43,901 bases of DNA, from IMG/VR virus record IMGVR_UViG_3300045988_025911, one strand, 5' to 3'. A program made the translations under genes and the position numbers. Positions within the stretch are counted from its first letter, which is position 1. The number at the start of each line of letters is the position of its first letter. The DNA is from a virus. The notes below the pieces were generated by a model, which searched no databases, was not told where the DNA came from, and saw only the letters and a program-made list of their open reading frames with translations. This document shows, in pieces, positions 1 to 43,901 of the stretch.

Positions 1-68
1 ACTTTGGCGCGGAAGGAGAGATTCGAACTCTCGCTCGCTTTTTAGACGACTACTCCCTTAGCAGGGGA
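1..68. repeat. attL: left copy of the 68-bp direct repeat, a truncated 3-prime fragment of tRNA-Ser(GCU) on the minus strand
   Basis: Identical to 43834-43901. The reverse complement reads anticodon loop CTGCTAA, a long variable arm, T arm GAGAG-TTCGAAT-CTCTC, acceptor CTTCCGC-G-CCA (CCA ends at nt 5). Sequence from 69 onward is not tRNA-like, so this copy lacks the tRNA 5-prime half. Confidence 0.85.
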
Positions 69-103
69 TTTAAAACCATTGAAAACACTGCGGAAATTGC
101 AAA

Positions 104-128
104 TTGTAGCATATTTTGTAGCATACAG
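104..128. promoter_or_regulatory. Tandem TTGTAGCATA repeats, candidate integrase arm-type binding sites (left arm)
   Basis: TTGTAGCATA occurs at 104-113 and 116-125. The 12-mer TGTAGCATACAG (117-128) recurs exactly at 43700-43711 near the other att end. Confidence 0.4.
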
Positions 129-131
129 AAT

Positions 132-1238
132 TTACTTGTTTGTATCTTCTTGCAACAGATTCACGGCGTCGATCATGCCGCTCATATCCGGATGGACATA
201 TCGCTGCGTCGTCGTTATCTTTGTGTGCCGCATGATCTCCTTGATCGTAAATGGGTCAATGTTTTTGGATGCGAGGGCAGTTGCGGTCGTATGACGGCAG
301 GAATACGGTGGGAGTTTCTGCACATCGGCCAACTCTAAGCACTCATAGTATCGTTTGTAAAAGTTGTCTTTGTTTATGCAGCATACGTTCCCAATGCGTG
401 AGTCGCTTTCAGCGCACAAGGATTGAAGCAGCGGAGCGAGAAAATCTGGGAAAACCATCGGCGTCTCCTTGCGCTTTTTCGTTTTTATGCCGCCTTTGAC
501 AATCTCATTTTTATTAAAGTCGATCATGTCCTTTTTGAGCCGGAGCAGCTCGCCGGGCATCATTCCAGTATAAATCATTACCAGAACAAATCCAACGAAA
601 TGATCCTTTTCGTAAGCCGCCCATAGTTTCTTAATATCAGCATCGGAAAACGGCTCCGGGGACTTTTCTTCGAGGACGGGAAGCTTTATGTATTTCGCAA
701 GATTCACCGTGGTTTGCTTTTCGGCAATCGCAAGATTGTAGCAATGGGACACAACGGTTTTCATGTCCTTCCGCGTGTAATAGGTACTGGCGTTGTGGTC
801 GATCACATCTTGTATCTGCATAATTGTAAGACTATCAATTTCGCAGTCCGCGATCTCCGCCAACCGCTGAAATGCTTTGTCCGAAGCGCCCTGCCGGTCG
901 TTGGAAAGAGATAAGTAATCCCCTTTTTGGTATGTCTTGTAGTATTCACGGAGGGTGCAGCTTCGCTTGGACTCCTTGGGCGGGTTTGCAGCGTATTGCA
1001 GAGCCGCGCGCTTGGATGCAAAGCCGCCCTTCGTTTTCATCTTTTGCTGAAGCTTCCCGTTTTCGTCGATGTATGTTTTTTCAGTCCAACGGGCCGTCCA
1101 CGTTTTCCCTCGCTGGTATGCGTTTCCCTGCCCGTTCCCTCGCGTGCGGCTGCGCTGTACGATTTGCTTTTTCCCGCACCAGCAACAAAAAAGAGACCCA
1201 TCGGGGATCTCCATTTTGCATTTTACACATCGCTGCAT
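132..1238 (-). CDS. int: Tyrosine-type site-specific integrase with N-terminal zinc ribbon
   Basis: 368-aa ORF next to the att repeat. The C-terminal catalytic region (SCRHTTAT... and IMRHTKITTTQRYVH) fits the R..HxxR..Y signature of tyrosine recombinases. The N-terminus has CVKC...CCWC. Confidence 0.93.
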   Translation of the reverse strand: MQRCVKCKMEIPDGSLFCCWCGKKQIVQRSRTRGNGQGNAYQRGKTWTARWTEKTYIDENGKLQQKMKTKGGFASKRAALQYAANPPKESKRSCTLREYYKTYQKGDYLSLSNDRQGASDKAFQRLAEIADCEIDSLTIMQIQDVIDHNASTYYTRKDMKTVVSHCYNLAIAEKQTTVNLAKYIKLPVLEEKSPEPFSDADIKKLWAAYEKDHFVGFVLVMIYTGMMPGELLRLKKDMIDFNKNEIVKGGIKTKKRKETPMVFPDFLAPLLQSLCAESDSRIGNVCCINKDNFYKRYYECLELADVQKLPPYSCRHTTATALASKNIDPFTIKEIMRHTKITTTQRYVHPDMSGMIDAVNLLQEDTNK

Positions 1239-1290
1239 GGGTTACCTCCTTAAAAGTACCGCTCCGGCAGTGCGCCGGGGCGGCTATTTT

Positions 1291-1680
1291 TTATGCACGG
1301 AACCAACCGAGGTTGGGGCTCAGGATATCCACCACCAGAGCAAAAGCGCAAAGCGCGACGATGCCGAGCAGGGCAAGGGTGGTGATGCGGTGCATTTTCA
1401 GGGATTTTCGAAGCTGATCGCACTGGGTGCGGAGGCTTTTGTTTTCAAGGCGAAGCAGCTCGGAGACGGATTCCGGAGCGGGCGGCGAGATACCGAAGTA
1501 CGCGTTCATATCGATGCTGAGGGCATGACAGATCGGGCCGACGGTGTAGACAGAGGCGCTTTTTGATTCGCCGCGCAGGTACTGAGAAACCGTATTCAGG
1601 GCGAGGCCGGCACGGTCGGCGATGATCTGATTTGTGAGATGCGAAGCCTCCTTTGCTTCGCGGCAGAGCTGCCACAACAT
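1291..1680 (-). CDS. XRE-family HTH protein with C-terminal transmembrane anchor
   Basis: ATG at 1680; the longer ORF-track N-terminus looks non-coding. HTH-like segment SHLTNQIIADRAGLALNTVSQYLRG, a coiled segment, then hydrophobic helix ITTLALLGIVALCAFALVVDIL. Confidence 0.7.
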   Translation of the reverse strand: MLWQLCREAKEASHLTNQIIADRAGLALNTVSQYLRGESKSASVYTVGPICHALSIDMNAYFGISPPAPESVSELLRLENKSLRTQCDQLRKSLKMHRITTLALLGIVALCAFALVVDILSPNLGWFRA

Positions 1681-1810
1681 TTTTTCCAAGAAAATCACTC
1701 CAAAAAACCATGATTGGGGCGGGAAAAACCATGGGAAGGGCTGTACATAACCATTTGTGAAAGCGTATGGTTGAACTACAGGCGGCTCCCAATCGCTTGC
1801 AGAAACCAAA

Positions 1811-1842
1811 GCCCGTGCCAGCATCGGCACGCTGGCACGGGC
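1811..1842 (-). terminator. Intrinsic terminator for the minus-strand lysogeny operon
   Basis: Perfect 12-bp stem GCCCGTGCCAGC/GCTGGCACGGGC with an 8-nt loop. On the minus strand it is followed by TTTGGTTTCT. Confidence 0.65.
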
Positions 1843-1980
1843 AAAACCATCAAACATGATATTATCTTCTTTCCAAAGACGTTCCCGTTTCAGTATACCA
1901 CATATGCAAGCCAATAAATGGGACTTGTTCTGCAAATGGCTGTAGAATTTCAATATCCAGATTTTGTGCATTCTGTCGTG

Positions 1981-2009
1981 TTGACTTATTGAAACATAAG
2001 TTCTAATAT
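1981..2009 (+). promoter_or_regulatory. Sigma-70-like promoter TTGACT-17-TAATAT
   Basis: -35 TTGACT (1981-1986), 17-nt spacer, -10 TAATAT (2004-2009), about 40 nt upstream of the small ORF at 2048. Confidence 0.5.
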
Positions 2010-2047
2010 GTTGATACTGCCTCAAATAAAAGAAAGGAATTTGAAAA

Positions 2048-2164
2048 ATGGAAAAGACAAAAGAAAGGCTGGCCATGGAATCCGAGGCAGCAATGCTCAT
2101 CGGCAAACTAAGCGACGCACAGATCGTGGAGCTGCTTAAGAATATCAGTTCACATTCAAAATAA
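2048..2164 (+). CDS. Small hypothetical protein (38 aa)
   Basis: ATG preceded by AAAGGAA. Translation MEKTKERLAMESEAAMLIGKLSDAQIVELLKNISSHSK. Has its own promoter-like element. Too short for the ORF track. Confidence 0.3.
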   Translation: MEKTKERLAMESEAAMLIGKLSDAQIVELLKNISSHSK

Positions 2165-2209
2165 AAATAGCATTTTCATAAATCATTTGTGCAATTCGAC
2201 AGTATCTTG

Positions 2210-2218
2210 TGATATAAT
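2210..2218 (+). promoter_or_regulatory. Extended -10 promoter element TGaTATAAT
   Basis: TG at 2210-2211 and TATAAT at 2213-2218, about 40 nt upstream of the ATG at 2260. Confidence 0.4.
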
Positions 2219-2259
2219 GCTATATGAGAAGTACGCAAAACGGTTGAAAGGAGAAAAAG

Positions 2260-2397
2260 ATGATCGATTATTTAGTCGAAAACGGATGGGTAGACTCATT
2301 TATCCGAACTGCTGTCACCATCGGAATTTATCTCGGTTGGAAGACGATTTTGACTGGAATCTACAGATTCATCAAGAATAGACTTCATAAGAATTGA
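2260..2397 (+). CDS. 45-aa hydrophobic/basic peptide (small membrane peptide, type-I-toxin-like or exclusion-like)
   Basis: Strong SD AAAGGAG 6 nt before the ATG. MIDYLVENGWVDSFIRTAVTIGIYLGWKTILTGIYRFIKNRLHKN has one predicted membrane helix plus a basic tail. It converges on and overlaps the 3-prime 102 nt of the minus-strand ORF 2296-2694. Confidence 0.45.
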   Translation: MIDYLVENGWVDSFIRTAVTIGIYLGWKTILTGIYRFIKNRLHKN

Positions 2398-2694
2398 CAA
2401 GCGTATCGAGAAGTACACAATGAAGAGTGCTCCACATATTACACGCGACGGGTTATCGTGGTTTATGCCGATGAATACCCCCATCCCACCAGAATACGAA
2501 AATGCTACAAATAACATAACGTATTGCAGAATGGTACGAGTTTTTTCTTTATTTTGTCGCAAAACTTTAAGCCGTTTCCCGATTGCGCGAAATATCAAAG
2601 CGCAGATTCCGCTAATCGCTGCGATAAGCAGACCAGTTACGAGATCGCGCACGGAAACATAGTTTTCAATAAACTGTGCAATGCAATCCTTCAT
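2296..2694 (-). CDS. Multi-pass membrane protein (possible superinfection exclusion/immunity cargo)
   Basis: ATG at 2694 with GGAG 7 nt upstream. 132 aa with three hydrophobic segments (LVTGLLIAAISGICALIF, YVMLFVAFSYSGGMGVFI, VICGALFIVYFSIRLSIL). The hydrophilic tail overlaps the convergent small ORF. Confidence 0.55.
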   Translation of the reverse strand: MKDCIAQFIENYVSVRDLVTGLLIAAISGICALIFRAIGKRLKVLRQNKEKTRTILQYVMLFVAFSYSGGMGVFIGINHDNPSRVICGALFIVYFSIRLSILMKSILDESVDSSQNRLPTEINSDGDSSSDK

Positions 2695-2808
2695 GTCTAT
2701 TCTCCAAGCATAGCTTTCATGCGAAAGCCGAGACCATATATTAGTCAAATCAACGCTGGAATTATGAGCGCACAAACGGATTTCGCGCCGGAATGCGTGA
2801 AAATCAAA

Positions 2809-3015
2809 TTACGAATCCATGTTGATGTATTGGAGCAGTTCAATGACTGCTTTGTCTGATGCTCCATATTCTCGTATCACGCGGCTGCGGTCTGTGTACT
2901 CGATTAGAAAGCAGTAAATGGTGCTGTTGTATGTTGCAAGAACCTTTGTTTCCTCGGCAGTTCTAACTCCGAGACACTTAACACGCTGAATCTGTTTTTT
3001 CTGGAATAGTGGCAT
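2809..3015 (-). CDS. Hypothetical protein (68 aa) downstream of the repressor
   Basis: ATG at 3015 with GGAGG 8 nt upstream. Same strand as and 27 nt after the CI-like gene. No recognisable domain. Confidence 0.6.
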   Translation of the reverse strand: MPLFQKKQIQRVKCLGVRTAEETKVLATYNSTIYCFLIEYTDRSRVIREYGASDKAVIELLQYINMDS

Positions 3016-3042
3016 AAGAATACCTCCAAATCAGTTTTAGTT

Positions 3043-3411
3043 TCACTTCCCAAGCATAACCTTCATAGCGGCGATGAATTTTCTAAGTTCGTCGTCGCTC
3101 ATTTTACTGGACAGTTCGATCAATTCAAGCTGGCCCATACTGAGTTCGCTCTTTTCCGGAGCGGGCTCTTTTTTTATGCCCGCAGACGGATCATTGGTTT
3201 CACCATTGAGCCATTCAACGGGAACGTTGTATTTAGCTGAAACGACGTACAGGTAATTCCTGTACGACTTTGTTTTCCCGGCCTCCCACTCAGAAACAAT
3301 GTTTGTCGGCGCGCCTATGGCTTCACAAAATTCCTTTTTCGCTCCGTGGACATATTTACCATTCTCTTTTTTGGGGATGAGAGAAAGCATCCGTTCCAGC
3401 ATAATATCCAT
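3043..3411 (-). CDS. CI-like phage repressor (XRE-family HTH)
   Basis: HTH-like segment KKEFCEAIGAPTNIVSEWEAGKTKSYRNYLYVVSAKYNVPVEWL plus a C-terminal dimerisation-like tail. Divergent from the Cro-like gene. First ATG at 3411; the ORF-track start at 3435 is TTG. Confidence 0.85.
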   Translation of the reverse strand: MDIMLERMLSLIPKKENGKYVHGAKKEFCEAIGAPTNIVSEWEAGKTKSYRNYLYVVSAKYNVPVEWLNGETNDPSAGIKKEPAPEKSELSMGQLELIELSSKMSDDELRKFIAAMKVMLGK

Positions 3412-3468
3412 ACTATCACCACGTGAATTGTGCAACTCTACGAAAACTAGAAAATTCTAATTTTATTG

Positions 3469-3497
3469 TTGCATTGCTAGAATTTATGAGTTATTAT
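3469..3497 (+). promoter_or_regulatory. Early rightward promoter TTGCAT-17-TATTAT with CTAGAA half-sites
   Basis: -35 at 3469-3474 and -10 at 3492-3497. CTAGAA repeats at 3447-3452 and 3477-3482 (30 bp apart). TAGAAAATTCTA (3448-3459) is a near-palindrome. Confidence 0.5.
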
Positions 3498-3649
3498 ATA
3501 ACTGTACCCAAGAGGTACAGAAAAGACAGCCGCTCCGAAAACGGCGAGATTATGTGTCCTGAACAAACCCATAATATCACCGCTTTCGGGCGCTGTCAAT
3601 AATAACTACTCATATTTATGAGGTATTAGGGGGGAGTGCCACGAGAAAC

Positions 3650-3844
3650 TTGAAAGAACTTCGCCTGAACGCCGGGTTGACGCAGGAAGCCGTTGCAAGG
3701 CGGTGTAATGTCAGTCAGGTTGCAGTACACAAGTGGGAGACCGGTAACGCAGGCATCGCAAGAAAGCACCACAAAAAACTTGCGAAACTTTATGGATGCT
3801 CGGTTGAAGATTTAGTTGCCGGGCAATCACTTGGAAAGGAATGA
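3650..3844 (+). CDS. Cro-like XRE-family HTH regulator
   Basis: 64 aa; LKELRLNAGLTQEAVARRCNVSQVAVHKWETG is a classic HTH_3 pattern. TTG start with GGGGGGAG 13 nt upstream. Divergent from the CI-like gene. Confidence 0.8.
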   Translation: MKELRLNAGLTQEAVARRCNVSQVAVHKWETGNAGIARKHHKKLAKLYGCSVEDLVAGQSLGKE

Positions 3845-4149
3845 AAACATGGATAACACAAAAGGCTTTAAGGCGTTCACACCGGGGCTTGTGTGTGAAG
3901 GAAAGCAATACGCCGAGAACACAGACCATGACGCAGGCTGAAAAGGTGCTCCGACACCTGAAAGCAGTCGGGAAGATTACGCCGATGGATGCCATTCGGG
4001 AATACGGTTGTCTCAGGCTGGGCGCTAGAATATGCGACCTTCGCCGTGCCGGATACCCTATCAGGAGCCGAATCGTAACCGGCGAAAACCGTTTTGGCGA
4101 ACCGACGCATTATGCTGAATACAGTTTGGAGGCCGACGATGGAGATTGA
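3841..4149 (+). CDS. Winged-helix/HTH DNA-binding protein
   Basis: Conserved-looking core MTQAEKVLRHLKAVGKITPMDAIREYGCLRLGARICDLRRAGYPIRSRIV starts at the internal ATG 3928. The upstream ATG 3841 overlaps the cro-like stop (ATGA). Start is uncertain. Confidence 0.7.
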   Translation: MKTWITQKALRRSHRGLCVKESNTPRTQTMTQAEKVLRHLKAVGKITPMDAIREYGCLRLGARICDLRRAGYPIRSRIVTGENRFGEPTHYAEYSLEADDGD

Positions 4150-4369
4150 TTATTCCAAAGACCCGCAGCAGGCAAGATGCGCGTATGACATCTTCGGCGT
4201 AGAGATTTACCCCGGAGAGGATTACTGGCAAGGCGACGAGGGAATCATGGCAGACCCCGGCACGGGGAACTACGATCCAGACAATCAAATCGTCGCCTTG
4301 CTAGTACAGCAACTCGGGACACGGCACATTTTGGAGGCGCTTGGATATGGCCGGAAAACTCTCGAATGA
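4139..4369 (+). CDS. Hypothetical protein (76 aa)
   Basis: GGAGG 6 nt upstream of ATG 4139. Overlaps the upstream stop codon. No recognisable domain. Confidence 0.55.
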   Translation: MEIDYSKDPQQARCAYDIFGVEIYPGEDYWQGDEGIMADPGTGNYDPDNQIVALLVQQLGTRHILEALGYGRKTLE

Positions 4370-4580
4370 CTATGTTTACATCCCCGTGGAGACGAGAGTA
4401 AGCGTTTTTTTCGAGAAGGACCATATCTGCTGCCAATATTGCCCATTTTTTGAAACTTATTCGAGAAAACAATGCAGACTGACCGGGGAATACATCGTTC
4501 ACGAATTTGGCAGAGGTTATTACTGCCGCTTGGAATTGGAGGGAAATAATGAAACAGTTTCGGACACTGAAACCGGATGA
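4347..4580 (+). CDS. Small Cys-rich hypothetical protein
   Basis: GGAGG 10 nt upstream of ATG 4347. Contains CCQYCP...C...YYC. Lies upstream of the annealase gene. Confidence 0.6.
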   Translation: MAGKLSNDYVYIPVETRVSVFFEKDHICCQYCPFFETYSRKQCRLTGEYIVHEFGRGYYCRLELEGNNETVSDTETG

Positions 4581-5283
4581 AATCGAATGCCGAGTTGCGC
4601 AGTGCAACGAAAAAGGAGCATCCATCCTGCTCTACAAGACGGCTCGAACGGATGCGGATCTCCTTGACGAGACCGTAGGAACGCAGAATTGGGAAAACGA
4701 CTTCAAGCTTGTCGATGGAGTTCTATATGGCGGGATCGGCGTTGACTATTTCAGCAACGGACACCTCGTATGGAAGTGGGACGCTGGCGTTGAAAGCAAC
4801 ACGGAGGCTGAGAAAGGCCGTGCATCCGACGCATTCAAACGTGCTGGTTTCAAACACGGCATTGGCAGAGAACTTTATTCTGCCCCGTTTATCTGGATAG
4901 GCGCTGAGAACTGTTCTCGGCTCGTCAAAAACGAGCGAACCGGGAAATGGCAGTGCTCTGACCATTTCGACGTCTCGGAGATTACATACGACGAAGCGGA
5001 ACGCATCAAAACACTGACGATCACGTCCAAGGGCCGAACGGTTTACACGTTCGGGAATACGACGCAGAATCCCGCGCCGAAACCAGCGGCGCAGCAACCG
5101 AAAAAACAGGAGCGCCAGCCGGGATTCAAATGCGCTGACTGCGGCAAGCCTGTTGAGCCGTCCGTTTTCAATGGCAAAAGCTATTCGGCATGGGCCATCG
5201 CAGAGAACACGACGAAGAAATATGGGCGTTGCCTCTGCTGGGATTGCTACATGAAGCTTGTGCAGGGCATAGGCAATGACTGA
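4549..5283 (+). CDS. Rad52/Sak-like single-strand annealing protein with C-terminal zinc ribbon
   Basis: GGAGGG RBS. The N-terminus FRTLKPDEIECRV and the segment EAEKGRASDAFKRAGFKHGIGRELY resemble Rad52-type phage annealases. The C-terminus has CADCG...CLCWDC. Confidence 0.75.
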   Translation: MKQFRTLKPDEIECRVAQCNEKGASILLYKTARTDADLLDETVGTQNWENDFKLVDGVLYGGIGVDYFSNGHLVWKWDAGVESNTEAEKGRASDAFKRAGFKHGIGRELYSAPFIWIGAENCSRLVKNERTGKWQCSDHFDVSEITYDEAERIKTLTITSKGRTVYTFGNTTQNPAPKPAAQQPKKQERQPGFKCADCGKPVEPSVFNGKSYSAWAIAENTTKKYGRCLCWDCYMKLVQGIGND

Positions 5284-5839
5284 GATCACATTTACCGCCG
5301 CCGATTGGTCGCTGGACTCCGCCGGGACATGGCTTCGCATCCGCGCGGACGTCCCCGCGAAAGCACAAATGTTTCTGTCAACGATGATTCCCGGCAAGAA
5401 GTACGTTGCGGAGATCAAGGAGTTCCGCAAGAAGCGTAGTCTTGATTCAAACAACTACTTCTGGCAGCTCTGCGATCAGATCGCGGACAAGCTCGGACGG
5501 ACGAAAGAAGACATATACATCGACTATATCAAGGCGGTCGGCGTATTTAAGGACTTCCACCTCACAAGAGAGGACGCACCGACGTTCCGGACGGCGTGGT
5601 CTATGCTTGGAACTGGCTGGCCAACGGAAGAGGTTGATTATCAGCAGGACGGTGACGGCGTTGTTGTCAGAGCTTATTACGGCTCTTCGACGTACAACAG
5701 CAAGCAAATGTGCCGCATTATCGATATGGCGGTGCAGGATGCGAAAAGCCTCGGAATCGAGACCTTGACGCCTGACGAGCTGGCTCGGATGAACATTGAA
5801 TGGGGTGAGAGAGCTGCACAAACAGACAAAGGCAACTAG
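5276..5839 (+). CDS. NinB/Orf-like recombination mediator
   Basis: KKRSLDSNNYFWQLCDQIADKLG and SSTYNSKQMCRIIDMAVQDAKSLGIE...EW parallel the RSLDQN...W and ST..M... motifs of lambda NinB. Located between the annealase and SSB genes. Confidence 0.55.
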   Translation: MTEITFTAADWSLDSAGTWLRIRADVPAKAQMFLSTMIPGKKYVAEIKEFRKKRSLDSNNYFWQLCDQIADKLGRTKEDIYIDYIKAVGVFKDFHLTREDAPTFRTAWSMLGTGWPTEEVDYQQDGDGVVVRAYYGSSTYNSKQMCRIIDMAVQDAKSLGIETLTPDELARMNIEWGERAAQTDKGN

Positions 5840-6122
5840 TATCCCAGCCTCTGTAAAAGAGGCCGTTATGGAGCGTGACGGCGGCTACTGCATCGTTTGT
5901 GGCAGACCGGGAAGCCCGTGGTGCCACTACATACCGCGCTCACACGGCGGGCTTGGAATCGCCGAGAACATCATAACGCTGTGCGACATATGTCACACCA
6001 GATACGACCAATCAGCAGACCGCGCGGCGCTCAAAGAGGTACTGGCGAATTATCTGAGAAGCAAATATCCCGGATGGGACGAAACAAACCTTGTATACAG
6101 GAAAGGAATTTGGAATGCTTAA
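5796..6122 (+). CDS. HNH endonuclease
   Basis: ERDGGYCIVCG...HYIPRSHGG...NIITLCDICH is a typical HNH/zinc-finger pattern. Start is uncertain: TTG 5796, GTG 5805, or ATG 5868 with an AAGAGG RBS. Confidence 0.75.
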   Translation: MNGVRELHKQTKATSIPASVKEAVMERDGGYCIVCGRPGSPWCHYIPRSHGGLGIAENIITLCDICHTRYDQSADRAALKEVLANYLRSKYPGWDETNLVYRKGIWNA

Positions 6123-6513
6123 CACAATTACGATCATGGGCCGCATGACCCGAGACCCGGAGCTTCGCCGCACTGAAAGCGGCATTGCCGTTGCATCTTT
6201 CGCCGTTGCCTGTGCGCGCGACTACGCGCCGCAGGGCGGGGAGAAAGAGACAGATTTCATTGATGTTGTCTGCTGGCGAAGCACCGCTGAATTCGCCGAG
6301 AAATACTTCACGAAGGGCCGCATGGCCGTAGTTACTGGCCGCTTGCAGATTCGCGGCTGGACGGACAAGGAGGGAAACAAACGCCGTAGCGCTGAAATTC
6401 TCGCGGATCACGTTTATTTTGGCGACTCCAAGCGCGACGGAGATTCGCAGGCACCCAAGAGCGATTTCACGGAGATTGCTAACGACGAAGAAGATGGGAA
6501 CCTCCCGTTCTGA
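6115..6513 (+). CDS. ssb: Single-stranded DNA-binding protein
   Basis: MLNTITIMGRMTRDPELRRT... is an OB-fold SSB pattern, with an acidic C-terminal tip DEEDGNLPF. AGGAAAGGA RBS. Confidence 0.92.
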   Translation: MLNTITIMGRMTRDPELRRTESGIAVASFAVACARDYAPQGGEKETDFIDVVCWRSTAEFAEKYFTKGRMAVVTGRLQIRGWTDKEGNKRRSAEILADHVYFGDSKRDGDSQAPKSDFTEIANDEEDGNLPF

Positions 6514-6523
6514 GGAATGAAAA

Positions 6524-7327
6524 ATGCCGAACAGAATCATTAGAGAAAGCGTCTGTACGAGCGAAAGCGTTGACAAGCTTTCATGGTTTGAAGAAGTTCT
6601 GTTTTATCGGCTGATTGTAAACTGCGATGATTTCGGGCGCTTCGATGGGAGAGCGGCGGTCGTGAAAAACCGCCTATTCCCGCTAAAGGAAAATCTCACG
6701 CTGAAAACGGTGGAAACTGCCCTTCATGGATTGGCGAACGCTGGATTGATTACCCTGTATGTGTTTGAGGGTAAGCGCTTCCTTTGTTTACCAACATGGG
6801 GCAAGTACCAGACACAGCGCGCGAAAGTTAGCAAGTATCCAGCACCTGAAAGCAGTTCGCAAGCGGATGCAAGCATATGCAAGCAAATGATTTCAAATGT
6901 TCCCGTATTCGAGAATCGAGAATCGAATTCGATATTCGCTATTCGAGATGCGGAAGGTAGCACGGAGCCGCAAGCGGCATCCGCGCCGCCAGCAATCGCT
7001 CTCCCCCTGAATGACGGAACGGAATATCCCGTTTCCGTGGAGCAATGCCAAGAATGGGCGGGATTGTACCCTGCTGTAGACGTGATACAGCAGCTTCGGG
7101 GCATGAAAGGCTGGCTTGACGCAAATCCGGACAGGAGAAAGACAAAACGCGGGATAAACTCGTTTATCGTCCGTTGGCTTGCAAAAGAACAGGACAAAGG
7201 CGGCAACGCGAAGGGTTCAGTTTCTGTAAGAAGAAATTCAACATACGTTGAGCACGGCGGTGAAATGGGGGACTTTGAACGCCGTGCCATGCAAAAAATG
7301 ATGGAAAGAGGGATACCGGATGGTTAG
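6524..7327 (+). CDS. Phage replication initiation/replisome-organiser-like protein
   Basis: The N-terminal winged-helix-like region (LSWFEEVLFYRLIVNCDDFGRFDG...GLITLY...W) resembles phage DnaD/replisome-organiser N-domains. Follows ssb. Confidence 0.65.
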   Translation: MPNRIIRESVCTSESVDKLSWFEEVLFYRLIVNCDDFGRFDGRAAVVKNRLFPLKENLTLKTVETALHGLANAGLITLYVFEGKRFLCLPTWGKYQTQRAKVSKYPAPESSSQADASICKQMISNVPVFENRESNSIFAIRDAEGSTEPQAASAPPAIALPLNDGTEYPVSVEQCQEWAGLYPAVDVIQQLRGMKGWLDANPDRRKTKRGINSFIVRWLAKEQDKGGNAKGSVSVRRNSTYVEHGGEMGDFERRAMQKMMERGIPDG

Positions 7328-7565
7328 AATCGGGCAATGTGACGAACGGTGTCCTTGCAAGCAAGATTGCGCTGGTCGGAGCGCGGAATGCCGCAAAACC
7401 TGTGCAGCATATGCCGAGTATGCGAAGATCAAAACTGCCGAGTACGAAAAGCGCGTCGAGGAAGGCGAGAAACGCCGCCTTGCGAGGGCATGGACACAAG
7501 CGCAATCCAGATTTGCGGCGAAGGCTAGAGGCGATACACGGCGCGGTAAGCGCCACTTGAAGTAG
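7320..7565 (+). CDS. Small Cys-rich, basic hypothetical protein
   Basis: CDERCPCKQDCAGRSAECRKTC followed by a Lys/Arg/Glu-rich helix. Overlaps the upstream stop. Paralogous pattern to 9362-9604. Confidence 0.5.
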   Translation: MVRIGQCDERCPCKQDCAGRSAECRKTCAAYAEYAKIKTAEYEKRVEEGEKRRLARAWTQAQSRFAAKARGDTRRGKRHLK

Positions 7566-7576
7566 GAGGCTAGGAT

Positions 7577-7780
7577 ATGCCGAACATTGACGAGCTTCGG
7601 GCTATGGACAGCCCGACGATCACACCGGCGGTCGCGTCGAGGTTTCTCGGCTGCGCGCCACACTGGCTGCGAATCATGGCACGGGAAAAACCGGAGCTGT
7701 TGGGCTTCCCGGTCTGCTGCACAAGCGAACACAGGGTAAAGATCCCGAGAGAGCCGTTTATCCGGTTCCTCGGAGGATGA
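7577..7780 (+). CDS. Small HTH DNA-binding protein (excisionase/MerR-like fold possible)
   Basis: AGGAGG RBS. ITPAVASRFLGCAPHWLRIMAREKPELLGFP...RVKIPREPFIRFL resembles HTH_17-type proteins. Confidence 0.6.
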   Translation: MPNIDELRAMDSPTITPAVASRFLGCAPHWLRIMAREKPELLGFPVCCTSEHRVKIPREPFIRFLGG

Positions 7781-7794
7781 AAGGAGAGGATAGC

Positions 7795-8061
7795 ATGAGC
7801 GACGTGGAACTTATCACGGGAGTCAATCACCAGAGAGCGCGAGAGCGCGAATGGGAAGCACACAGAGCCGAGAGAGACGGCCTGCGGGAAAAGAGAGAGC
7901 GGGTACGCCGGACGGCGCTCTCCGTCTGCTGGCTGGCAGGGGCGTTTTTGTCCGGCATGGCGCTGGTGCTGCTGGCCTTGGAGCTGGCCGGTGCGGCGCT
8001 GGCCTTCGGCGGAGCGGCGGCGATCAGCGCTGTACTTGGGAGTGTGCTGTATGAGCTGTGA
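7795..8061 (+). CDS. Small membrane-anchored protein
   Basis: AGGAGAGG 5 nt upstream of ATG 7795. Charged N-terminal half, then an Ala/Gly/Leu-rich hydrophobic C-terminus. Confidence 0.55.
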   Translation: MSDVELITGVNHQRAREREWEAHRAERDGLREKRERVRRTALSVCWLAGAFLSGMALVLLALELAGAALAFGGAAAISAVLGSVLYEL

Positions 8062-8123
8062 GGATATTAGCAGGGCGCTTCGAGCGAAGCTGCCGGAAAA
8101 CGAAATTTAAGGAGGAAACAATA

Positions 8124-8407
8124 ATGGAAAACAAGAAGGAACAGTATTGCATCATTCGGTGCGATCGGGCGGGCGTATTCTTCGCAAAGATCGCGGAGCG
8201 CAGAGGTGATGAGGCAGATCTGGTTGATTGCCGAAGGCTGTGGTATTGGGATGGAGCGGCGAGCTTGTCCCAGCTCGCAACGGAGGGGGTGAACGCGCCG
8301 GAAAACTGTAAGTTTACGGTAACGATACCGGCAATGACGGTACTCGGGGTTATTGAGATCATCCCTTGCACCGACGAGGCGGTGCGGAGCATCAATGGAG
8401 TAAGAGT

Positions 8408-8420
<13 letters not shown>
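8124..8420 (+). CDS. Conserved-looking phage hypothetical protein (98 aa)
   Basis: AAGGAGG RBS. Contains CIIRCDRAGVFFAKI...RRLWYWDGAASLSQLA. Confidence 0.65.
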
Positions 8421-9137
<717 letters not shown>

Positions 9138-9148
<11 letters not shown>

Positions 9149-9365
9149 CGGGAAAATTCCGGTGGAGCTGACGCCGGAGCAGATGGAGGACCTGATCGAT
9201 GCGGCCACGCGGGCCGCTGAGCAGGATCAGGAGGACGCAGAGATACTGAACAGTCAGCCGCATATCGATCGTGAGACCGTCGGGATGCTGCTGGAGACGC
9301 GCAAGCGGCTGCTGACGCTGGCGGCGTGGATGCAGCATTTGTGGGAGGAGGCCGAGGACGAATGA
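9138..9365 (+). CDS. Acidic hypothetical protein (75 aa)
   Basis: ATG overlaps the end of the upstream gene. Helical, acidic composition. Weak RBS. Confidence 0.5.
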
Positions 9366-9604
9366 TGCGGTACGCACCGAAAACAAAGCCGATCCCGCCC
9401 CCCTGCGGGAGGGACTGCCCGGGACGTGCGCCGGGATGCAGCGCAATGTGCTGCTCGTGGATGCTGTATCAGTCCATCCGGGAGCACATCTATCAAAAGC
9501 AGCTCGCAGAGAAGCACGCGCAGGAGCTGAATTTCGTGGCGCAGCGGGAGATCGCGCACGCCGGGAGGAAAGTAAGGAAGGGGCATTTGTATGCGGCAAA
9601 ATAG
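9362..9604 (+). CDS. Small Cys-rich, basic hypothetical protein (paralog-like of 7320-7565)
   Basis: ATGA stop/start overlap. CGRDCPGRAPGCSAMCC followed by a basic helix. GGGAGGAGG lies upstream. Confidence 0.5.
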   Translation: MMRYAPKTKPIPPPCGRDCPGRAPGCSAMCCSWMLYQSIREHIYQKQLAEKHAQELNFVAQREIAHAGRKVRKGHLYAAK

Positions 9605-9848
9605 CACCGATTACTCGGGAGAGCGGGCACCGCGCAGGCCGTGCGTGATCGCGCAGGCCGGGTACACAGGGAAAAATTATTACGCCGTCGTGTACCGCAA
9701 TCAGAGCATTACGGTACGCGCGGGAGACGAGCTGGCCGCGATCTTTACGGCGGCCAAATACTGGGGCTATAAGTGGAGCGCGCCGGAGTACCACCAGAAC
9801 GCCAGGGCGTTGAAGCTCCACTATAAGCCGGAGTTCCTGATCGGATAA
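9591..9848 (+). CDS. Hypothetical protein (85 aa)
   Basis: AAGGAAGGGG RBS. Followed by strong hairpins. Confidence 0.6.
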   Translation: MRQNSTDYSGERAPRRPCVIAQAGYTGKNYYAVVYRNQSITVRAGDELAAIFTAAKYWGYKWSAPEYHQNARALKLHYKPEFLIG

Positions 9849-9854
9849 AAAAAT

Positions 9855-9903
9855 GCCCTCGCCCGGTTGCAGCCGGACGAGGGCGGAGAAGCCTGCGCTT
9901 CTC
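9855..9903. terminator. Two consecutive GC-rich hairpins (operon boundary / possible bidirectional terminator)
   Basis: Hairpin 1 at 9855-9884 (GCCCTCG..CGAGGGC, 11 bp with 1 mismatch), preceded by an A7 tract. Hairpin 2 at 9886-9903 (GAGAAGC/GCTTCTC). Confidence 0.45.
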
Positions 9904-9933
9904 TGTGAAAATCAAATACAAGGAGAGTATACC

Positions 9934-10050
9934 ATGAAAAATCCATATTTGCAAGAGGCAACGGAGATCATTCGCGGGCAGATGGTGTACGTGGCGGATC
10001 TCGGCCAGATCATGCTGGAGAAACTGACGGGAAGAGAGGCGGCAAGATGA
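9934..10050 (+). CDS. 38-aa leader-like ORF upstream of methyltransferase 1
   Basis: AAGGAGAG RBS. The stop overlaps the ATG of the next gene (ATGA). Its C-terminal half VADLGQIMLEKLT is repeated as the C-terminus of methyltransferase 1. Confidence 0.4.
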   Translation: MKNPYLQEATEIIRGQMVYVADLGQIMLEKLTGREAAR

Positions 10051-10739
10051 AAGTACTCGAATTGTTTGCGGGGACGCGAAGCATCGGGAAAGCATTTGAG
10101 GCACGAGGGCACGAAGTGTACTCAGTGGAGTGGGACAAAGATTTTGAAAACATCGACCTATACGCTGACATCCTGACGGTAACGGCGAAAGACATCTTGG
10201 ATAAATTCGGACATCCGGATGTGATCTGGGCAAGCCCGGATTGCACGACATTCTCCATCGCTGCAATCTCACACCATCGACGCAAAAATCCGGAAACGGG
10301 GAATTTGGACGCGGTGAGCGAGTACGCAAAGTTCTGCGACAAGGTGGATCAGCATGTCCTGGCACTCATCAAAGAGCTAAACCCGAAATTTTATTTTATA
10401 GAAAATCCCCGTGGCGGGATGCGGAAAATGACGTGGATGCAGGGTCTGCCTCGCTACACTGTTACATATTGCCAGTATGGCGACACCAGAATGAAGCCGA
10501 CAGATATATGGACAAATCATCCAGCTCCCCAATTTAGGCCGATGTGCCACAACGGCGACACGTGCCATATCGCCGCGCCGCGCGGAGCAAAGACCGGTAC
10601 GCAGGGGCTGAAGGGGAGCAAGGAGCGGTCGGTGATTCCGAAAGCGCTATGCGAGCATATCGTGGATATCTGTGTTGCGGATCTTGGCCAGACCATGCTG
10701 TCGAAACTGACGCCGACGGCGAAGGAAACAATATGCTGA
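10047..10739 (+). CDS. DNA (cytosine-5) methyltransferase, compact phage type
   Basis: Motif [10 protein letters not shown], catalytic Pro-Cys-type motif ASPDCTTFS, motif VI-like FIENPRG, C-terminal [11 protein letters not shown]. Confidence 0.8.
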
Positions 10740-11468
10740 CGCATCTGAGCCTGTTTTCCGGGATCGGCGGGCTGGATCTGGCTGCCGAGTGGGCAGGATT
10801 TACGACCGTCGGGCAGTGTGAGTTTGCCGACTACCAGACGAAGGTGCTGGAAAAGCACTGGCCGGACGTGCCGCGCTGGCGTGATGTCCGGACACTGACA
10901 AAGGAGAGTTTTTATGAGCGGACAGGCCTACGAACAGTTGACGTTATTTCCGGCGGATTCCCATGCCAGCCCTTCTCCGTGGCTGGAAAGCAAAAGGGCA
11001 AAGGGGATGGTCGATACCTCTGGCCGGAGATGCTCCGAGTTATCACCGAGCTGCGCCCGCGTTGCGTTGTCGGTGAGAACGTTCCTGGAATCATCAAGAT
11101 TGCCGCCGGGCAGGTGGTCAAGGATTTGGAGCGTGCTGGCTATCACGTCGTCGTGTTTAATTTTGAGGCTGCGGCTGTCGGAGCTTGGCACAGGAGATCG
11201 AGAGTGTTTTTCGTTGCGACCGACGCCGAACACGATGGATGCGCTTCCGCCGAAATCGCCGGAAGCGCTGAAGAAGGAAATGACGGTATCGCGCCCAGGG
11301 CGGAAGCAGCCGTGCAACCTGCGGGACTGGGTAGCTGTACAGGCAGGGAAGAGCCTGTGGCCGACGCCGACGAGGATGGACTACGCAAAGGAGCGGATGC
11401 GGAGCACGCAGCAGGCATACCCGATTTTTAAGGCATTAATGGAGGAGCTGAAATATGAAAGACAATGA
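10733..11468 (+). pseudogene. Second C5 DNA methyltransferase, interrupted by a +1 frame change near 11207-11220
   Basis: The frame from ATG 10733 carries motif I FSGIGG, motif [11 protein letters not shown], motif VI GENVPG and motif [16 protein letters not shown], then becomes Ala/Gly/Glu-rich junk up to 11431. The +1 frame continues with RPTPNTMD...LWPTPTRMD, typical of the downstream part of this methylase type, up to 11468. Confidence 0.7.
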
Positions 11469-11832
11469 AATCGTGCAGGCGCTGCGGTGCTGCGCGAAGG
11501 GGCTTGGACACGACGACGCGTGCGAAAACTGCAAGGTCGGAGAAATCCAAAATCGGCGGGAATACATCGAGTTTGCGGCTGCTAACGTGATCGAGCGCCT
11601 GACCGCCGAGAACGCGAAGGCAGAAGCCGAGAGGGACGCGCTGATCGAGCAGATAAAAGAACGGCACGACTGCCTAGACTGCAAACATAACGATTTTTGC
11701 AAATTTGACGGTGCGATTGTCTATGGCTGTATGAACTGCGTGCAGGAAGGGTGCACGTGCGCAGGGTGCATCGACTCTAGCCGCTGGGAATGGCGCGGCT
11801 TGCCGGAAGCGCCGGAGGAAGGAGCAATCTGA
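11455..11832 (+). CDS. Cys-rich hypothetical phage protein
   Basis: GGAGGAG RBS. N-terminal VQALRCCAKG...C..C, a coiled segment, and a C-terminal cluster of Cys residues. Confidence 0.65.
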   Translation: MKDNEIVQALRCCAKGLGHDDACENCKVGEIQNRREYIEFAAANVIERLTAENAKAEAERDALIEQIKERHDCLDCKHNDFCKFDGAIVYGCMNCVQEGCTCAGCIDSSRWEWRGLPEAPEEGAI

Positions 11833-12327
11833 ATGATTTGCGAATGTTGCCCACTCTCTGACAAGGATGATGTCTGCCAGGAATCTGAGGGGGAATACGG
11901 ATATGAAACAAGCGACGGTCGGCTCGGCTGCAAGCATCCTAGAAACTGGGTAGAGAAACGAGACAGTGAACACGCGGAAGCAATCGGAGACATGGGGCTT
12001 GATATGGGTATCGAGATGGACTTTACGGCGGAAGAATACGAAAGGCTGCTTGAAATCTGTAATCACATGGTCGGACTCGACTATAAGCATCCGTATCACC
12101 GGCACGGGAAAGCGTTTTATCGACCATTCCGTAACTACTACGAAGATACGCTTTCCGGGAATCGAATTTTAGACAAACTGCCACGTGATGTTGTTCGAAA
12201 AGAAATAGGAATAGTCAGCACATGGTACACGCTCACGGACAATGGGTTGAAATGGCTTGGACGCCAACTCCACATTACGATTCTGAACAAAAGGAAAGGA
12301 TGTAGACAGAATGGAACGACTGACTGA
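11833..12327 (+). CDS. Hypothetical protein (164 aa)
   Basis: ATG directly after the upstream stop. AGGAG 9 nt upstream. No recognisable domain. Confidence 0.65.
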   Translation: MICECCPLSDKDDVCQESEGEYGYETSDGRLGCKHPRNWVEKRDSEHAEAIGDMGLDMGIEMDFTAEEYERLLEICNHMVGLDYKHPYHRHGKAFYRPFRNYYEDTLSGNRILDKLPRDVVRKEIGIVSTWYTLTDNGLKWLGRQLHITILNKRKGCRQNGTTD

Positions 12328-12832
12328 ATGGAATGACGAACAAACCCGTCATGCCTATTACCCGCGCTGCTTTAAAGACCCGTGCTACGGCAGCGGGTGC
12401 AAAATCAAGGATTGCCCGTTTGAAACAGCGGTGTGTGATCGACTTGCGGCCTACGAGGACACAGGGTTAAGCCCTGAAAAGGTTTCTTGGATGAAAGAAG
12501 TCGTCGAAGCAGCTTTTGACAATGACACATCCAGAATTGAGCGAGCACACAACCTTCATGTGGCTGACAAAGAGGGGCGGTGCGTCGTGTTGCCGTGTAA
12601 GGTGGGAGAACGATGGGCAGATGAGGACGGTCGCGCGGTGCGCATAACCGCAGTAATCGTCAGTATGAAACCATTTGGGGAGAATATCAACATCTACTTT
12701 GATTATGAGGATGCAACGCCGGACGATGCGGGAAGCGACTGTGTGACGAACTGGGACCATTTCAGCCGCCACTATACTTGCATTGAGGTCGAGCGGGCGC
12801 TGACGAAAATGGAGGGCAAGAAGGATGACTGA
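12311..12832 (+). CDS. Hypothetical phage protein (173 aa)
   Basis: AAAGGAAAGGA upstream. Contains a DRLAAYEDTGLSPEKV segment that I recall from Firmicutes phage ORFs of unknown function. Confidence 0.65.
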   Translation: MERLTEWNDEQTRHAYYPRCFKDPCYGSGCKIKDCPFETAVCDRLAAYEDTGLSPEKVSWMKEVVEAAFDNDTSRIERAHNLHVADKEGRCVVLPCKVGERWADEDGRAVRITAVIVSMKPFGENINIYFDYEDATPDDAGSDCVTNWDHFSRHYTCIEVERALTKMEGKKDD

Positions 12833-13052
12833 ATCATACTGTACCGCATTTATGGAGGACTTGCCGCCTGAAAAGCAGGCTGAGGGTCTGGGCGTTCAGG
12901 CCGCCGTAATCCTCGGCGAATGCTTCCGATGTGAGCATTATGCACGATGCTCTACGGATGAGACTTTTGTGTTCCCGGCAAACGCCGCCTGCATGGTGCG
13001 CAGGGATAAGGTTTTGAAGGAATGGGGATTGGAGGGCAAACCTGATGGCTAA
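12825..13052 (+). CDS. Hypothetical protein (75 aa)
   Basis: GGAGGG RBS. Overlaps the upstream stop. Confidence 0.6.
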   Translation: MTESYCTAFMEDLPPEKQAEGLGVQAAVILGECFRCEHYARCSTDETFVFPANAACMVRRDKVLKEWGLEGKPDG

Positions 13053-13278
13053 GTTCATAACCAAAGCGCAGTTGAGCCGACTCTATCAGACTCAGCTCAT
13101 CGATAACGACGAATATCTGAGACTCTTAAAAGAGTTTGCAGGGATAGAATCCCGGCCGACCACGGAGTACAACCACTACGACGAAAATGGTGAGTTTATT
13201 GGTAGCAGCGTGGACACCGATCTTTGTGACCTGCTGGACGAGGCTGGTGTGGAGGTGCGGGACGATGGGGCAACATAA
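13045..13278 (+). CDS. Hypothetical protein (77 aa)
   Basis: GGAGGG RBS. Overlaps the upstream stop. Confidence 0.6.
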   Translation: MAKFITKAQLSRLYQTQLIDNDEYLRLLKEFAGIESRPTTEYNHYDENGEFIGSSVDTDLCDLLDEAGVEVRDDGAT

Positions 13279-13465
13279 GCACAACCCGACCGCTATTGCG
13301 GCGGCAAAAGGCGAGCTGCCGCCGAAGAAGCGAGAGCCGCAGCTGACCAAGAGGCAGGCAGAAGTGCTGCTACGGAAGAAAATCCTCGATCTGATACCTG
13401 GATCGTTTGCTCTTCCGGATGGAATGAAAGAAATACTTGCAAATGGAGGAATACCATATGTCTAG
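13265..13465 (+). CDS. Hypothetical protein (66 aa)
   Basis: GGAGG 8 nt upstream of ATG 13265. The ORF-track N-terminal extension overlaps the upstream gene. Confidence 0.5.
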   Translation: MGQHKHNPTAIAAAKGELPPKKREPQLTKRQAEVLLRKKILDLIPGSFALPDGMKEILANGGIPYV

Positions 13466-13727
13466 ATCTGTAAATGAAGTTCTTTTCGAAGCGGTCAAGA
13501 AAAAACTGCAAACGGCGCGCGAATCATATGCCGTATATCGATCCACAATGGAGGACTTGAACCAGCTGTTAAAGGATATGATCGACTATGCGGTAAAAAA
13601 CAACTGGAACCTCCAAGAACCGTCCGATTATGGCATTGAAGGTTATTTGTATGATGGCAAGCCGGAAATCAATGAGGTCATGAAAAAGATCATAGAGATG
13701 TTCGGGGTACCAGAGGAGGAACTTTGA
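13458..13727 (+). CDS. Hypothetical protein (89 aa)
   Basis: GGAGGA upstream of ATG 13458. Helical composition. Confidence 0.6.
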   Translation: MSRSVNEVLFEAVKKKLQTARESYAVYRSTMEDLNQLLKDMIDYAVKNNWNLQEPSDYGIEGYLYDGKPEINEVMKKIIEMFGVPEEEL

Positions 13728-13728
13728 A

Positions 13729-13995
13729 ATGGCCGGTTACATCAAAGACAAAGATGTCTACGCGCTCTTTGATGAGCGCGGGACTGCTCGACTGCACGTT
13801 GGGGACATCGACAGGCTGGAAAGAATATACTTCCCCGCAGAATTGCGCGTCGGAGATCGCGCGTGGAAGAAGGCCATGAGCATTCTCGACAAAAAATATG
13901 CGGAAGCGAAAAAACTGCCGTTCGTCCGTGACCAGATGGCATGGGCACTGTATCACACATGGAAGGAGTTTGACGATGGAAAACGTTGCGACTGA
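13729..13995 (+). CDS. Hypothetical protein (88 aa)
   Basis: GAGGAGGA RBS. The ATG lies 1 nt after the upstream stop. Confidence 0.65.
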   Translation: MAGYIKDKDVYALFDERGTARLHVGDIDRLERIYFPAELRVGDRAWKKAMSILDKKYAEAKKLPFVRDQMAWALYHTWKEFDDGKRCD

Positions 13996-14131
13996 AGAAT
14001 TTATCAGCAGAACCGAGGCGCTGAAAGACTTTGAATTCTGCAACGCGGGAAATCCGAGCTGGACACCGCAGCGAGTGAAAACGCTTCTGCTGCGCCAGCC
14101 CGCCGCCGACGTTGCGGAGGTGGTGCGGTAA
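13976..14131 (+). CDS. Hypothetical protein (51 aa)
   Basis: AAGGAG 7 nt upstream of ATG 13976. Overlaps the upstream gene end. Confidence 0.5.
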   Translation: MENVATEEFISRTEALKDFEFCNAGNPSWTPQRVKTLLLRQPAADVAEVVR

Positions 14132-14283
14132 TGGGTGATATTACATTCATGGATTGCTGGCACTTCATCGCGCCGCTGATTCCGACAAATACAGACTTCG
14201 CGCGAGAGGTATATGTGATGACATTTAAGGCGCTGAAAGACGCCGAGAAGCACAGAAAAAAACCTACGGGGGATAAAAAATGA
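14131..14283 (+). CDS. Hypothetical protein (50 aa)
   Basis: TAATG overlap with the upstream stop and ATGA overlap with the downstream start. GGAGG 10 nt upstream. Fills an otherwise empty gap in a tightly packed operon. Confidence 0.4.
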
Positions 14284-14627
14284 GCCTTGAGAAAATAACG
14301 AACAAGCAAGAGTTGAAGCAGAACGGCGGAAGACAATCCTTCCGCCCATTCAAGAGTGAGTGGCTTCCACCGAGGGCTATGTTGCAGCTCTCCAAAGTCC
14401 GGTACGAATCAGCGGTATTACATCACTACACCGAGGATAATTACAAACTGATTCCGGTAAAGGAGCACGTAGGGCGTGCGCTTACGCATCTTTTTGCGTG
14501 GCTCGCTGGTGACGAATCAAACGACCATCTTGCGCACGCACTTTGTCGGATTGCATTTGCCGTGGAAATGGAACAGGAGGCGTCGGAGAATGGGCAGAAA
14601 GACCGAAATCCTGAAAATAAAGGGTGA
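14280..14627 (+). CDS. DUF5664-like protein (family annotated as dATP/dGTP diphosphohydrolase N-domain)
   Basis: The pattern [16 protein letters not shown]...[36 protein letters not shown] matches my recollection of that family. The assignment is by eye only. Confidence 0.5.
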
Positions 14628-15216
14628 CTGGGTAGAAGTCGCTTCCGACTGCCGGTCAACGGTCGGCAAGCCGCCGCTTGACCATGAGCCAAGCGTGGAT
14701 TTCAAAAGAAAAATTCTCATTGCGGAGCACAGCCCGATCCGGGATATCTCCGTAAAATGGACATGGCACGGCATCAAGAGTTGGGTGGCGACGCATTGGA
14801 GCCGTCACAAATTTGAGAAGTACATCAAAAGCCAGCGTTCAGACCGGACGGGGATACCGAGAGACAAACTACCACAGGACGCGCCTGTTGACTTCACAGG
14901 AGAAGCAAATGTGCAGTCGCTCATTGACACCATGCGCAAGCGCTTGTGCCGCCAGTCCTCGCCGGAGACGCGGCAGTATGCCGAGGACTTCAAGGCGGCG
15001 CTGCATGAGATCGAGCCGGAAATTGCGGATGTGCTTTGCCCGAGCTGCATATATCGCGGGGGGTGTCCGGAAATGCATCCGTGCGGAAAGGACAAGAATT
15101 ACTTTGATGTGCTGATGGAGAAAACCGGCGGGATCGTCAGCTCGACGCACATCGACGAACGCTATGAGGCGTACAATAAACTCTTTTACAGGCAAAGGAG
15201 ACGGGAAAATGATTGA
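14590..15216 (+). CDS. thyX: ThyX-like (flavin-dependent thymidylate synthase family) protein
   Basis: AGGAGG RBS before ATG 14590. AEHSPIR and [18 protein letters not shown] resemble the ThyX HxS..E and RHR..S....SQR signature region. Confidence 0.6.
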
Positions 15217-15553
15217 AATTACAATGCATTGCCCGACTTGTGGGAAGTTGATAACGAGAAAGGCAAAAAACACAAGCAAACGTGTATTTTGTACGCCGGA
15301 ATGTTATCACGCATACAGAGACCCGCAGAAGAAAAAGCACGTAAAACTCGGTGCGGCTGCTAAACCAAAAAGGACGGACGGCGTTAAGGTAATTATAACC
15401 AAAGTTCTTCCGATTTACGCTGATTTCAGGCCAATTCCCGGCAAAACCTATATTGCGGAGAAATACGAATGTCACAGAGCGCCGACCGGATACGTTGTCT
15501 CCGTAAACGGGCATAGGGTAAACGTGCGAAAGGACGAATGCAAGGAGGTTTGA
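15209..15553 (+). CDS. Zinc-ribbon protein (114 aa)
   Basis: AAAGGAG RBS. Contains CPTCG...CTPEC. Confidence 0.6.
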   Translation: MIEITMHCPTCGKLITRKAKNTSKRVFCTPECYHAYRDPQKKKHVKLGAAAKPKRTDGVKVIITKVLPIYADFRPIPGKTYIAEKYECHRAPTGYVVSVNGHRVNVRKDECKEV

Positions 15554-15555
15554 CG

Positions 15556-15999
15556 GTGCAGAAAGGAATGGAAGCCATTACATGGACGCAGAAGAAGATA
15601 CTGCCGGTATTTGCGAAGTGCAATATGAGCAGCAGAAAGACCGCAGAAGAGATTTTTTTGAGTCCGGGCGACGTTGATTACCATTTGCGCATGATCGAGA
15701 TAAAAACCGGACTGAATCCGCGCGTTTTCGTTGACCTTGTAAAGCTACTGTTCCTCTGCGGCGAAGGAAATATGTTCGGGCTGGGGGGAATTGCTATGAC
15801 GGACAGGCAGGAAGAATTCTATCTGCTCTACATGAGCGGCGTCAGAACCGGCGAAATAGCCCGCAGATACGGCGTAAACAGGTCTACAGTCACGCGGATA
15901 ATATCACGGGCAGAAAACCATCTGCGACGCGCAGAAAGGCTTAAGCGGCGCGTTGACGCGATGCAGAAAGAGGCTGAAAATGAAAATATTAGCCATTGA
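15556..15999 (+). CDS. Transcriptional regulator with two HTH units (LuxR-like plus sigma-70 region-4-like); candidate late-gene activator
   Basis: GTG start 7 nt after AAGGAGG. SPGDVDYHLRMIEIKTG is LuxR-like. TDRQEEFYLLYMSGVRTGEIARRYGVNRSTVTRIISRA is region-4-like. Confidence 0.65.
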   Translation: MQKGMEAITWTQKKILPVFAKCNMSSRKTAEEIFLSPGDVDYHLRMIEIKTGLNPRVFVDLVKLLFLCGEGNMFGLGGIAMTDRQEEFYLLYMSGVRTGEIARRYGVNRSTVTRIISRAENHLRRAERLKRRVDAMQKEAENENISH

Positions 16000-16486
16000 C
16001 CCCGGCAACGTCAGAAGCGGCTATGTCTTGGCCGAATACGACGAGGCAGAAATCAGGCGTGTGCTTCGTGTCGGGAAGGTAGAGAATGCAGAAATGATGC
16101 AGATCATTTCCGAGATCGCAGAAAGCGCAGAAACAGATTTTGCGATTGAGATGATCGCCGGAATGGGCATGACGGTCGGTGCAGAAGTCTTCGATACATG
16201 CGTATGGATAGGCCGATTTTGGGAGCGTGCGCTAACGCGGGGCGTCCGCCGGATGGGGTATATCTATCGGCGGGAAGAAAAGCTTTGTCTGTGCGGCTCG
16301 CCGAGAGCGAAGGATGGCAACATCCGGCAGGCGCTGGCTGACCGCTACGCGCCCGGACAGCCGAACTTCGGGAAAGGCACAAAGAAACAACCGGGTTTTT
16401 TCTTCGGCTTTTCCGCTGACATGTGGGCGGCTATGGCGGTAGCTACCACATACTACGACAAATTTATAAAGGGGATTCGGATATGA
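15980..16486 (+). CDS. RuvC-like Holliday junction resolvase
   Basis: N-terminal MKILAIDPGNVRSGYV (catalytic Asp in the first strand) and C-terminal SADMWAAMAVA. AAAGAGG RBS. Confidence 0.7.
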   Translation: MKILAIDPGNVRSGYVLAEYDEAEIRRVLRVGKVENAEMMQIISEIAESAETDFAIEMIAGMGMTVGAEVFDTCVWIGRFWERALTRGVRRMGYIYRREEKLCLCGSPRAKDGNIRQALADRYAPGQPNFGKGTKKQPGFFFGFSADMWAAMAVATTYYDKFIKGIRI

Positions 16487-16671
16487 TGGGCGAACTCATG
16501 GACGCCGTTGGAGCGCTTGCAGAAATGGCGCTGCTGTTTTACAAAGCTACGATAAACGCGGGCGCAACAGAAGAACAGGCGAACATCCTGATAACTGCGT
16601 TCCTGCGGGCGTCATTGCAGAAAAACGGGAAGAACAAAGAAGAAAGAGAAGATAGCGGAGACACGGAATAA
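16483..16671 (+). CDS. Hypothetical protein (62 aa)
   Basis: ATGA overlap with the resolvase stop. AAAGGGGA lies upstream. Confidence 0.5.
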   Translation: MMGELMDAVGALAEMALLFYKATINAGATEEQANILITAFLRASLQKNGKNKEEREDSGDTE

Positions 16672-16695
16672 ACTTTTGCGATACCGCAGAAAAAG

Positions 16696-16720
16696 AACCC
16701 CGCCCACATCGGGCGGGGTT
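16696..16720. terminator. Bidirectional intrinsic terminator between convergent genes
   Basis: AACCCCGCCC-acatc-GGGCGGGGTT. On the minus strand it is followed by TTCTTTTTCT. Sits between stop codons at 16671 (+) and 16724 (-). Confidence 0.75.
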
Positions 16721-16723
16721 ATC

Positions 16724-17458
16724 TTATCTCGCAAAGACTCTTTGCAGAAATGAGCGTTGCTTCCGGTAAAACGTCGTAACCGCTTCGATCTCGTCGCATC
16801 CGGTATAAGGGACGTCATACCGCCAAACTCCGGCGGGCGTTTGATAGATACACTGGCCGTATCTCGGGAGCTGTTCCAAGCCGGGCATATCTAAGATATT
16901 CCGGCTTTGCTGCCGGGTAGCGGTGTGCAGGCCGCAAATGGCCGTAAAATTGACTTTAACCGCCGTCGGGATGATCGTTGCAAGCGGGCATTGCGTAACA
17001 AGAATAACATGCACTTTTGCGGCGCGCCCGATCTGGCAAAGGCGCTGGACGGTCGGCAATGTCTCTTTCTTTGCCGTGGTCATGAGGTCGGCAAACTCTT
17101 CGATGATGACATACACGTTCGCGCCGTCGTATGTGCGCATCCTGCGCCGCTGCATGTCCTTGTAGCGGGCGTTTACAATGCCCATCGCATAATCAAGCGC
17201 CGCTATGATGTCGCCGTGTTCCGTGGCGTGACGCAGTGTGTGCGGCATCGCGGCATATTCGTTAAGCTCTGTCCGCTTCGGATCGATAAGAATCATTTGT
17301 ATCTGGTTTGGATGGTGGCGCAGGATAGCGCACACCAGCCCATTAAGCAAAACGGATTTACCGGAGCCGGACGCGCCAGCAATTAGCAAATGCGGCTGCG
17401 AAAGCATATCAGCAAACAGGCCCGGAACCTGTCCGCCGATGTTGGTAATCTTTTTCAT
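16724..17458 (-). CDS. Minimal FtsK/SpoIIIE-HerA-type P-loop ATPase (motor domain only)
   Basis: Walker A LLIAGASGSGKS, Walker B VYVIIEEFADL, and HVILVTQCP...TRQQSRNILD resembling the FtsK ATQRP...DSR region. Only about 20 residues precede the P-loop. Confidence 0.85.
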   Translation of the reverse strand: MKKITNIGGQVPGLFADMLSQPHLLIAGASGSGKSVLLNGLVCAILRHHPNQIQMILIDPKRTELNEYAAMPHTLRHATEHGDIIAALDYAMGIVNARYKDMQRRRMRTYDGANVYVIIEEFADLMTTAKKETLPTVQRLCQIGRAAKVHVILVTQCPLATIIPTAVKVNFTAICGLHTATRQQSRNILDMPGLEQLPRYGQCIYQTPAGVWRYDVPYTGCDEIEAVTTFYRKQRSFLQRVFAR

Positions 17459-17736
17459 GCTATTTCCTCTTTCGGTTTGGCAAAGAAATATGTTCCGTTC
17501 GCTTTATAGCAGTCATTCCAATACTGCGCGACTTCTTCGGCGCGTTTCTTTGTCGGAAGAATGTTCGCATGGATAATGCCGCCGATGCAGCCCAGACTGT
17601 GCAGAAGGTTGTCATTTTCGGAGCAGCGGACAACGAACGCATAATAACCGGGGCTATATTCCGAGTTTGTGCGCTCTGTGAAAGTCGTTTCGTTTCGGTC
17701 CTGTTTTACAGAAACTGCGATATAGAAGTTAGCCAT
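17455..17736 (-). CDS. Hypothetical protein (93 aa), middle gene of the minus-strand operon
   Basis: GGAGG 8 nt upstream of ATG 17736. Its stop overlaps the ATPase start (ATGA). No recognisable motif. Confidence 0.7.
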   Translation of the reverse strand: MANFYIAVSVKQDRNETTFTERTNSEYSPGYYAFVVRCSENDNLLHSLGCIGGIIHANILPTKKRAEEVAQYWNDCYKANGTYFFAKPKEEIA

Positions 17737-17765
17737 TGTTAAAACCTCCAATTTGTGCGGGGCGG

Positions 17766-18419
17766 TCAAACCGCCACCGCGAGTGTTTTATAGTCGAACG
17801 TGTGGCAAGCTGCGACGATCTCGCGCCGGGTGTCGTCGTGCCACCAGAAGCGCCAGCCGCGCGGGTTCTCGTAGATGTCCTGCGCGAATGCCTCCACGTC
17901 GATCTCTCCACGTCCGAAGTCTGTAGCCGCGTCGAATGCGTAGTCATCCGTGTATCTGCCCTCGGTGCGGCCTGCGACGATCTGCCCGGCGCGAATGGCT
18001 TTTGCAATCGTCCCGGCGTTCAGTCGGTCTCCCAGCTTCACGGGCTTCACAGGGGCGAATGGCGAAAACGTCCGGTTTCCCGGCTGTGTCCCTGCCGAGA
18101 CCGTCAGGCCGTCCACCTCGCGCATAGGCTTCCCGGCGCGAAGCCATGCGACAAGCTCAGAGAGGGTGTCACACTCCGGCGCGGCCATCTCTACATATTC
18201 AGTCATGCAGAGGCGGTCAGCGTCCATCTTCCACGAGCTGACCGAGAAAAGCCAGCGCGTGCAGGTCTCGCAGTTCTGCATCGCGTTCGCCAAGTCGATA
18301 ATAACAAGGCTGTTGCGGTACGGATGGGCCGATACGTTCAGGCCCTCAAAGTAGAGATCGTCATACTGGTTCAAAAGGTCGATCACGCGGAATGCTTCAC
18401 AGTTTTTAATGATTTTCAT
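17766..18419 (-). CDS. Hypothetical protein (217 aa), first gene of the minus-strand operon
   Basis: GGGAGGAG 6 nt upstream of ATG 18419. No motif that I can name. Confidence 0.75.
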   Translation of the reverse strand: MKIIKNCEAFRVIDLLNQYDDLYFEGLNVSAHPYRNSLVIIDLANAMQNCETCTRWLFSVSSWKMDADRLCMTEYVEMAAPECDTLSELVAWLRAGKPMREVDGLTVSAGTQPGNRTFSPFAPVKPVKLGDRLNAGTIAKAIRAGQIVAGRTEGRYTDDYAFDAATDFGRGEIDVEAFAQDIYENPRGWRFWWHDDTRREIVAACHTFDYKTLAVAV

Positions 18420-18478
18420 TGTTTGCTCCTCCCTGTTTTCTGCCGCTTGGCGGCTCCGTATCTCTTGTTTACATGCCT

Positions 18479-18507
18479 ATTATACACGGTACGAAGTACA
18501 AATGCAA
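18479..18507 (-). promoter_or_regulatory. Promoter of the minus-strand operon, TTGCAT-17-TATAAT
   Basis: Read on the minus strand: -35 TTGCAT (18507-18502), 17-nt spacer containing two GTAC cores, -10 TATAAT (18484-18479). Confidence 0.6.
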
Positions 18508-18555
18508 CCGGCAAACAGTACAAAGATACAACGTACATTTTGTGCATATTTGTAC

Positions 18556-18584
18556 TTTACAACGCTACCCGCGCATGATAATAT
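18556..18584 (+). promoter_or_regulatory. Divergent promoter of the RHH gene, TTTACA-17-TAATAT
   Basis: -35 at 18556-18561 and -10 at 18579-18584. RBS AGAGGTGA and the ATG at 18602 follow. Confidence 0.55.
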
Positions 18585-18601
18585 ATCATAGAGGTGATAC
18601 G

Positions 18602-18799
18602 ATGCCAATTACAGACGCGCGCCGCAGAGCAAATCAAAAGTGGGATGCGGAAAACATGGCTTATCAAACGATCAAGGTTAAAAAAACGCTGCTTGAGGAT
18701 TTCAAAGCGGCATGTGCAGTTAGGGGCGACAAGGTGAATACAGTTCTCAGGCAGGCCATGGAGGAATACACATACAAGGAGGAAAACGAAGATGCTTAA
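18602..18799 (+). CDS. Ribbon-helix-helix (CopG/Arc-like) DNA-binding protein
   Basis: 65 aa. RRRANQKWDAENMAYQTIKVKKTLLEDFKAACAVRGDKVNTVLRQAMEEY follows the beta-strand/helix/helix pattern of RHH regulators and antitoxins. Confidence 0.7.
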   Translation: MPITDARRRANQKWDAENMAYQTIKVKKTLLEDFKAACAVRGDKVNTVLRQAMEEYTYKEENEDA

Positions 18800-19070
18800 C
18801 GAGCTTGAACTACAGCAGGCGCTGGAAATCGCGGGCGAGGCCAGACGCGGAGCGGTACACGATATTCAAGTAATCATCGAAAACACGATTTCAAAGCAGC
18901 TTGAACTGCTGGCAGAGGGGCAACGGACGATCATTGAAACACTCACGCCGAGGAGCGAAACCGAGGAGCTGAAAGAGGAAATCGACTTTCTGAAATCTGT
19001 TATCCGGATGCACGCGAAGCAACTCGCCGAGCAGCAAAAGGAAATCGAGCAACTGAAAAAAGCACAATAA
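18792..19070 (+). CDS. Coiled-coil hypothetical protein (92 aa)
   Basis: AAGGAGG 9 nt upstream. Overlaps the RHH stop. Heptad-rich Glu/Leu/Gln sequence. Confidence 0.6.
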   Translation: MLNELELQQALEIAGEARRGAVHDIQVIIENTISKQLELLAEGQRTIIETLTPRSETEELKEEIDFLKSVIRMHAKQLAEQQKEIEQLKKAQ

Positions 19071-19074
19071 GCAA

Positions 19075-19107
19075 AGCACCGGCTACCGATTAACGGCGGT
19101 CGGTGCT
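19075..19107 (+). terminator. Hairpin after the RHH/coiled-coil pair
   Basis: AGCACCG...CGGTGCT outer stem with further inner pairs. The T-tract is poor. Confidence 0.45.
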
Positions 19108-19499
19108 CTTGCTATCCTGTGCAGTATCTATTTTTGCAATGCGGGAGCGTCAGCGGCTCGCATGTCTGAGGCCCCCCGCGCACCGGATGCACCACAGCGG
19201 CGCACAATGTACGCGCGTTGCTTACTCCTTTCAATCCGAGCACGCACCACTCTTGTAATATACGCGCCCCCGCGCAAAACTCCCATATCTGCCACGATTC
19301 CGCCGACGATCACGCAACGGAGCAGCGCACGGCGCAAAGTGATGCACGCGAACGGGCACCAATTCCCCGCAGCACGCCCAAAAGCCTTGATTTTCCCGTG
19401 CAAAAAATGTTATGCTTTTGCTAGCAGCGCAGCCGCAAGCTAGCTTGCGCACGCGCAGCCGACGCAAAAGCGCAATTTTGATTTTTACGGGGTGAGTTC

Positions 19500-20078
19500 A
19501 TGCCAAAGGCAACCGCAGCCAAGGAGCAATCAACAGAGATCGCAAAGCCCAAGCGCAAGCGCAACAGGCCCGATCTTGCCAACTTCGGCCAAGAGTACAT
19601 AGAGCCGGGAGACAATGCCCGATACCTTCGGAATGCTATGGTTGCGTGGGACTTGCCCCCGATCGACATCAGCGATCCCAAGCAGGTTGAACACCGCATT
19701 CAAGAATATTTTGAATTCTGCATCAATCAGGATGCGAAGCCAAGCGTTCCCGGAATGGGGCTATGGCTAGGCGTGGACGCCACTACTATTCGCAAATGGA
19801 GAGCAGGCGACTACAGGAGCACAACGCACCTACCGGTGATAAAAAAAGCGATGTTTGTGCTTGAATCCCTCTGGAATGATTGGATGCAATCCGGCAAGAT
19901 CAACCCGGCGTCCGGCATTTTCATTGGTAAGAATATGTTCGGGTACAAAGATACACAAGATGTTGTGGTAACTCCGAATAATCCGCTAGATAACGGGACT
20001 TCCCCTGCTGAGATTGCGGACAAGTATAGGGATGCACTGCCGGAAGCGGCCCCTGTGCCGGATATGTCGGATAAGTAA
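19500..20078 (+). CDS. terS: Terminase small subunit
   Basis: Basic N-terminus; HTH-like PSVPGMGLWLGVDATTIRKW; GKINPASGIFIGKNMFGYKD is typical of Firmicutes phage TerS. Lies upstream of terL. Confidence 0.8.
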   Translation: MPKATAAKEQSTEIAKPKRKRNRPDLANFGQEYIEPGDNARYLRNAMVAWDLPPIDISDPKQVEHRIQEYFEFCINQDAKPSVPGMGLWLGVDATTIRKWRAGDYRSTTHLPVIKKAMFVLESLWNDWMQSGKINPASGIFIGKNMFGYKDTQDVVVTPNNPLDNGTSPAEIADKYRDALPEAAPVPDMSDK

Positions 20079-20346
20079 CGCCACCAAATATCTATTTTGT
20101 TGCGTTGAATATCTGCGGAAAGTTGCGAAAACATGTTGAAAACCATTGAAACGTGAACGTTATGCACGTATGCAATGCATGAAGCGCATATTATACAGGC
20201 CGTGAAGGTGCATACCGGAGGGGGAAACGGAGCCCCAGGCCTCGGCCCGGTGAACGCTTTTACCACGGAAAATGTAAAAAGGCATTTACTTTCGACCGAA
20301 TTGAATACACGCCGCACCGATAAGGGGTTCGGTGTAAGCAGCAAAG

Positions 20347-20381
20347 AAGGGCTGACGTTGTAAGCGTCGGCCCTTTTGTTT
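20347..20381 (+). terminator. Strong intrinsic terminator immediately upstream of the terL RBS
   Basis: 11-bp stem AAGGGCTGACG/CGTCGGCCCTT with a 7-nt loop, followed by TTTTGTTT. GGAGGAG and ATG 20393 follow directly. Confidence 0.7.
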
Positions 20382-20392
20382 GGAGGAGAAGG

Positions 20393-22036
20393 ATGTACGA
20401 AGAGACGTTAAGCAGGATCAGACGATTCATCGAGTCGAGACCGGAGGATAGCGCGGCGTATGGGGACTACTTCGACATTGTCAGGGCAATGTGGGAAACG
20501 GATAGATGGAATGCGTTCAGGCACAATCTGTGGCTGAGAAATGCGACGGCCTTGAAGGTAAAAGAAGTGGAAGATGCGAAGGCAGTTCTCAAATTTTTCG
20601 AAATAAACAAAAAGACGTATCTCTTGGCTGCGAAAGATGACTTCGATTCTTACTGCGTATATCTGGAATGGAACAGGGACAAGACGAAACGGTTTTATGT
20701 TCCGAGAAGGGCGACTCTCCGGCCACTTGTACAGGACTTGCAGGAACTGAACGATGGGAAGTTGGATTTCCTCGGGGTGTCTTTGCCTCCGCGAGTTGGG
20801 AAGTCTACGCTCTGCATTTTTTTCATGACGTGGATCATGGGGAAGAGACCGGAAGTTGCAAATGTCATGTCAGGACACTCGGATAAGCTGACGGACGGGT
20901 TCTACAGAGAGACAATGAACATCCTGACGGACGCGGAAACGTACTCTTGGGCTGACGTGTTCCCGGATGTTAAGGTCGTGGATAATTCCGCAAAGAACGA
21001 GACGATTGATCTGGAGCGGAAGAAGCGCTTCCCAACGTTCACGGCGCGGTCTGTCGGCGGAACACTGACCGGCGCAGTCGAAGTCGGAACGGGCGGATGC
21101 TTGTATGTGGACGATCTGATAGAGGATCTGGAAGAGTCCTTGAATCCTGTACGGCTGCAAGCAAAATACGATGCGTATTTGAATCAGCTCAAAGACAGAA
21201 AAAAAGACGGGGCTTTCGAGCTGATGGTCGGTACACGGTGGAACGTTGCCGATCCGCTGGGAAGGATTCAGGAGCAGTACGAAGGAAACCCGCGATATCG
21301 ATTCCGCGTGATTCCGGCCCTGAACGAAAAGGGAGAATCGAATTTCAACTACCAATACGGGCTTGGCTTCTCTACGGAGTACTACAAGGACATGAAGGCC
21401 AGCATCGACGATGCGACGTGGTGTGCGAAGTATCAGGGTAAACCTTATGTTCGTGAGGGACTTTTGTTCCCTGCGGAGTCTCTTCGGTATTACAACGGCG
21501 TTTTGCCGGAAGACGATTTCTATAAAGTCGCTGTGTGCGACGTGGCGTGGGGCGGCGGTGACAGCCTTGCAATGCCCTTTGCGTATGTAGCGACGGACGG
21601 CAGCGTTTATATTCACGACGTTATTTTCAGCAAGGGCGCGAAGGACGTTACGCAGCCTCTTGTAGTTAACCGGACGAAGGAGCACAAGCCGCACAAGGAG
21701 CGCTTCGAGGCGAACAACGGCGGCGGAGAATATGCTTCGACTGTTGATAGACTGCTCCGAGGAATTGGGGTGACAACGAATATCACTTCTCAGAGAGCGC
21801 CGAACAATCAAAGCAAGCTCGGGCGGATTATTCAGTACTCCCCGGAAATCAAGAAGTTCTATTTCATCGACAAAGAACACAGAACACCGGAATACGACGA
21901 GTTTATGCGCGAAGTGTGTACCTTCTCACAGACAGGTAAGAACGTGCACGACGACGCGCCGGATAGTTTGGCAATGTTAGCCGACGAATTGTATCATGGC
22001 TCTGCGCAAATCGAGATCAAACGCCGAACGTTCTAA
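20393..22036 (+). CDS. terL: Terminase large subunit
   Basis: 547 aa. Walker A-like GVSLPPRVGKST and a C-terminal nuclease-like region with conserved Asp residues. Positioned between terS and portal. Confidence 0.9.
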   Translation: MYEETLSRIRRFIESRPEDSAAYGDYFDIVRAMWETDRWNAFRHNLWLRNATALKVKEVEDAKAVLKFFEINKKTYLLAAKDDFDSYCVYLEWNRDKTKRFYVPRRATLRPLVQDLQELNDGKLDFLGVSLPPRVGKSTLCIFFMTWIMGKRPEVANVMSGHSDKLTDGFYRETMNILTDAETYSWADVFPDVKVVDNSAKNETIDLERKKRFPTFTARSVGGTLTGAVEVGTGGCLYVDDLIEDLEESLNPVRLQAKYDAYLNQLKDRKKDGAFELMVGTRWNVADPLGRIQEQYEGNPRYRFRVIPALNEKGESNFNYQYGLGFSTEYYKDMKASIDDATWCAKYQGKPYVREGLLFPAESLRYYNGVLPEDDFYKVAVCDVAWGGGDSLAMPFAYVATDGSVYIHDVIFSKGAKDVTQPLVVNRTKEHKPHKERFEANNGGGEYASTVDRLLRGIGVTTNITSQRAPNNQSKLGRIIQYSPEIKKFYFIDKEHRTPEYDEFMREVCTFSQTGKNVHDDAPDSLAMLADELYHGSAQIEIKRRTF

Positions 22037-22215
22037 ATTGATGCACGTTTGCGTGCGCTATTTTCGTTGAAAGTGTACGAAAACAGACGTTTTCACGTGA
22101 TTCTGTGCTATTATCTATGTAAAGAGTTCTGCTCCGGCCTTGGCACGGCCATGTTTCATTACTTTCCTCCTTGGCATCCGGCTCGTCCGGGTGTCAAGGC
22201 GAGAGCAGAACATAC

Positions 22216-22291
22216 GGGACATTAGCTCAGTTGGTAGAGCAGCGGACTGTTAATCCGCCTGTCGGAGGTTCAAACCCTTCATGCCCCGCCA
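22216..22291 (+). tRNA. tRNA-Asn (anticodon GTT), CCA encoded
   Basis: Manual cloverleaf: acceptor GGGACAT/ATGCCCC (one A-C mismatch), D arm GCTC-AGTTGGTA-GAGC, anticodon arm GCGGA-CTGTTAA-TCCGC, T arm GGAGG-TTCAAAC-CCTTC. Confidence 0.85.
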
Positions 22292-22294
22292 TAC

Positions 22295-22380
22295 GGTGGA
22301 TGAATCCGGGCGGCCCGGAGCCTGCTTTGAACACAGTGCGCGGAGAGATCCGTTGAGTTCGACACTTACATCCACCGCCA
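22295..22380 (+). tRNA. Atypical tRNA-like RNA with 8-bp acceptor, 4-bp T stem, long D stem and long variable arm (allo-tRNA/tRNA-Sec-like architecture); possible anticodon TGA
   Basis: GGTGGATG pairs with CATCCACC, followed by G-CCA. TCCGGG/CCCGGA forms a D stem. CGGA-GAGA-TCCG forms a variable hairpin. TGAG-TTCGACA-CTTA forms a T arm. The anticodon stem is weak (CTG/CAG) around TTTGAAC. Confidence 0.5.
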
Positions 22381-22528
22381 GCGGCCGGGTCGCGCCCGGA
22401 GAATGTGTGCGCGACTGTCTAGCCATACAGAGAATACCAACGCTTGCTGAAAACTACGCAGATAGCGGCAAACCTAGGATGCGCCGCAAAAATTCTGTGC
22501 GTGATAATCTAAGCAGGAAGGCAGTCAC

Positions 22529-22605
22529 GGGCCGTTATCTCAAATGGCTAGAGCGACCGGCTCATAACCGGTAACATCTCGGTTCGACTCCGAGACGGCC
22601 CACCA
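22529..22605 (+). tRNA. tRNA with CAT anticodon (Met elongator or Ile2), CCA encoded
   Basis: Acceptor GGGCCGT/ACGGCCC, anticodon arm ACCGG-CTCATAA-CCGGT, T arm CTCGG-TTCGACT-CCGAG. The D stem has one mismatch. Confidence 0.85.
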
Positions 22606-22622
22606 ACGAAAAGGGGTATCCT

Positions 22623-24113
22623 ATGCAGTTTGGACGCACGAAAATCAAAACCGCCGTTGAATATGTAGACGAAAGCAATGTTTTGACAGTGCTGGAATCT
22701 GCAATGAACGACCATATCTCCAATTGCGGGGATATCGAGTACCTCTACAACTACTTCAAGGGGCAGCAGCCCGTTTTACAGAGGAAAAAGGAAATTCGTC
22801 CTGAAATCTGCAATAAAATCGTTGAGAACATCGCGAATGAGATCGTTTCATTCAAGACGGGCTATCTGCTCGGCGAGCCGATCCAGTATGTAAGCCGCTC
22901 CGACACAGATACAAGCAAAGAAGTTGGCGAGCTGAACGACATTATGGAGCTTTGCAGCAAGGCTTGCGTGGACAACGACATTGCGGAATGGCTCTACATT
23001 TGTGGTGTAGGCTACAGGCTTGTGCTTCCGAACGACGCTGCGATTCTCGGGAAAGCGGTTCCGGCCCTCTCTGTCGGCGAGAAGCCAGACCTCGGAGACG
23101 ATACGCCATTCACTGTCTACTGCCTAGACCCGCGCGGCGCATTTGTCGTGCATTACTCCGGGGTCGGGGAAAAGCCTGTCATGGGCGTCAAGTACGTCAA
23201 GAAGGACGATTTGACGGTCGTTTTCAGCGTTTGGACAGGTTCGGAGTATTTTGAGATCGAGAGCGCCGGCGTAAACGGTACAGGACGGATCGTGAAGCAT
23301 GAGAAAAACACAGTCGGGTACATCCCGGTCGTGGAATATGTCCTGAATAACGCCAGACAGGGTGCGTTTGAGATCGTACTTCCACTTCTGGACGCGATCA
23401 ACGACACGCAGAGCGATAGGCTTGACGGCGTAGACCAGTTCATTCAGTCGCTTATGGTGCTTTATAATGCCGAGATCGACGAGGACAAGGCGAAAAACCT
23501 CCGGGATGCTGGGCTTATCATCCTGAAATCCTTCGGAGAGAACAAGGCCGACATCAAAGTCCTTAACGAGCAGCTAAACCAGACGCAGACGCAGACGCTC
23601 ATTGATGATCTGTACCAGAAGGTGCTTGAAATCGTCGGTATGCCGAACAGGAACGGCGGAACAAGCACAAGCGATACCGGAGCAGCGGTCATTGTCCGCG
23701 ACGGATGGTCTACGGCAGAGGCAAGAGCGAAATCCGACGAGGCGAACTTCAAGCGTTCTGAAAGAGAGTTCCTGAAAATCGCGCTTTCCATTATCAAGCG
23801 TTCCGGCGGGCTTTCGCTCATGCTGAAAGACGTCGATATCAAGTTCACGCGGCACAATTACGATAACATTCAGAGCAAGTCTCAGGTGCTCGTTTCGATG
23901 CTCAATAATTCGCACATCCATCCTGCTCTTGCATTTGAGCATTGCGGCCTGTTCTCAGACCCGCAGTCGGCGTTCAATATGTCGGAAGCGTACCATCAGG
24001 AGCAGATGAAGAAGTGGGAGCCGGTAGAGGTGGACAGCGATGAAAACGACGATCTACAGCAAACTGGACAAGGAGATTCCGACAGTCAAGAACAATCTCA
24101 GGAGGGAGTTTAA
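22623..24113 (+). CDS. Portal protein (SPP1 gp6-like)
   Basis: 496 aa. The N-terminal region YLYNYFKGQQPVLQRKKEIRPEICNKIVENIANEIVSFKTGYLLGEPIQY is typical of SPP1-type portals. Acidic C-terminus. Confidence 0.9.
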   Translation: MQFGRTKIKTAVEYVDESNVLTVLESAMNDHISNCGDIEYLYNYFKGQQPVLQRKKEIRPEICNKIVENIANEIVSFKTGYLLGEPIQYVSRSDTDTSKEVGELNDIMELCSKACVDNDIAEWLYICGVGYRLVLPNDAAILGKAVPALSVGEKPDLGDDTPFTVYCLDPRGAFVVHYSGVGEKPVMGVKYVKKDDLTVVFSVWTGSEYFEIESAGVNGTGRIVKHEKNTVGYIPVVEYVLNNARQGAFEIVLPLLDAINDTQSDRLDGVDQFIQSLMVLYNAEIDEDKAKNLRDAGLIILKSFGENKADIKVLNEQLNQTQTQTLIDDLYQKVLEIVGMPNRNGGTSTSDTGAAVIVRDGWSTAEARAKSDEANFKRSEREFLKIALSIIKRSGGLSLMLKDVDIKFTRHNYDNIQSKSQVLVSMLNNSHIHPALAFEHCGLFSDPQSAFNMSEAYHQEQMKKWEPVEVDSDENDDLQQTGQGDSDSQEQSQEGV

Positions 24114-24690
24114 TCGGCTCTCTCTTATGGGATTCGACGAGCTGAACGTTTTGAACACGCGCAAGACCACGGCTCAGATGTACAAGCGGCTTTCACAGCG
24201 GAACGAGCGGCTATATTTAGACGGAGGCTATTTTGCTTACCTGTTCGCTTTCGGTCAGGCGTCGCAGCTCGGGTTCGCCGGGAAACGGCGAAAAATAGAT
24301 GCGAAGTGGGTCGAAAGCTACTTGCAGGAATACAATCCGGTGACCCGCTACATCTACGAAAAAGAAGTTGAGCGGCGCAGGATGCGGCTCAACGAGTGTA
24401 TTCTTACGGATAGGGAGTTCGACAGCCGCGAGAACTTTCAGACCGACATCCGTCGCTCCGCGAACTATTGGTGGACGCAGACGCTTCAATACGGTATCGG
24501 CGCGTGTGACGCTGCAATGCTGGCTGCGTTCCGCGACTGCGGCGTAAAACGTGTGCGCTGGGAGACGATGGAGGATGATCGTGTTTGCGACGATTGCGGC
24601 AAACGGGACGGCGTTGTTTACGACATAGACAAGGTTCCGCCAAAAGAACACTACGGATGCAGATGCATTCTTGTACCTGTCATGGGGTGA
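24040..24690 (+). CDS. Minor head / head morphogenesis protein (Mu F / SPP1 gp7-like)
   Basis: C-terminal RVCDDCGKRDGVVYDIDKVPPKEHYGCRCILVP is the characteristic Mu-F-like motif. Follows the portal gene. Confidence 0.8.
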   Translation: MKTTIYSKLDKEIPTVKNNLRREFNRLSLMGFDELNVLNTRKTTAQMYKRLSQRNERLYLDGGYFAYLFAFGQASQLGFAGKRRKIDAKWVESYLQEYNPVTRYIYEKEVERRRMRLNECILTDREFDSRENFQTDIRRSANYWWTQTLQYGIGACDAAMLAAFRDCGVKRVRWETMEDDRVCDDCGKRDGVVYDIDKVPPKEHYGCRCILVPVMG

Positions 24691-24694
24691 TCCT

Positions 24695-24829
24695 ATGCTG
24701 GACGAAAAAGTCATAGCAGCCGTAGAGGCGATTTTGAAAAACGGCGGGATTGCCGAGATCAAGAACGAAAAGGCCGGGATCGTCGTTGTGGACGTGTCCA
24801 GAAAGGTGAAATACCGGCCTGACAGATAA
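24695..24829 (+). CDS. Small hypothetical protein (44 aa)
   Basis: GGGGTGA 4-5 nt upstream of the ATG. MLDEKVIAAVEAILKNGGIAEIKNEKAGIVVVDVSRKVKYRPDR. Confidence 0.4.
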   Translation: MLDEKVIAAVEAILKNGGIAEIKNEKAGIVVVDVSRKVKYRPDR

Positions 24830-24878
24830 TTAAATATCGGCCCATCGGTAAGATGATGTCCGATGGAAGCGGCAAGGC

Positions 24879-24920
24879 ATGGCCGACGAGAGGGTTTTCC
24901 TTCTTGTCGGCCATTTTTTG
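24879..24920 (+). terminator. Intrinsic terminator inside the head-gene region
   Basis: 9-bp stem ATGGCCGAC/GTCGGCCAT with an 18-nt loop, followed by TTTTTTGTTT. Confidence 0.6.
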
Positions 24921-25033
24921 TTTATTCACAGATTTGTTCAGAGAAGAACTGAAAACCCAAACGCTGGGAGATCAGCGCAAAAAGCCCACTTTACACAGGC
25001 AGAGAAGCCTTAAATCCCAAAGGAGAATGAATT

Positions 25034-25597
25034 ATGAAAATCGACACCAGCAAAATCCCTAATTTCGACGCACTCCCGCAGGAGGCCAGAGAGGCAATTA
25101 CCGGCATGGAATTTGCCGACCCGGTTGATATGTCGAAGTACGTCGAAAAGGCCGTGTTCGACCGCAAGGCGTCCGAGGCGGCAGACTTGTCCAAGCAGCT
25201 AAAATCGAAAATGACCGAGGACGAGGCGGCGGCAGCGGAGCGGACGGCAAACGAAAAGAAGATCATGGAAGAGCTTGAAAAACTCAGAAAAGAGAAGGTC
25301 GTTTCCGAGTACAAGGCGAAGTTCCTAGGACTTGGCTATGCGGAGCAGCTTGCCACAGATACGGCAGCGGCCCTTGCTGACGGCAAGATGGATGTTGTTT
25401 TCGCCAACCAGCAGAAGCACAACGAGGCACTGAAAGCCGCAGCGGATGCGGGGAATCTCGCAAAGGGCCAGAAGCCGCCCGCAGGGAAGGATGCCGGTGT
25501 CACACTGGAAAGCCTGCGCAAGATGAGCGTGGCTGAACGCTTCGAGTTCTCTCAGAAGAATCCGGAGCAGTACGAAAAATTATACGGAGGTAACTAA
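25034..25597 (+). CDS. Capsid scaffolding protein
   Basis: AAAGGAGAA RBS. Ala/Glu/Lys-rich helical 187-aa protein directly upstream of the major capsid gene. Confidence 0.75.
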   Translation: MKIDTSKIPNFDALPQEAREAITGMEFADPVDMSKYVEKAVFDRKASEAADLSKQLKSKMTEDEAAAAERTANEKKIMEELEKLRKEKVVSEYKAKFLGLGYAEQLATDTAAALADGKMDVVFANQQKHNEALKAAADAGNLAKGQKPPAGKDAGVTLESLRKMSVAERFEFSQKNPEQYEKLYGGN

Positions 25598-25600
25598 TTT

Positions 25601-26533
25601 ATGAACAAGCCCTATAGCAATTTCTTCCTCTCAAACGAGATCGAAGATCAGTACAATTCCCACCTTGATCTCCAGCAGTTCTGCACGGTTGACAACAACC
25701 TGACCGGAACTGCCGGTATGACCAGAAAGGTCAATCGTTATTCCGCGACCGCCGGTACGGAAAAGCTTGCAAAGGGTGTCGGCAACACTCAGACCATCGA
25801 GGTCAGCTATGTGCAGGATGAATACAAGATCCTTCTTGCACAGAATCGCTTCAAGTATCTCGACGAGGACGCAATGGAAGACCCCATGATCGTCCCCGTC
25901 GGTATGCGCCGCGCCGGTTCCGATATGTTCAACACTGTAAACAAGGACGTTTACAGCGAGTTCGCAAAGGCAACTATGGTCGTCCTTGCCACCAAACTGA
26001 ACTTTGATGCGTTTGCAGACGCACAGGCAATGCTCAACCTTGAAAACCTTGAGGGCGCGAGCATTTTTGCATTCGTCAGCCCGTCCGATGTTGCAGAACT
26101 CCGGAAGGAACTTAAGGATACGCTCCAGTACGTGGAGTCGTTTGCAAGAAACGGCTATGTCGGTACGGTTGCAGGCGTGAACGTTTACACCAAGAAGGAC
26201 GCAACGCCCGGCTCTGTCTATGTGGCGACCAAGGAAGCCGTCACTCTCTTCAACAAGAAGGGCGTCGAGGTCGAGCAGAACATCGCGAACAATCGATCCG
26301 AGGACGCGGCGAACAAGCGCGAGAACTACATCTTCTCCCGCAAATACTACCTTGCAGCGCTGACGGACGAGACCAAGGACGTCAAGGTGTTCAAGGGCAC
26401 CGCAACCGCAGCAACGGAGGAAACCGTGAACGCCAGCAAGACTTACTACGCGAAGTCTGGCGTTGGCTATGTAAAGGTCACGCCCGCATCCGGCGACAAC
26501 CCCAAGACCAAGGGCTGGTTTACCATCGCCTGA
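25601..26533 (+). CDS. Major capsid protein
   Basis: 310 aa directly after the scaffold gene. Composition and position are typical of HK97-fold capsid proteins of Firmicutes siphophages. Confidence 0.85.
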   Translation: MNKPYSNFFLSNEIEDQYNSHLDLQQFCTVDNNLTGTAGMTRKVNRYSATAGTEKLAKGVGNTQTIEVSYVQDEYKILLAQNRFKYLDEDAMEDPMIVPVGMRRAGSDMFNTVNKDVYSEFAKATMVVLATKLNFDAFADAQAMLNLENLEGASIFAFVSPSDVAELRKELKDTLQYVESFARNGYVGTVAGVNVYTKKDATPGSVYVATKEAVTLFNKKGVEVEQNIANNRSEDAANKRENYIFSRKYYLAALTDETKDVKVFKGTATAATEETVNASKTYYAKSGVGYVKVTPASGDNPKTKGWFTIA

Positions 26534-26551
26534 TAACAGGAGGTACGCATC

Positions 26552-26851
26552 GTGACATTTGATGAAAAAATCAGGAGAGTGGAGCTTCTTCTCGGAGAGA
26601 GCGGGAACGAAGAGCTGATCGGTGCGTACCTTTCCATGGCTGAAAGCGAGATACTGTCATGGTCTGGGGCTGAATCCATTTCTCCCGATTACGATACAGT
26701 CGAGATCATGGCGGTCATTGCCGGGTACAACCTGATCGGCACGGAAAACCAGACGTCCCACAGTGAAAACGGCATTTCCAGAGTGTTCAAGTACTCCGAT
26801 ATGGTTTCTTACATACGGAACAACGTATGCGCAAAGGTGGTGGCGTATTGA
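26552..26851 (+). CDS. Head-tail connector / DNA-packaging (gp6-like) protein
   Basis: GTG start 5 nt after AGGAGG. 99 aa. First gene after the capsid gene. Confidence 0.6.
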   Translation: MTFDEKIRRVELLLGESGNEELIGAYLSMAESEILSWSGAESISPDYDTVEIMAVIAGYNLIGTENQTSHSENGISRVFKYSDMVSYIRNNVCAKVVAY

Positions 26852-27225
26852 GATCGCTCCGACGCAATGAAAAACGGTTTTGGTACGCCAACTATACCGG
26901 GAACGAGGAAATCCTTTCCGGCGGGAAGCGGACGGGGCAGTACAAGGTAAAGTACGGAGATCCCATCGAGGCCAGAGCGAATGTATCTGCCGCGCGTGGT
27001 TCCTTGGACGATGAACACTTCGGGATCAATGCCGACTACGACAGGGCGATAACGACCTGCGACAAGAATTTGGATCTGGACGAGTCTTCGGTTCTCTGGA
27101 TCGAGAAAGCGCCGGAGATCGCCGCTGACGGCTCCACGGAGACCCCGTGGGACTACGTTATCGTAAAGGTGGCGAAGTCCATCAACAGCACGACGGTTGC
27201 GATCAAGAAGGTGTCCGTGTCGTGA
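26848..27225 (+). CDS. Head-tail joining protein (hypothetical)
   Basis: TTG at 26848 overlaps the upstream stop (TTGA) and follows AAAGGTGGTGG. ATG 26827 is an alternative start. Confidence 0.55.
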   Translation: MRSLRRNEKRFWYANYTGNEEILSGGKRTGQYKVKYGDPIEARANVSAARGSLDDEHFGINADYDRAITTCDKNLDLDESSVLWIEKAPEIAADGSTETPWDYVIVKVAKSINSTTVAIKKVSVS

Positions 27226-27710
27226 AGAAGATCACGATAGAGCTGAATCCCACGTCTATCAATAAGGCCATCAAGGACATCCGGAAACTTAATGCTGAGT
27301 GGGACAGAAAAATCGATGAAGTGACACGGCGACTAGCCGAAATTGGAGCCACAAAAGCCTCCCTCGGATTTTCAAGGGCGGTCTACACGGGAGACAATGA
27401 CGTTTCTATCTCTGTAGAGCCTATAGAGAATGGCTATTCCATCATTGCATCCGGCGAGGCAGTCTTGTTCATCGAATTCGGCTCCGGCGTCACATACGGA
27501 TACGGGCATCCTGCCCCGATGAACTACGGGCCCGGAACATATCCGGGCAAAGGCCATTGGGACGACCCCAAGGGATGGTGGCTGCCGAAGGACAAGGGCG
27601 GCTTGCATACATACGGCAACCCGCCGTCCGCGACGATGTACCAGACGGGGAAAGAACTACAGCAGGAGATTTTGCGGATAGCGCGGGAGGTGTTCACAGG
27701 TGGTTCCTGA
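27222..27710 (+). CDS. Head-tail joining / neck protein (hypothetical)
   Basis: GTGA stop/start overlap. Assigned by synteny. Confidence 0.55.
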   Translation: MKKITIELNPTSINKAIKDIRKLNAEWDRKIDEVTRRLAEIGATKASLGFSRAVYTGDNDVSISVEPIENGYSIIASGEAVLFIEFGSGVTYGYGHPAPMNYGPGTYPGKGHWDDPKGWWLPKDKGGLHTYGNPPSATMYQTGKELQQEILRIAREVFTGGS

Positions 27711-28107
27711 TATTGAGACAGATGTGTTCGATGCGGTTGCGACGACGCTGGAAGCGAAATACGGGGACATTTTTGTGACTGGCGAGTATGTCCACGCTCC
27801 TGAGTTTTTCCCGGCTGCCAGCATTATCGAAGAGGACAACGCAGCGTACCTTCCGGCGCTTGATACGGAAGGTTCACACCACTCTCAGCTCATGTATGAG
27901 GTCAACGTATACAGCAACCTTAAAAGTGGGCGCAAAGCACAGGCAAAAGAGATCATGCAGACGATTGACGAAAAAATGTCAGCGCTGGGTTTTGCTAGAC
28001 TGAGCAGGCAGCCCATGACATTGCCGAACGCGGAAACATCCATATACCGGATGAACGCACGGTATCGGACAGTCGTTGACGAAAATAAACGACTTCTAAG
28101 GAGGTAG
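27700..28107 (+). CDS. Tail completion / neck protein (hypothetical)
   Basis: GTG start overlaps the upstream gene end. Lies directly upstream of the major tail gene. Confidence 0.55.
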   Translation: MVPDIETDVFDAVATTLEAKYGDIFVTGEYVHAPEFFPAASIIEEDNAAYLPALDTEGSHHSQLMYEVNVYSNLKSGRKAQAKEIMQTIDEKMSALGFARLSRQPMTLPNAETSIYRMNARYRTVVDENKRLLRR

Positions 28108-28111
28108 CCAA

Positions 28112-28588
28112 ATGGCAATTGAACTCAGCACGGCAGGCATTCTGCTTGGCTATGCTATCGAAACAGTCGCGGGAACGCAGCCGTCGGCTTTCACGCAGAT
28201 CAAGGGCGCAAAGAGCCTCCCGGACATGAATCCGGAGCCGTCCACGCTGGAAACGACGCCGCTCGAAGCGACGGAATGGAAAACCTACATCGACGGTCTG
28301 AAAGACCCCGGAGGGGCGCTGGCTGTGACCTTCAATATGTCCAACGATCTGCAAACGACTTGGGATGATATTGTTGACAAGTATAAGACCGCAGCGGAAG
28401 CCGGAAAGAAAACGTGGTGGGAATTCTACGTTCCCGGCCTGACCAAGGCGTTTTTCTTCACGGGTAACCCGTCTCCGCTTGGCTTTGCTGGCGCGGAGGT
28501 GGACAGTGTTCTTGAGAACACGGCATATATCACCCCGAACGGAAACATTGGCTGGAACACGGCAGTAAAACCGACGGCAAGTGCCTAA
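28112..28588 (+). CDS. Major tail protein
   Basis: TAAGGAGG RBS. 158 aa. Directly precedes the chaperone pair and the tape measure gene. Confidence 0.75.
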   Translation: MAIELSTAGILLGYAIETVAGTQPSAFTQIKGAKSLPDMNPEPSTLETTPLEATEWKTYIDGLKDPGGALAVTFNMSNDLQTTWDDIVDKYKTAAEAGKKTWWEFYVPGLTKAFFFTGNPSPLGFAGAEVDSVLENTAYITPNGNIGWNTAVKPTASA

Positions 28589-28606
28589 TTTCATGGAGGA
28601 ATGTGT

Positions 28607-28933
28607 ATGCAGGAGAGAATCGTAATTAACGGGAAGGGGTATCCGACAAAGGAGATCACCTTCAACACGGTCTGTCAGTTCGAGGATATGGGCGTCCCCA
28701 TGTCCGATATCGAAGCGAAGTCCATCATGTTTATCCGCGCTTACGCTGCTATGTGCATGGGCGTCAAGGCAGATCAGGCAGGAGAAGAGATCGAGAAGCA
28801 CATTTTGAACGGCGGTACGATGGAGGAGATTGCAGATGTTCTCCGGCAGGCCGTCGAAGAAAGCGGTTTTTTTCAGGCGCTGTCCAAGAGAGCGGAAACG
28901 GCGGACAGCAAGGGCCAGACGGAAACTGCGTAA
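28607..28933 (+). CDS. Tail assembly chaperone (gpG-like)
   Basis: GGAGGA RBS 7 nt upstream of ATG 28607. Acidic 108-aa protein upstream of the tape measure gene. Confidence 0.75.
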   Translation: MQERIVINGKGYPTKEITFNTVCQFEDMGVPMSDIEAKSIMFIRAYAAMCMGVKADQAGEEIEKHILNGGTMEEIADVLRQAVEESGFFQALSKRAETADSKGQTETA

Positions 28934-29331
28934 AAAAGCACTACGCATCCTTTCGTGAGGAATGCATTGAGACGTATCTTCCGCAATGTCTCATGATCGG
29001 AATCAGCGAGGCGGGATTCTGGAATATGAATCCCGCCAAGATGAAGCCTTATATTGAAGCAGACAGATTACGTCTTGAGAGCAAGAATTATGAATTGTGG
29101 CTCCAAGGCGTTTATTTTTTTGATGCTATTTCTATCGCACTGTCCAACGCCTTTGCCGGGAAAGGCAAAAAGCCTATCGAGTATCCGAGCAAACCCCGGA
29201 AGATCACACCGGACACGCCGGAAGAACGGGCGGCAAGGGTAAAGCGTGAGAGAGAAAGGGCAATCGCATTCTTCAAGAATATGGAGCGGAATTTCAAAAA
29301 GAAAAGTGGTGACATGAGTGGCGACAGTTGA
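28607..29331 (+). CDS. Tail assembly chaperone frameshift product (gpGT-like, -1 PRF at 28867-28873)
   Basis: A T7 run (T TTT TTT in the zero frame) lies 60 nt before the G stop. The -1 frame is open from there to 29331 and encodes a plausible protein. Confidence 0.6.
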
Positions 29332-31732
29332 AACACTGGAAATTGAGATTAAAAAAAGCGCTTCGGACGCCTCGAGCGGAATAGAGGGACTTGTTTCGGC
29401 GCTGACGCAGTTGAAGCAATCTGTTTCCGGTGGCGCGGGATTAAAGGCTGCTGTCAACCAGATAAAGAGTTTGGGTACGGCGATCAATAATGTCACGGGC
29501 GCGAACGACGGCCTTTCAACGACATTACAGACGCTACAGGGCATTGCGGATATTGACTTCTCAAACCTTAGAGAGGCTGCACAGAACGTGAACGCTGTAG
29601 CAGGCACGGCGAATGCGCCGAGGAATGCCCGGGCTCCGGCCAACACAACGCCGAGTGCGGCGCAGGCACCGAACGGAGACGCAGAGCCACAAGACATTCC
29701 GCAGCAGACGCAGGAACTGCAAGAGCGGACAAACGCCGTGAAGGCATCGGGAAAGGCTGCCAGCAGTGCAGGAGAATCTGCGAAAAAGGCATCCTCGGCT
29801 TTCGGCTCCTTGTCCGAGGCAATTTCAAAAACAAAAATAGGACAGCTTGTAAATTCGATAGGGCGCATAGCGATGTATCGCGCGATCCGGGCGGCCATCA
29901 AGGGCGTAACGTCTGCGGCAAAGGAGGGCATTCAGAATCTTGCGAAATACAGCGCGGCCATAAACAACACAGACGCATCCTCGGCGAATGCCACCATGTC
30001 AGAGTATGCATCAACATTGCTACAGGTGAAAAACTCGGTCGGCGCGGCCATCATGCCCGTACTTACTGCGCTCTTGCCTGTTGTCAACACGATAGCCGAT
30101 GCGTTCATCAATGCGGCAAACGCGGTCAATCAGTTCCTCCAAGCATTGAACGGGAAGAGCACATTCACCAAAGCGAAGAAAAACACGGTCGACTATGCGA
30201 AGAGCCTGAAAGGCGCGTCCGGAGCGGCAAAGGAGCTGCAAAAGACGCTACTCGGTTTTGACGAGATCAACCGCCTGAACGATGAAAATAAGGGTGGAGG
30301 CGGCGGAGCCGCTGGCGCGGACTACTCGAATATGTTCGAGGAAGCAGAAGTCGGAGGCAAGATAAAGGAAACGGCGACTTGGATAAAAGACCATTTCGAC
30401 GAGATCCTGTCAGTTGCAGAGAGCATTGGCGTTGCGATTGCTGCATGGAAGCTTTCAAGTGCGCTGCTAAAAGGAATTTCACTGCTTTCCGGCCTTGAGA
30501 TCCCTAAAAACATCAGCGTTGGTATTTCACTTATATTTGCCGGTGTTGCAGTGGCGGCAGACAATATTGCAAACATTCTATCAGGCAAATATGGAGCCAC
30601 AAGCGTTGAATCGCTGATAAAGGAAATGATTTCCGGCGCCCTGATCGGAGCTGGCGCGGTCGCGCTTGGCGCTGGGGCATGGGCGTTCCCGGTGGCTATC
30701 GCCCTTGTAATGTCCATAACGGATATCATTACGAACTGGGACGAATTGAGCAGCTCCGTTGAGCATTTCTGGGATGGCGTAGGAGACCTATTCACTGGCA
30801 ACATGGACGGGTTTTGGGAAAATATCACAAAGTCGATGGAAGACTATCTTAGCGCAGATACCTGGGGGAACAAACTGACGAACGTCATCGTTGATCGCAT
30901 TTGGGGCAAGGGGACGTTCGAGCAGGCAAAGAAGAATCTTGAAAATGGCCTTTCTCTAAGGGATGTCACAGACCAGATGCTGACAGACATAGAAACAGCG
31001 CTCGGGGGAGCCGGCGCATGGTTTGACGAGAATGTTGCGGCACCAATCAAAGTAGCATGGGAAGGAGCGGCGTCTTTGCTCGCGTTGAAAGCAACGACGG
31101 CCTATACAAATGTTACGGAGAAGTGGAGAAGCCTGAAAACATGGTTTGAGAACAATGTGTCTACGCCCATTAAAACAACATGGAATACGGCCTGCACGAC
31201 GATCACAACCAAAGTTCAGACCGCGAAGGACAAGATCACAGGGATGTTCGGGAACGTTGGAAAGTGGTTTGAGGACAACATCACGTCTCCAATCTCCACG
31301 AAGATCACCGGTGCGTGGGACAAGGTCAAAAACTTTTGGAGCAACACTATAACGCCCAGCATCCAGAACGCAGCGGCGACCGTAAGCAACTTATTCAGCG
31401 GAGGCGTCAGCGGGAATCTTTTTTCAAACATTTTCAAGAAGAATGGGAACAAGGTCAGGGCTTACGCTTCCGGCGGCTTTGTTAGCTCCGGCGATCTCTT
31501 CATGGCGAGAGAGGCAGGGCCTGAATTCGTCGGCTCTATCGGCGGACGGACGGCTGTAGCGAATAATGACCAGATCGTTGAGGCAGTGTCCGACGGCGTA
31601 TACCGCGCGATTGCTCCGCTGGTATCCGGCATGGGCAAGGGCGATACGCGGGTTTATCTCGACGGCAGAGAGATCACGGCGGGACAGAATCGGAGAAACC
31701 GTATGTACGGCGCGGCGCTGTCCGGCGTGTAA
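29318..31732 (+). CDS. Tail tape measure protein
   Basis: 804 aa, Ala/Gly/Ser-rich with hydrophobic central segments. Position after the G/GT pair. Confidence 0.9.
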
Positions 31733-31741
31733 GGAGGCGCT

Positions 31742-32107
31742 ATGACAGTAAAGATAAACGGAGTAGACATTACGGATTACATTGCGTTCCGTGGCTTCAA
31801 GTGGACGAGGAACGACGTAGATTCCCCAGACACTGGGCGTATGCTGGACGGCAATATGGAGCGAACGCGCGTCGCTACGAAAGTCAGGCTGGACGTTACG
31901 TGCCGCCCTCTGCTCCTTTCGGAGGCTTCCGACCTTCTGTCTGCGATCATGCCTGTTTTTGTCGAGGTACAGTACACAGATCCGCAGGAGGGCGGCACAG
32001 TTACAAAAACGATGTATTCCAACAACAACCCTGCGTCCTTCTGCATCAAGAAGCCGGACGGGCGCGAGTATTGGGACGGAATCACGTTCCCTCTCATTGA
32101 AAAGTAG
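31742..32107 (+). CDS. Distal tail protein-like component
   Basis: 121 aa. First gene after the tape measure. Assigned by synteny only. Confidence 0.6.
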   Translation: MTVKINGVDITDYIAFRGFKWTRNDVDSPDTGRMLDGNMERTRVATKVRLDVTCRPLLLSEASDLLSAIMPVFVEVQYTDPQEGGTVTKTMYSNNNPASFCIKKPDGREYWDGITFPLIEK

Positions 32108-32115
32108 GTGATACC

Positions 32116-33756
32116 ATGCAGTCGGTTCCGAGCAACTGGAACAGCGTTTTTGAAATCGACCACAAAACTGAATTCAAGGCCGTCATAAACGGGGTCACAT
32201 ACACCTACGGGTCTATCAAGTCCGCGCAGATCACGAAATCCATGATGGACAAGCTGACCATTGGTCAGGCTACGTCCGCAATGCTGGACATGGTATTCAG
32301 GCCGGAAGGAACAATTCCCACGGCAGCAAAAATTGAATGCTATGTCCGGCTCACGAACTACGAGCCTACCACGTTGGTCACGGACGAGGCTGGGAACATC
32401 ATCAAAACGGACGATGGGTACATTCTGGCCGGTGCATATTCGGTCGTGACCGACTGGATTCCATTTGGAACGTTCTACATCGACACGAGAGAACTTGCCG
32501 CAAACGGTCTTATGACCATCACGGCATATGACCGGATGCTTGCGGCAGAGCAGGAATTCCCGAACTCGGCAGGCTCCATGACGATGAATGCCGCTGTGGC
32601 GTACATCGCGGCGGCTCTCGGCGTGGAAACGGACAACCGCAACCAGATTGCACCTTACAGCATTGACAGCCCTGTAGGGCTTTATACGATGCGAGAGGTG
32701 CTTTCTGGAATCGCGGCTGCGTCCGGCGGCAACTTCATCATTACCGAAGAAAACAAGCTTCGGCTCGTTCGGTTGGCCTCCCCAGCTACGGTTGATGCGA
32801 CGCGCGTTGCCTCCTATGATGCGCTTTCCGACATGGTTACAATTGGAAGAATCACGCTTTGTCCAGATGGAGATACGCAGTATTCTTCCGGCACGTCAGG
32901 CTATGAGATTCAAGCGGACTGTATCTATGCGACGCAGACAATTTGTGATTATGTGAATAGCCTGCTTGGTGGCGTGGCGTATCTTCCATATTCTGCTGGT
33001 ACGGCGAGGCTGAATCCGGCTATCGAGCTTGGAGACAGCGTAAGCCCGAATGGAAAGAATTCCATTGTTGCATCTGCGGTGTTCACAATTGGCGTCTCCA
33101 TGAGCGCCAGCATTGAAGCGCCGATAGATACAGAGGTCAACCACGAATACCCGTATCAGGGGAGGACGAAGGAAGAACGCAAGACGGCTGTTTCCATTTC
33201 TGAGATACGCAAGACTACAGAGGAGATTTCCCTTACTGTTCGCGGGAAAGTCGGCGCGGCAGAAGTTCAGAGCGCGATAGACCTGAATCTGAACAGTTTG
33301 ACGTTATCCTATTCTGCGGCTGAAAACGGCGCGTCCATCACGCTTTCCAAGGATGGCGTGAACATTCAGGGAAACGTGAAGATCGGCTCCATCGACGCAA
33401 GCAAGATCGATGTGAAGAATCTGAACGCTGACGAGATCACGGCGGGCACACTCAGTGCCATTGATATTGTCGGCTGCACGATCTACGCGCAGGAGAGCAA
33501 ACAGGATTATGCGAAGATGCTTTCCAACGGCATGGAGATCTACACGGACGGGACGTACAAAATGGGCCTTTATGTTGAAGGAAGCAACCCTACTTTGGAA
33601 CTTGGAAACACGACGCCCGCATTCATACAGAAGATCTTTGAAGATTCCGCGCACAAGCTGTGGCTTGGAAACCGTACCGGAAGCGACGGAATCATGATCG
33701 ATTTTACAAATCACACGGTCAAAAAGTACATAAACGGTACGGCAACAGCATTGTGA
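32116..33756 (+). CDS. Tail-associated / baseplate protein (Tal-like)
   Basis: 546 aa. Second gene after the tape measure. Confidence 0.65.
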   Translation: MQSVPSNWNSVFEIDHKTEFKAVINGVTYTYGSIKSAQITKSMMDKLTIGQATSAMLDMVFRPEGTIPTAAKIECYVRLTNYEPTTLVTDEAGNIIKTDDGYILAGAYSVVTDWIPFGTFYIDTRELAANGLMTITAYDRMLAAEQEFPNSAGSMTMNAAVAYIAAALGVETDNRNQIAPYSIDSPVGLYTMREVLSGIAAASGGNFIITEENKLRLVRLASPATVDATRVASYDALSDMVTIGRITLCPDGDTQYSSGTSGYEIQADCIYATQTICDYVNSLLGGVAYLPYSAGTARLNPAIELGDSVSPNGKNSIVASAVFTIGVSMSASIEAPIDTEVNHEYPYQGRTKEERKTAVSISEIRKTTEEISLTVRGKVGAAEVQSAIDLNLNSLTLSYSAAENGASITLSKDGVNIQGNVKIGSIDASKIDVKNLNADEITAGTLSAIDIVGCTIYAQESKQDYAKMLSNGMEIYTDGTYKMGLYVEGSNPTLELGNTTPAFIQKIFEDSAHKLWLGNRTGSDGIMIDFTNHTVKKYINGTATAL

Positions 33757-33765
33757 GGTGGAGAT

Positions 33766-33909
33766 ATGAACGAACGGCTTGAATCACTAAAGGCTATAAA
33801 AGAAACACTGAATCAGATCCGTGTCACTGGTCGCTCAGACTGCTTCGCAGTCGTGGCGATCAATAACGAGCTGGACAAGCTTATCAAACAGGAGGCTGAA
33901 GATGGCTGA
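33766..33909 (+). CDS. Small hypothetical protein (47 aa)
   Basis: GAGGTGGAG RBS. Its stop overlaps the next ATG. Confidence 0.45.
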   Translation: MNERLESLKAIKETLNQIRVTGRSDCFAVVAINNELDKLIKQEAEDG

Positions 33910-34627
33910 AACATACAAAAAGATATCTGATTTTAATGTCGCGGCCAGTTTTGGAGACAATGATCTTCTGCTCGTTTCACAATCTGGGACGACCAAGGTC
34001 ATTAAAGGCTCGATGCTGAAAGCCCTTGCAAAGGCGGCTGGTGTTGAGGCGGCGAAGATAAACAATGCGACTGTCAACGCGCTCGGACACCTTGTGATTA
34101 CAACGACCGACGGAACGGTTATCGACACGGGCAAGGTCACAGGCGCGGATGGCGTATCCGTCACGGGCGCTTCCATTGATGCGCAGTATCACTTGATCCT
34201 GACGTTTTCGGACGGAAGCACGAAAGACGCGGGCTATTGCCGGGGCGCTTCCGGGGCCGGAACTGGCGATATGCTTGAGTCGGATTACGACTCCGACAAT
34301 GCCGTAAAGGCCGCAGGAGGCATCGCGGAATATGTCAAAAACAACATCCCAATCGCTTCTAAAAGCATTCGCGGCGGTGTGAAAATTAAGACTGTAACAA
34401 AGACAATCACGCCTTCTGAGTGGGTAGCTGCCGGCAACGGCGCGTATTATAGCGCGAGCGTACCGCTTGGTTCTTCACTTATGGCATCAGCCTATGCTTC
34501 TGCTTATGGCGGAAGCTTGAGAGCCAATCAATTTTCGTTTGCGACATACAACAATACGACGGTTGTTAGGTATACAGGTGAAAAACCAACTGGCAACGTA
34601 ACCGTAACCGTTGATGTGCTTTATTAG
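33902..34627 (+). CDS. Tail fibre-associated protein
   Basis: AGGAGG 7 nt upstream of ATG 33902. The N-terminus KISDFNVAASFGDNDLLLVSQSGTTKVIKGSML is typical of fibre N-termini. Confidence 0.65.
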   Translation: MAETYKKISDFNVAASFGDNDLLLVSQSGTTKVIKGSMLKALAKAAGVEAAKINNATVNALGHLVITTTDGTVIDTGKVTGADGVSVTGASIDAQYHLILTFSDGSTKDAGYCRGASGAGTGDMLESDYDSDNAVKAAGGIAEYVKNNIPIASKSIRGGVKIKTVTKTITPSEWVAAGNGAYYSASVPLGSSLMASAYASAYGGSLRANQFSFATYNNTTVVRYTGEKPTGNVTVTVDVLY

Positions 34628-34636
34628 GGGGATGTT

Positions 34637-37219
34637 ATGAACGAATTTAAAGCAACACATCTTGCACCTATTAAGTTAGGACACACCGGAGAAAATGAGG
34701 CCGCAAGGATCGCGTTTACGCTGGCTCCTTTCGAGGAAGCATTCCCCGGCGGCACTCCGGCGCTTCTGGTAAAGCGCAAGGGTGATTCTGCGGCGTATCC
34801 GGTGACTCTTACGGTCGAGGGCCTTACGGCCTATTGGACAGTAACGAGCGCGGATACGGACAAGGCCGGATTTGGACAGTGTGAATTGCAGTGGCACCTT
34901 GGCGATACTCTGGCAAAATCAAACAAATTTGATTTTATCGTTGTTCCGGCGCTCGAAGCAGGCGCAGAGCCGCCGGACGAGCCGTCCAAGCGCTGGTTCG
35001 ATGCGATTCAGGCGCAGATCGGAGACATTTCCAAGCTGACGACAAAGGCAAAGGATAACCTTGTTGCGGCCATCAACGAGGCGGCACGCACGGGCGGCGG
35101 CTCCGGCGGCGGCACGATTGATATGCGCGTGTCCGGCGGATATATCCAGTATTCCAACGACGGTGTGACATGGGAAAACCTGATTGCGGTTTCCGAACTC
35201 AAGGGCGAGGCTGGCCCGCAGGGTGTTCCGGGCGAAAAGGGTGCTGACGGAGCGAAAGGCGACACTGGCCCGCAGGGCGAGAGAGGCCCACAGGGCATTC
35301 AGGGGGCACAGGGTATTCCGGGTGAAACCGGCCCGCAGGGCGAACGCGGCCCGCAAGGCCCCAAGGGTGACAAAGGCGACCCCGGACAGAAGGGTGAAAC
35401 CGGCTCCGGCTTTGTTGTAAAGGGCTATTATGGCACGGTCTCTGCACTCCAGACCTCTGTGAAGAATCCCGCCGTTGGCGATGCCTACGGCGTCGGCGCG
35501 TCCGAGCCGTATGACATTTACATCTACGACGGCGTGACGCGCACTTGGATAAACAACGGCCCGTTGCAGGGCGCGAAGGGTGACCACGGCCCCAAGGGTG
35601 ACAAGGGCGAACCCGGCGAACAGGGGCCGAAGGGCGATACCGGCCCCATCGGCAAGACCGGCCCGCAGGGTGAGCAGGGCATCCAAGGCCAGAAGGGCGA
35701 CCCCGGAAAGGATGGAGCGACCGGCCCTGCCGGAAAGGACGGACTCACGCCGACGATCGGAGAAAACGGGAACTGGTATCTCGGCACCGAGGACACCGGG
35801 AAGCCGTCGAGGGGTGCGACCGGCCCACAGGGCGCAGACGGTAAAGACGGCACAAACGGAACGGATGGTGCTCCTGGCAAGGATGGTGCAGATGGCGCAC
35901 CCGGCAAGGATGGAGTACCCGGCAAGGATGGAGCACCCGGTAAGGACGGCGTGACGCCGGATATCAAGATCGGGACGGTGACGACGCTGCCCGCAGGAAG
36001 CGAGGCTACGGCCAGCATGGGCGGAACTGCCGCACAGCCTACGCTTAATCTCGGAATTCCGAAGGGCGCAAACGGGGCCAATGCGAATGTCACGAAGGAT
36101 GCGGTTGTCGGCGCACTCGGGTTTACGCCCATCGGCGCGGATGGTGTGCCGGTTAAAAGCGTGAATGGCGCGACAGGCGAGGTCAAAAGCGCGTTTTATG
36201 TGACGGTGACACCTACAGGCAGCGGACACGCCGCAACTGCTGACAAAACGGCTGCGGAAGTGTATGCGGCTTATGCGGCTGGTTATGCCGTGTATGCGGT
36301 AGTGAAATTTGCGAGTTTCGCCGCACCATTTGAATTGCCCCTTGTAGCAGCAGCGTCTGTCTCGGGGACATTCATGCTCGGCTTTGGCGCACTAGGTTCG
36401 TTAGACCCAACAGCAAAGCCTCAGTATCCAACCGTCGCATATACCGGCACGGAATGGATGGCATGGCTTGGAACGCTGGCGAGAGAGTCCGATATCCCAA
36501 CGGAACTCCCAAATCCTCATTCGCTCAACATCAAGATCGGCGACACGACGACGACCTACGACGGAAGCGCGGCGAAAACCGTGGAAATTCCGGAAGGCGG
36601 AGGTACGGATGCATCGCTCGGTATATCAGGTGCATCTGTAGGTCAAGCCGCTTTGGTGAAGTCGGTTGACGAGACTGGAAAGCCCACAGAATGGGAACCT
36701 GCCGCGCTGGCGAAAGCAGACGGGAGCAATATCCCTAGTAGTGCCGATATTAAGGCAAAATGGAGAAGTACGTTACAAACGCTCCCTGGCATTATCCTGT
36801 ACGGAAAGGATTCCGACGGGAAAATCCTGGTGTATACGGATGCAGCATGCACGCAAGCCGCAACCTATCTTGTTGGGATGGATATTGCTGACTTAAAAAA
36901 CGCCTTGTTTGTATACAACCACAATACGTATCAGTGTGTCGGTTTGCAGGAGGTAGCAGGAATGCCCGGGACGTATGCTATACCTGTGTTTGCTCGCACG
37001 GAAGTATTAAAGACGGAAGTTATTGTCGAGAGCATTGTGTGTGATGTCTTGGGCTTCCTGGGTGGTTCGGTGTCCGCTCCTGCAATACTGAGCAAGCAGA
37101 TATATACAAGGCAAACTTTGCCGAATGTCACCACTGCTGATAACGGGAAAATCCTTCGTGTCGTAAATGGGGCATGGGCGGCTACCGAATTGCTCAGCGC
37201 GGGAGGTGTATCATTTTGA
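34637..37219 (+). CDS. Tail fibre / receptor-binding protein with BppU-like N-domain and collagen-like Gly-X-Y repeats
   Basis: 860 aa with three Gly-X-Y tracts (about 35200-35400, 35570-35745, 35810-35950). The N-terminal 110 aa resemble the baseplate upper protein N-domain. Confidence 0.85.
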   Translation: MNEFKATHLAPIKLGHTGENEAARIAFTLAPFEEAFPGGTPALLVKRKGDSAAYPVTLTVEGLTAYWTVTSADTDKAGFGQCELQWHLGDTLAKSNKFDFIVVPALEAGAEPPDEPSKRWFDAIQAQIGDISKLTTKAKDNLVAAINEAARTGGGSGGGTIDMRVSGGYIQYSNDGVTWENLIAVSELKGEAGPQGVPGEKGADGAKGDTGPQGERGPQGIQGAQGIPGETGPQGERGPQGPKGDKGDPGQKGETGSGFVVKGYYGTVSALQTSVKNPAVGDAYGVGASEPYDIYIYDGVTRTWINNGPLQGAKGDHGPKGDKGEPGEQGPKGDTGPIGKTGPQGEQGIQGQKGDPGKDGATGPAGKDGLTPTIGENGNWYLGTEDTGKPSRGATGPQGADGKDGTNGTDGAPGKDGADGAPGKDGVPGKDGAPGKDGVTPDIKIGTVTTLPAGSEATASMGGTAAQPTLNLGIPKGANGANANVTKDAVVGALGFTPIGADGVPVKSVNGATGEVKSAFYVTVTPTGSGHAATADKTAAEVYAAYAAGYAVYAVVKFASFAAPFELPLVAAASVSGTFMLGFGALGSLDPTAKPQYPTVAYTGTEWMAWLGTLARESDIPTELPNPHSLNIKIGDTTTTYDGSAAKTVEIPEGGGTDASLGISGASVGQAALVKSVDETGKPTEWEPAALAKADGSNIPSSADIKAKWRSTLQTLPGIILYGKDSDGKILVYTDAACTQAATYLVGMDIADLKNALFVYNHNTYQCVGLQEVAGMPGTYAIPVFARTEVLKTEVIVESIVCDVLGFLGGSVSAPAILSKQIYTRQTLPNVTTADNGKILRVVNGAWAATELLSAGGVSF

Positions 37220-39120
37220 GTGAATATTTGACAAACGGTGCGGCGCTGACCCACACGGCAGACCGGATTCGCGCGAAAACGGGAGAGACAGCCCAAATCG
37301 TATGGGACGCGGAAAAGGGATTCGGAAACGCAGTAGACGCGATCTCCGGAAGCGAAAAAATTCAGCACGCAGATATTCCGGATTACGTCAAGGCCGAGGC
37401 ATTGGCCGTGGCGGAGAAAGTCAAGGCTGTGTTGAAGTCGGACAGCATTGTTTTTCTGGCGGTATCGGACTTCCATCATGCGGGAGAACAGGTCGATGGA
37501 TGGCAGACGAACATCAATGCCGGAAATCTGCACGCCTGCATGGCACTCAAGGCACTGGCATATGTCCTGCCTGAGATTGATTTTGCCTGTATGCTGGGCG
37601 ATATCACTTTTGGCAGTCAAGCTACGACAGAGGCGCTTCTGAAATCTCAAATTGCAGAGATTAACAGTTGGCTTGACGAGGCGTACAAGGGCATTCCTCA
37701 GTTCCGGACGGTAGGCAACCACGATACCGGAGAATACAGTACGCTGGTCGGCGCAGAATATCTCTTCTCAGCCATTGGTAAATACTGCGAGGGCGCAACT
37801 TATGGCAGCACAGAATACGGCTACTGTTACCGGGATTTTGCCGATAAGAAGCTCCGTGTGATCTGCCTCAATACCTGCGAGGGCGAGACGACCGGTGGCG
37901 AGTCGGCAAGCTACATCTGCTCACCCGCACAAAGGCTGTGGTTTGCGCAGACGCTCTATGATGTTGGCAGCAAATCCGATGCGGCCAGCTGGAGTGTACT
38001 TGTGCTGGCGCACTATCCGCTGGATTACGGCGGAACATATCCCATGAGCAACATCGTGAAAGCCTACGTTGAGGGCGGGAGTACGACAGAAAACGGAACG
38101 GCAGTGAATTTCAACGGCCACAATGCTGCAAAATTTGTGGCGAATGTTCACGGGCATACGCACTGCTTCCGTGTGGATAAACTTTACAGTGTGGCGAATT
38201 CCGTTGGCACCGCGTTTGATGCATGGAAAGTGGCGATGCCGAATGCGTGCTTCTACCGCAACAATTCTTCGGCCAGCGCCACGTTCTGGGGCATTACATA
38301 TGGCGAGGATGTGACATACGACAAGACGGCTGGAACGGCAAAGGATACAGCATTCACCGTAAACGTGCTAACGCCTTCGGAGCAAGCGATTCATTCTTTC
38401 TGCTACGGCGCCGGGCGCGACCGGACAATCGGCTACGCAGCAACGGTGTATCGGAATATCACGAATTCGCTTTCACACGTTTCAAACAGCAATGCGGCGG
38501 TATCCGTTGAAGATGGTGCGGCCTATACGGCGACTCTGACAGCAAACAGTGGCTACACGATGGGCAACGTTGTGATCAAGATGGGTGGAATCGACATCAC
38601 ATCAACGGCCTACACAGCAAGCAACGGTGTTATCAGCATTGCGAGCGTTACCGGCGATGTCGTGATTACGGCTGTGGCTACGAAGATTGTAACGTATACA
38701 AATCTGGTGCTTACAGCGGTGGATAGCTCCGGTGCATCGGCTCCGTACACGGATGGCAAATATCTAGGCTCCAACGGCGCTCCCAGCGATATGAGCGGCT
38801 TTGTGACAACTGGATTTATCCCGTTCGATGGTGGAGCTGAACACGTCTACCGCATCGGCGGAGACGGAATCGCATGGAATACATACGGATGCCGCATTGC
38901 GTGGTACCAGGCGAATCATTCGCTAAAAGGATCGCCGGTCAGCTACGAAAAGATCGACAGTAGCATCTATTATCCCTCCCAAGTGGAGGATGCAAATGCG
39001 GCTGCGGCATTCAGCACGGACAAAAATGTGGCTCCGCCAGTTGGAGCTGCGTTCTTCCGCGTATCTGCAAAGGGTTCCGGCACGAATCTCATTATCACGC
39101 TGGATCAGGAGATCAACTAA
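37216..39120 (+). CDS. Fibre-locus protein with a complete calcineurin-like metallophosphoesterase motif set plus Ig-like and C-terminal domains
   Basis: TTG start (TTGA overlap, GGGAGGTG RBS). Motifs in order: VSDFHH, MLGDITF, VGNHD, LAHYP, VHGHTH. The N-terminus (THTADRIRAKTGETAQI) is fibre-like. Confidence 0.7.
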   Translation: MSEYLTNGAALTHTADRIRAKTGETAQIVWDAEKGFGNAVDAISGSEKIQHADIPDYVKAEALAVAEKVKAVLKSDSIVFLAVSDFHHAGEQVDGWQTNINAGNLHACMALKALAYVLPEIDFACMLGDITFGSQATTEALLKSQIAEINSWLDEAYKGIPQFRTVGNHDTGEYSTLVGAEYLFSAIGKYCEGATYGSTEYGYCYRDFADKKLRVICLNTCEGETTGGESASYICSPAQRLWFAQTLYDVGSKSDAASWSVLVLAHYPLDYGGTYPMSNIVKAYVEGGSTTENGTAVNFNGHNAAKFVANVHGHTHCFRVDKLYSVANSVGTAFDAWKVAMPNACFYRNNSSASATFWGITYGEDVTYDKTAGTAKDTAFTVNVLTPSEQAIHSFCYGAGRDRTIGYAATVYRNITNSLSHVSNSNAAVSVEDGAAYTATLTANSGYTMGNVVIKMGGIDITSTAYTASNGVISIASVTGDVVITAVATKIVTYTNLVLTAVDSSGASAPYTDGKYLGSNGAPSDMSGFVTTGFIPFDGGAEHVYRIGGDGIAWNTYGCRIAWYQANHSLKGSPVSYEKIDSSIYYPSQVEDANAAAAFSTDKNVAPPVGAAFFRVSAKGSGTNLIITLDQEIN

Positions 39121-39509
39121 TGGATACATGCGTATGCTGCGGGCGGGCCGTGCCGGAGGGCAGGATGGTTTGTCCGGAGTGCGAAATAGAAAGCTTTGAA
39201 AGGAGTATCAAGATGGATGATGGAATTCAGGCGCAGATCGCCTCCGTGGAGGCGCGATGCAAGAGCAACTCGCACAGGATCGATGAGCTGGAGGCAGACA
39301 ACAGGGCGCTGCATCAGCTGGCAACCTCGGTGGAGGTGCTGGCGACCAAGCAGGAGGCGATTGAGGAAAACGTGAATGAGATCAAGGCCGATGTGAAAAG
39401 CATCAAGGCGCTGCCGGGAAGCCGCTGGGAGGCGATCGTAAAGGGAGTTATCACGGCGATCCTTGCAGGGCTGATCGGATTTGCGCTGGCGAAGCTGGGG
39501 CTGGGCTGA
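39120..39509 (+). CDS. XhlA-like membrane-anchored coiled-coil protein with N-terminal zinc ribbon
   Basis: CVCCG...CPEC, then a coiled coil and a C-terminal TM helix GVITAILAGLIGFALAKL. The internal ATG 39213 with AAAGGAG is an alternative start. Confidence 0.6.
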   Translation: MDTCVCCGRAVPEGRMVCPECEIESFERSIKMDDGIQAQIASVEARCKSNSHRIDELEADNRALHQLATSVEVLATKQEAIEENVNEIKADVKSIKALPGSRWEAIVKGVITAILAGLIGFALAKLGLG

Positions 39510-39766
39510 TGCGCAGAGATAAGAAACGGTGGACAAAGGGCCGTATGGCCCGCGAGCTTGTGTACTACTGCCTGTGGATGCTCACGGCAGTGGCCACATG
39601 GGCGATGATCCTGAAAACCGCCGCCGTCCTGCTGGACAGGACGTGCGACCTTTCGGATGTGCTGGTGTTCGCGGGCGCGGCCTTCGGCGGGGAGCTGCTT
39701 TTGCTCCTGCTCAAGAGAGTATTTGCAAAACCAAGTGATACAAATGACGAAAATGGAGGTACATAA
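39509..39766 (+). CDS. Two-TM membrane protein (holin-like)
   Basis: TGATG overlap with the upstream stop. Hydrophobic segments LVYYCLWMLTAVATWAMIL and VLVFAGAAFGGELLLLLL. Confidence 0.55.
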   Translation: MRRDKKRWTKGRMARELVYYCLWMLTAVATWAMILKTAAVLLDRTCDLSDVLVFAGAAFGGELLLLLLKRVFAKPSDTNDENGGT

Positions 39767-39769
39767 CAT

Positions 39770-40087
39770 ATGGACTACACGAACATCATCACGGCAGTCA
39801 TTACGCTGCTGACGGCGCTTGTGTCGGCGTTCCTCATCCCGTGGATGAAAGAGCGAATCGGCGCGGAAAAGCTCGCCAAATGGCAGCAGTACGTTGATAT
39901 CGCGGTCAGGGCTGCGGAGCAGCTCTACAACGCGACGGACGGCGCGGAAAAGAAAGCCTATGTGCTGCGCTATCTCGCGTACAAGGGCATCCAGTTTGAC
40001 AGTGACACCGTTGACAAAATGATCGAATCGGCGGTGCTGACGCTCCACCATGAGCTTTATGGGGGTGCTTCCGATGCCGGTAATTAA
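39770..40087 (+). CDS. Holin, LL-H-like family
   Basis: An N-terminal TM helix, then DIAVRAAEQLY...GAEKKAYVLRYL...IESAV, typical of LL-H holins. Directly upstream of the amidase gene. Confidence 0.7.
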   Translation: MDYTNIITAVITLLTALVSAFLIPWMKERIGAEKLAKWQQYVDIAVRAAEQLYNATDGAEKKAYVLRYLAYKGIQFDSDTVDKMIESAVLTLHHELYGGASDAGN

Positions 40088-40769
40088 AGATGCGCTCACG
40101 CCGATCAACCATCGAGCGGGCGGCTGCACGCCGAAATGGATCGTCGTACACTACTTCGGCGCACTCGGCTCTGCGGCCAGCGTGGCCGAGTGGTTCAAGA
40201 ATCCGCAGGCCAGAGCCAGCGCGCACTACGCCGTGGACGAGGGCGATATCATTTACAGGTGCGTGCGGGAATCTGACGTTGCGTGGCACTGCGGAGACGG
40301 TACGCTGCATCCGGAGTGCCGGAACTGGAACTCCATCGGCGTGGAGCTGCGGCCGGGGAAGGTAAACCGGAAGCGCATGGGAGCCTACGATACAGACTGG
40401 TTCTTTGAGAAAAAGGTACTGGACAATGCCGAGTGGCTGATCCACAAGCTCATGAAGGAGCACAACATTCCGGCGGATCACATCATCCGGCACTATGATG
40501 TGTCCGGGAAGTACTGCCCGCGCCCGTTCGTCGGCGCGGACATGAACACCTACTATCACACCACTGGCAACGAGCAGTGGAAAAAATTCTTGGAAAGGTT
40601 TGAAGATGAAGTGGTAGAGAAAAGCAAAATGATCGTGGACGGCAAGGAGATTGCCGTCGAACGCATCCTGAAAAACGGCACGAACTATGTCAAGGTGCGC
40701 GATATCGCCGCCGCGCTGGATCTGAGGGTCAGCAATAAGGGCAATATCGCCGTGCTGGACACGAAGTAA
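40074..40769 (+). CDS. N-acetylmuramoyl-L-alanine amidase endolysin (Amidase_2/PGRP type) with C-terminal wall-binding-like domain
   Basis: IVVHYFGA...SAHYAVD...AWHCG...NSIGVEL...IIRHYDVSGKYCP is the Amidase_2 zinc-amidase pattern. Confidence 0.9.
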   Translation: MPVIKDALTPINHRAGGCTPKWIVVHYFGALGSAASVAEWFKNPQARASAHYAVDEGDIIYRCVRESDVAWHCGDGTLHPECRNWNSIGVELRPGKVNRKRMGAYDTDWFFEKKVLDNAEWLIHKLMKEHNIPADHIIRHYDVSGKYCPRPFVGADMNTYYHTTGNEQWKKFLERFEDEVVEKSKMIVDGKEIAVERILKNGTNYVKVRDIAAALDLRVSNKGNIAVLDTK

Positions 40770-40778
40770 GGCAAGCCT

Positions 40779-41003
40779 ATGCTGCGGGGGCTGCCGAGTC
40801 TGAGCCGCAGCGATTGGGAGCATTTGATCGACGAATGGATTCTTTCGGAGCGATACCGGGGAATCCTGAAACGGAAGATTCTTGACGATTGGAGCCATGA
40901 GCGCATTGCCGAGCGCGAGGGCCTGAGCGTAAACGGCGTCAAGAAGATCATAGCGCGGTGCGTGAATGTACTGCGGGAACATGCAACAGAGCCGCCCGGA
41001 TAG
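40779..41003 (+). CDS. Small sigma-70 region-4-like HTH protein
   Basis: WSHERIAEREGLSVNGVKKIIARCVNVL is an HTH pattern. Weak RBS. Confidence 0.55.
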   Translation: MLRGLPSLSRSDWEHLIDEWILSERYRGILKRKILDDWSHERIAEREGLSVNGVKKIIARCVNVLREHATEPPG

Positions 41004-41012
41004 GGCGGCTCT
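40988..41012 (+). terminator. GC-rich hairpin at the end of the late/lysis region
   Basis: AGAGCCGCCC-ggata-GGGCGGCTCT, overlapping the stop codon. Poor T-tract. Confidence 0.5.
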
Positions 41013-41021
41013 TGTGGCAAA

Positions 41022-41075
41022 ATTGCAAATTTAATATTCTGTTGCATTTGCAATGAGCTTAATTTGTTCTATAAT
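41022..41075 (+). promoter_or_regulatory. Promoter TTGCAA-16-TATAAT overlapped by a 9-bp inverted repeat (operator-like)
   Basis: ATTGCAAAT (41022-41030) and ATTTGCAAT (41046-41054). -35 at 41048-41053 and -10 at 41070-41075. Confidence 0.55.
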
Positions 41076-41108
41076 GAAATAAAAAACAGAGAAGGAGATT
41101 ATACTACA

Positions 41109-41327
41109 ATGTGCAAGCCTATTTACGCAAATTCGCTGACTGTTACTGCGAACGAGGCAAAGAACGAGTTTGTTTTTACATTTAAGCATAAATATCCAGT
41201 AGTTGGAGCGAATGGCGTTGTGGACAGCGACCAGGAAGAAACGGTAGCTGCGGTGATTGTGAATGAGCAGTTAGCAGAGGCACTCCCTGCAATGATGTCC
41301 AAAATCCTGAGTGAGCAGGTGGATTGA
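41109..41327 (+). CDS. Hypothetical protein (72 aa)
   Basis: GAAGGAG 11 nt upstream of ATG 41109. First gene of a three-gene cargo operon. Confidence 0.5.
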   Translation: MCKPIYANSLTVTANEAKNEFVFTFKHKYPVVGANGVVDSDQEETVAAVIVNEQLAEALPAMMSKILSEQVD

Positions 41328-41686
41328 TGCCTAATTTTTTCGAAGTTGTTGACAGAAGCGGGATAAAAGTATTCTGCACAAAAGAGCAGTGGGATTCTCA
41401 TGTGGCGCTTAACCACAGCATCATGGTTTCAAACGTAGACGCAATCGTGGAGACGATTCGGGAGCCGGAACTAATTTTGCCAAGTCATGACACGAACCCT
41501 CCGCTAGATGAACGTCGGATATATACAAAAGAATCGAAAAGTGCTACATACTACCCGAAACTCAAATATACGCACGTCGTTGTGTCTGTCTGCGGCGGAT
41601 CAGGCGAAGTTGTAACCGCATATCCTAATAACAACAAGAAAAGTGGCTGTGGAGAAGGTGAGGCGATATATGTTGCAGAAGAATAG
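41327..41686 (+). CDS. Putative toxin-like protein (DUF4258-like pattern)
   Basis: TGATG overlap with the upstream stop. The pattern HV..NH......V..IVETIREPELIL...Y.K.....VVV....GEVVTAYP resembles small toxin families paired with DUF2283. Assigned by eye only. Confidence 0.5.
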   Translation: MPNFFEVVDRSGIKVFCTKEQWDSHVALNHSIMVSNVDAIVETIREPELILPSHDTNPPLDERRIYTKESKSATYYPKLKYTHVVVSVCGGSGEVVTAYPNNNKKSGCGEGEAIYVAEE

Positions 41687-41927
41687 CATCGTATTTGACT
41701 ACGACAAGAAATTCGACGTCCTGTACATTGCCCTCGGTGACCGCAGTAATTCTTATGGTGATGATTCCGACGGGAATGTGATCTATCTGAAAGACATTGA
41801 CACGGATGAATTGACCGGGATAACGATCATGAATTTTAAGAAGAAGTATATCGAAAATAAACTTCCTGCATTTTCAAAGAGCATCCGAAATGTGCTGCAT
41901 GACGCTGAGAAAGTAGTTATGCAGTAA
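41670..41927 (+). CDS. DUF2283-like protein (putative antitoxin partner)
   Basis: GGAGAAGGTGAGG RBS. FDYDKKFDVLYIALGD......GNVIYLKDIDTDELTGITIMNF matches the DUF2283 pattern. Overlaps the upstream gene by 17 nt. Confidence 0.6.
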   Translation: MLQKNSIVFDYDKKFDVLYIALGDRSNSYGDDSDGNVIYLKDIDTDELTGITIMNFKKKYIENKLPAFSKSIRNVLHDAEKVVMQ

Positions 41928-41956
41928 TTGACAGTTGACTACTGAGCGTATATAAT
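41928..41956 (+). promoter_or_regulatory. Perfect consensus sigma-70 promoter TTGACA-17-TATAAT
   Basis: TTGACA at 41928-41933, exactly 17 nt of spacer, TATAAT at 41951-41956. Confidence 0.7.
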
Positions 41957-41962
41957 ATGTGT

Positions 41963-42074
41963 GTAGCACAAAAGGATACTCGGTATTCTTTCCAAGGGCT
42001 GGTGCCTGCACCGGCCCCGTTTTTCTATATACAAGGCAGCCACTCCGTAAGGGGTGGCTGTTTTTATATTTTTT
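41963..42074 (+). ncRNA. Candidate small RNA or attenuator leader with two tandem intrinsic terminators
   Basis: No ORF or RBS. Terminator 1 at 41996-42025 (9-bp stem plus T5). Terminator 2 at 42037-42074 (10-bp stem CAGCCACTCC/GGGGTGGCTG, GTAA loop, TTTTTATATTTTTT). Confidence 0.5.
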
Positions 42075-42175
42075 GTGCCCGAAAAGTGTCCGAAGAGTTG
42101 GTTTTTTGTTCTTCGTGGATGCCTCATAATGAGCATAGGAGCTGGCCAGCTTACTATTTTATCGGAGGTACTACT

Positions 42176-42757
42176 ATGGAATACGCAAGCAATGGCAAGG
42201 CCAATGCGGCCCTGACCACTGGTATCATCGGCACGGCGGGCGTCGGCCTCGGACTGCTCGGCAGTCTGCTCGGCGGAGGCTGGGGCGGTATCGGCGCAAA
42301 TCCGGCTGCTGCGGCTGTAGCGGCGGGCATGTGCAGCGAGAATATGCCTGTCACGCGCTATGAGCTGGAAAGAGAAAACCAGCTCGCGCAGAAGGACAGC
42401 GAGATCGCGACGCTCAAGGCAAACACCTACAACGATCAGAAGATGCTGGAGATGTACGCTTACATCGACGGCCAGCTCAAGGACGTGCGGAAGTCCCTGT
42501 GCGATCAGGCAGTCCACAACCAGCGCACCGAGGACAGCTTCGTGCTGGCCCGCCAGGACATCGCGTCCGTCAAGGACGAGCTGCACCGCGAGATCGAGAT
42601 GGAGGCCGAACGGCGCTGCTGCGGCGACAACAGCATTGTCACCTATGCCAATGCGACCTTTTATCCGAAGCAGGTGGCAGACGTCACCACCGGCACAGCA
42701 ACCACGGCGCAGACGCTCTACAACCCGCTTCCGAAGTGCGGGTGCTGCAACAAGTAA
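42176..42757 (+). CDS. Membrane-associated protein with Gly-rich N-terminus, coiled coil and C-terminal Cys cluster
   Basis: GGAGG RBS. N-terminal GIIGTAGVGLGLLGSLLGGGWGGIG, a central heptad region, internal RRCCGD and terminal KCGCCNK. Confidence 0.65.
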   Translation: MEYASNGKANAALTTGIIGTAGVGLGLLGSLLGGGWGGIGANPAAAAVAAGMCSENMPVTRYELERENQLAQKDSEIATLKANTYNDQKMLEMYAYIDGQLKDVRKSLCDQAVHNQRTEDSFVLARQDIASVKDELHREIEMEAERRCCGDNSIVTYANATFYPKQVADVTTGTATTAQTLYNPLPKCGCCNK

Positions 42758-42806
42758 ACCAAAGGGGCGGCAATAGCCGCCCCGATCTTAACACGGAGGT
42801 ATCCTC

Positions 42807-43145
42807 ATGGTAACGATCGATCAGGCAATGCGAGGTGCGGCAAAATTCGCCGACAATGAGATCATTCCCCATCTGCCGACGGGCAAGGGCATTGGAGCCG
42901 GGATCGCGCTTGCGCTTATCATGGATGGCGGCAAGGCGCAGCTGCTCAAGCTGCGTGAAAATCCGGCGGTGCAGATGATGGGCGTGATGGACGAGGCCGG
43001 GAACATCGACCTTGACAGGCTATATAATGCGGCAAGGCCACGCTTTGACGGCCAGAAGCTGCCGGTCACGGTGCCGATCATTGGCGAGCTGCGCTTCGAT
43101 GTGAGCGATCTCGATAAGCTTTACAGATACATACAGGAGGCGTGA
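42807..43145 (+). CDS. Hypothetical protein (112 aa)
   Basis: GGAGG RBS. One hydrophobic segment, GIGAGIALALIM. Confidence 0.6.
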   Translation: MVTIDQAMRGAAKFADNEIIPHLPTGKGIGAGIALALIMDGGKAQLLKLRENPAVQMMGVMDEAGNIDLDRLYNAARPRFDGQKLPVTVPIIGELRFDVSDLDKLYRYIQEA

Positions 43146-43147
43146 GC

Positions 43148-43633
43148 ATGAAAGATTACATCAACGGACTGTACGCGCGGCTGGAGGAGCTTTCCGAAAA
43201 GCCGCTGACACTGGGACACATCGAAGAGGCTGATGCAGTGGCGGGCCTCCTGTGCCGCCTGCATAAGCTTGATGGCATGGACGGAGACCATTTTCGTGAG
43301 TCCACGAAAATGATGGATTTCACCCGCGAGGACGCGATGCACTGGGCGGAGCACATGCAGAACGCCGACGGCACGGTTGGGCCGCACTGGACGATGGATC
43401 AGACTTCCGCCGTCGCGGATGCGAGCGGCATCCCGCACGACATCCCCCGCTGGGCGTGGGGTGTGGCCATGAACATGATGTACTCGGACTACTACGAAGT
43501 GGCGCGGAAGTTCGGTGTAAACGCGCCGGAGTTCTACGCGGAACTGGCGCGGGCATTTTTGATGGACAAGGACGGCCCCGGCCCGGAGGAAAAGCTTTGT
43601 GCGTATTACAGGTGCATTGCCCATAACAAATAG
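43148..43633 (+). CDS. Conserved-looking hypothetical protein (161 aa)
   Basis: AGGAGG 8 nt upstream of ATG 43148. The segment HWAEHMQNADGTVGPHWTMDQT...MNMMYSDYYEVARKFGVN is one I recall as recurrent in Firmicutes prophages/plasmids. Function unknown. Confidence 0.65.
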   Translation: MKDYINGLYARLEELSEKPLTLGHIEEADAVAGLLCRLHKLDGMDGDHFRESTKMMDFTREDAMHWAEHMQNADGTVGPHWTMDQTSAVADASGIPHDIPRWAWGVAMNMMYSDYYEVARKFGVNAPEFYAELARAFLMDKDGPGPEEKLCAYYRCIAHNK

Positions 43634-43687
43634 AAGGGTGTATGATGCGGTGATGCGGAAGATCAAAGGCATATCCTGAAATAAATA

Positions 43688-43711
43688 TGTAACATATAAT
43701 GTAGCATACAG
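43688..43711. promoter_or_regulatory. ATGTAACATA / ATGTAGCATACAG repeats, candidate integrase arm-type sites (right arm)
   Basis: TGTAGCATACAG (43700-43711) is identical to 117-128. A degenerate copy TGTAACATA lies at 43689-43697. Confidence 0.4.
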
Positions 43712-43790
43712 GAAACGATTTTACGTTATCACATTTATCAAAACAAAACGTTCGAGTCCCGCCGCAGATGCGAGCAAAGACAGTATAGAG

Positions 43791-43833
43791 CATAAAAAGT
43801 GCCGATTTTAGCCTCAACACAGCTAAAATCGGC
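43791..43833 (-). terminator. Phage-borne intrinsic terminator directly downstream of the tRNA-Ser 3-prime end
   Basis: 12-bp stem GCCGATTTTAGC/GCTAAAATCGGC (43801-43833). On the minus strand it is followed by CACTTTTTAT. It begins 4 nt after the tRNA CCA. Confidence 0.7.
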
Positions 43834-43901
43834 ACTTTGGCGCGGAAGGAGAGATTCGAACTCTCGCTCGCTTTTTAGACGACTACTCCCTTAGCAGGGG
43901 A
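43834..43901. repeat. attR: right copy of the 68-bp direct repeat
   Basis: Identical to 1-68. Confidence 0.85.
43838..43901 (-). tRNA. tRNA-Ser (anticodon GCT), 3-prime portion; the 5-prime part runs off the window
   Basis: Read on the minus strand: anticodon loop CTGCTAA, long variable arm (class II tRNA), T arm GAGAG-TTCGAAT-CTCTC, acceptor strand CTTCCGC, discriminator G, CCA. This copy faces host DNA on its 5-prime side, so it is probably the intact gene. Confidence 0.7.

Follow-up and report, generated by a model that had tools for sequence, protein, structure and literature searches.

In canonical FtsK, the transmembrane part directs the protein to the septum, the alpha domain is required for ring formation, and the gamma domain reads KOPS sequences and activates XerD. 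Phage relatives of these pumps have been described. SpoIIIE homologues occur in Bastille-like Bacillus phages, where they are transcribed opposite to the neighbouring modules (PMC4528723), and spoIIIE homologues are listed among the sporulation genes of human-gut phages (PMC10294663). For the locus studied here, a preliminary description had proposed an undescribed three-gene system built around a minimal FtsK-type ATPase. As regards the ATPase, this novelty does not hold, because PHROGs names its family and both papers report phage SpoIIIE/FtsK homologues. A second body of work concerns conjugative elements, in which LPD25 is a polyvalent-protein domain (PMC5512222).

The window, by which we mean the whole 43,901-nucleotide stretch analysed (IMG/VR virus record IMGVR_UViG_3300045988_025911), belongs to a temperate phage, and its gene annotation includes an integrase and repressor-like genes. 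The phage is tailed, of the terminase-portal kind, and encodes a TerS and a TerL itself. Its relatives come mostly from metagenomes, some of them of human faeces, and the one genome-collection scan made for the phage gave distant matches only. The locus and its surroundings are laid out as follows.

132-1238, integrase, a context gene of the window
15953-16486, RuvC-like resolvase, upstream of the block
16696-16720, G+C-rich hairpin terminator at the end of the minus-strand cassette, common to the converging plus-strand genes (fold against shuffles)
16724-17458, minus strand, 244-aa FtsK-type ATPase ORF (ORF list and translation)
17455-17736, minus strand, 93-aa ORF with an ATG start (ORF list)
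17766-18419, minus strand, 217-aa ORF (ORF list)
18479-18507, minus strand, promoter-like site of the cassette (TTGCAT, 17 nt, TATAAT)
18495-18556, three AGTACAAA boxes between the divergent promoters, candidate RHH operators
18556-18584, plus strand, promoter-like site of the RHH gene (TTTACA, 17 nt, TAATAT, with TG)
18602-18799, plus strand, divergent ribbon-helix-helix (RHH) ORF of 65 aa (ORF list)
18792-19070, plus strand, coiled-coil ORF of 92 aa (ORF list)
19070-19113, plus strand, stable hairpin 3' of the coiled-coil gene, without a U-run
19500-20078, TerS, downstream of the block

All ORFs of the minus-strand trio and of the divergent RHH/coiled-coil pair are present, and the block does lie between the replication/recombination and packaging genes of a temperate phage, with regulatory signals of its own. 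Its counter-orientation is supported by the AT skew, which is -0.118 in 17001-18000 and positive in all other 1-kb bins from 2001 to 43000. GGAGG ribosome binding sites stand 8 nt 5' of both the 217-aa and the 93-aa starts, a GAGGA can be read 5' of the ATPase start, and the ATG of the ATPase (17458-17456) overlaps the TGA of the 93-aa gene (17457-17455) in an ATGA. The terminator had been called bidirectional. Its stem of 9-11 bp is G+C, folds far better than shuffled sequences (z=-4.6 for the minus strand and -5.7 for the plus strand) and is kept in relatives; it is convincing on the minus strand, where CTTTTTCTGC (UUUUU) follows, but its plus-strand tail is merely moderately T-rich. The hairpin after the coiled-coil gene also exists (-27.6 kcal/mol, z=-5.8), without a U-run. 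The cassette promoter, 60 nt 5' of the 217-aa start, is likewise upheld in part: its -10 hexamer TATAAT is perfect, whereas its -35 hexamer TTGCAT shares just TTG with TTGACA and failed the consensus scan.

The ATPase matches PF01580 (FtsK_SpoIIIE) with E=6e-32 and 111 bits (cut-off 24) and PHROG 1358, which is filed under 'moron', with 2.5e-49. Walker A (GASGSGKS) occupies G28-S35 and Walker B (VYVIIEEF) V115-F122, and the TQ motif and the SRN region are also present. Hence, 27 residues precede the P-loop and not about 20, as had been counted. Among solved structures, E. coli FtsK (2IUS) is the closest, with E=2e-30; residues 14-211 align on its chain positions 160-395 in two halves, between which about 35 residues of 2IUS have no counterpart, and about 30 residues follow the beta domain. 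This alignment is consistent with an ATPase that keeps the motor (beta) domain alone. The absence of the membrane, alpha and gamma domains is borne out by the start of the alignment at chain position 160 and by the lack of any hydrophobic 19-residue window; prediction of transmembrane segments found none in the ATPase. With the NCBIfam FtsK equivalog the ATPase reaches 103 bits, where the cut-off is 1566, and NF007615 matches with 7e-30. The protein is basic (pI 9.4) and ends in a short basic-aromatic C-terminal tail. It is a minimal FtsK-type protein and not the packaging motor, since the phage has its own TerS and TerL.

At E<=1e-10, the ATPase has 3337 homologues, the best 120 of which are about 232-298 aa long. 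It belongs to a large clade of soluble, basic proteins of about 240 aa that contain the FtsK beta domain only and are found on mostly metagenomic phage contigs; ATPases of this pared-down type are widespread in phages of the gut. Clade members more than 40% identical to the ATPase were found on phage contigs only; no cultured-phage protein exceeds 35% identity to it, and plasmid matches, also at 35% or less, are generic FtsK. Similar small ATPases are found in mycobacteriophages, and distant relatives are encoded by Bastille-like phages of Bacillus, which are virulent.

For the 217-aa and 93-aa proteins, profile searches of four libraries gave no named family, in agreement with the preliminary description. 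The 217-aa protein does belong to a large unnamed family (90 close homologues; 508 clusters at E<=1e-3) with the motifs GRYTDDYAxDA and CH[TS]FD. Its AF2 model (pLDDT 92.6) matched no PDB fold, and for the 93-aa model (pLDDT 81.6) no fold was matched either. Members of the 217-aa family reside on Firmicute plasmids (Bacillus, Clostridium); one of them, from a B. subtilis plasmid, has ssb and an orphan cytosine methyltransferase gene in its vicinity. The domain is fused to LPD25 (2e-13) and to DUF3846 (2.8e-10) in single members only, and it matched none of the Pfam LPD models. Among the 146 listed representatives that were new to the second search, 37 are at least 300 aa long, and most fusion partners are unannotated.

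A comparison of related phages shows that the three genes do not form a conserved system, for each of them is found without the others. In relatives with a 91-98% identical ATPase, the ATPase gene directly follows the 217-aa gene and the 93-aa gene is missing; in six loci (L017-L019, L022, L023 and L031) the distance is 58 nt. In L001-L004 and L026, the 93-aa gene is reduced to a remnant of its last 31 codons. A 58% identical homologue of the 93-aa protein lies in a cassette with neither partner, and in L011-L013 the gene occurs on its own. Elsewhere its pairing with the ATPase is mosaic: in L027-L029, a 93-aa gene of 94% identity adjoins an ATPase of 73%, and in L021, L024 and L025 the values are 62-65% for the 93-aa gene and 87-88% for the ATPase. 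The 93-aa gene is an optional, exchangeable insert. The 217-aa gene is present without the ATPase in L005-L010, L030 and L032-L035. Of 80 viral contigs that encode a related ATPase, two have a member of the 217-aa family, and each of the two shares over 90% identity with the window. In the clade of the window itself, where ATPase identity is 73-98%, the 217-aa gene and the ATPase almost always accompany each other, which common descent accounts for as well as a clade-limited functional link. Because no conserved co-occurrence was found, an outcome that the preliminary description itself had named as refuting, we reject the three-gene system; the locus is very probably a mosaic cassette.

In the neighbourhoods of the ATPase, TerS-like proteins (81 loci), TerL (56) and primases (40) are all encoded on the strand opposite to it. 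The ATPase gene closes a same-strand block in 25 of the 33 dereplicated lineages; in 23 of the 33 the block has five genes or fewer and faces terminase genes. The neighbourhood gene calls came from a simple codon-usage caller written for this analysis, so these block sizes are approximate. Immediately upstream of the ATPase, 28 distinct clusters were counted in the 33 lineages. The commonest partner family is accompanied by the ATPase in just 18 of 65 loci, and the 217-aa and c30 partner families occur mostly without it. A few partners can be identified: ArdA (1.8e-36) is the first gene of one block (L071), LPD25 (4.4e-17) lies inside another (L067), and one cassette partner matches an anti-restriction PHROG. 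The position of the ATPase relative to terS varies between upstream and downstream, and a close relative (L030) lacks the ATPase while keeping the resolvase and terminase, so the ATPase is dispensable. The earlier view of the block as a moron or accessory island is supported by its own promoter-like site and terminator and by gene content that varies among syntenic relatives.

The divergent 65-aa protein is indeed an RHH protein. Searched alone it gave weak RHH matches, and a profile of 12 homologues was needed, whose top PDB matches were all RHH proteins, with AvtR first (1.2e-5) and VapB26, ParG, Arc, omega, CopG and Mnt next. Its homologues match NikA-like, RHH_1/7/10 and TacA1, and variant RHH genes occupy the same divergent position in relatives. 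Two AGTACAAA boxes, 18495-18502 and 18517-18524, are direct repeats 22 nt apart, and a third, 18549-18556, is inverted. Three of the six copies of the 7-nt core GTACAAA in the whole window fall within these 60 bp, and the boxes overlap both back-to-back promoter-like sites. We infer that they are candidate operators bound by the RHH protein, which is probably the regulator of the cassette. The 92-aa protein is acidic, is predicted to form a coiled coil and matches PHROG 33872 (unknown function) at 8.7e-10; its gene is present in the closest relatives only (L017, L023 and L031). A type II toxin-antitoxin pair was considered and rejected, as the gene 3' of the RHH gene encodes an acidic coiled coil without a toxin family match and is missing in relatives that retain an RHH gene.

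The most likely explanation, to which we assign a probability of about 0.6, is that the block is an RHH-controlled mosaic accessory island at the early/late boundary beside terS, made up of modules that can be exchanged one by one and not of the subunits of one machine. That it serves establishment or anti-defence, rather than defence, is a tentative leaning; as most partners are unannotated, this leaning rests on few identifiable neighbours and on guilt by association. In such an island, the cassette promoter would fire once the DNA becomes active in the cell, and the RHH protein would bind the boxes overlapping both promoters and thus throttle the cassette. The 217-aa protein would serve establishment or counter-defence, in the manner of the leading-region and polyvalent-protein genes that accompany it elsewhere. 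The ATPase would work by itself as a ring-shaped dsDNA-dependent motor, which its basic-aromatic tail may keep at the membrane or on nucleic acid, and which would handle phage DNA or strip host proteins from it, though any specific role assigned to it is unlikely to be the right one. Against the ring stands the missing alpha domain, on which ring formation in FtsK depends. An improbable extension makes the block the phage counterpart of a leading region, in which the beta-only FtsK clade has a self-sufficient, unrecognised function, is encoded with anti-restriction-type genes and aids genome entry. Lying beside the packaging start and oriented against the packaging direction, the cassette would in that case enter a new cell with the first DNA and would be read in entry order, and a tail-anchored motor at the membrane would help to pull in or shield the incoming genome.

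The preliminary description had spoken of a moron or defence cassette, and an accessory, counter-oriented cassette is what we find. That it serves prophage defence or superinfection exclusion is unlikely. The ATPase core would in that case scan or translocate invading DNA, and the variable upstream genes would be interchangeable sensors or effectors, on the model of HerA-Sir2, HerA-DUF4297 and Lamassu. The conserved ATPase with variable partners across 33 lineages fits this, as do the 'moron' class of PHROG 1358, the reverse orientation of the cassette and its possession of a promoter-like site, a terminator and a repressor-like RHH gene of its own; a repressor-controlled cassette of this orientation suits defence morons expressed in a lysogen equally well. 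The ATPase domain also resembles the C-terminal domain of SspH (1.4e-21) and mad8 (6e-19) in PADLOC. However, these matches are confined to the P-loop domain (SspH 1536-1761 of 1766, mad8 23-265 of 314), no other SspFGH or MADS component is found among the five proteins, and PADLOC matched none of the other four. HerA models cover residues 17-60 only (E about 1e-4), with no effector domain in the neighbours. PADLOC likewise matched 0 of 56 partner representatives from ATPase-bearing cassettes, among which no nuclease, Sir2 or TIR effector domain was recognisable, so that the defence part of the claim has no positive support. The partners that can be identified are of anti-restriction types (ArdA, LPD25), the 217-aa and c30 families, mostly without the ATPase, are unlike obligate sensor-effector pairs, and the distant ATPase relatives in Bastille-like phages belong to virulent viruses (PMC4528723).

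Host takeover, in which the minimal ATPase would disturb or replace host FtsK/SpoIIIE and so alter division, chromosome dimer resolution or sporulation, is rather improbable. The nearest solved and curated relatives are FtsK proper (2IUS, NF007615) and not coupling proteins or HerA, the gut and Bastille-like phages carry spoIIIE homologues (PMC10294663, PMC4528723), and relatives of the window phage come from metagenomes that include human faecal samples. Yet the ATPase lacks the transmembrane, alpha and gamma domains that serve septum placement, the ring and KOPS/XerD, the mycobacteriophages with similar small ATPases have non-sporulating hosts, and the genome-collection scan gave distant matches only. 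A helper role in concatemer processing, in which the ATPase would translocate dsDNA or drive branch migration together with the neighbouring RuvC-like resolvase or with terminase, is very improbable. In the window's clade, the resolvase gene does lie about 240 nt past the ATPase 3' end, the cassette adjoins terS/terL in most lineages, and a comparable guess has been made for a Streptomyces phage (PMC11536984), but the ATPase is encoded opposite to the replication and packaging operons, is dispensable where resolvase and terminase are kept, and changes sides of terS between lineages. The idea of a conjugation-like remnant, with the ATPase as a coupling protein of a DNA-transfer module, is largely refuted. 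In elements of Firmicutes and actinomycetes, FtsK-type ATPases do function as coupling proteins or TraB, weak matches to plasmid TraB (3.4e-5) and VirB4 exist, and the ArdA/LPD25 neighbours of other lineages recall conjugative elements. However, the score with plasmid_TraB is 22.5 bits, where the cut-off is 800, the ATPase has no predicted transmembrane segment, no relaxase was matched among the five cassette proteins, and its plasmid matches are remote and generic, the closer clade members being on phage contigs.

Compared with known systems, the ATPase shares with FtsK/SpoIIIE (PF01580; the E. coli and P. aeruginosa motor domains, 2IUS and 2IUU), by a wide margin its best matches, the RecA-like beta domain, Walker A and B, the TQ motif and SRN. 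It differs in having 244 aa instead of roughly 800-1300, no four-transmembrane anchor, linker, alpha or KOPS-reading gamma domain, and a basic-aromatic tail in place of gamma. The PHROG 1358 proteins of cultured phages (the mycobacteriophage cluster-J-type 'FtsK-like DNA translocase', e.g. Omega gp203, and the Bastille-like SpoIIIE) are also stand-alone phage FtsK-type ATPases, but the window ATPase falls into a clade of its own, metagenomic and very large, whose members have about 240 aa and characteristically close short cassettes next to terS/terL at the 3' end. Stand-alone P-loop packaging ATPases of the A32/PRD1 P9 type, within the FtsK-HerA superfamily, are of similar length (about 230-270 aa), and with the Pox_A32 model the ATPase reaches 27.2 bits (cut-off 22.8), though beneath the far stronger FtsK match (111 bits); the window phage, in contrast, is tailed, has its own TerS/TerL, and its ATPase gene is dispensable in relatives. 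SspFGH, MADS mad8 and HerA-Sir2/DUF4297 resemble the locus in the ATPase domain and in the general pattern of an ATPase with variable neighbours. Their other defining components are missing here, and the neighbours match no defence model and are not obligate partners. From the leading-region and polyvalent anti-defence genes of conjugative elements and phages (Iyer, Burroughs and Aravind 2017, PMC5512222), finally, the 217-aa domain differs in lying outside the Pfam LPD families and in being here a solo phage-cassette gene under a probable RHH regulator. Points in common are the fusions of some family members to LPD25 and DUF3846, the B. subtilis plasmid homologue with ssb and an orphan methyltransferase close by, and the ArdA and LPD25 genes of sister cassettes.

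An ORF check of the window confirmed the five genes at the positions given in the preliminary description, which had proposed that the three minus-strand genes form a candidate undescribed defence or moron system:

16724-17458, minus strand: gene of the minimal FtsK-type ATPase
17455-17736, minus strand: gene of the 93-aa protein
17766-18419, minus strand: gene of the 217-aa protein
18602-18799, plus strand: gene of the ribbon-helix-helix (RHH) protein
18792-19070, plus strand: gene of the coiled-coil protein

Thirty-nine loci, found via the 217-aa, 93-aa and ATPase proteins, were compared by tblastn. In six close relatives (L017-L019, L022, L023 and L031), the 217-aa protein is 85-93% and the ATPase 88-98% identical to those of the window, and the 93-aa gene is absent, the ATPase starting 58 nt past the 217-aa stop. 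In L001-L004 and L026, the 93-aa gene is cut to its last 31 codons before the ATPase and a different 47-aa gene lies upstream, and L020 has another filler in its place. The 217-aa gene is found without the ATPase in L030 (77% identity), in L008-L010 (66%) and in the more distant L005-L007 and L032-L035. A 58%-identical 93-aa homologue belongs to a counter-oriented cassette of small genes from which both partners are absent. A 94%-identical 93-aa gene stands beside a 73%-identical ATPase in L027-L029, and a 62-65%-identical one beside an 87-88%-identical ATPase in L021, L024 and L025. In a listing of 80 viral contigs selected for a related ATPase (40-95% identity), only two, both more than 90% identical, also encode a 217-aa family protein. 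Hence, conserved co-occurrence of the three genes is absent, each of them being found without the others, an outcome that the preliminary description itself had named as a refutation, and the proposed three-gene defence system does not hold. We consider the cassette to be a mosaic of exchangeable genes and the trio to be no real system (probability roughly 0.85). As a whole, the block is nothing out of the ordinary, an accessory island of varying content where two modules of a temperate phage meet.

The 31-codon remnant (10871-10963 in L001) is 97% identical and lies directly upstream of the ATPase start, the rest of the gene being swapped for the unrelated 47-aa gene. It marks a recombination junction inside the 93-aa gene, one that keeps the translation start context of the ATPase.

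The gene neighbourhoods of the wider ATPase family were called with a home-made caller based on codon usage, tested on L001 against its supplied calls. Dereplication of the ATPases at 90% identity gave 56 clusters, and in 33 of them the same-strand block is complete. In 25 of these 33 lineages the block ends with the ATPase, and in 23 the block that it ends comprises at most five genes. The gene directly upstream of it falls into 28 distinct clusters and the first gene of the block into 19, where the caller is simple and the clustering is at BLAST level, so that remote homology among partner families would escape it. The commonest first gene, cluster c30, accounts for 9/33 lineages and the 217-aa family for 3/33. 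The c30 family matched 175 viral contigs; among the 80 loci retrieved from these, 65 have enough downstream sequence, and the ATPase is present in 18 of the 65. As the upstream genes vary and c30 mostly lacks the ATPase, the latter has no obligate partner. What is conserved is its position. The cassette occupies one of two sites, the gap that separates the replication genes from terS (the case here) or the interval from terS to terL. In the listed loci, its TerS-like (81), TerL (56) and primase (40) neighbours are always on the opposite strand. Next to it there is repeatedly a small gene for a DNA-binding protein, transcribed divergently; in the clade of the window this gene is of the RHH type, and in 35 other loci it reads as a probable XRE-type helix-turn-helix gene. 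As a separate observation, c30 itself (loci L044-L065 and L129-L205; alignment A7) is an unnamed domain widespread in metagenomic phage contigs, with 47 invariant positions among eight aligned sequences (...RSAW..G...Y...GGSxLIYDxDIAxRLCxPSE...GERxPN..E.WLD.QARAL.QA) and no match in Pfam or PADLOC.

The window is a temperate phage, with an integrase (132-1238) and repressor-like genes, and no DNA similarity to cultured phages was found. A RuvC-like resolvase gene (15953-16486) lies just past the 3' end of the ATPase gene and TerS is encoded at 19500-20078; in relatives, TerL, SPP1-type portal and Mu-F-like genes follow downstream. Within a long plus-strand stretch, the AT skew is negative in 17001-18000 only, which agrees with the lone counter-oriented block noted previously. 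A 280-aa plus-strand ORF (17736-18578) overlaps the 217-aa gene completely and would mislead a longest-ORF gene caller; homologues, codon scoring and the ribosome binding site all favour the minus-strand gene, and we dismiss the other as a shadow ORF. Elsewhere in the phage, two tRNA genes, Asn-GTT (22216-22291) and Met-CAT (22529-22605), occupy the interval from the large terminase gene to the portal gene. In 35001-36000 the G+C content rises to 0.64 and the AT skew to 0.31, compared with a G+C content of about 0.52-0.55 in the rest of the phage. This segment, which could be repeat-rich or recently acquired, falls in an 860-aa gene (34637-37219) downstream of the packaging genes, in the expected tail-gene region.

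Most of the expression signals reported for the block were found again. GGAGG stands 8 nt before the 217-aa and 93-aa starts, the 93-aa stop and the ATPase start share an ATGA overlap, and the hairpin at 16696-16720 is a strong minus-strand terminator-like structure whose stem is followed by CUUUUUCUGC (z = -4.6 against shuffles). In addition, GAGGA precedes the ATPase start, and the RHH and coiled-coil genes overlap by 8 nt. Two signals were borne out in part. Past the coiled-coil gene, 19070-19113 folds into a very stable hairpin (z = -5.8) that lacks a U-run, and the cassette promoter has a perfect TATAAT but a -35 element that matches in TTG only and failed the consensus scan. A plus-strand promoter-like site before the RHH gene was picked up by the same scan. 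No credible Rfam match was found in 15500-20500. The roughly 390-bp non-coding region upstream of terS (19114-19499), which likewise has no Rfam match, is 93-96% identical in nine relatives and is kept even where the neighbouring RHH and coiled-coil genes differ or are gone; shorter stretches, 19071-19110 and about 19402-19481, survive in more distant relatives. This region could contain a pac site, a late promoter or a regulatory RNA.

The assignment of the RHH protein holds once a homologue profile is used, the top PDB matches all being RHH proteins (AvtR, VapB26, ParG, Arc, omega, CopG and Mnt). Its candidate operators are as follows:

Between the back-to-back promoter-like sites, in a span of 60 bp: three AGTACAAA boxes, two direct and 22 nt apart, one inverted

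The core GTACAAA has six copies in the window, three of them within the region of the boxes. Box 1 is within the spacer of the cassette promoter and the inverted box abuts the -35 element of the RHH promoter. We infer that the RHH protein may repress both promoters, in which case the cassette would be expressed in a burst and then shut off, or steadily at a low level.

Neither the 217-aa nor the 93-aa protein has a family in Pfam, PHROGs, PADLOC or NCBIfam. The AlphaFold model of the 93-aa protein is fair (pLDDT 81.6) and has no fold match. That of the 217-aa protein is confident (pLDDT 92.6), and searches gave no PDB match by fold or by sequence profile, no tblastn match in cultured phages, and a single BFVD match, an unnamed 480-aa viral protein. 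The 217-aa family is unnamed and structurally novel. It is also far larger than the first search implied: a profile search of a 50%-identity representative library gave 508 clusters at E<=1e-3 and 396 at E<=1e-10, with the conserved motifs GRYTDDYAxDA and CH[TS]FD. Among 146 listed representatives absent from the first search, 37 are at least 300 aa long, and two of these are fused, one to LPD25 (2e-13) and one to DUF3846 (2.8e-10). A 516-aa fusion member is on a 2.9-kb contig with uninformative context. LPD25 occurs in the polyvalent proteins that conjugative elements encode and to which a role in host conflicts is ascribed (PMC5512222). Homologues of 26-35% identity are encoded by plasmids of Bacillus subtilis, B. 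licheniformis, B. paralicheniformis and Clostridium estertheticum. In a 65-kb B. subtilis plasmid (L128; CP120602, 1022-6612), a 30%-identical homologue lies a few kb away from ssb and an orphan DNA cytosine methyltransferase gene, on their downstream side, and is followed by a tetratricopeptide-repeat gene and then a 46-codon ORF, a layout that looks like an establishment or leading region.

The ATPase matches PF01580 (6e-32), PHROG 1358 'FtsK/SpoIIIE-like protein' (2.5e-49), E. coli FtsK (2IUS; 2e-30) and the NCBIfam FtsK model (7e-30, far under its equivalog cut-off). The aligned residues 160-395 of the 2IUS chain are taken to be the beta (RecA-like) domain. With 27 residues before the P-loop, about 30 after the domain, no hydrophobic segment and a basic pI of 9.4, the protein is a soluble, beta-domain-only FtsK relative with intact nucleotide-binding motifs. 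Its family comprises 3337 proteins at E<=1e-10, the best 120 of which are about 232-298 aa long, and the closest proteins of cultured phages or plasmids are at most 35% identical, the plasmid search giving generic FtsK only. A scan of a genome collection with the ATPase profile gave, among the matches listed, six distant loci at 27-34% identity. One further feature of the family is its C-terminus:

16724-16760, minus strand: last 12 codons of the ATPase gene, encoding the C-terminal tail (homologues P0116-P0235)

These tails are short, with many Trp, Phe and Leu residues and, over the last 11 positions, a median net charge of +4; it is their character that is conserved, and not their sequence (SFLQRVFAR, RPRLKWF, RRRWWQRIA, RRGLFGRLFG). 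The last of these resembles the membrane-targeting sequence of MinD. The hydrophobic moment did not discriminate in a test for a membrane-targeting helix, as MinD's own tail was low in that calculation, and hence only the basic-aromatic composition of the tail stands. The tail may bind membrane or nucleic acid.

As for function, a defence module with swappable effectors is improbable and has no positive support: none of 56 representative partner genes, taken from ATPase-containing blocks of other lineages, matches PADLOC defence models, and the PADLOC matches of the ATPase itself (SspH C-terminus, mad8) are limited to the ATPase domain. The few partners named by Pfam or PHROG are ArdA (1.8e-36), LPD25 (4.4e-17) and an anti-restriction PHROG, the remainder being GP88, DUF7447, DUF7678 and a hexapeptide-repeat protein. 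A bona fide ArdA gene opens the L071 block (2214-5705), where a small divergent gene upstream is read as a regulator, and in L067 an LPD25-domain gene shares the block with the ATPase. An ArdC-N reading of a 124-aa neighbour in L007, based on a motif, was dropped when a PDB sequence search gave no support. The neighbour evidence, though thin, hints at counter-defence or establishment rather than defence. The 217-aa protein would act in either of these, and the ATPase may form a ring that moves along dsDNA or strips proteins from it.

Interference with the host FtsK/SpoIIIE is possible, and papers in which spoIIIE homologues of phages are listed (PMC10294663, PMC4528723) imply it, although similar proteins also exist in mycobacteriophages and the ATPase is devoid of every domain that determines where FtsK is located and how it reads sequence. 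A replication or packaging helper is unlikely, the ATPase gene being dispensable in close relatives, and this dispensability, along with the presence of TerS and TerL, is the ground for rejecting a packaging motor. A toxin-antitoxin pair is rejected for want of a toxin, and the conjugation remnant suggested previously is essentially excluded.

The preferred reading, an exchangeable accessory cassette, leaves two subjects worth targeted work, the placement of the ATPase clade and the 217-aa family. The clade is very large and its place is stereotyped, at the end of a short cassette that faces the terminase genes; free of any obligate partner, it offers experiments a clean single-gene target for the role of a beta-only FtsK motor in a phage. 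The 217-aa family, shared by phages, Firmicute plasmids and polyvalent proteins, is a good candidate for a new domain of anti-defence or establishment. The cassettes, with ArdA and LPD25 among their genes, might be worth mining as an anti-defence island in phages that are known mostly from metagenomes. In the literature on small phage FtsK-like proteins we found annotations and guesses only, and no tested function. Its motor domain places the ATPase in the FtsK/SpoIIIE superfamily, but the protein is not a canonical FtsK. It is a new and very abundant branch of the known but unstudied 'phage FtsK/SpoIIIE-like proteins'.

Follow-up and report, generated by a model that had tools for sequence, protein, structure and literature searches.

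The locus considered here raises the question of whether an 86 nt sequence lying between two canonical tRNA genes of a viral genome is itself a tRNA gene and, if so, which class it belongs to, which amino acid it would carry and whether it would be used in translation. The sequence occupies positions 22295-22380 of the plus strand in the window, by which we mean the whole stretch of 43,901 nucleotides that was analysed (IMG/VR record IMGVR_UViG_3300045988_025911). A sequence-only reading of this DNA had described it as an atypical tRNA resembling the rare allo-tRNAs, and had suggested that it could accept serine, act as a recoding tool or serve as a decoy for tRNA-targeting defence nucleases. 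We read it as an (8/4) class II tRNA-like gene for tRNA-Ser(UGA), with an encoded CCA, and refer to it as the 8/4 element.

A temperate gut phage with a small tRNA cluster

The window represents a complete or near-complete genome, of ~44 kb, of a temperate siphophage-like virus. It encodes a tyrosine-type integrase (132-1238, minus strand), repressor-like regulators, an Erf-like annealing protein, a replication initiator and a DNA methyltransferase, the small terminase (19500-20078) and large terminase (20393-22036, phrog_38), an SPP1-type portal (22623-24113), a major head protein (25601-26533) and an amidase endolysin (40050-40769). An identical portal protein is encoded by 43-45 kb contigs from human gut metagenomes, and the closest annotated portals are those of uncultured human faecal phages and of phages of Bacillota, e.g. 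[Clostridium] innocuum; the host group is likely to be gut Clostridia-like Bacillota. The att core of the phage (positions 1-68) is the 3' part of a host tRNA-Ser(GCU), and comparison of the tRNA cluster with this integration site revealed no common sequence of 12 nt or longer.

The large terminase and the portal are separated by a gap of 586 nt that holds the 8/4 element and both canonical tRNAs. The first of these, tRNA-Asn(GTT) (22216-22291, plus strand), was called by ARAGORN and by the Rfam tRNA model with 65.8 bits, and 3 nt separate its CCA from the start of the 8/4 element. The second, a CAT-anticodon tRNA (22529-22605, plus strand; ARAGORN, and 54.8 bits with the Rfam tRNA model) that is read as tRNA-Met or possibly as a tRNA of the Ile2 type, lies 148 nt downstream of the 8/4 element and closes the cluster 17 nt ahead of the portal gene. 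The placement given by the sequence-only reading, 3 nt after tRNA-Asn and between two canonical tRNAs, is borne out by the sequence itself, by ARAGORN and by Rfam.

The large terminase is followed by a terminator-like hairpin (22042-22057) and, further downstream, by an extended -10 promoter-like motif, TGCTATTAT (22106-22114, plus strand), which is invariant in relatives whose surrounding sequence is ~50% identical; a simple -35/-10 scan did not call this motif. A very stable conserved hairpin (22126-22211, plus strand) adjoins tRNA-Asn on its upstream side, with a folding energy of −44.1 kcal/mol (z = −5.56) that none of 200 shuffles reached. Its stems are kept in L018 and L022, the relatives that diverge most, where a U-A to A-U change is found, and no Rfam match was obtained for it. 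On the basis of the terminator-like hairpin, the invariant extended -10 motif and the stable conserved hairpin, we propose a polycistronic transcript, which the -10 motif probably drives and of which the stable hairpin is likely to be the 5' leader.

Fold of the 8/4 element

The acceptor stem of the 8/4 element is formed by GGTGGATG (22295-22302) and CATCCACC (22369-22376), both on the plus strand like all the parts that follow, and is succeeded by the discriminator base G73 (22377), which is invariant in all variants, and by the encoded CCA (22378-22380), a feature that both flanking tRNAs share. The D arm (22305-22319) has a 6-bp stem, TCCGGG/CCCGGA (22305-22310 and 22314-22319), closed by a 3-nt loop, CGG, that contains the GG which is a hallmark of tRNA D loops. 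The anticodon arm (22320-22339) carries the loop UUUGAAC (22326-22332) with TGA as the anticodon (22328-22330), and it is followed by a long variable arm of 14 nt (22340-22353) with a 5-bp stem, made of a G·U pair plus CGGA/TCCG, and a 4-nt loop, GAGA. In the T arm (22354-22368), the stem, TGAG/CTTA (22354-22357 and 22365-22368), consists of 4 bp (U-A, G·U, A-U and G-C), and between its strands lies the 7-nt T loop TTCGACA, in which U54, U55, C56, R57 and A58 are all canonical. The G·U pairs in the T stem, the variable arm and the acceptor stem are compatible with the plus strand only. The 8-bp acceptor stem, 6-bp D stem, variable hairpin and 4-bp T arm had all been recognised in the sequence-only reading, and each was confirmed in the sequence at the positions given there.

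The acceptor-T helix of 12 bp is divided 8 + 4 and not 7 + 5, because the eighth acceptor pair is G-C, whereas extending the T stem to five pairs would require U·C; the 7/5 fold was ruled out on these grounds, and its computed energy is −30.4 kcal/mol vs −33.3 kcal/mol for the 8/4 fold. RNAfold, which had been suggested as a check, returned the cloverleaf as the minimum free energy structure without any constraints (−34.8 kcal/mol, z = −2.89), with 3 of 200 shuffles equally good. When five other variants of the element were folded in the same way, the cloverleaf was the minimum free energy structure in four of them, and in the copy that bears an A·C mismatch the acceptor shifts. The RNAalifold consensus of nine variants is the same cloverleaf.

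The anticodon arm had been called weak, with three Watson-Crick pairs, and this was also seen in our analysis. In the standard register the stem has only three pairs. The inner part comprises C28-G42, U29-A41 and G30-C40, followed by C31·A39, which closes the 7-nt loop, and two outer pairs, G26-C45 and C27-G44, lie beyond a bulged U43 (22337). The stem therefore has five Watson-Crick pairs over six layers, interrupted by a bulge that is U or C among the variants and closed by C·A, and the pair probabilities in this arm are ~0.68.

Detection by tRNA finders and covariance models

Under default settings ARAGORN, another of the suggested checks, came back without a match at the 8/4 element, reporting only tRNA-Asn and the CAT tRNA in the gap, and when it was relaxed to 80% it forced the element into a 7/5 fold of poor quality whose anticodon has 4 bases. 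The Rfam tRNA (RF00005) and tRNA-Sec models gave no match to the element, whether run with gathering thresholds or with E up to 10 on positions 22030-22630. With no RF00005 match at that threshold and a negative ARAGORN default run, we ruled out a canonical tRNA identity.

A minimal descriptor, composed of an 8-bp acceptor, a 4-bp T stem, a TTCRA loop and NCCA, identified a single site in the window, the 8/4 element, and had 0 matches in 200 second-order Markov random sequences of 44 kb. The covariance model R1 likewise gave a single match in the window, at the 8/4 element, with 114.8 bits.

Homologues, covariation and conservation

Homologues were collected from portal-anchored loci and DNA patterns in IMG/VR, from a pattern scan of metagenomes and from the contigs with an identical portal. 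Nine distinct sequence variants of the 8/4 element were obtained among related gut-phage contigs, and the fold is kept across all nine. The metagenome pattern scan contributed four further copies from the same lineage and one chance match. Searches beyond this lineage were negative: a D-arm pattern in IMG/VR added five loci (L033-L035, L037 and L038), all chance matches within coding sequence; a pattern running from the anticodon to the T loop found two chance matches in coding DNA among 185,579 GTDB genomes; and blastn of the 86 nt against 50,697 GenBank phages gave short chance matches only.

The covariation score was computed on seven variants, in which 99.5% of the pair cells hold standard pairs, and none of 500 shuffles reached the observed value; when the strands are slid out of register, the paired fraction drops to 21-52%. 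Compensatory changes in homologues, for which the sequence-only reading had proposed to look, were found as double changes at four pairs, three in the variable arm and one in the acceptor stem, and rest on few independent events since the homologues, of at least 89% identity, all come from one narrow phage lineage.

In the acceptor stem, pair 3 covaries, being U-A, C-G or U·G among the variants, pair 7 is U-A or U·G, and pair 6 is A·C in one variant. The variable-arm stem occurs in three versions, CGGA/TCCG, CAGC/GCTG and TAGC/GCTA, with compensatory double changes at three of its five pairs, and its loop is GAGA, GAGG or GCGA, differing at two positions. The D loop is CGG (3 nt) in seven of the nine variants, including the window, and CGGC (4 nt) in the other two, where the additional C stands at the place of Y20. 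The anticodon arm is identical in the nine variants save for the bulge, which is U or C, the T arm is invariant in all of them and the D stem is invariant in the intact copies; these three parts show no covariation because they do not vary in intact copies. In two truncated copies (L001 and L020), the D stem contains a G·U pair and a double change from G-C to A-U. Taken together, the substitutions sit in loops, in the bulge, or in stems as wobble or compensated changes, with the A·C pair as the one exception.

The conservation of the 8/4 element resembles that of the tRNAs on either side of it. In comparison with L018 and L022, the element is 93-94% identical, tRNA-Asn 91% and tRNA-Met 95-96%, whereas identity falls to 49-72% in the surrounding intergenic segments and to 58-80% in the adjacent coding DNA. 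Both the structure of the RNA and the purifying selection acting on it are thereby shown, and the element is very probably a real, selected, tRNA-shaped RNA gene.

Nevertheless, not all relatives retain it. The copies in L001 and L020 break off after about nt 28 and lack the 3' two-thirds, in place of which stand ~750 nt with a 131-aa ORF of unknown function; tRNA-Asn and tRNA-Met are kept there. This truncation is a loss and not an intron, because the downstream DNA does not contain the 3' half; a split tRNA with an intron was ruled out for the same reason. The covariance model found no homologue in L052, L053 and L021, whose portals are 40-53% identical, nor in the relatives L009 and L013. 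The 8/4 gene is an accessory gene, since it is lost in some close relatives and absent from more distant ones.

Serine identity and codon use

Taken in the 7-nt register, the loop of the anticodon arm is U32 U33 U34 G35 A36 A37 C38, which gives the anticodon UGA and the codon UCA; the register becomes ambiguous if C31·A39 is open. The sequence-only reading had given UGA in this register and UUG if it is shifted by one; the first assignment stands and the second, which is part of the recoding explanation weighed below, found no support. Six of the 64 anticodons are serine anticodons. The element also carries the marks of serine identity, namely the long variable arm, G73, G1-C72 and G2-C71, and these marks agree with the serine anticodon UGA. 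Bacterial seryl-tRNA synthetase (SerRS) identifies its tRNAs by the helix of the variable arm, the first acceptor pairs and G73, and not by the anticodon (PMC5389517), and the preservation of the variable-arm helix among the variants fits this mode of recognition.

UCA is among the least used serine codons of the phage, accounting for 9% of the serine codons in late genes (5.7 per 1000 codons) and 10% in early genes. The codon usage of the phage genes lends no support to a role in UCA supply, and codon supplementation is not obviously needed because UCA is rare in the phage.

Comparison with known tRNAs

Mukai et al. (2017, NAR 45:2776, PMC5389517) reported genes for (8/4) tRNA-Ser from rumen Clostridia, proteobacteria and bacteriophages. 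The class of allo-tRNAs to which the sequence-only reading likened the element is less exotic in this setting than that reading implied. Its described members have a 12-bp acceptor branch split 8/4, a 7-nt T loop, a long variable arm, G73 or U73, a long D stem with a tetraloop like that of tRNA-Sec, with Y20 in allo-tRNAs, and an anticodon stem longer than the canonical one, and a serine anticodon separates (8/4) tRNA-Ser from missense allo-tRNAs (PMC5389517). In its 8/4 branch, T loop, variable arm, G73 and serine anticodon the 8/4 element conforms to the structure of this class, a placement made by shape and not by sequence.

The 8/4 element shares with the (8/4) tRNA-Ser of Mukai et al. the 12-bp branch divided 8/4, the long variable arm, G73, the serine anticodon and the long D stem with a very small loop. 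The setting in a phage tRNA cluster is also the same, and the likely host group fits the reported distribution. There are, however, differences: the anticodon stem is bulged and closed by C·A here, whereas the published stem is long and clean, and the D loop of the window copy has 3 nt in place of the tetraloop, although a 4-nt loop, CGGC, is present in some relatives. The published set of allo-tRNAs was found by means of a tRNA-Sec covariance model (PMC5389517), which had no match here. The published phage cases come from marine macroalgal-surface and alpha-proteobacterial phages (Mukai et al., PMC5389517), whereas this one comes from a temperate human-gut phage. In the literature searched, we found neither follow-up work on phage-borne 8/4 tRNAs nor an experimental test of them.

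An 8-bp acceptor stem, a D stem of 6 bp closed by a tiny loop, G73 and a long variable arm are also found in bacterial tRNA-Sec (selC), and like tRNA-Sec the 8/4 element is likely to be a substrate of SerRS. In contrast, tRNA-Sec is 8/5, with a branch of 13 bp and the anticodon UCA, whereas the 8/4 element has a branch of 12 bp and the anticodon UGA. EF-Tu rejects tRNA-Sec with its 8/5, 13-bp branch and accepts an acceptor-T length of 12 bp. Identity as tRNA-Sec was ruled out on account of the 12-bp branch, where tRNA-Sec has 13 bp, of the UGA anticodon and of the lack of an Rfam match.

With the canonical class II tRNA-Ser (7/5) the element shares the long variable arm, G73, CCA, the T loop UUCGA and a serine anticodon, but the canonical tRNA differs in its normal D arm and in having 7 bp in the acceptor and 5 bp in the T stem. 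The fragment of tRNA-Ser(GCU) in the att core has a 5-bp T stem, GAGAG/CTCTC, and a 7-nt acceptor strand.

A candidate (8/4) tRNA-Ser(UGA)

In light of the fold obtained with two programs, the compensatory changes, the conservation and the identity marks, the proposal of an 8/4 allo-tRNA-like molecule that probably accepts serine is supported, and we consider it probable that the 8/4 element is a functional, serine-charged, decoding (8/4) class II tRNA-Ser(UGA). Its processing, serylation and decoding are inferred as follows. The tRNA-Asn, the 8/4 tRNA-Ser and the tRNA-Met would be transcribed together from the extended -10 promoter, behind the stable 5' hairpin. RNase P would cleave 3 nt beyond the tRNA-Asn CCA, and the 3' ends with their encoded CCA would be trimmed. 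The host seryl-tRNA synthetase would then charge the 8/4 tRNA through its variable-arm helix, its first acceptor pairs and G73, and EF-Tu would accept it because its acceptor-T helix is of the normal 12-bp length. During infection or lysogeny the anticodon UGA would decode UCA as well as, through wobble, UCG and possibly further UCN serine codons. Precedent exists in E. coli, whose translation system uses (8/4) and (9/3) allo-tRNAs once they have been processed and charged, and in which one (8/4) allo-tRNA inserted serine (PMC5389517).

Alternative explanations

We keep as the main rival, because of the odd anticodon stem and the rarity of UCA in the phage, a structured tRNA-like RNA that does not decode, acting as a decoy, as a nuclease-insensitive stand-in or as a processing or regulatory element of the cluster transcript; its probability is small, though appreciable. 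The odd anticodon arm would then be the purpose of the molecule and not a defect, and it is indeed irregular and yet the same in sequence in the nine variants; this invariance, however, is statistically not distinguishable from that of the rest of the element, because there are few variable columns overall. Many allo-tRNAs, e.g. those of the UAU group, are inactive in translation and tied to toxin-antitoxin loci (PMC5389517), and a role of phage tRNAs against defences that cleave tRNA has been proposed or demonstrated (van den Berg et al. 2023, PMC10264068; also a T5 tRNA acting against PARIS, PMC11464382, a phage tRNA in retron evasion, PMC11555353, and work on Schlafen). In common with those cases, the 8/4 element is a phage-encoded tRNA of a small accessory cluster, with an anticodon arm that departs from the usual form, but the published cases concern cloverleaves of canonical shape and nuclease targets that are known (Lys, Tyr and others), whereas for the 8/4 element no nuclease targeting tRNA-Ser(UGA), no other defence partner and no link to defence was identified. 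Against a molecule that does not decode also stand the serine anticodon and identity elements, U33 and A37, G73 and CCA, which suit a working tRNA-Ser and exceed the needs of a decoy, and the gene is dispensable in some relatives.

A related and unlikely interpretation is that the 8/4 shape and the conserved loose anticodon arm are together an adaptation, producing a serine tRNA, or a mimic of one, that escapes recognition or cutting by host tRNA-targeting nucleases or by other defence factors that bind tRNA. Such a molecule would either stand in for the tRNA-Ser(UGA) of the infected host or sequester the attacker and, if this were true, it would be the first functional role for a non-canonical cloverleaf in phage-host conflict.

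The element could also be a pseudogene, that is, a tRNA-Ser of (8/4) or canonical form that once worked, has begun to degenerate in its anticodon stem and D loop and is retained only through linkage with its neighbours, as the sequence-only reading had itself raised in the form of a degraded canonical tRNA. The weak anticodon stem with its bulge and C·A, the loss of one D-loop base in the window copy, the A·C in the acceptor stem of one variant, the outright truncation in L001 and L020 and the rejection by standard tRNA finders speak for such a relic. We nonetheless regard a decaying pseudogene as quite unlikely because of the conservation pattern: the element is conserved like the bona fide tRNAs and far above the flanking intergenic DNA (93-94% vs 49-72% identity), the changes in its stems are compensated, and the irregularities of the anticodon arm are common to all variants and have not accumulated separately. 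The 8/4 geometry is, moreover, clean, with its G-C eighth pair and canonical T loop.

It is very improbable that the element is a recoding or mis-decoding tRNA, either with a 9-nt loop, CUUUGAACA, that would present UUG or a four-base anticodon, or with a D arm like that of tRNA-Sec and an 8-bp acceptor stem that would allow SelA to make Sec from Ser on it and so change the meaning of a sense codon. In favour of these versions, a standard pair is impossible at C31·A39, so that the loop may be 9 nt, SelA and PSTK bind the long D stem of allo-tRNAs (PMC7590224), and most allo-tRNAs have non-serine anticodons (PMC5389517). The 7-nt register, however, yields U33, UGA and A37, which match the serine identity, and no selenium-pathway gene was found among the phage proteins scanned. 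The phage ORFs are long and without interruption under the standard bacterial code (table 11), with no sign of recoding, so that the recoding tool envisaged in the sequence-only reading is disfavoured by both its serine anticodon and the genes it would serve.

Finally, a chance fold or a coding region can be dismissed, since the ATG-initiated 97-aa ORF (22281-22574) that spans the element in a mechanical ORF list is broken by stops or frameshifts in five relatives, the minimal descriptor found 0 matches in the 200 random sequences and the stems covary.

Implications

The 8/4 gene is a new example of a known rare shape, now in a temperate human-gut phage, and does not constitute a new category. 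tRNAs of the 8/4 type are rare and standard annotation overlooks them; since ARAGORN and Rfam both miss this one, phage tRNA inventories and codon-supply analyses undercount them. The example is clean and conserved, comes with natural compensatory variants and lies in a complete phage genome of ~44 kb beside two canonical tRNAs, which makes it a convenient test case for the charging of (8/4) tRNA-Ser and its use in translation. As tRNAs with a 12-bp branch and a long D stem are a chassis for genetic-code expansion, the new natural sequence is also of some practical value.

The tRNA cluster and its upstream region

The tRNA cluster of this phage is housed in the 586-nt gap between the large terminase and portal genes. 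The large terminase (20393-22036, + strand) was identified by PHROG families only (phrog_38, E = 2e-60), with nothing above threshold in Pfam-A, and it is a divergent TerL. Downstream of it, a terminator-like hairpin (22042-22057) precedes an extended -10-like motif, TGCTATTAT (22106-22114, + strand), which is unchanged in related phages despite only about 50% identity of the surrounding intergenic DNA. This invariance suggests that the tRNA cluster has a dedicated promoter, for which 22106-22114 is the candidate. A very stable hairpin of 86 nt (22126-22211, + strand; −44.1 kcal/mol, z = −5.56) lies directly 5' of tRNA-Asn; its stems persist in divergent relatives, where a single U-A pair is exchanged for A-U, and no match to it was found in Rfam. 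The hairpin may serve the cluster transcript as its 5' leader, as a stabiliser or as a processing element.

The first tRNA after this hairpin, tRNA-Asn (22216-22291, + strand), carries an A4·C69 mismatch within the acceptor stem in the Rfam alignment and differs at several positions between relatives (91-100% identity). The CAT-anticodon tRNA that ends the cluster (22529-22605, + strand) carries G1-C72, which rules out an initiator identity, together with C4-G69 and C5-G68, pairs that resemble the marks of lysidine-modified tRNA-Ile2; it is a candidate for either Met or Ile2. The AUA codon is used at a frequency of 13.5 per 1000 codons in the early genes of this phage, compared with 6.6 per 1000 in the late genes.

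Insertions between the terminase and portal genes in related phages

The terminase-portal gap is an insertion hot spot for genes. In two related loci, an insertion with a 131-aa ORF that has no match in PHROG (L001:3118-3905 and L020:3120-3905) has replaced the 8/4 tRNA, the non-canonical gene that follows tRNA-Asn, over its 3' two-thirds, along with the spacer, and in a third an insertion of ~390 nt with an ORF containing an HExxH motif (phrog_1233) is found ahead of tRNA-Met (L004:3516-3907). An additional irregular tRNA-like gene is located between tRNA-Met and portal at L009:3912-3987 and at the equivalent place in L010-L012 and in L018 and L022, the most divergent relatives with the 8/4 tRNA; it is absent from the window. 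This gene forms a 7/5 cloverleaf with a good T arm and scores 33 bits with the Rfam tRNA model, its anticodon loop is of 8 nt (GGACAGCA or GGGCAGCA) without U33, it has no encoded CCA, and it is not detected by ARAGORN.

The terminal repeat and the integration site

The window begins and ends with an exact direct repeat of 68 nt (1-68 and 43834-43901, minus strand). When reverse-complemented, the repeat is the 3' portion of a class II tRNA-Ser(GCU) with the canonical 7/5 geometry: it takes in the anticodon stem (loop CUGCUAA) and continues over the variable arm, a 5-bp T stem (GAGAG/CTCTC) and the acceptor strand to G73 and CCA. On the minus strand, a terminator hairpin (43801-43833) and a T run come after the right-end copy. 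Annotated phage tRNA-Ser genes match the repeat, including that of an uncultured human faecal phage (98.6%), and among phages with a cultured host the top match is Faecalibacterium phage Aster (82%). Because the repeat adjoins the integrase, it is almost certainly the att core, with a host tRNA-Ser(GCU) gene as the integration target of the phage.
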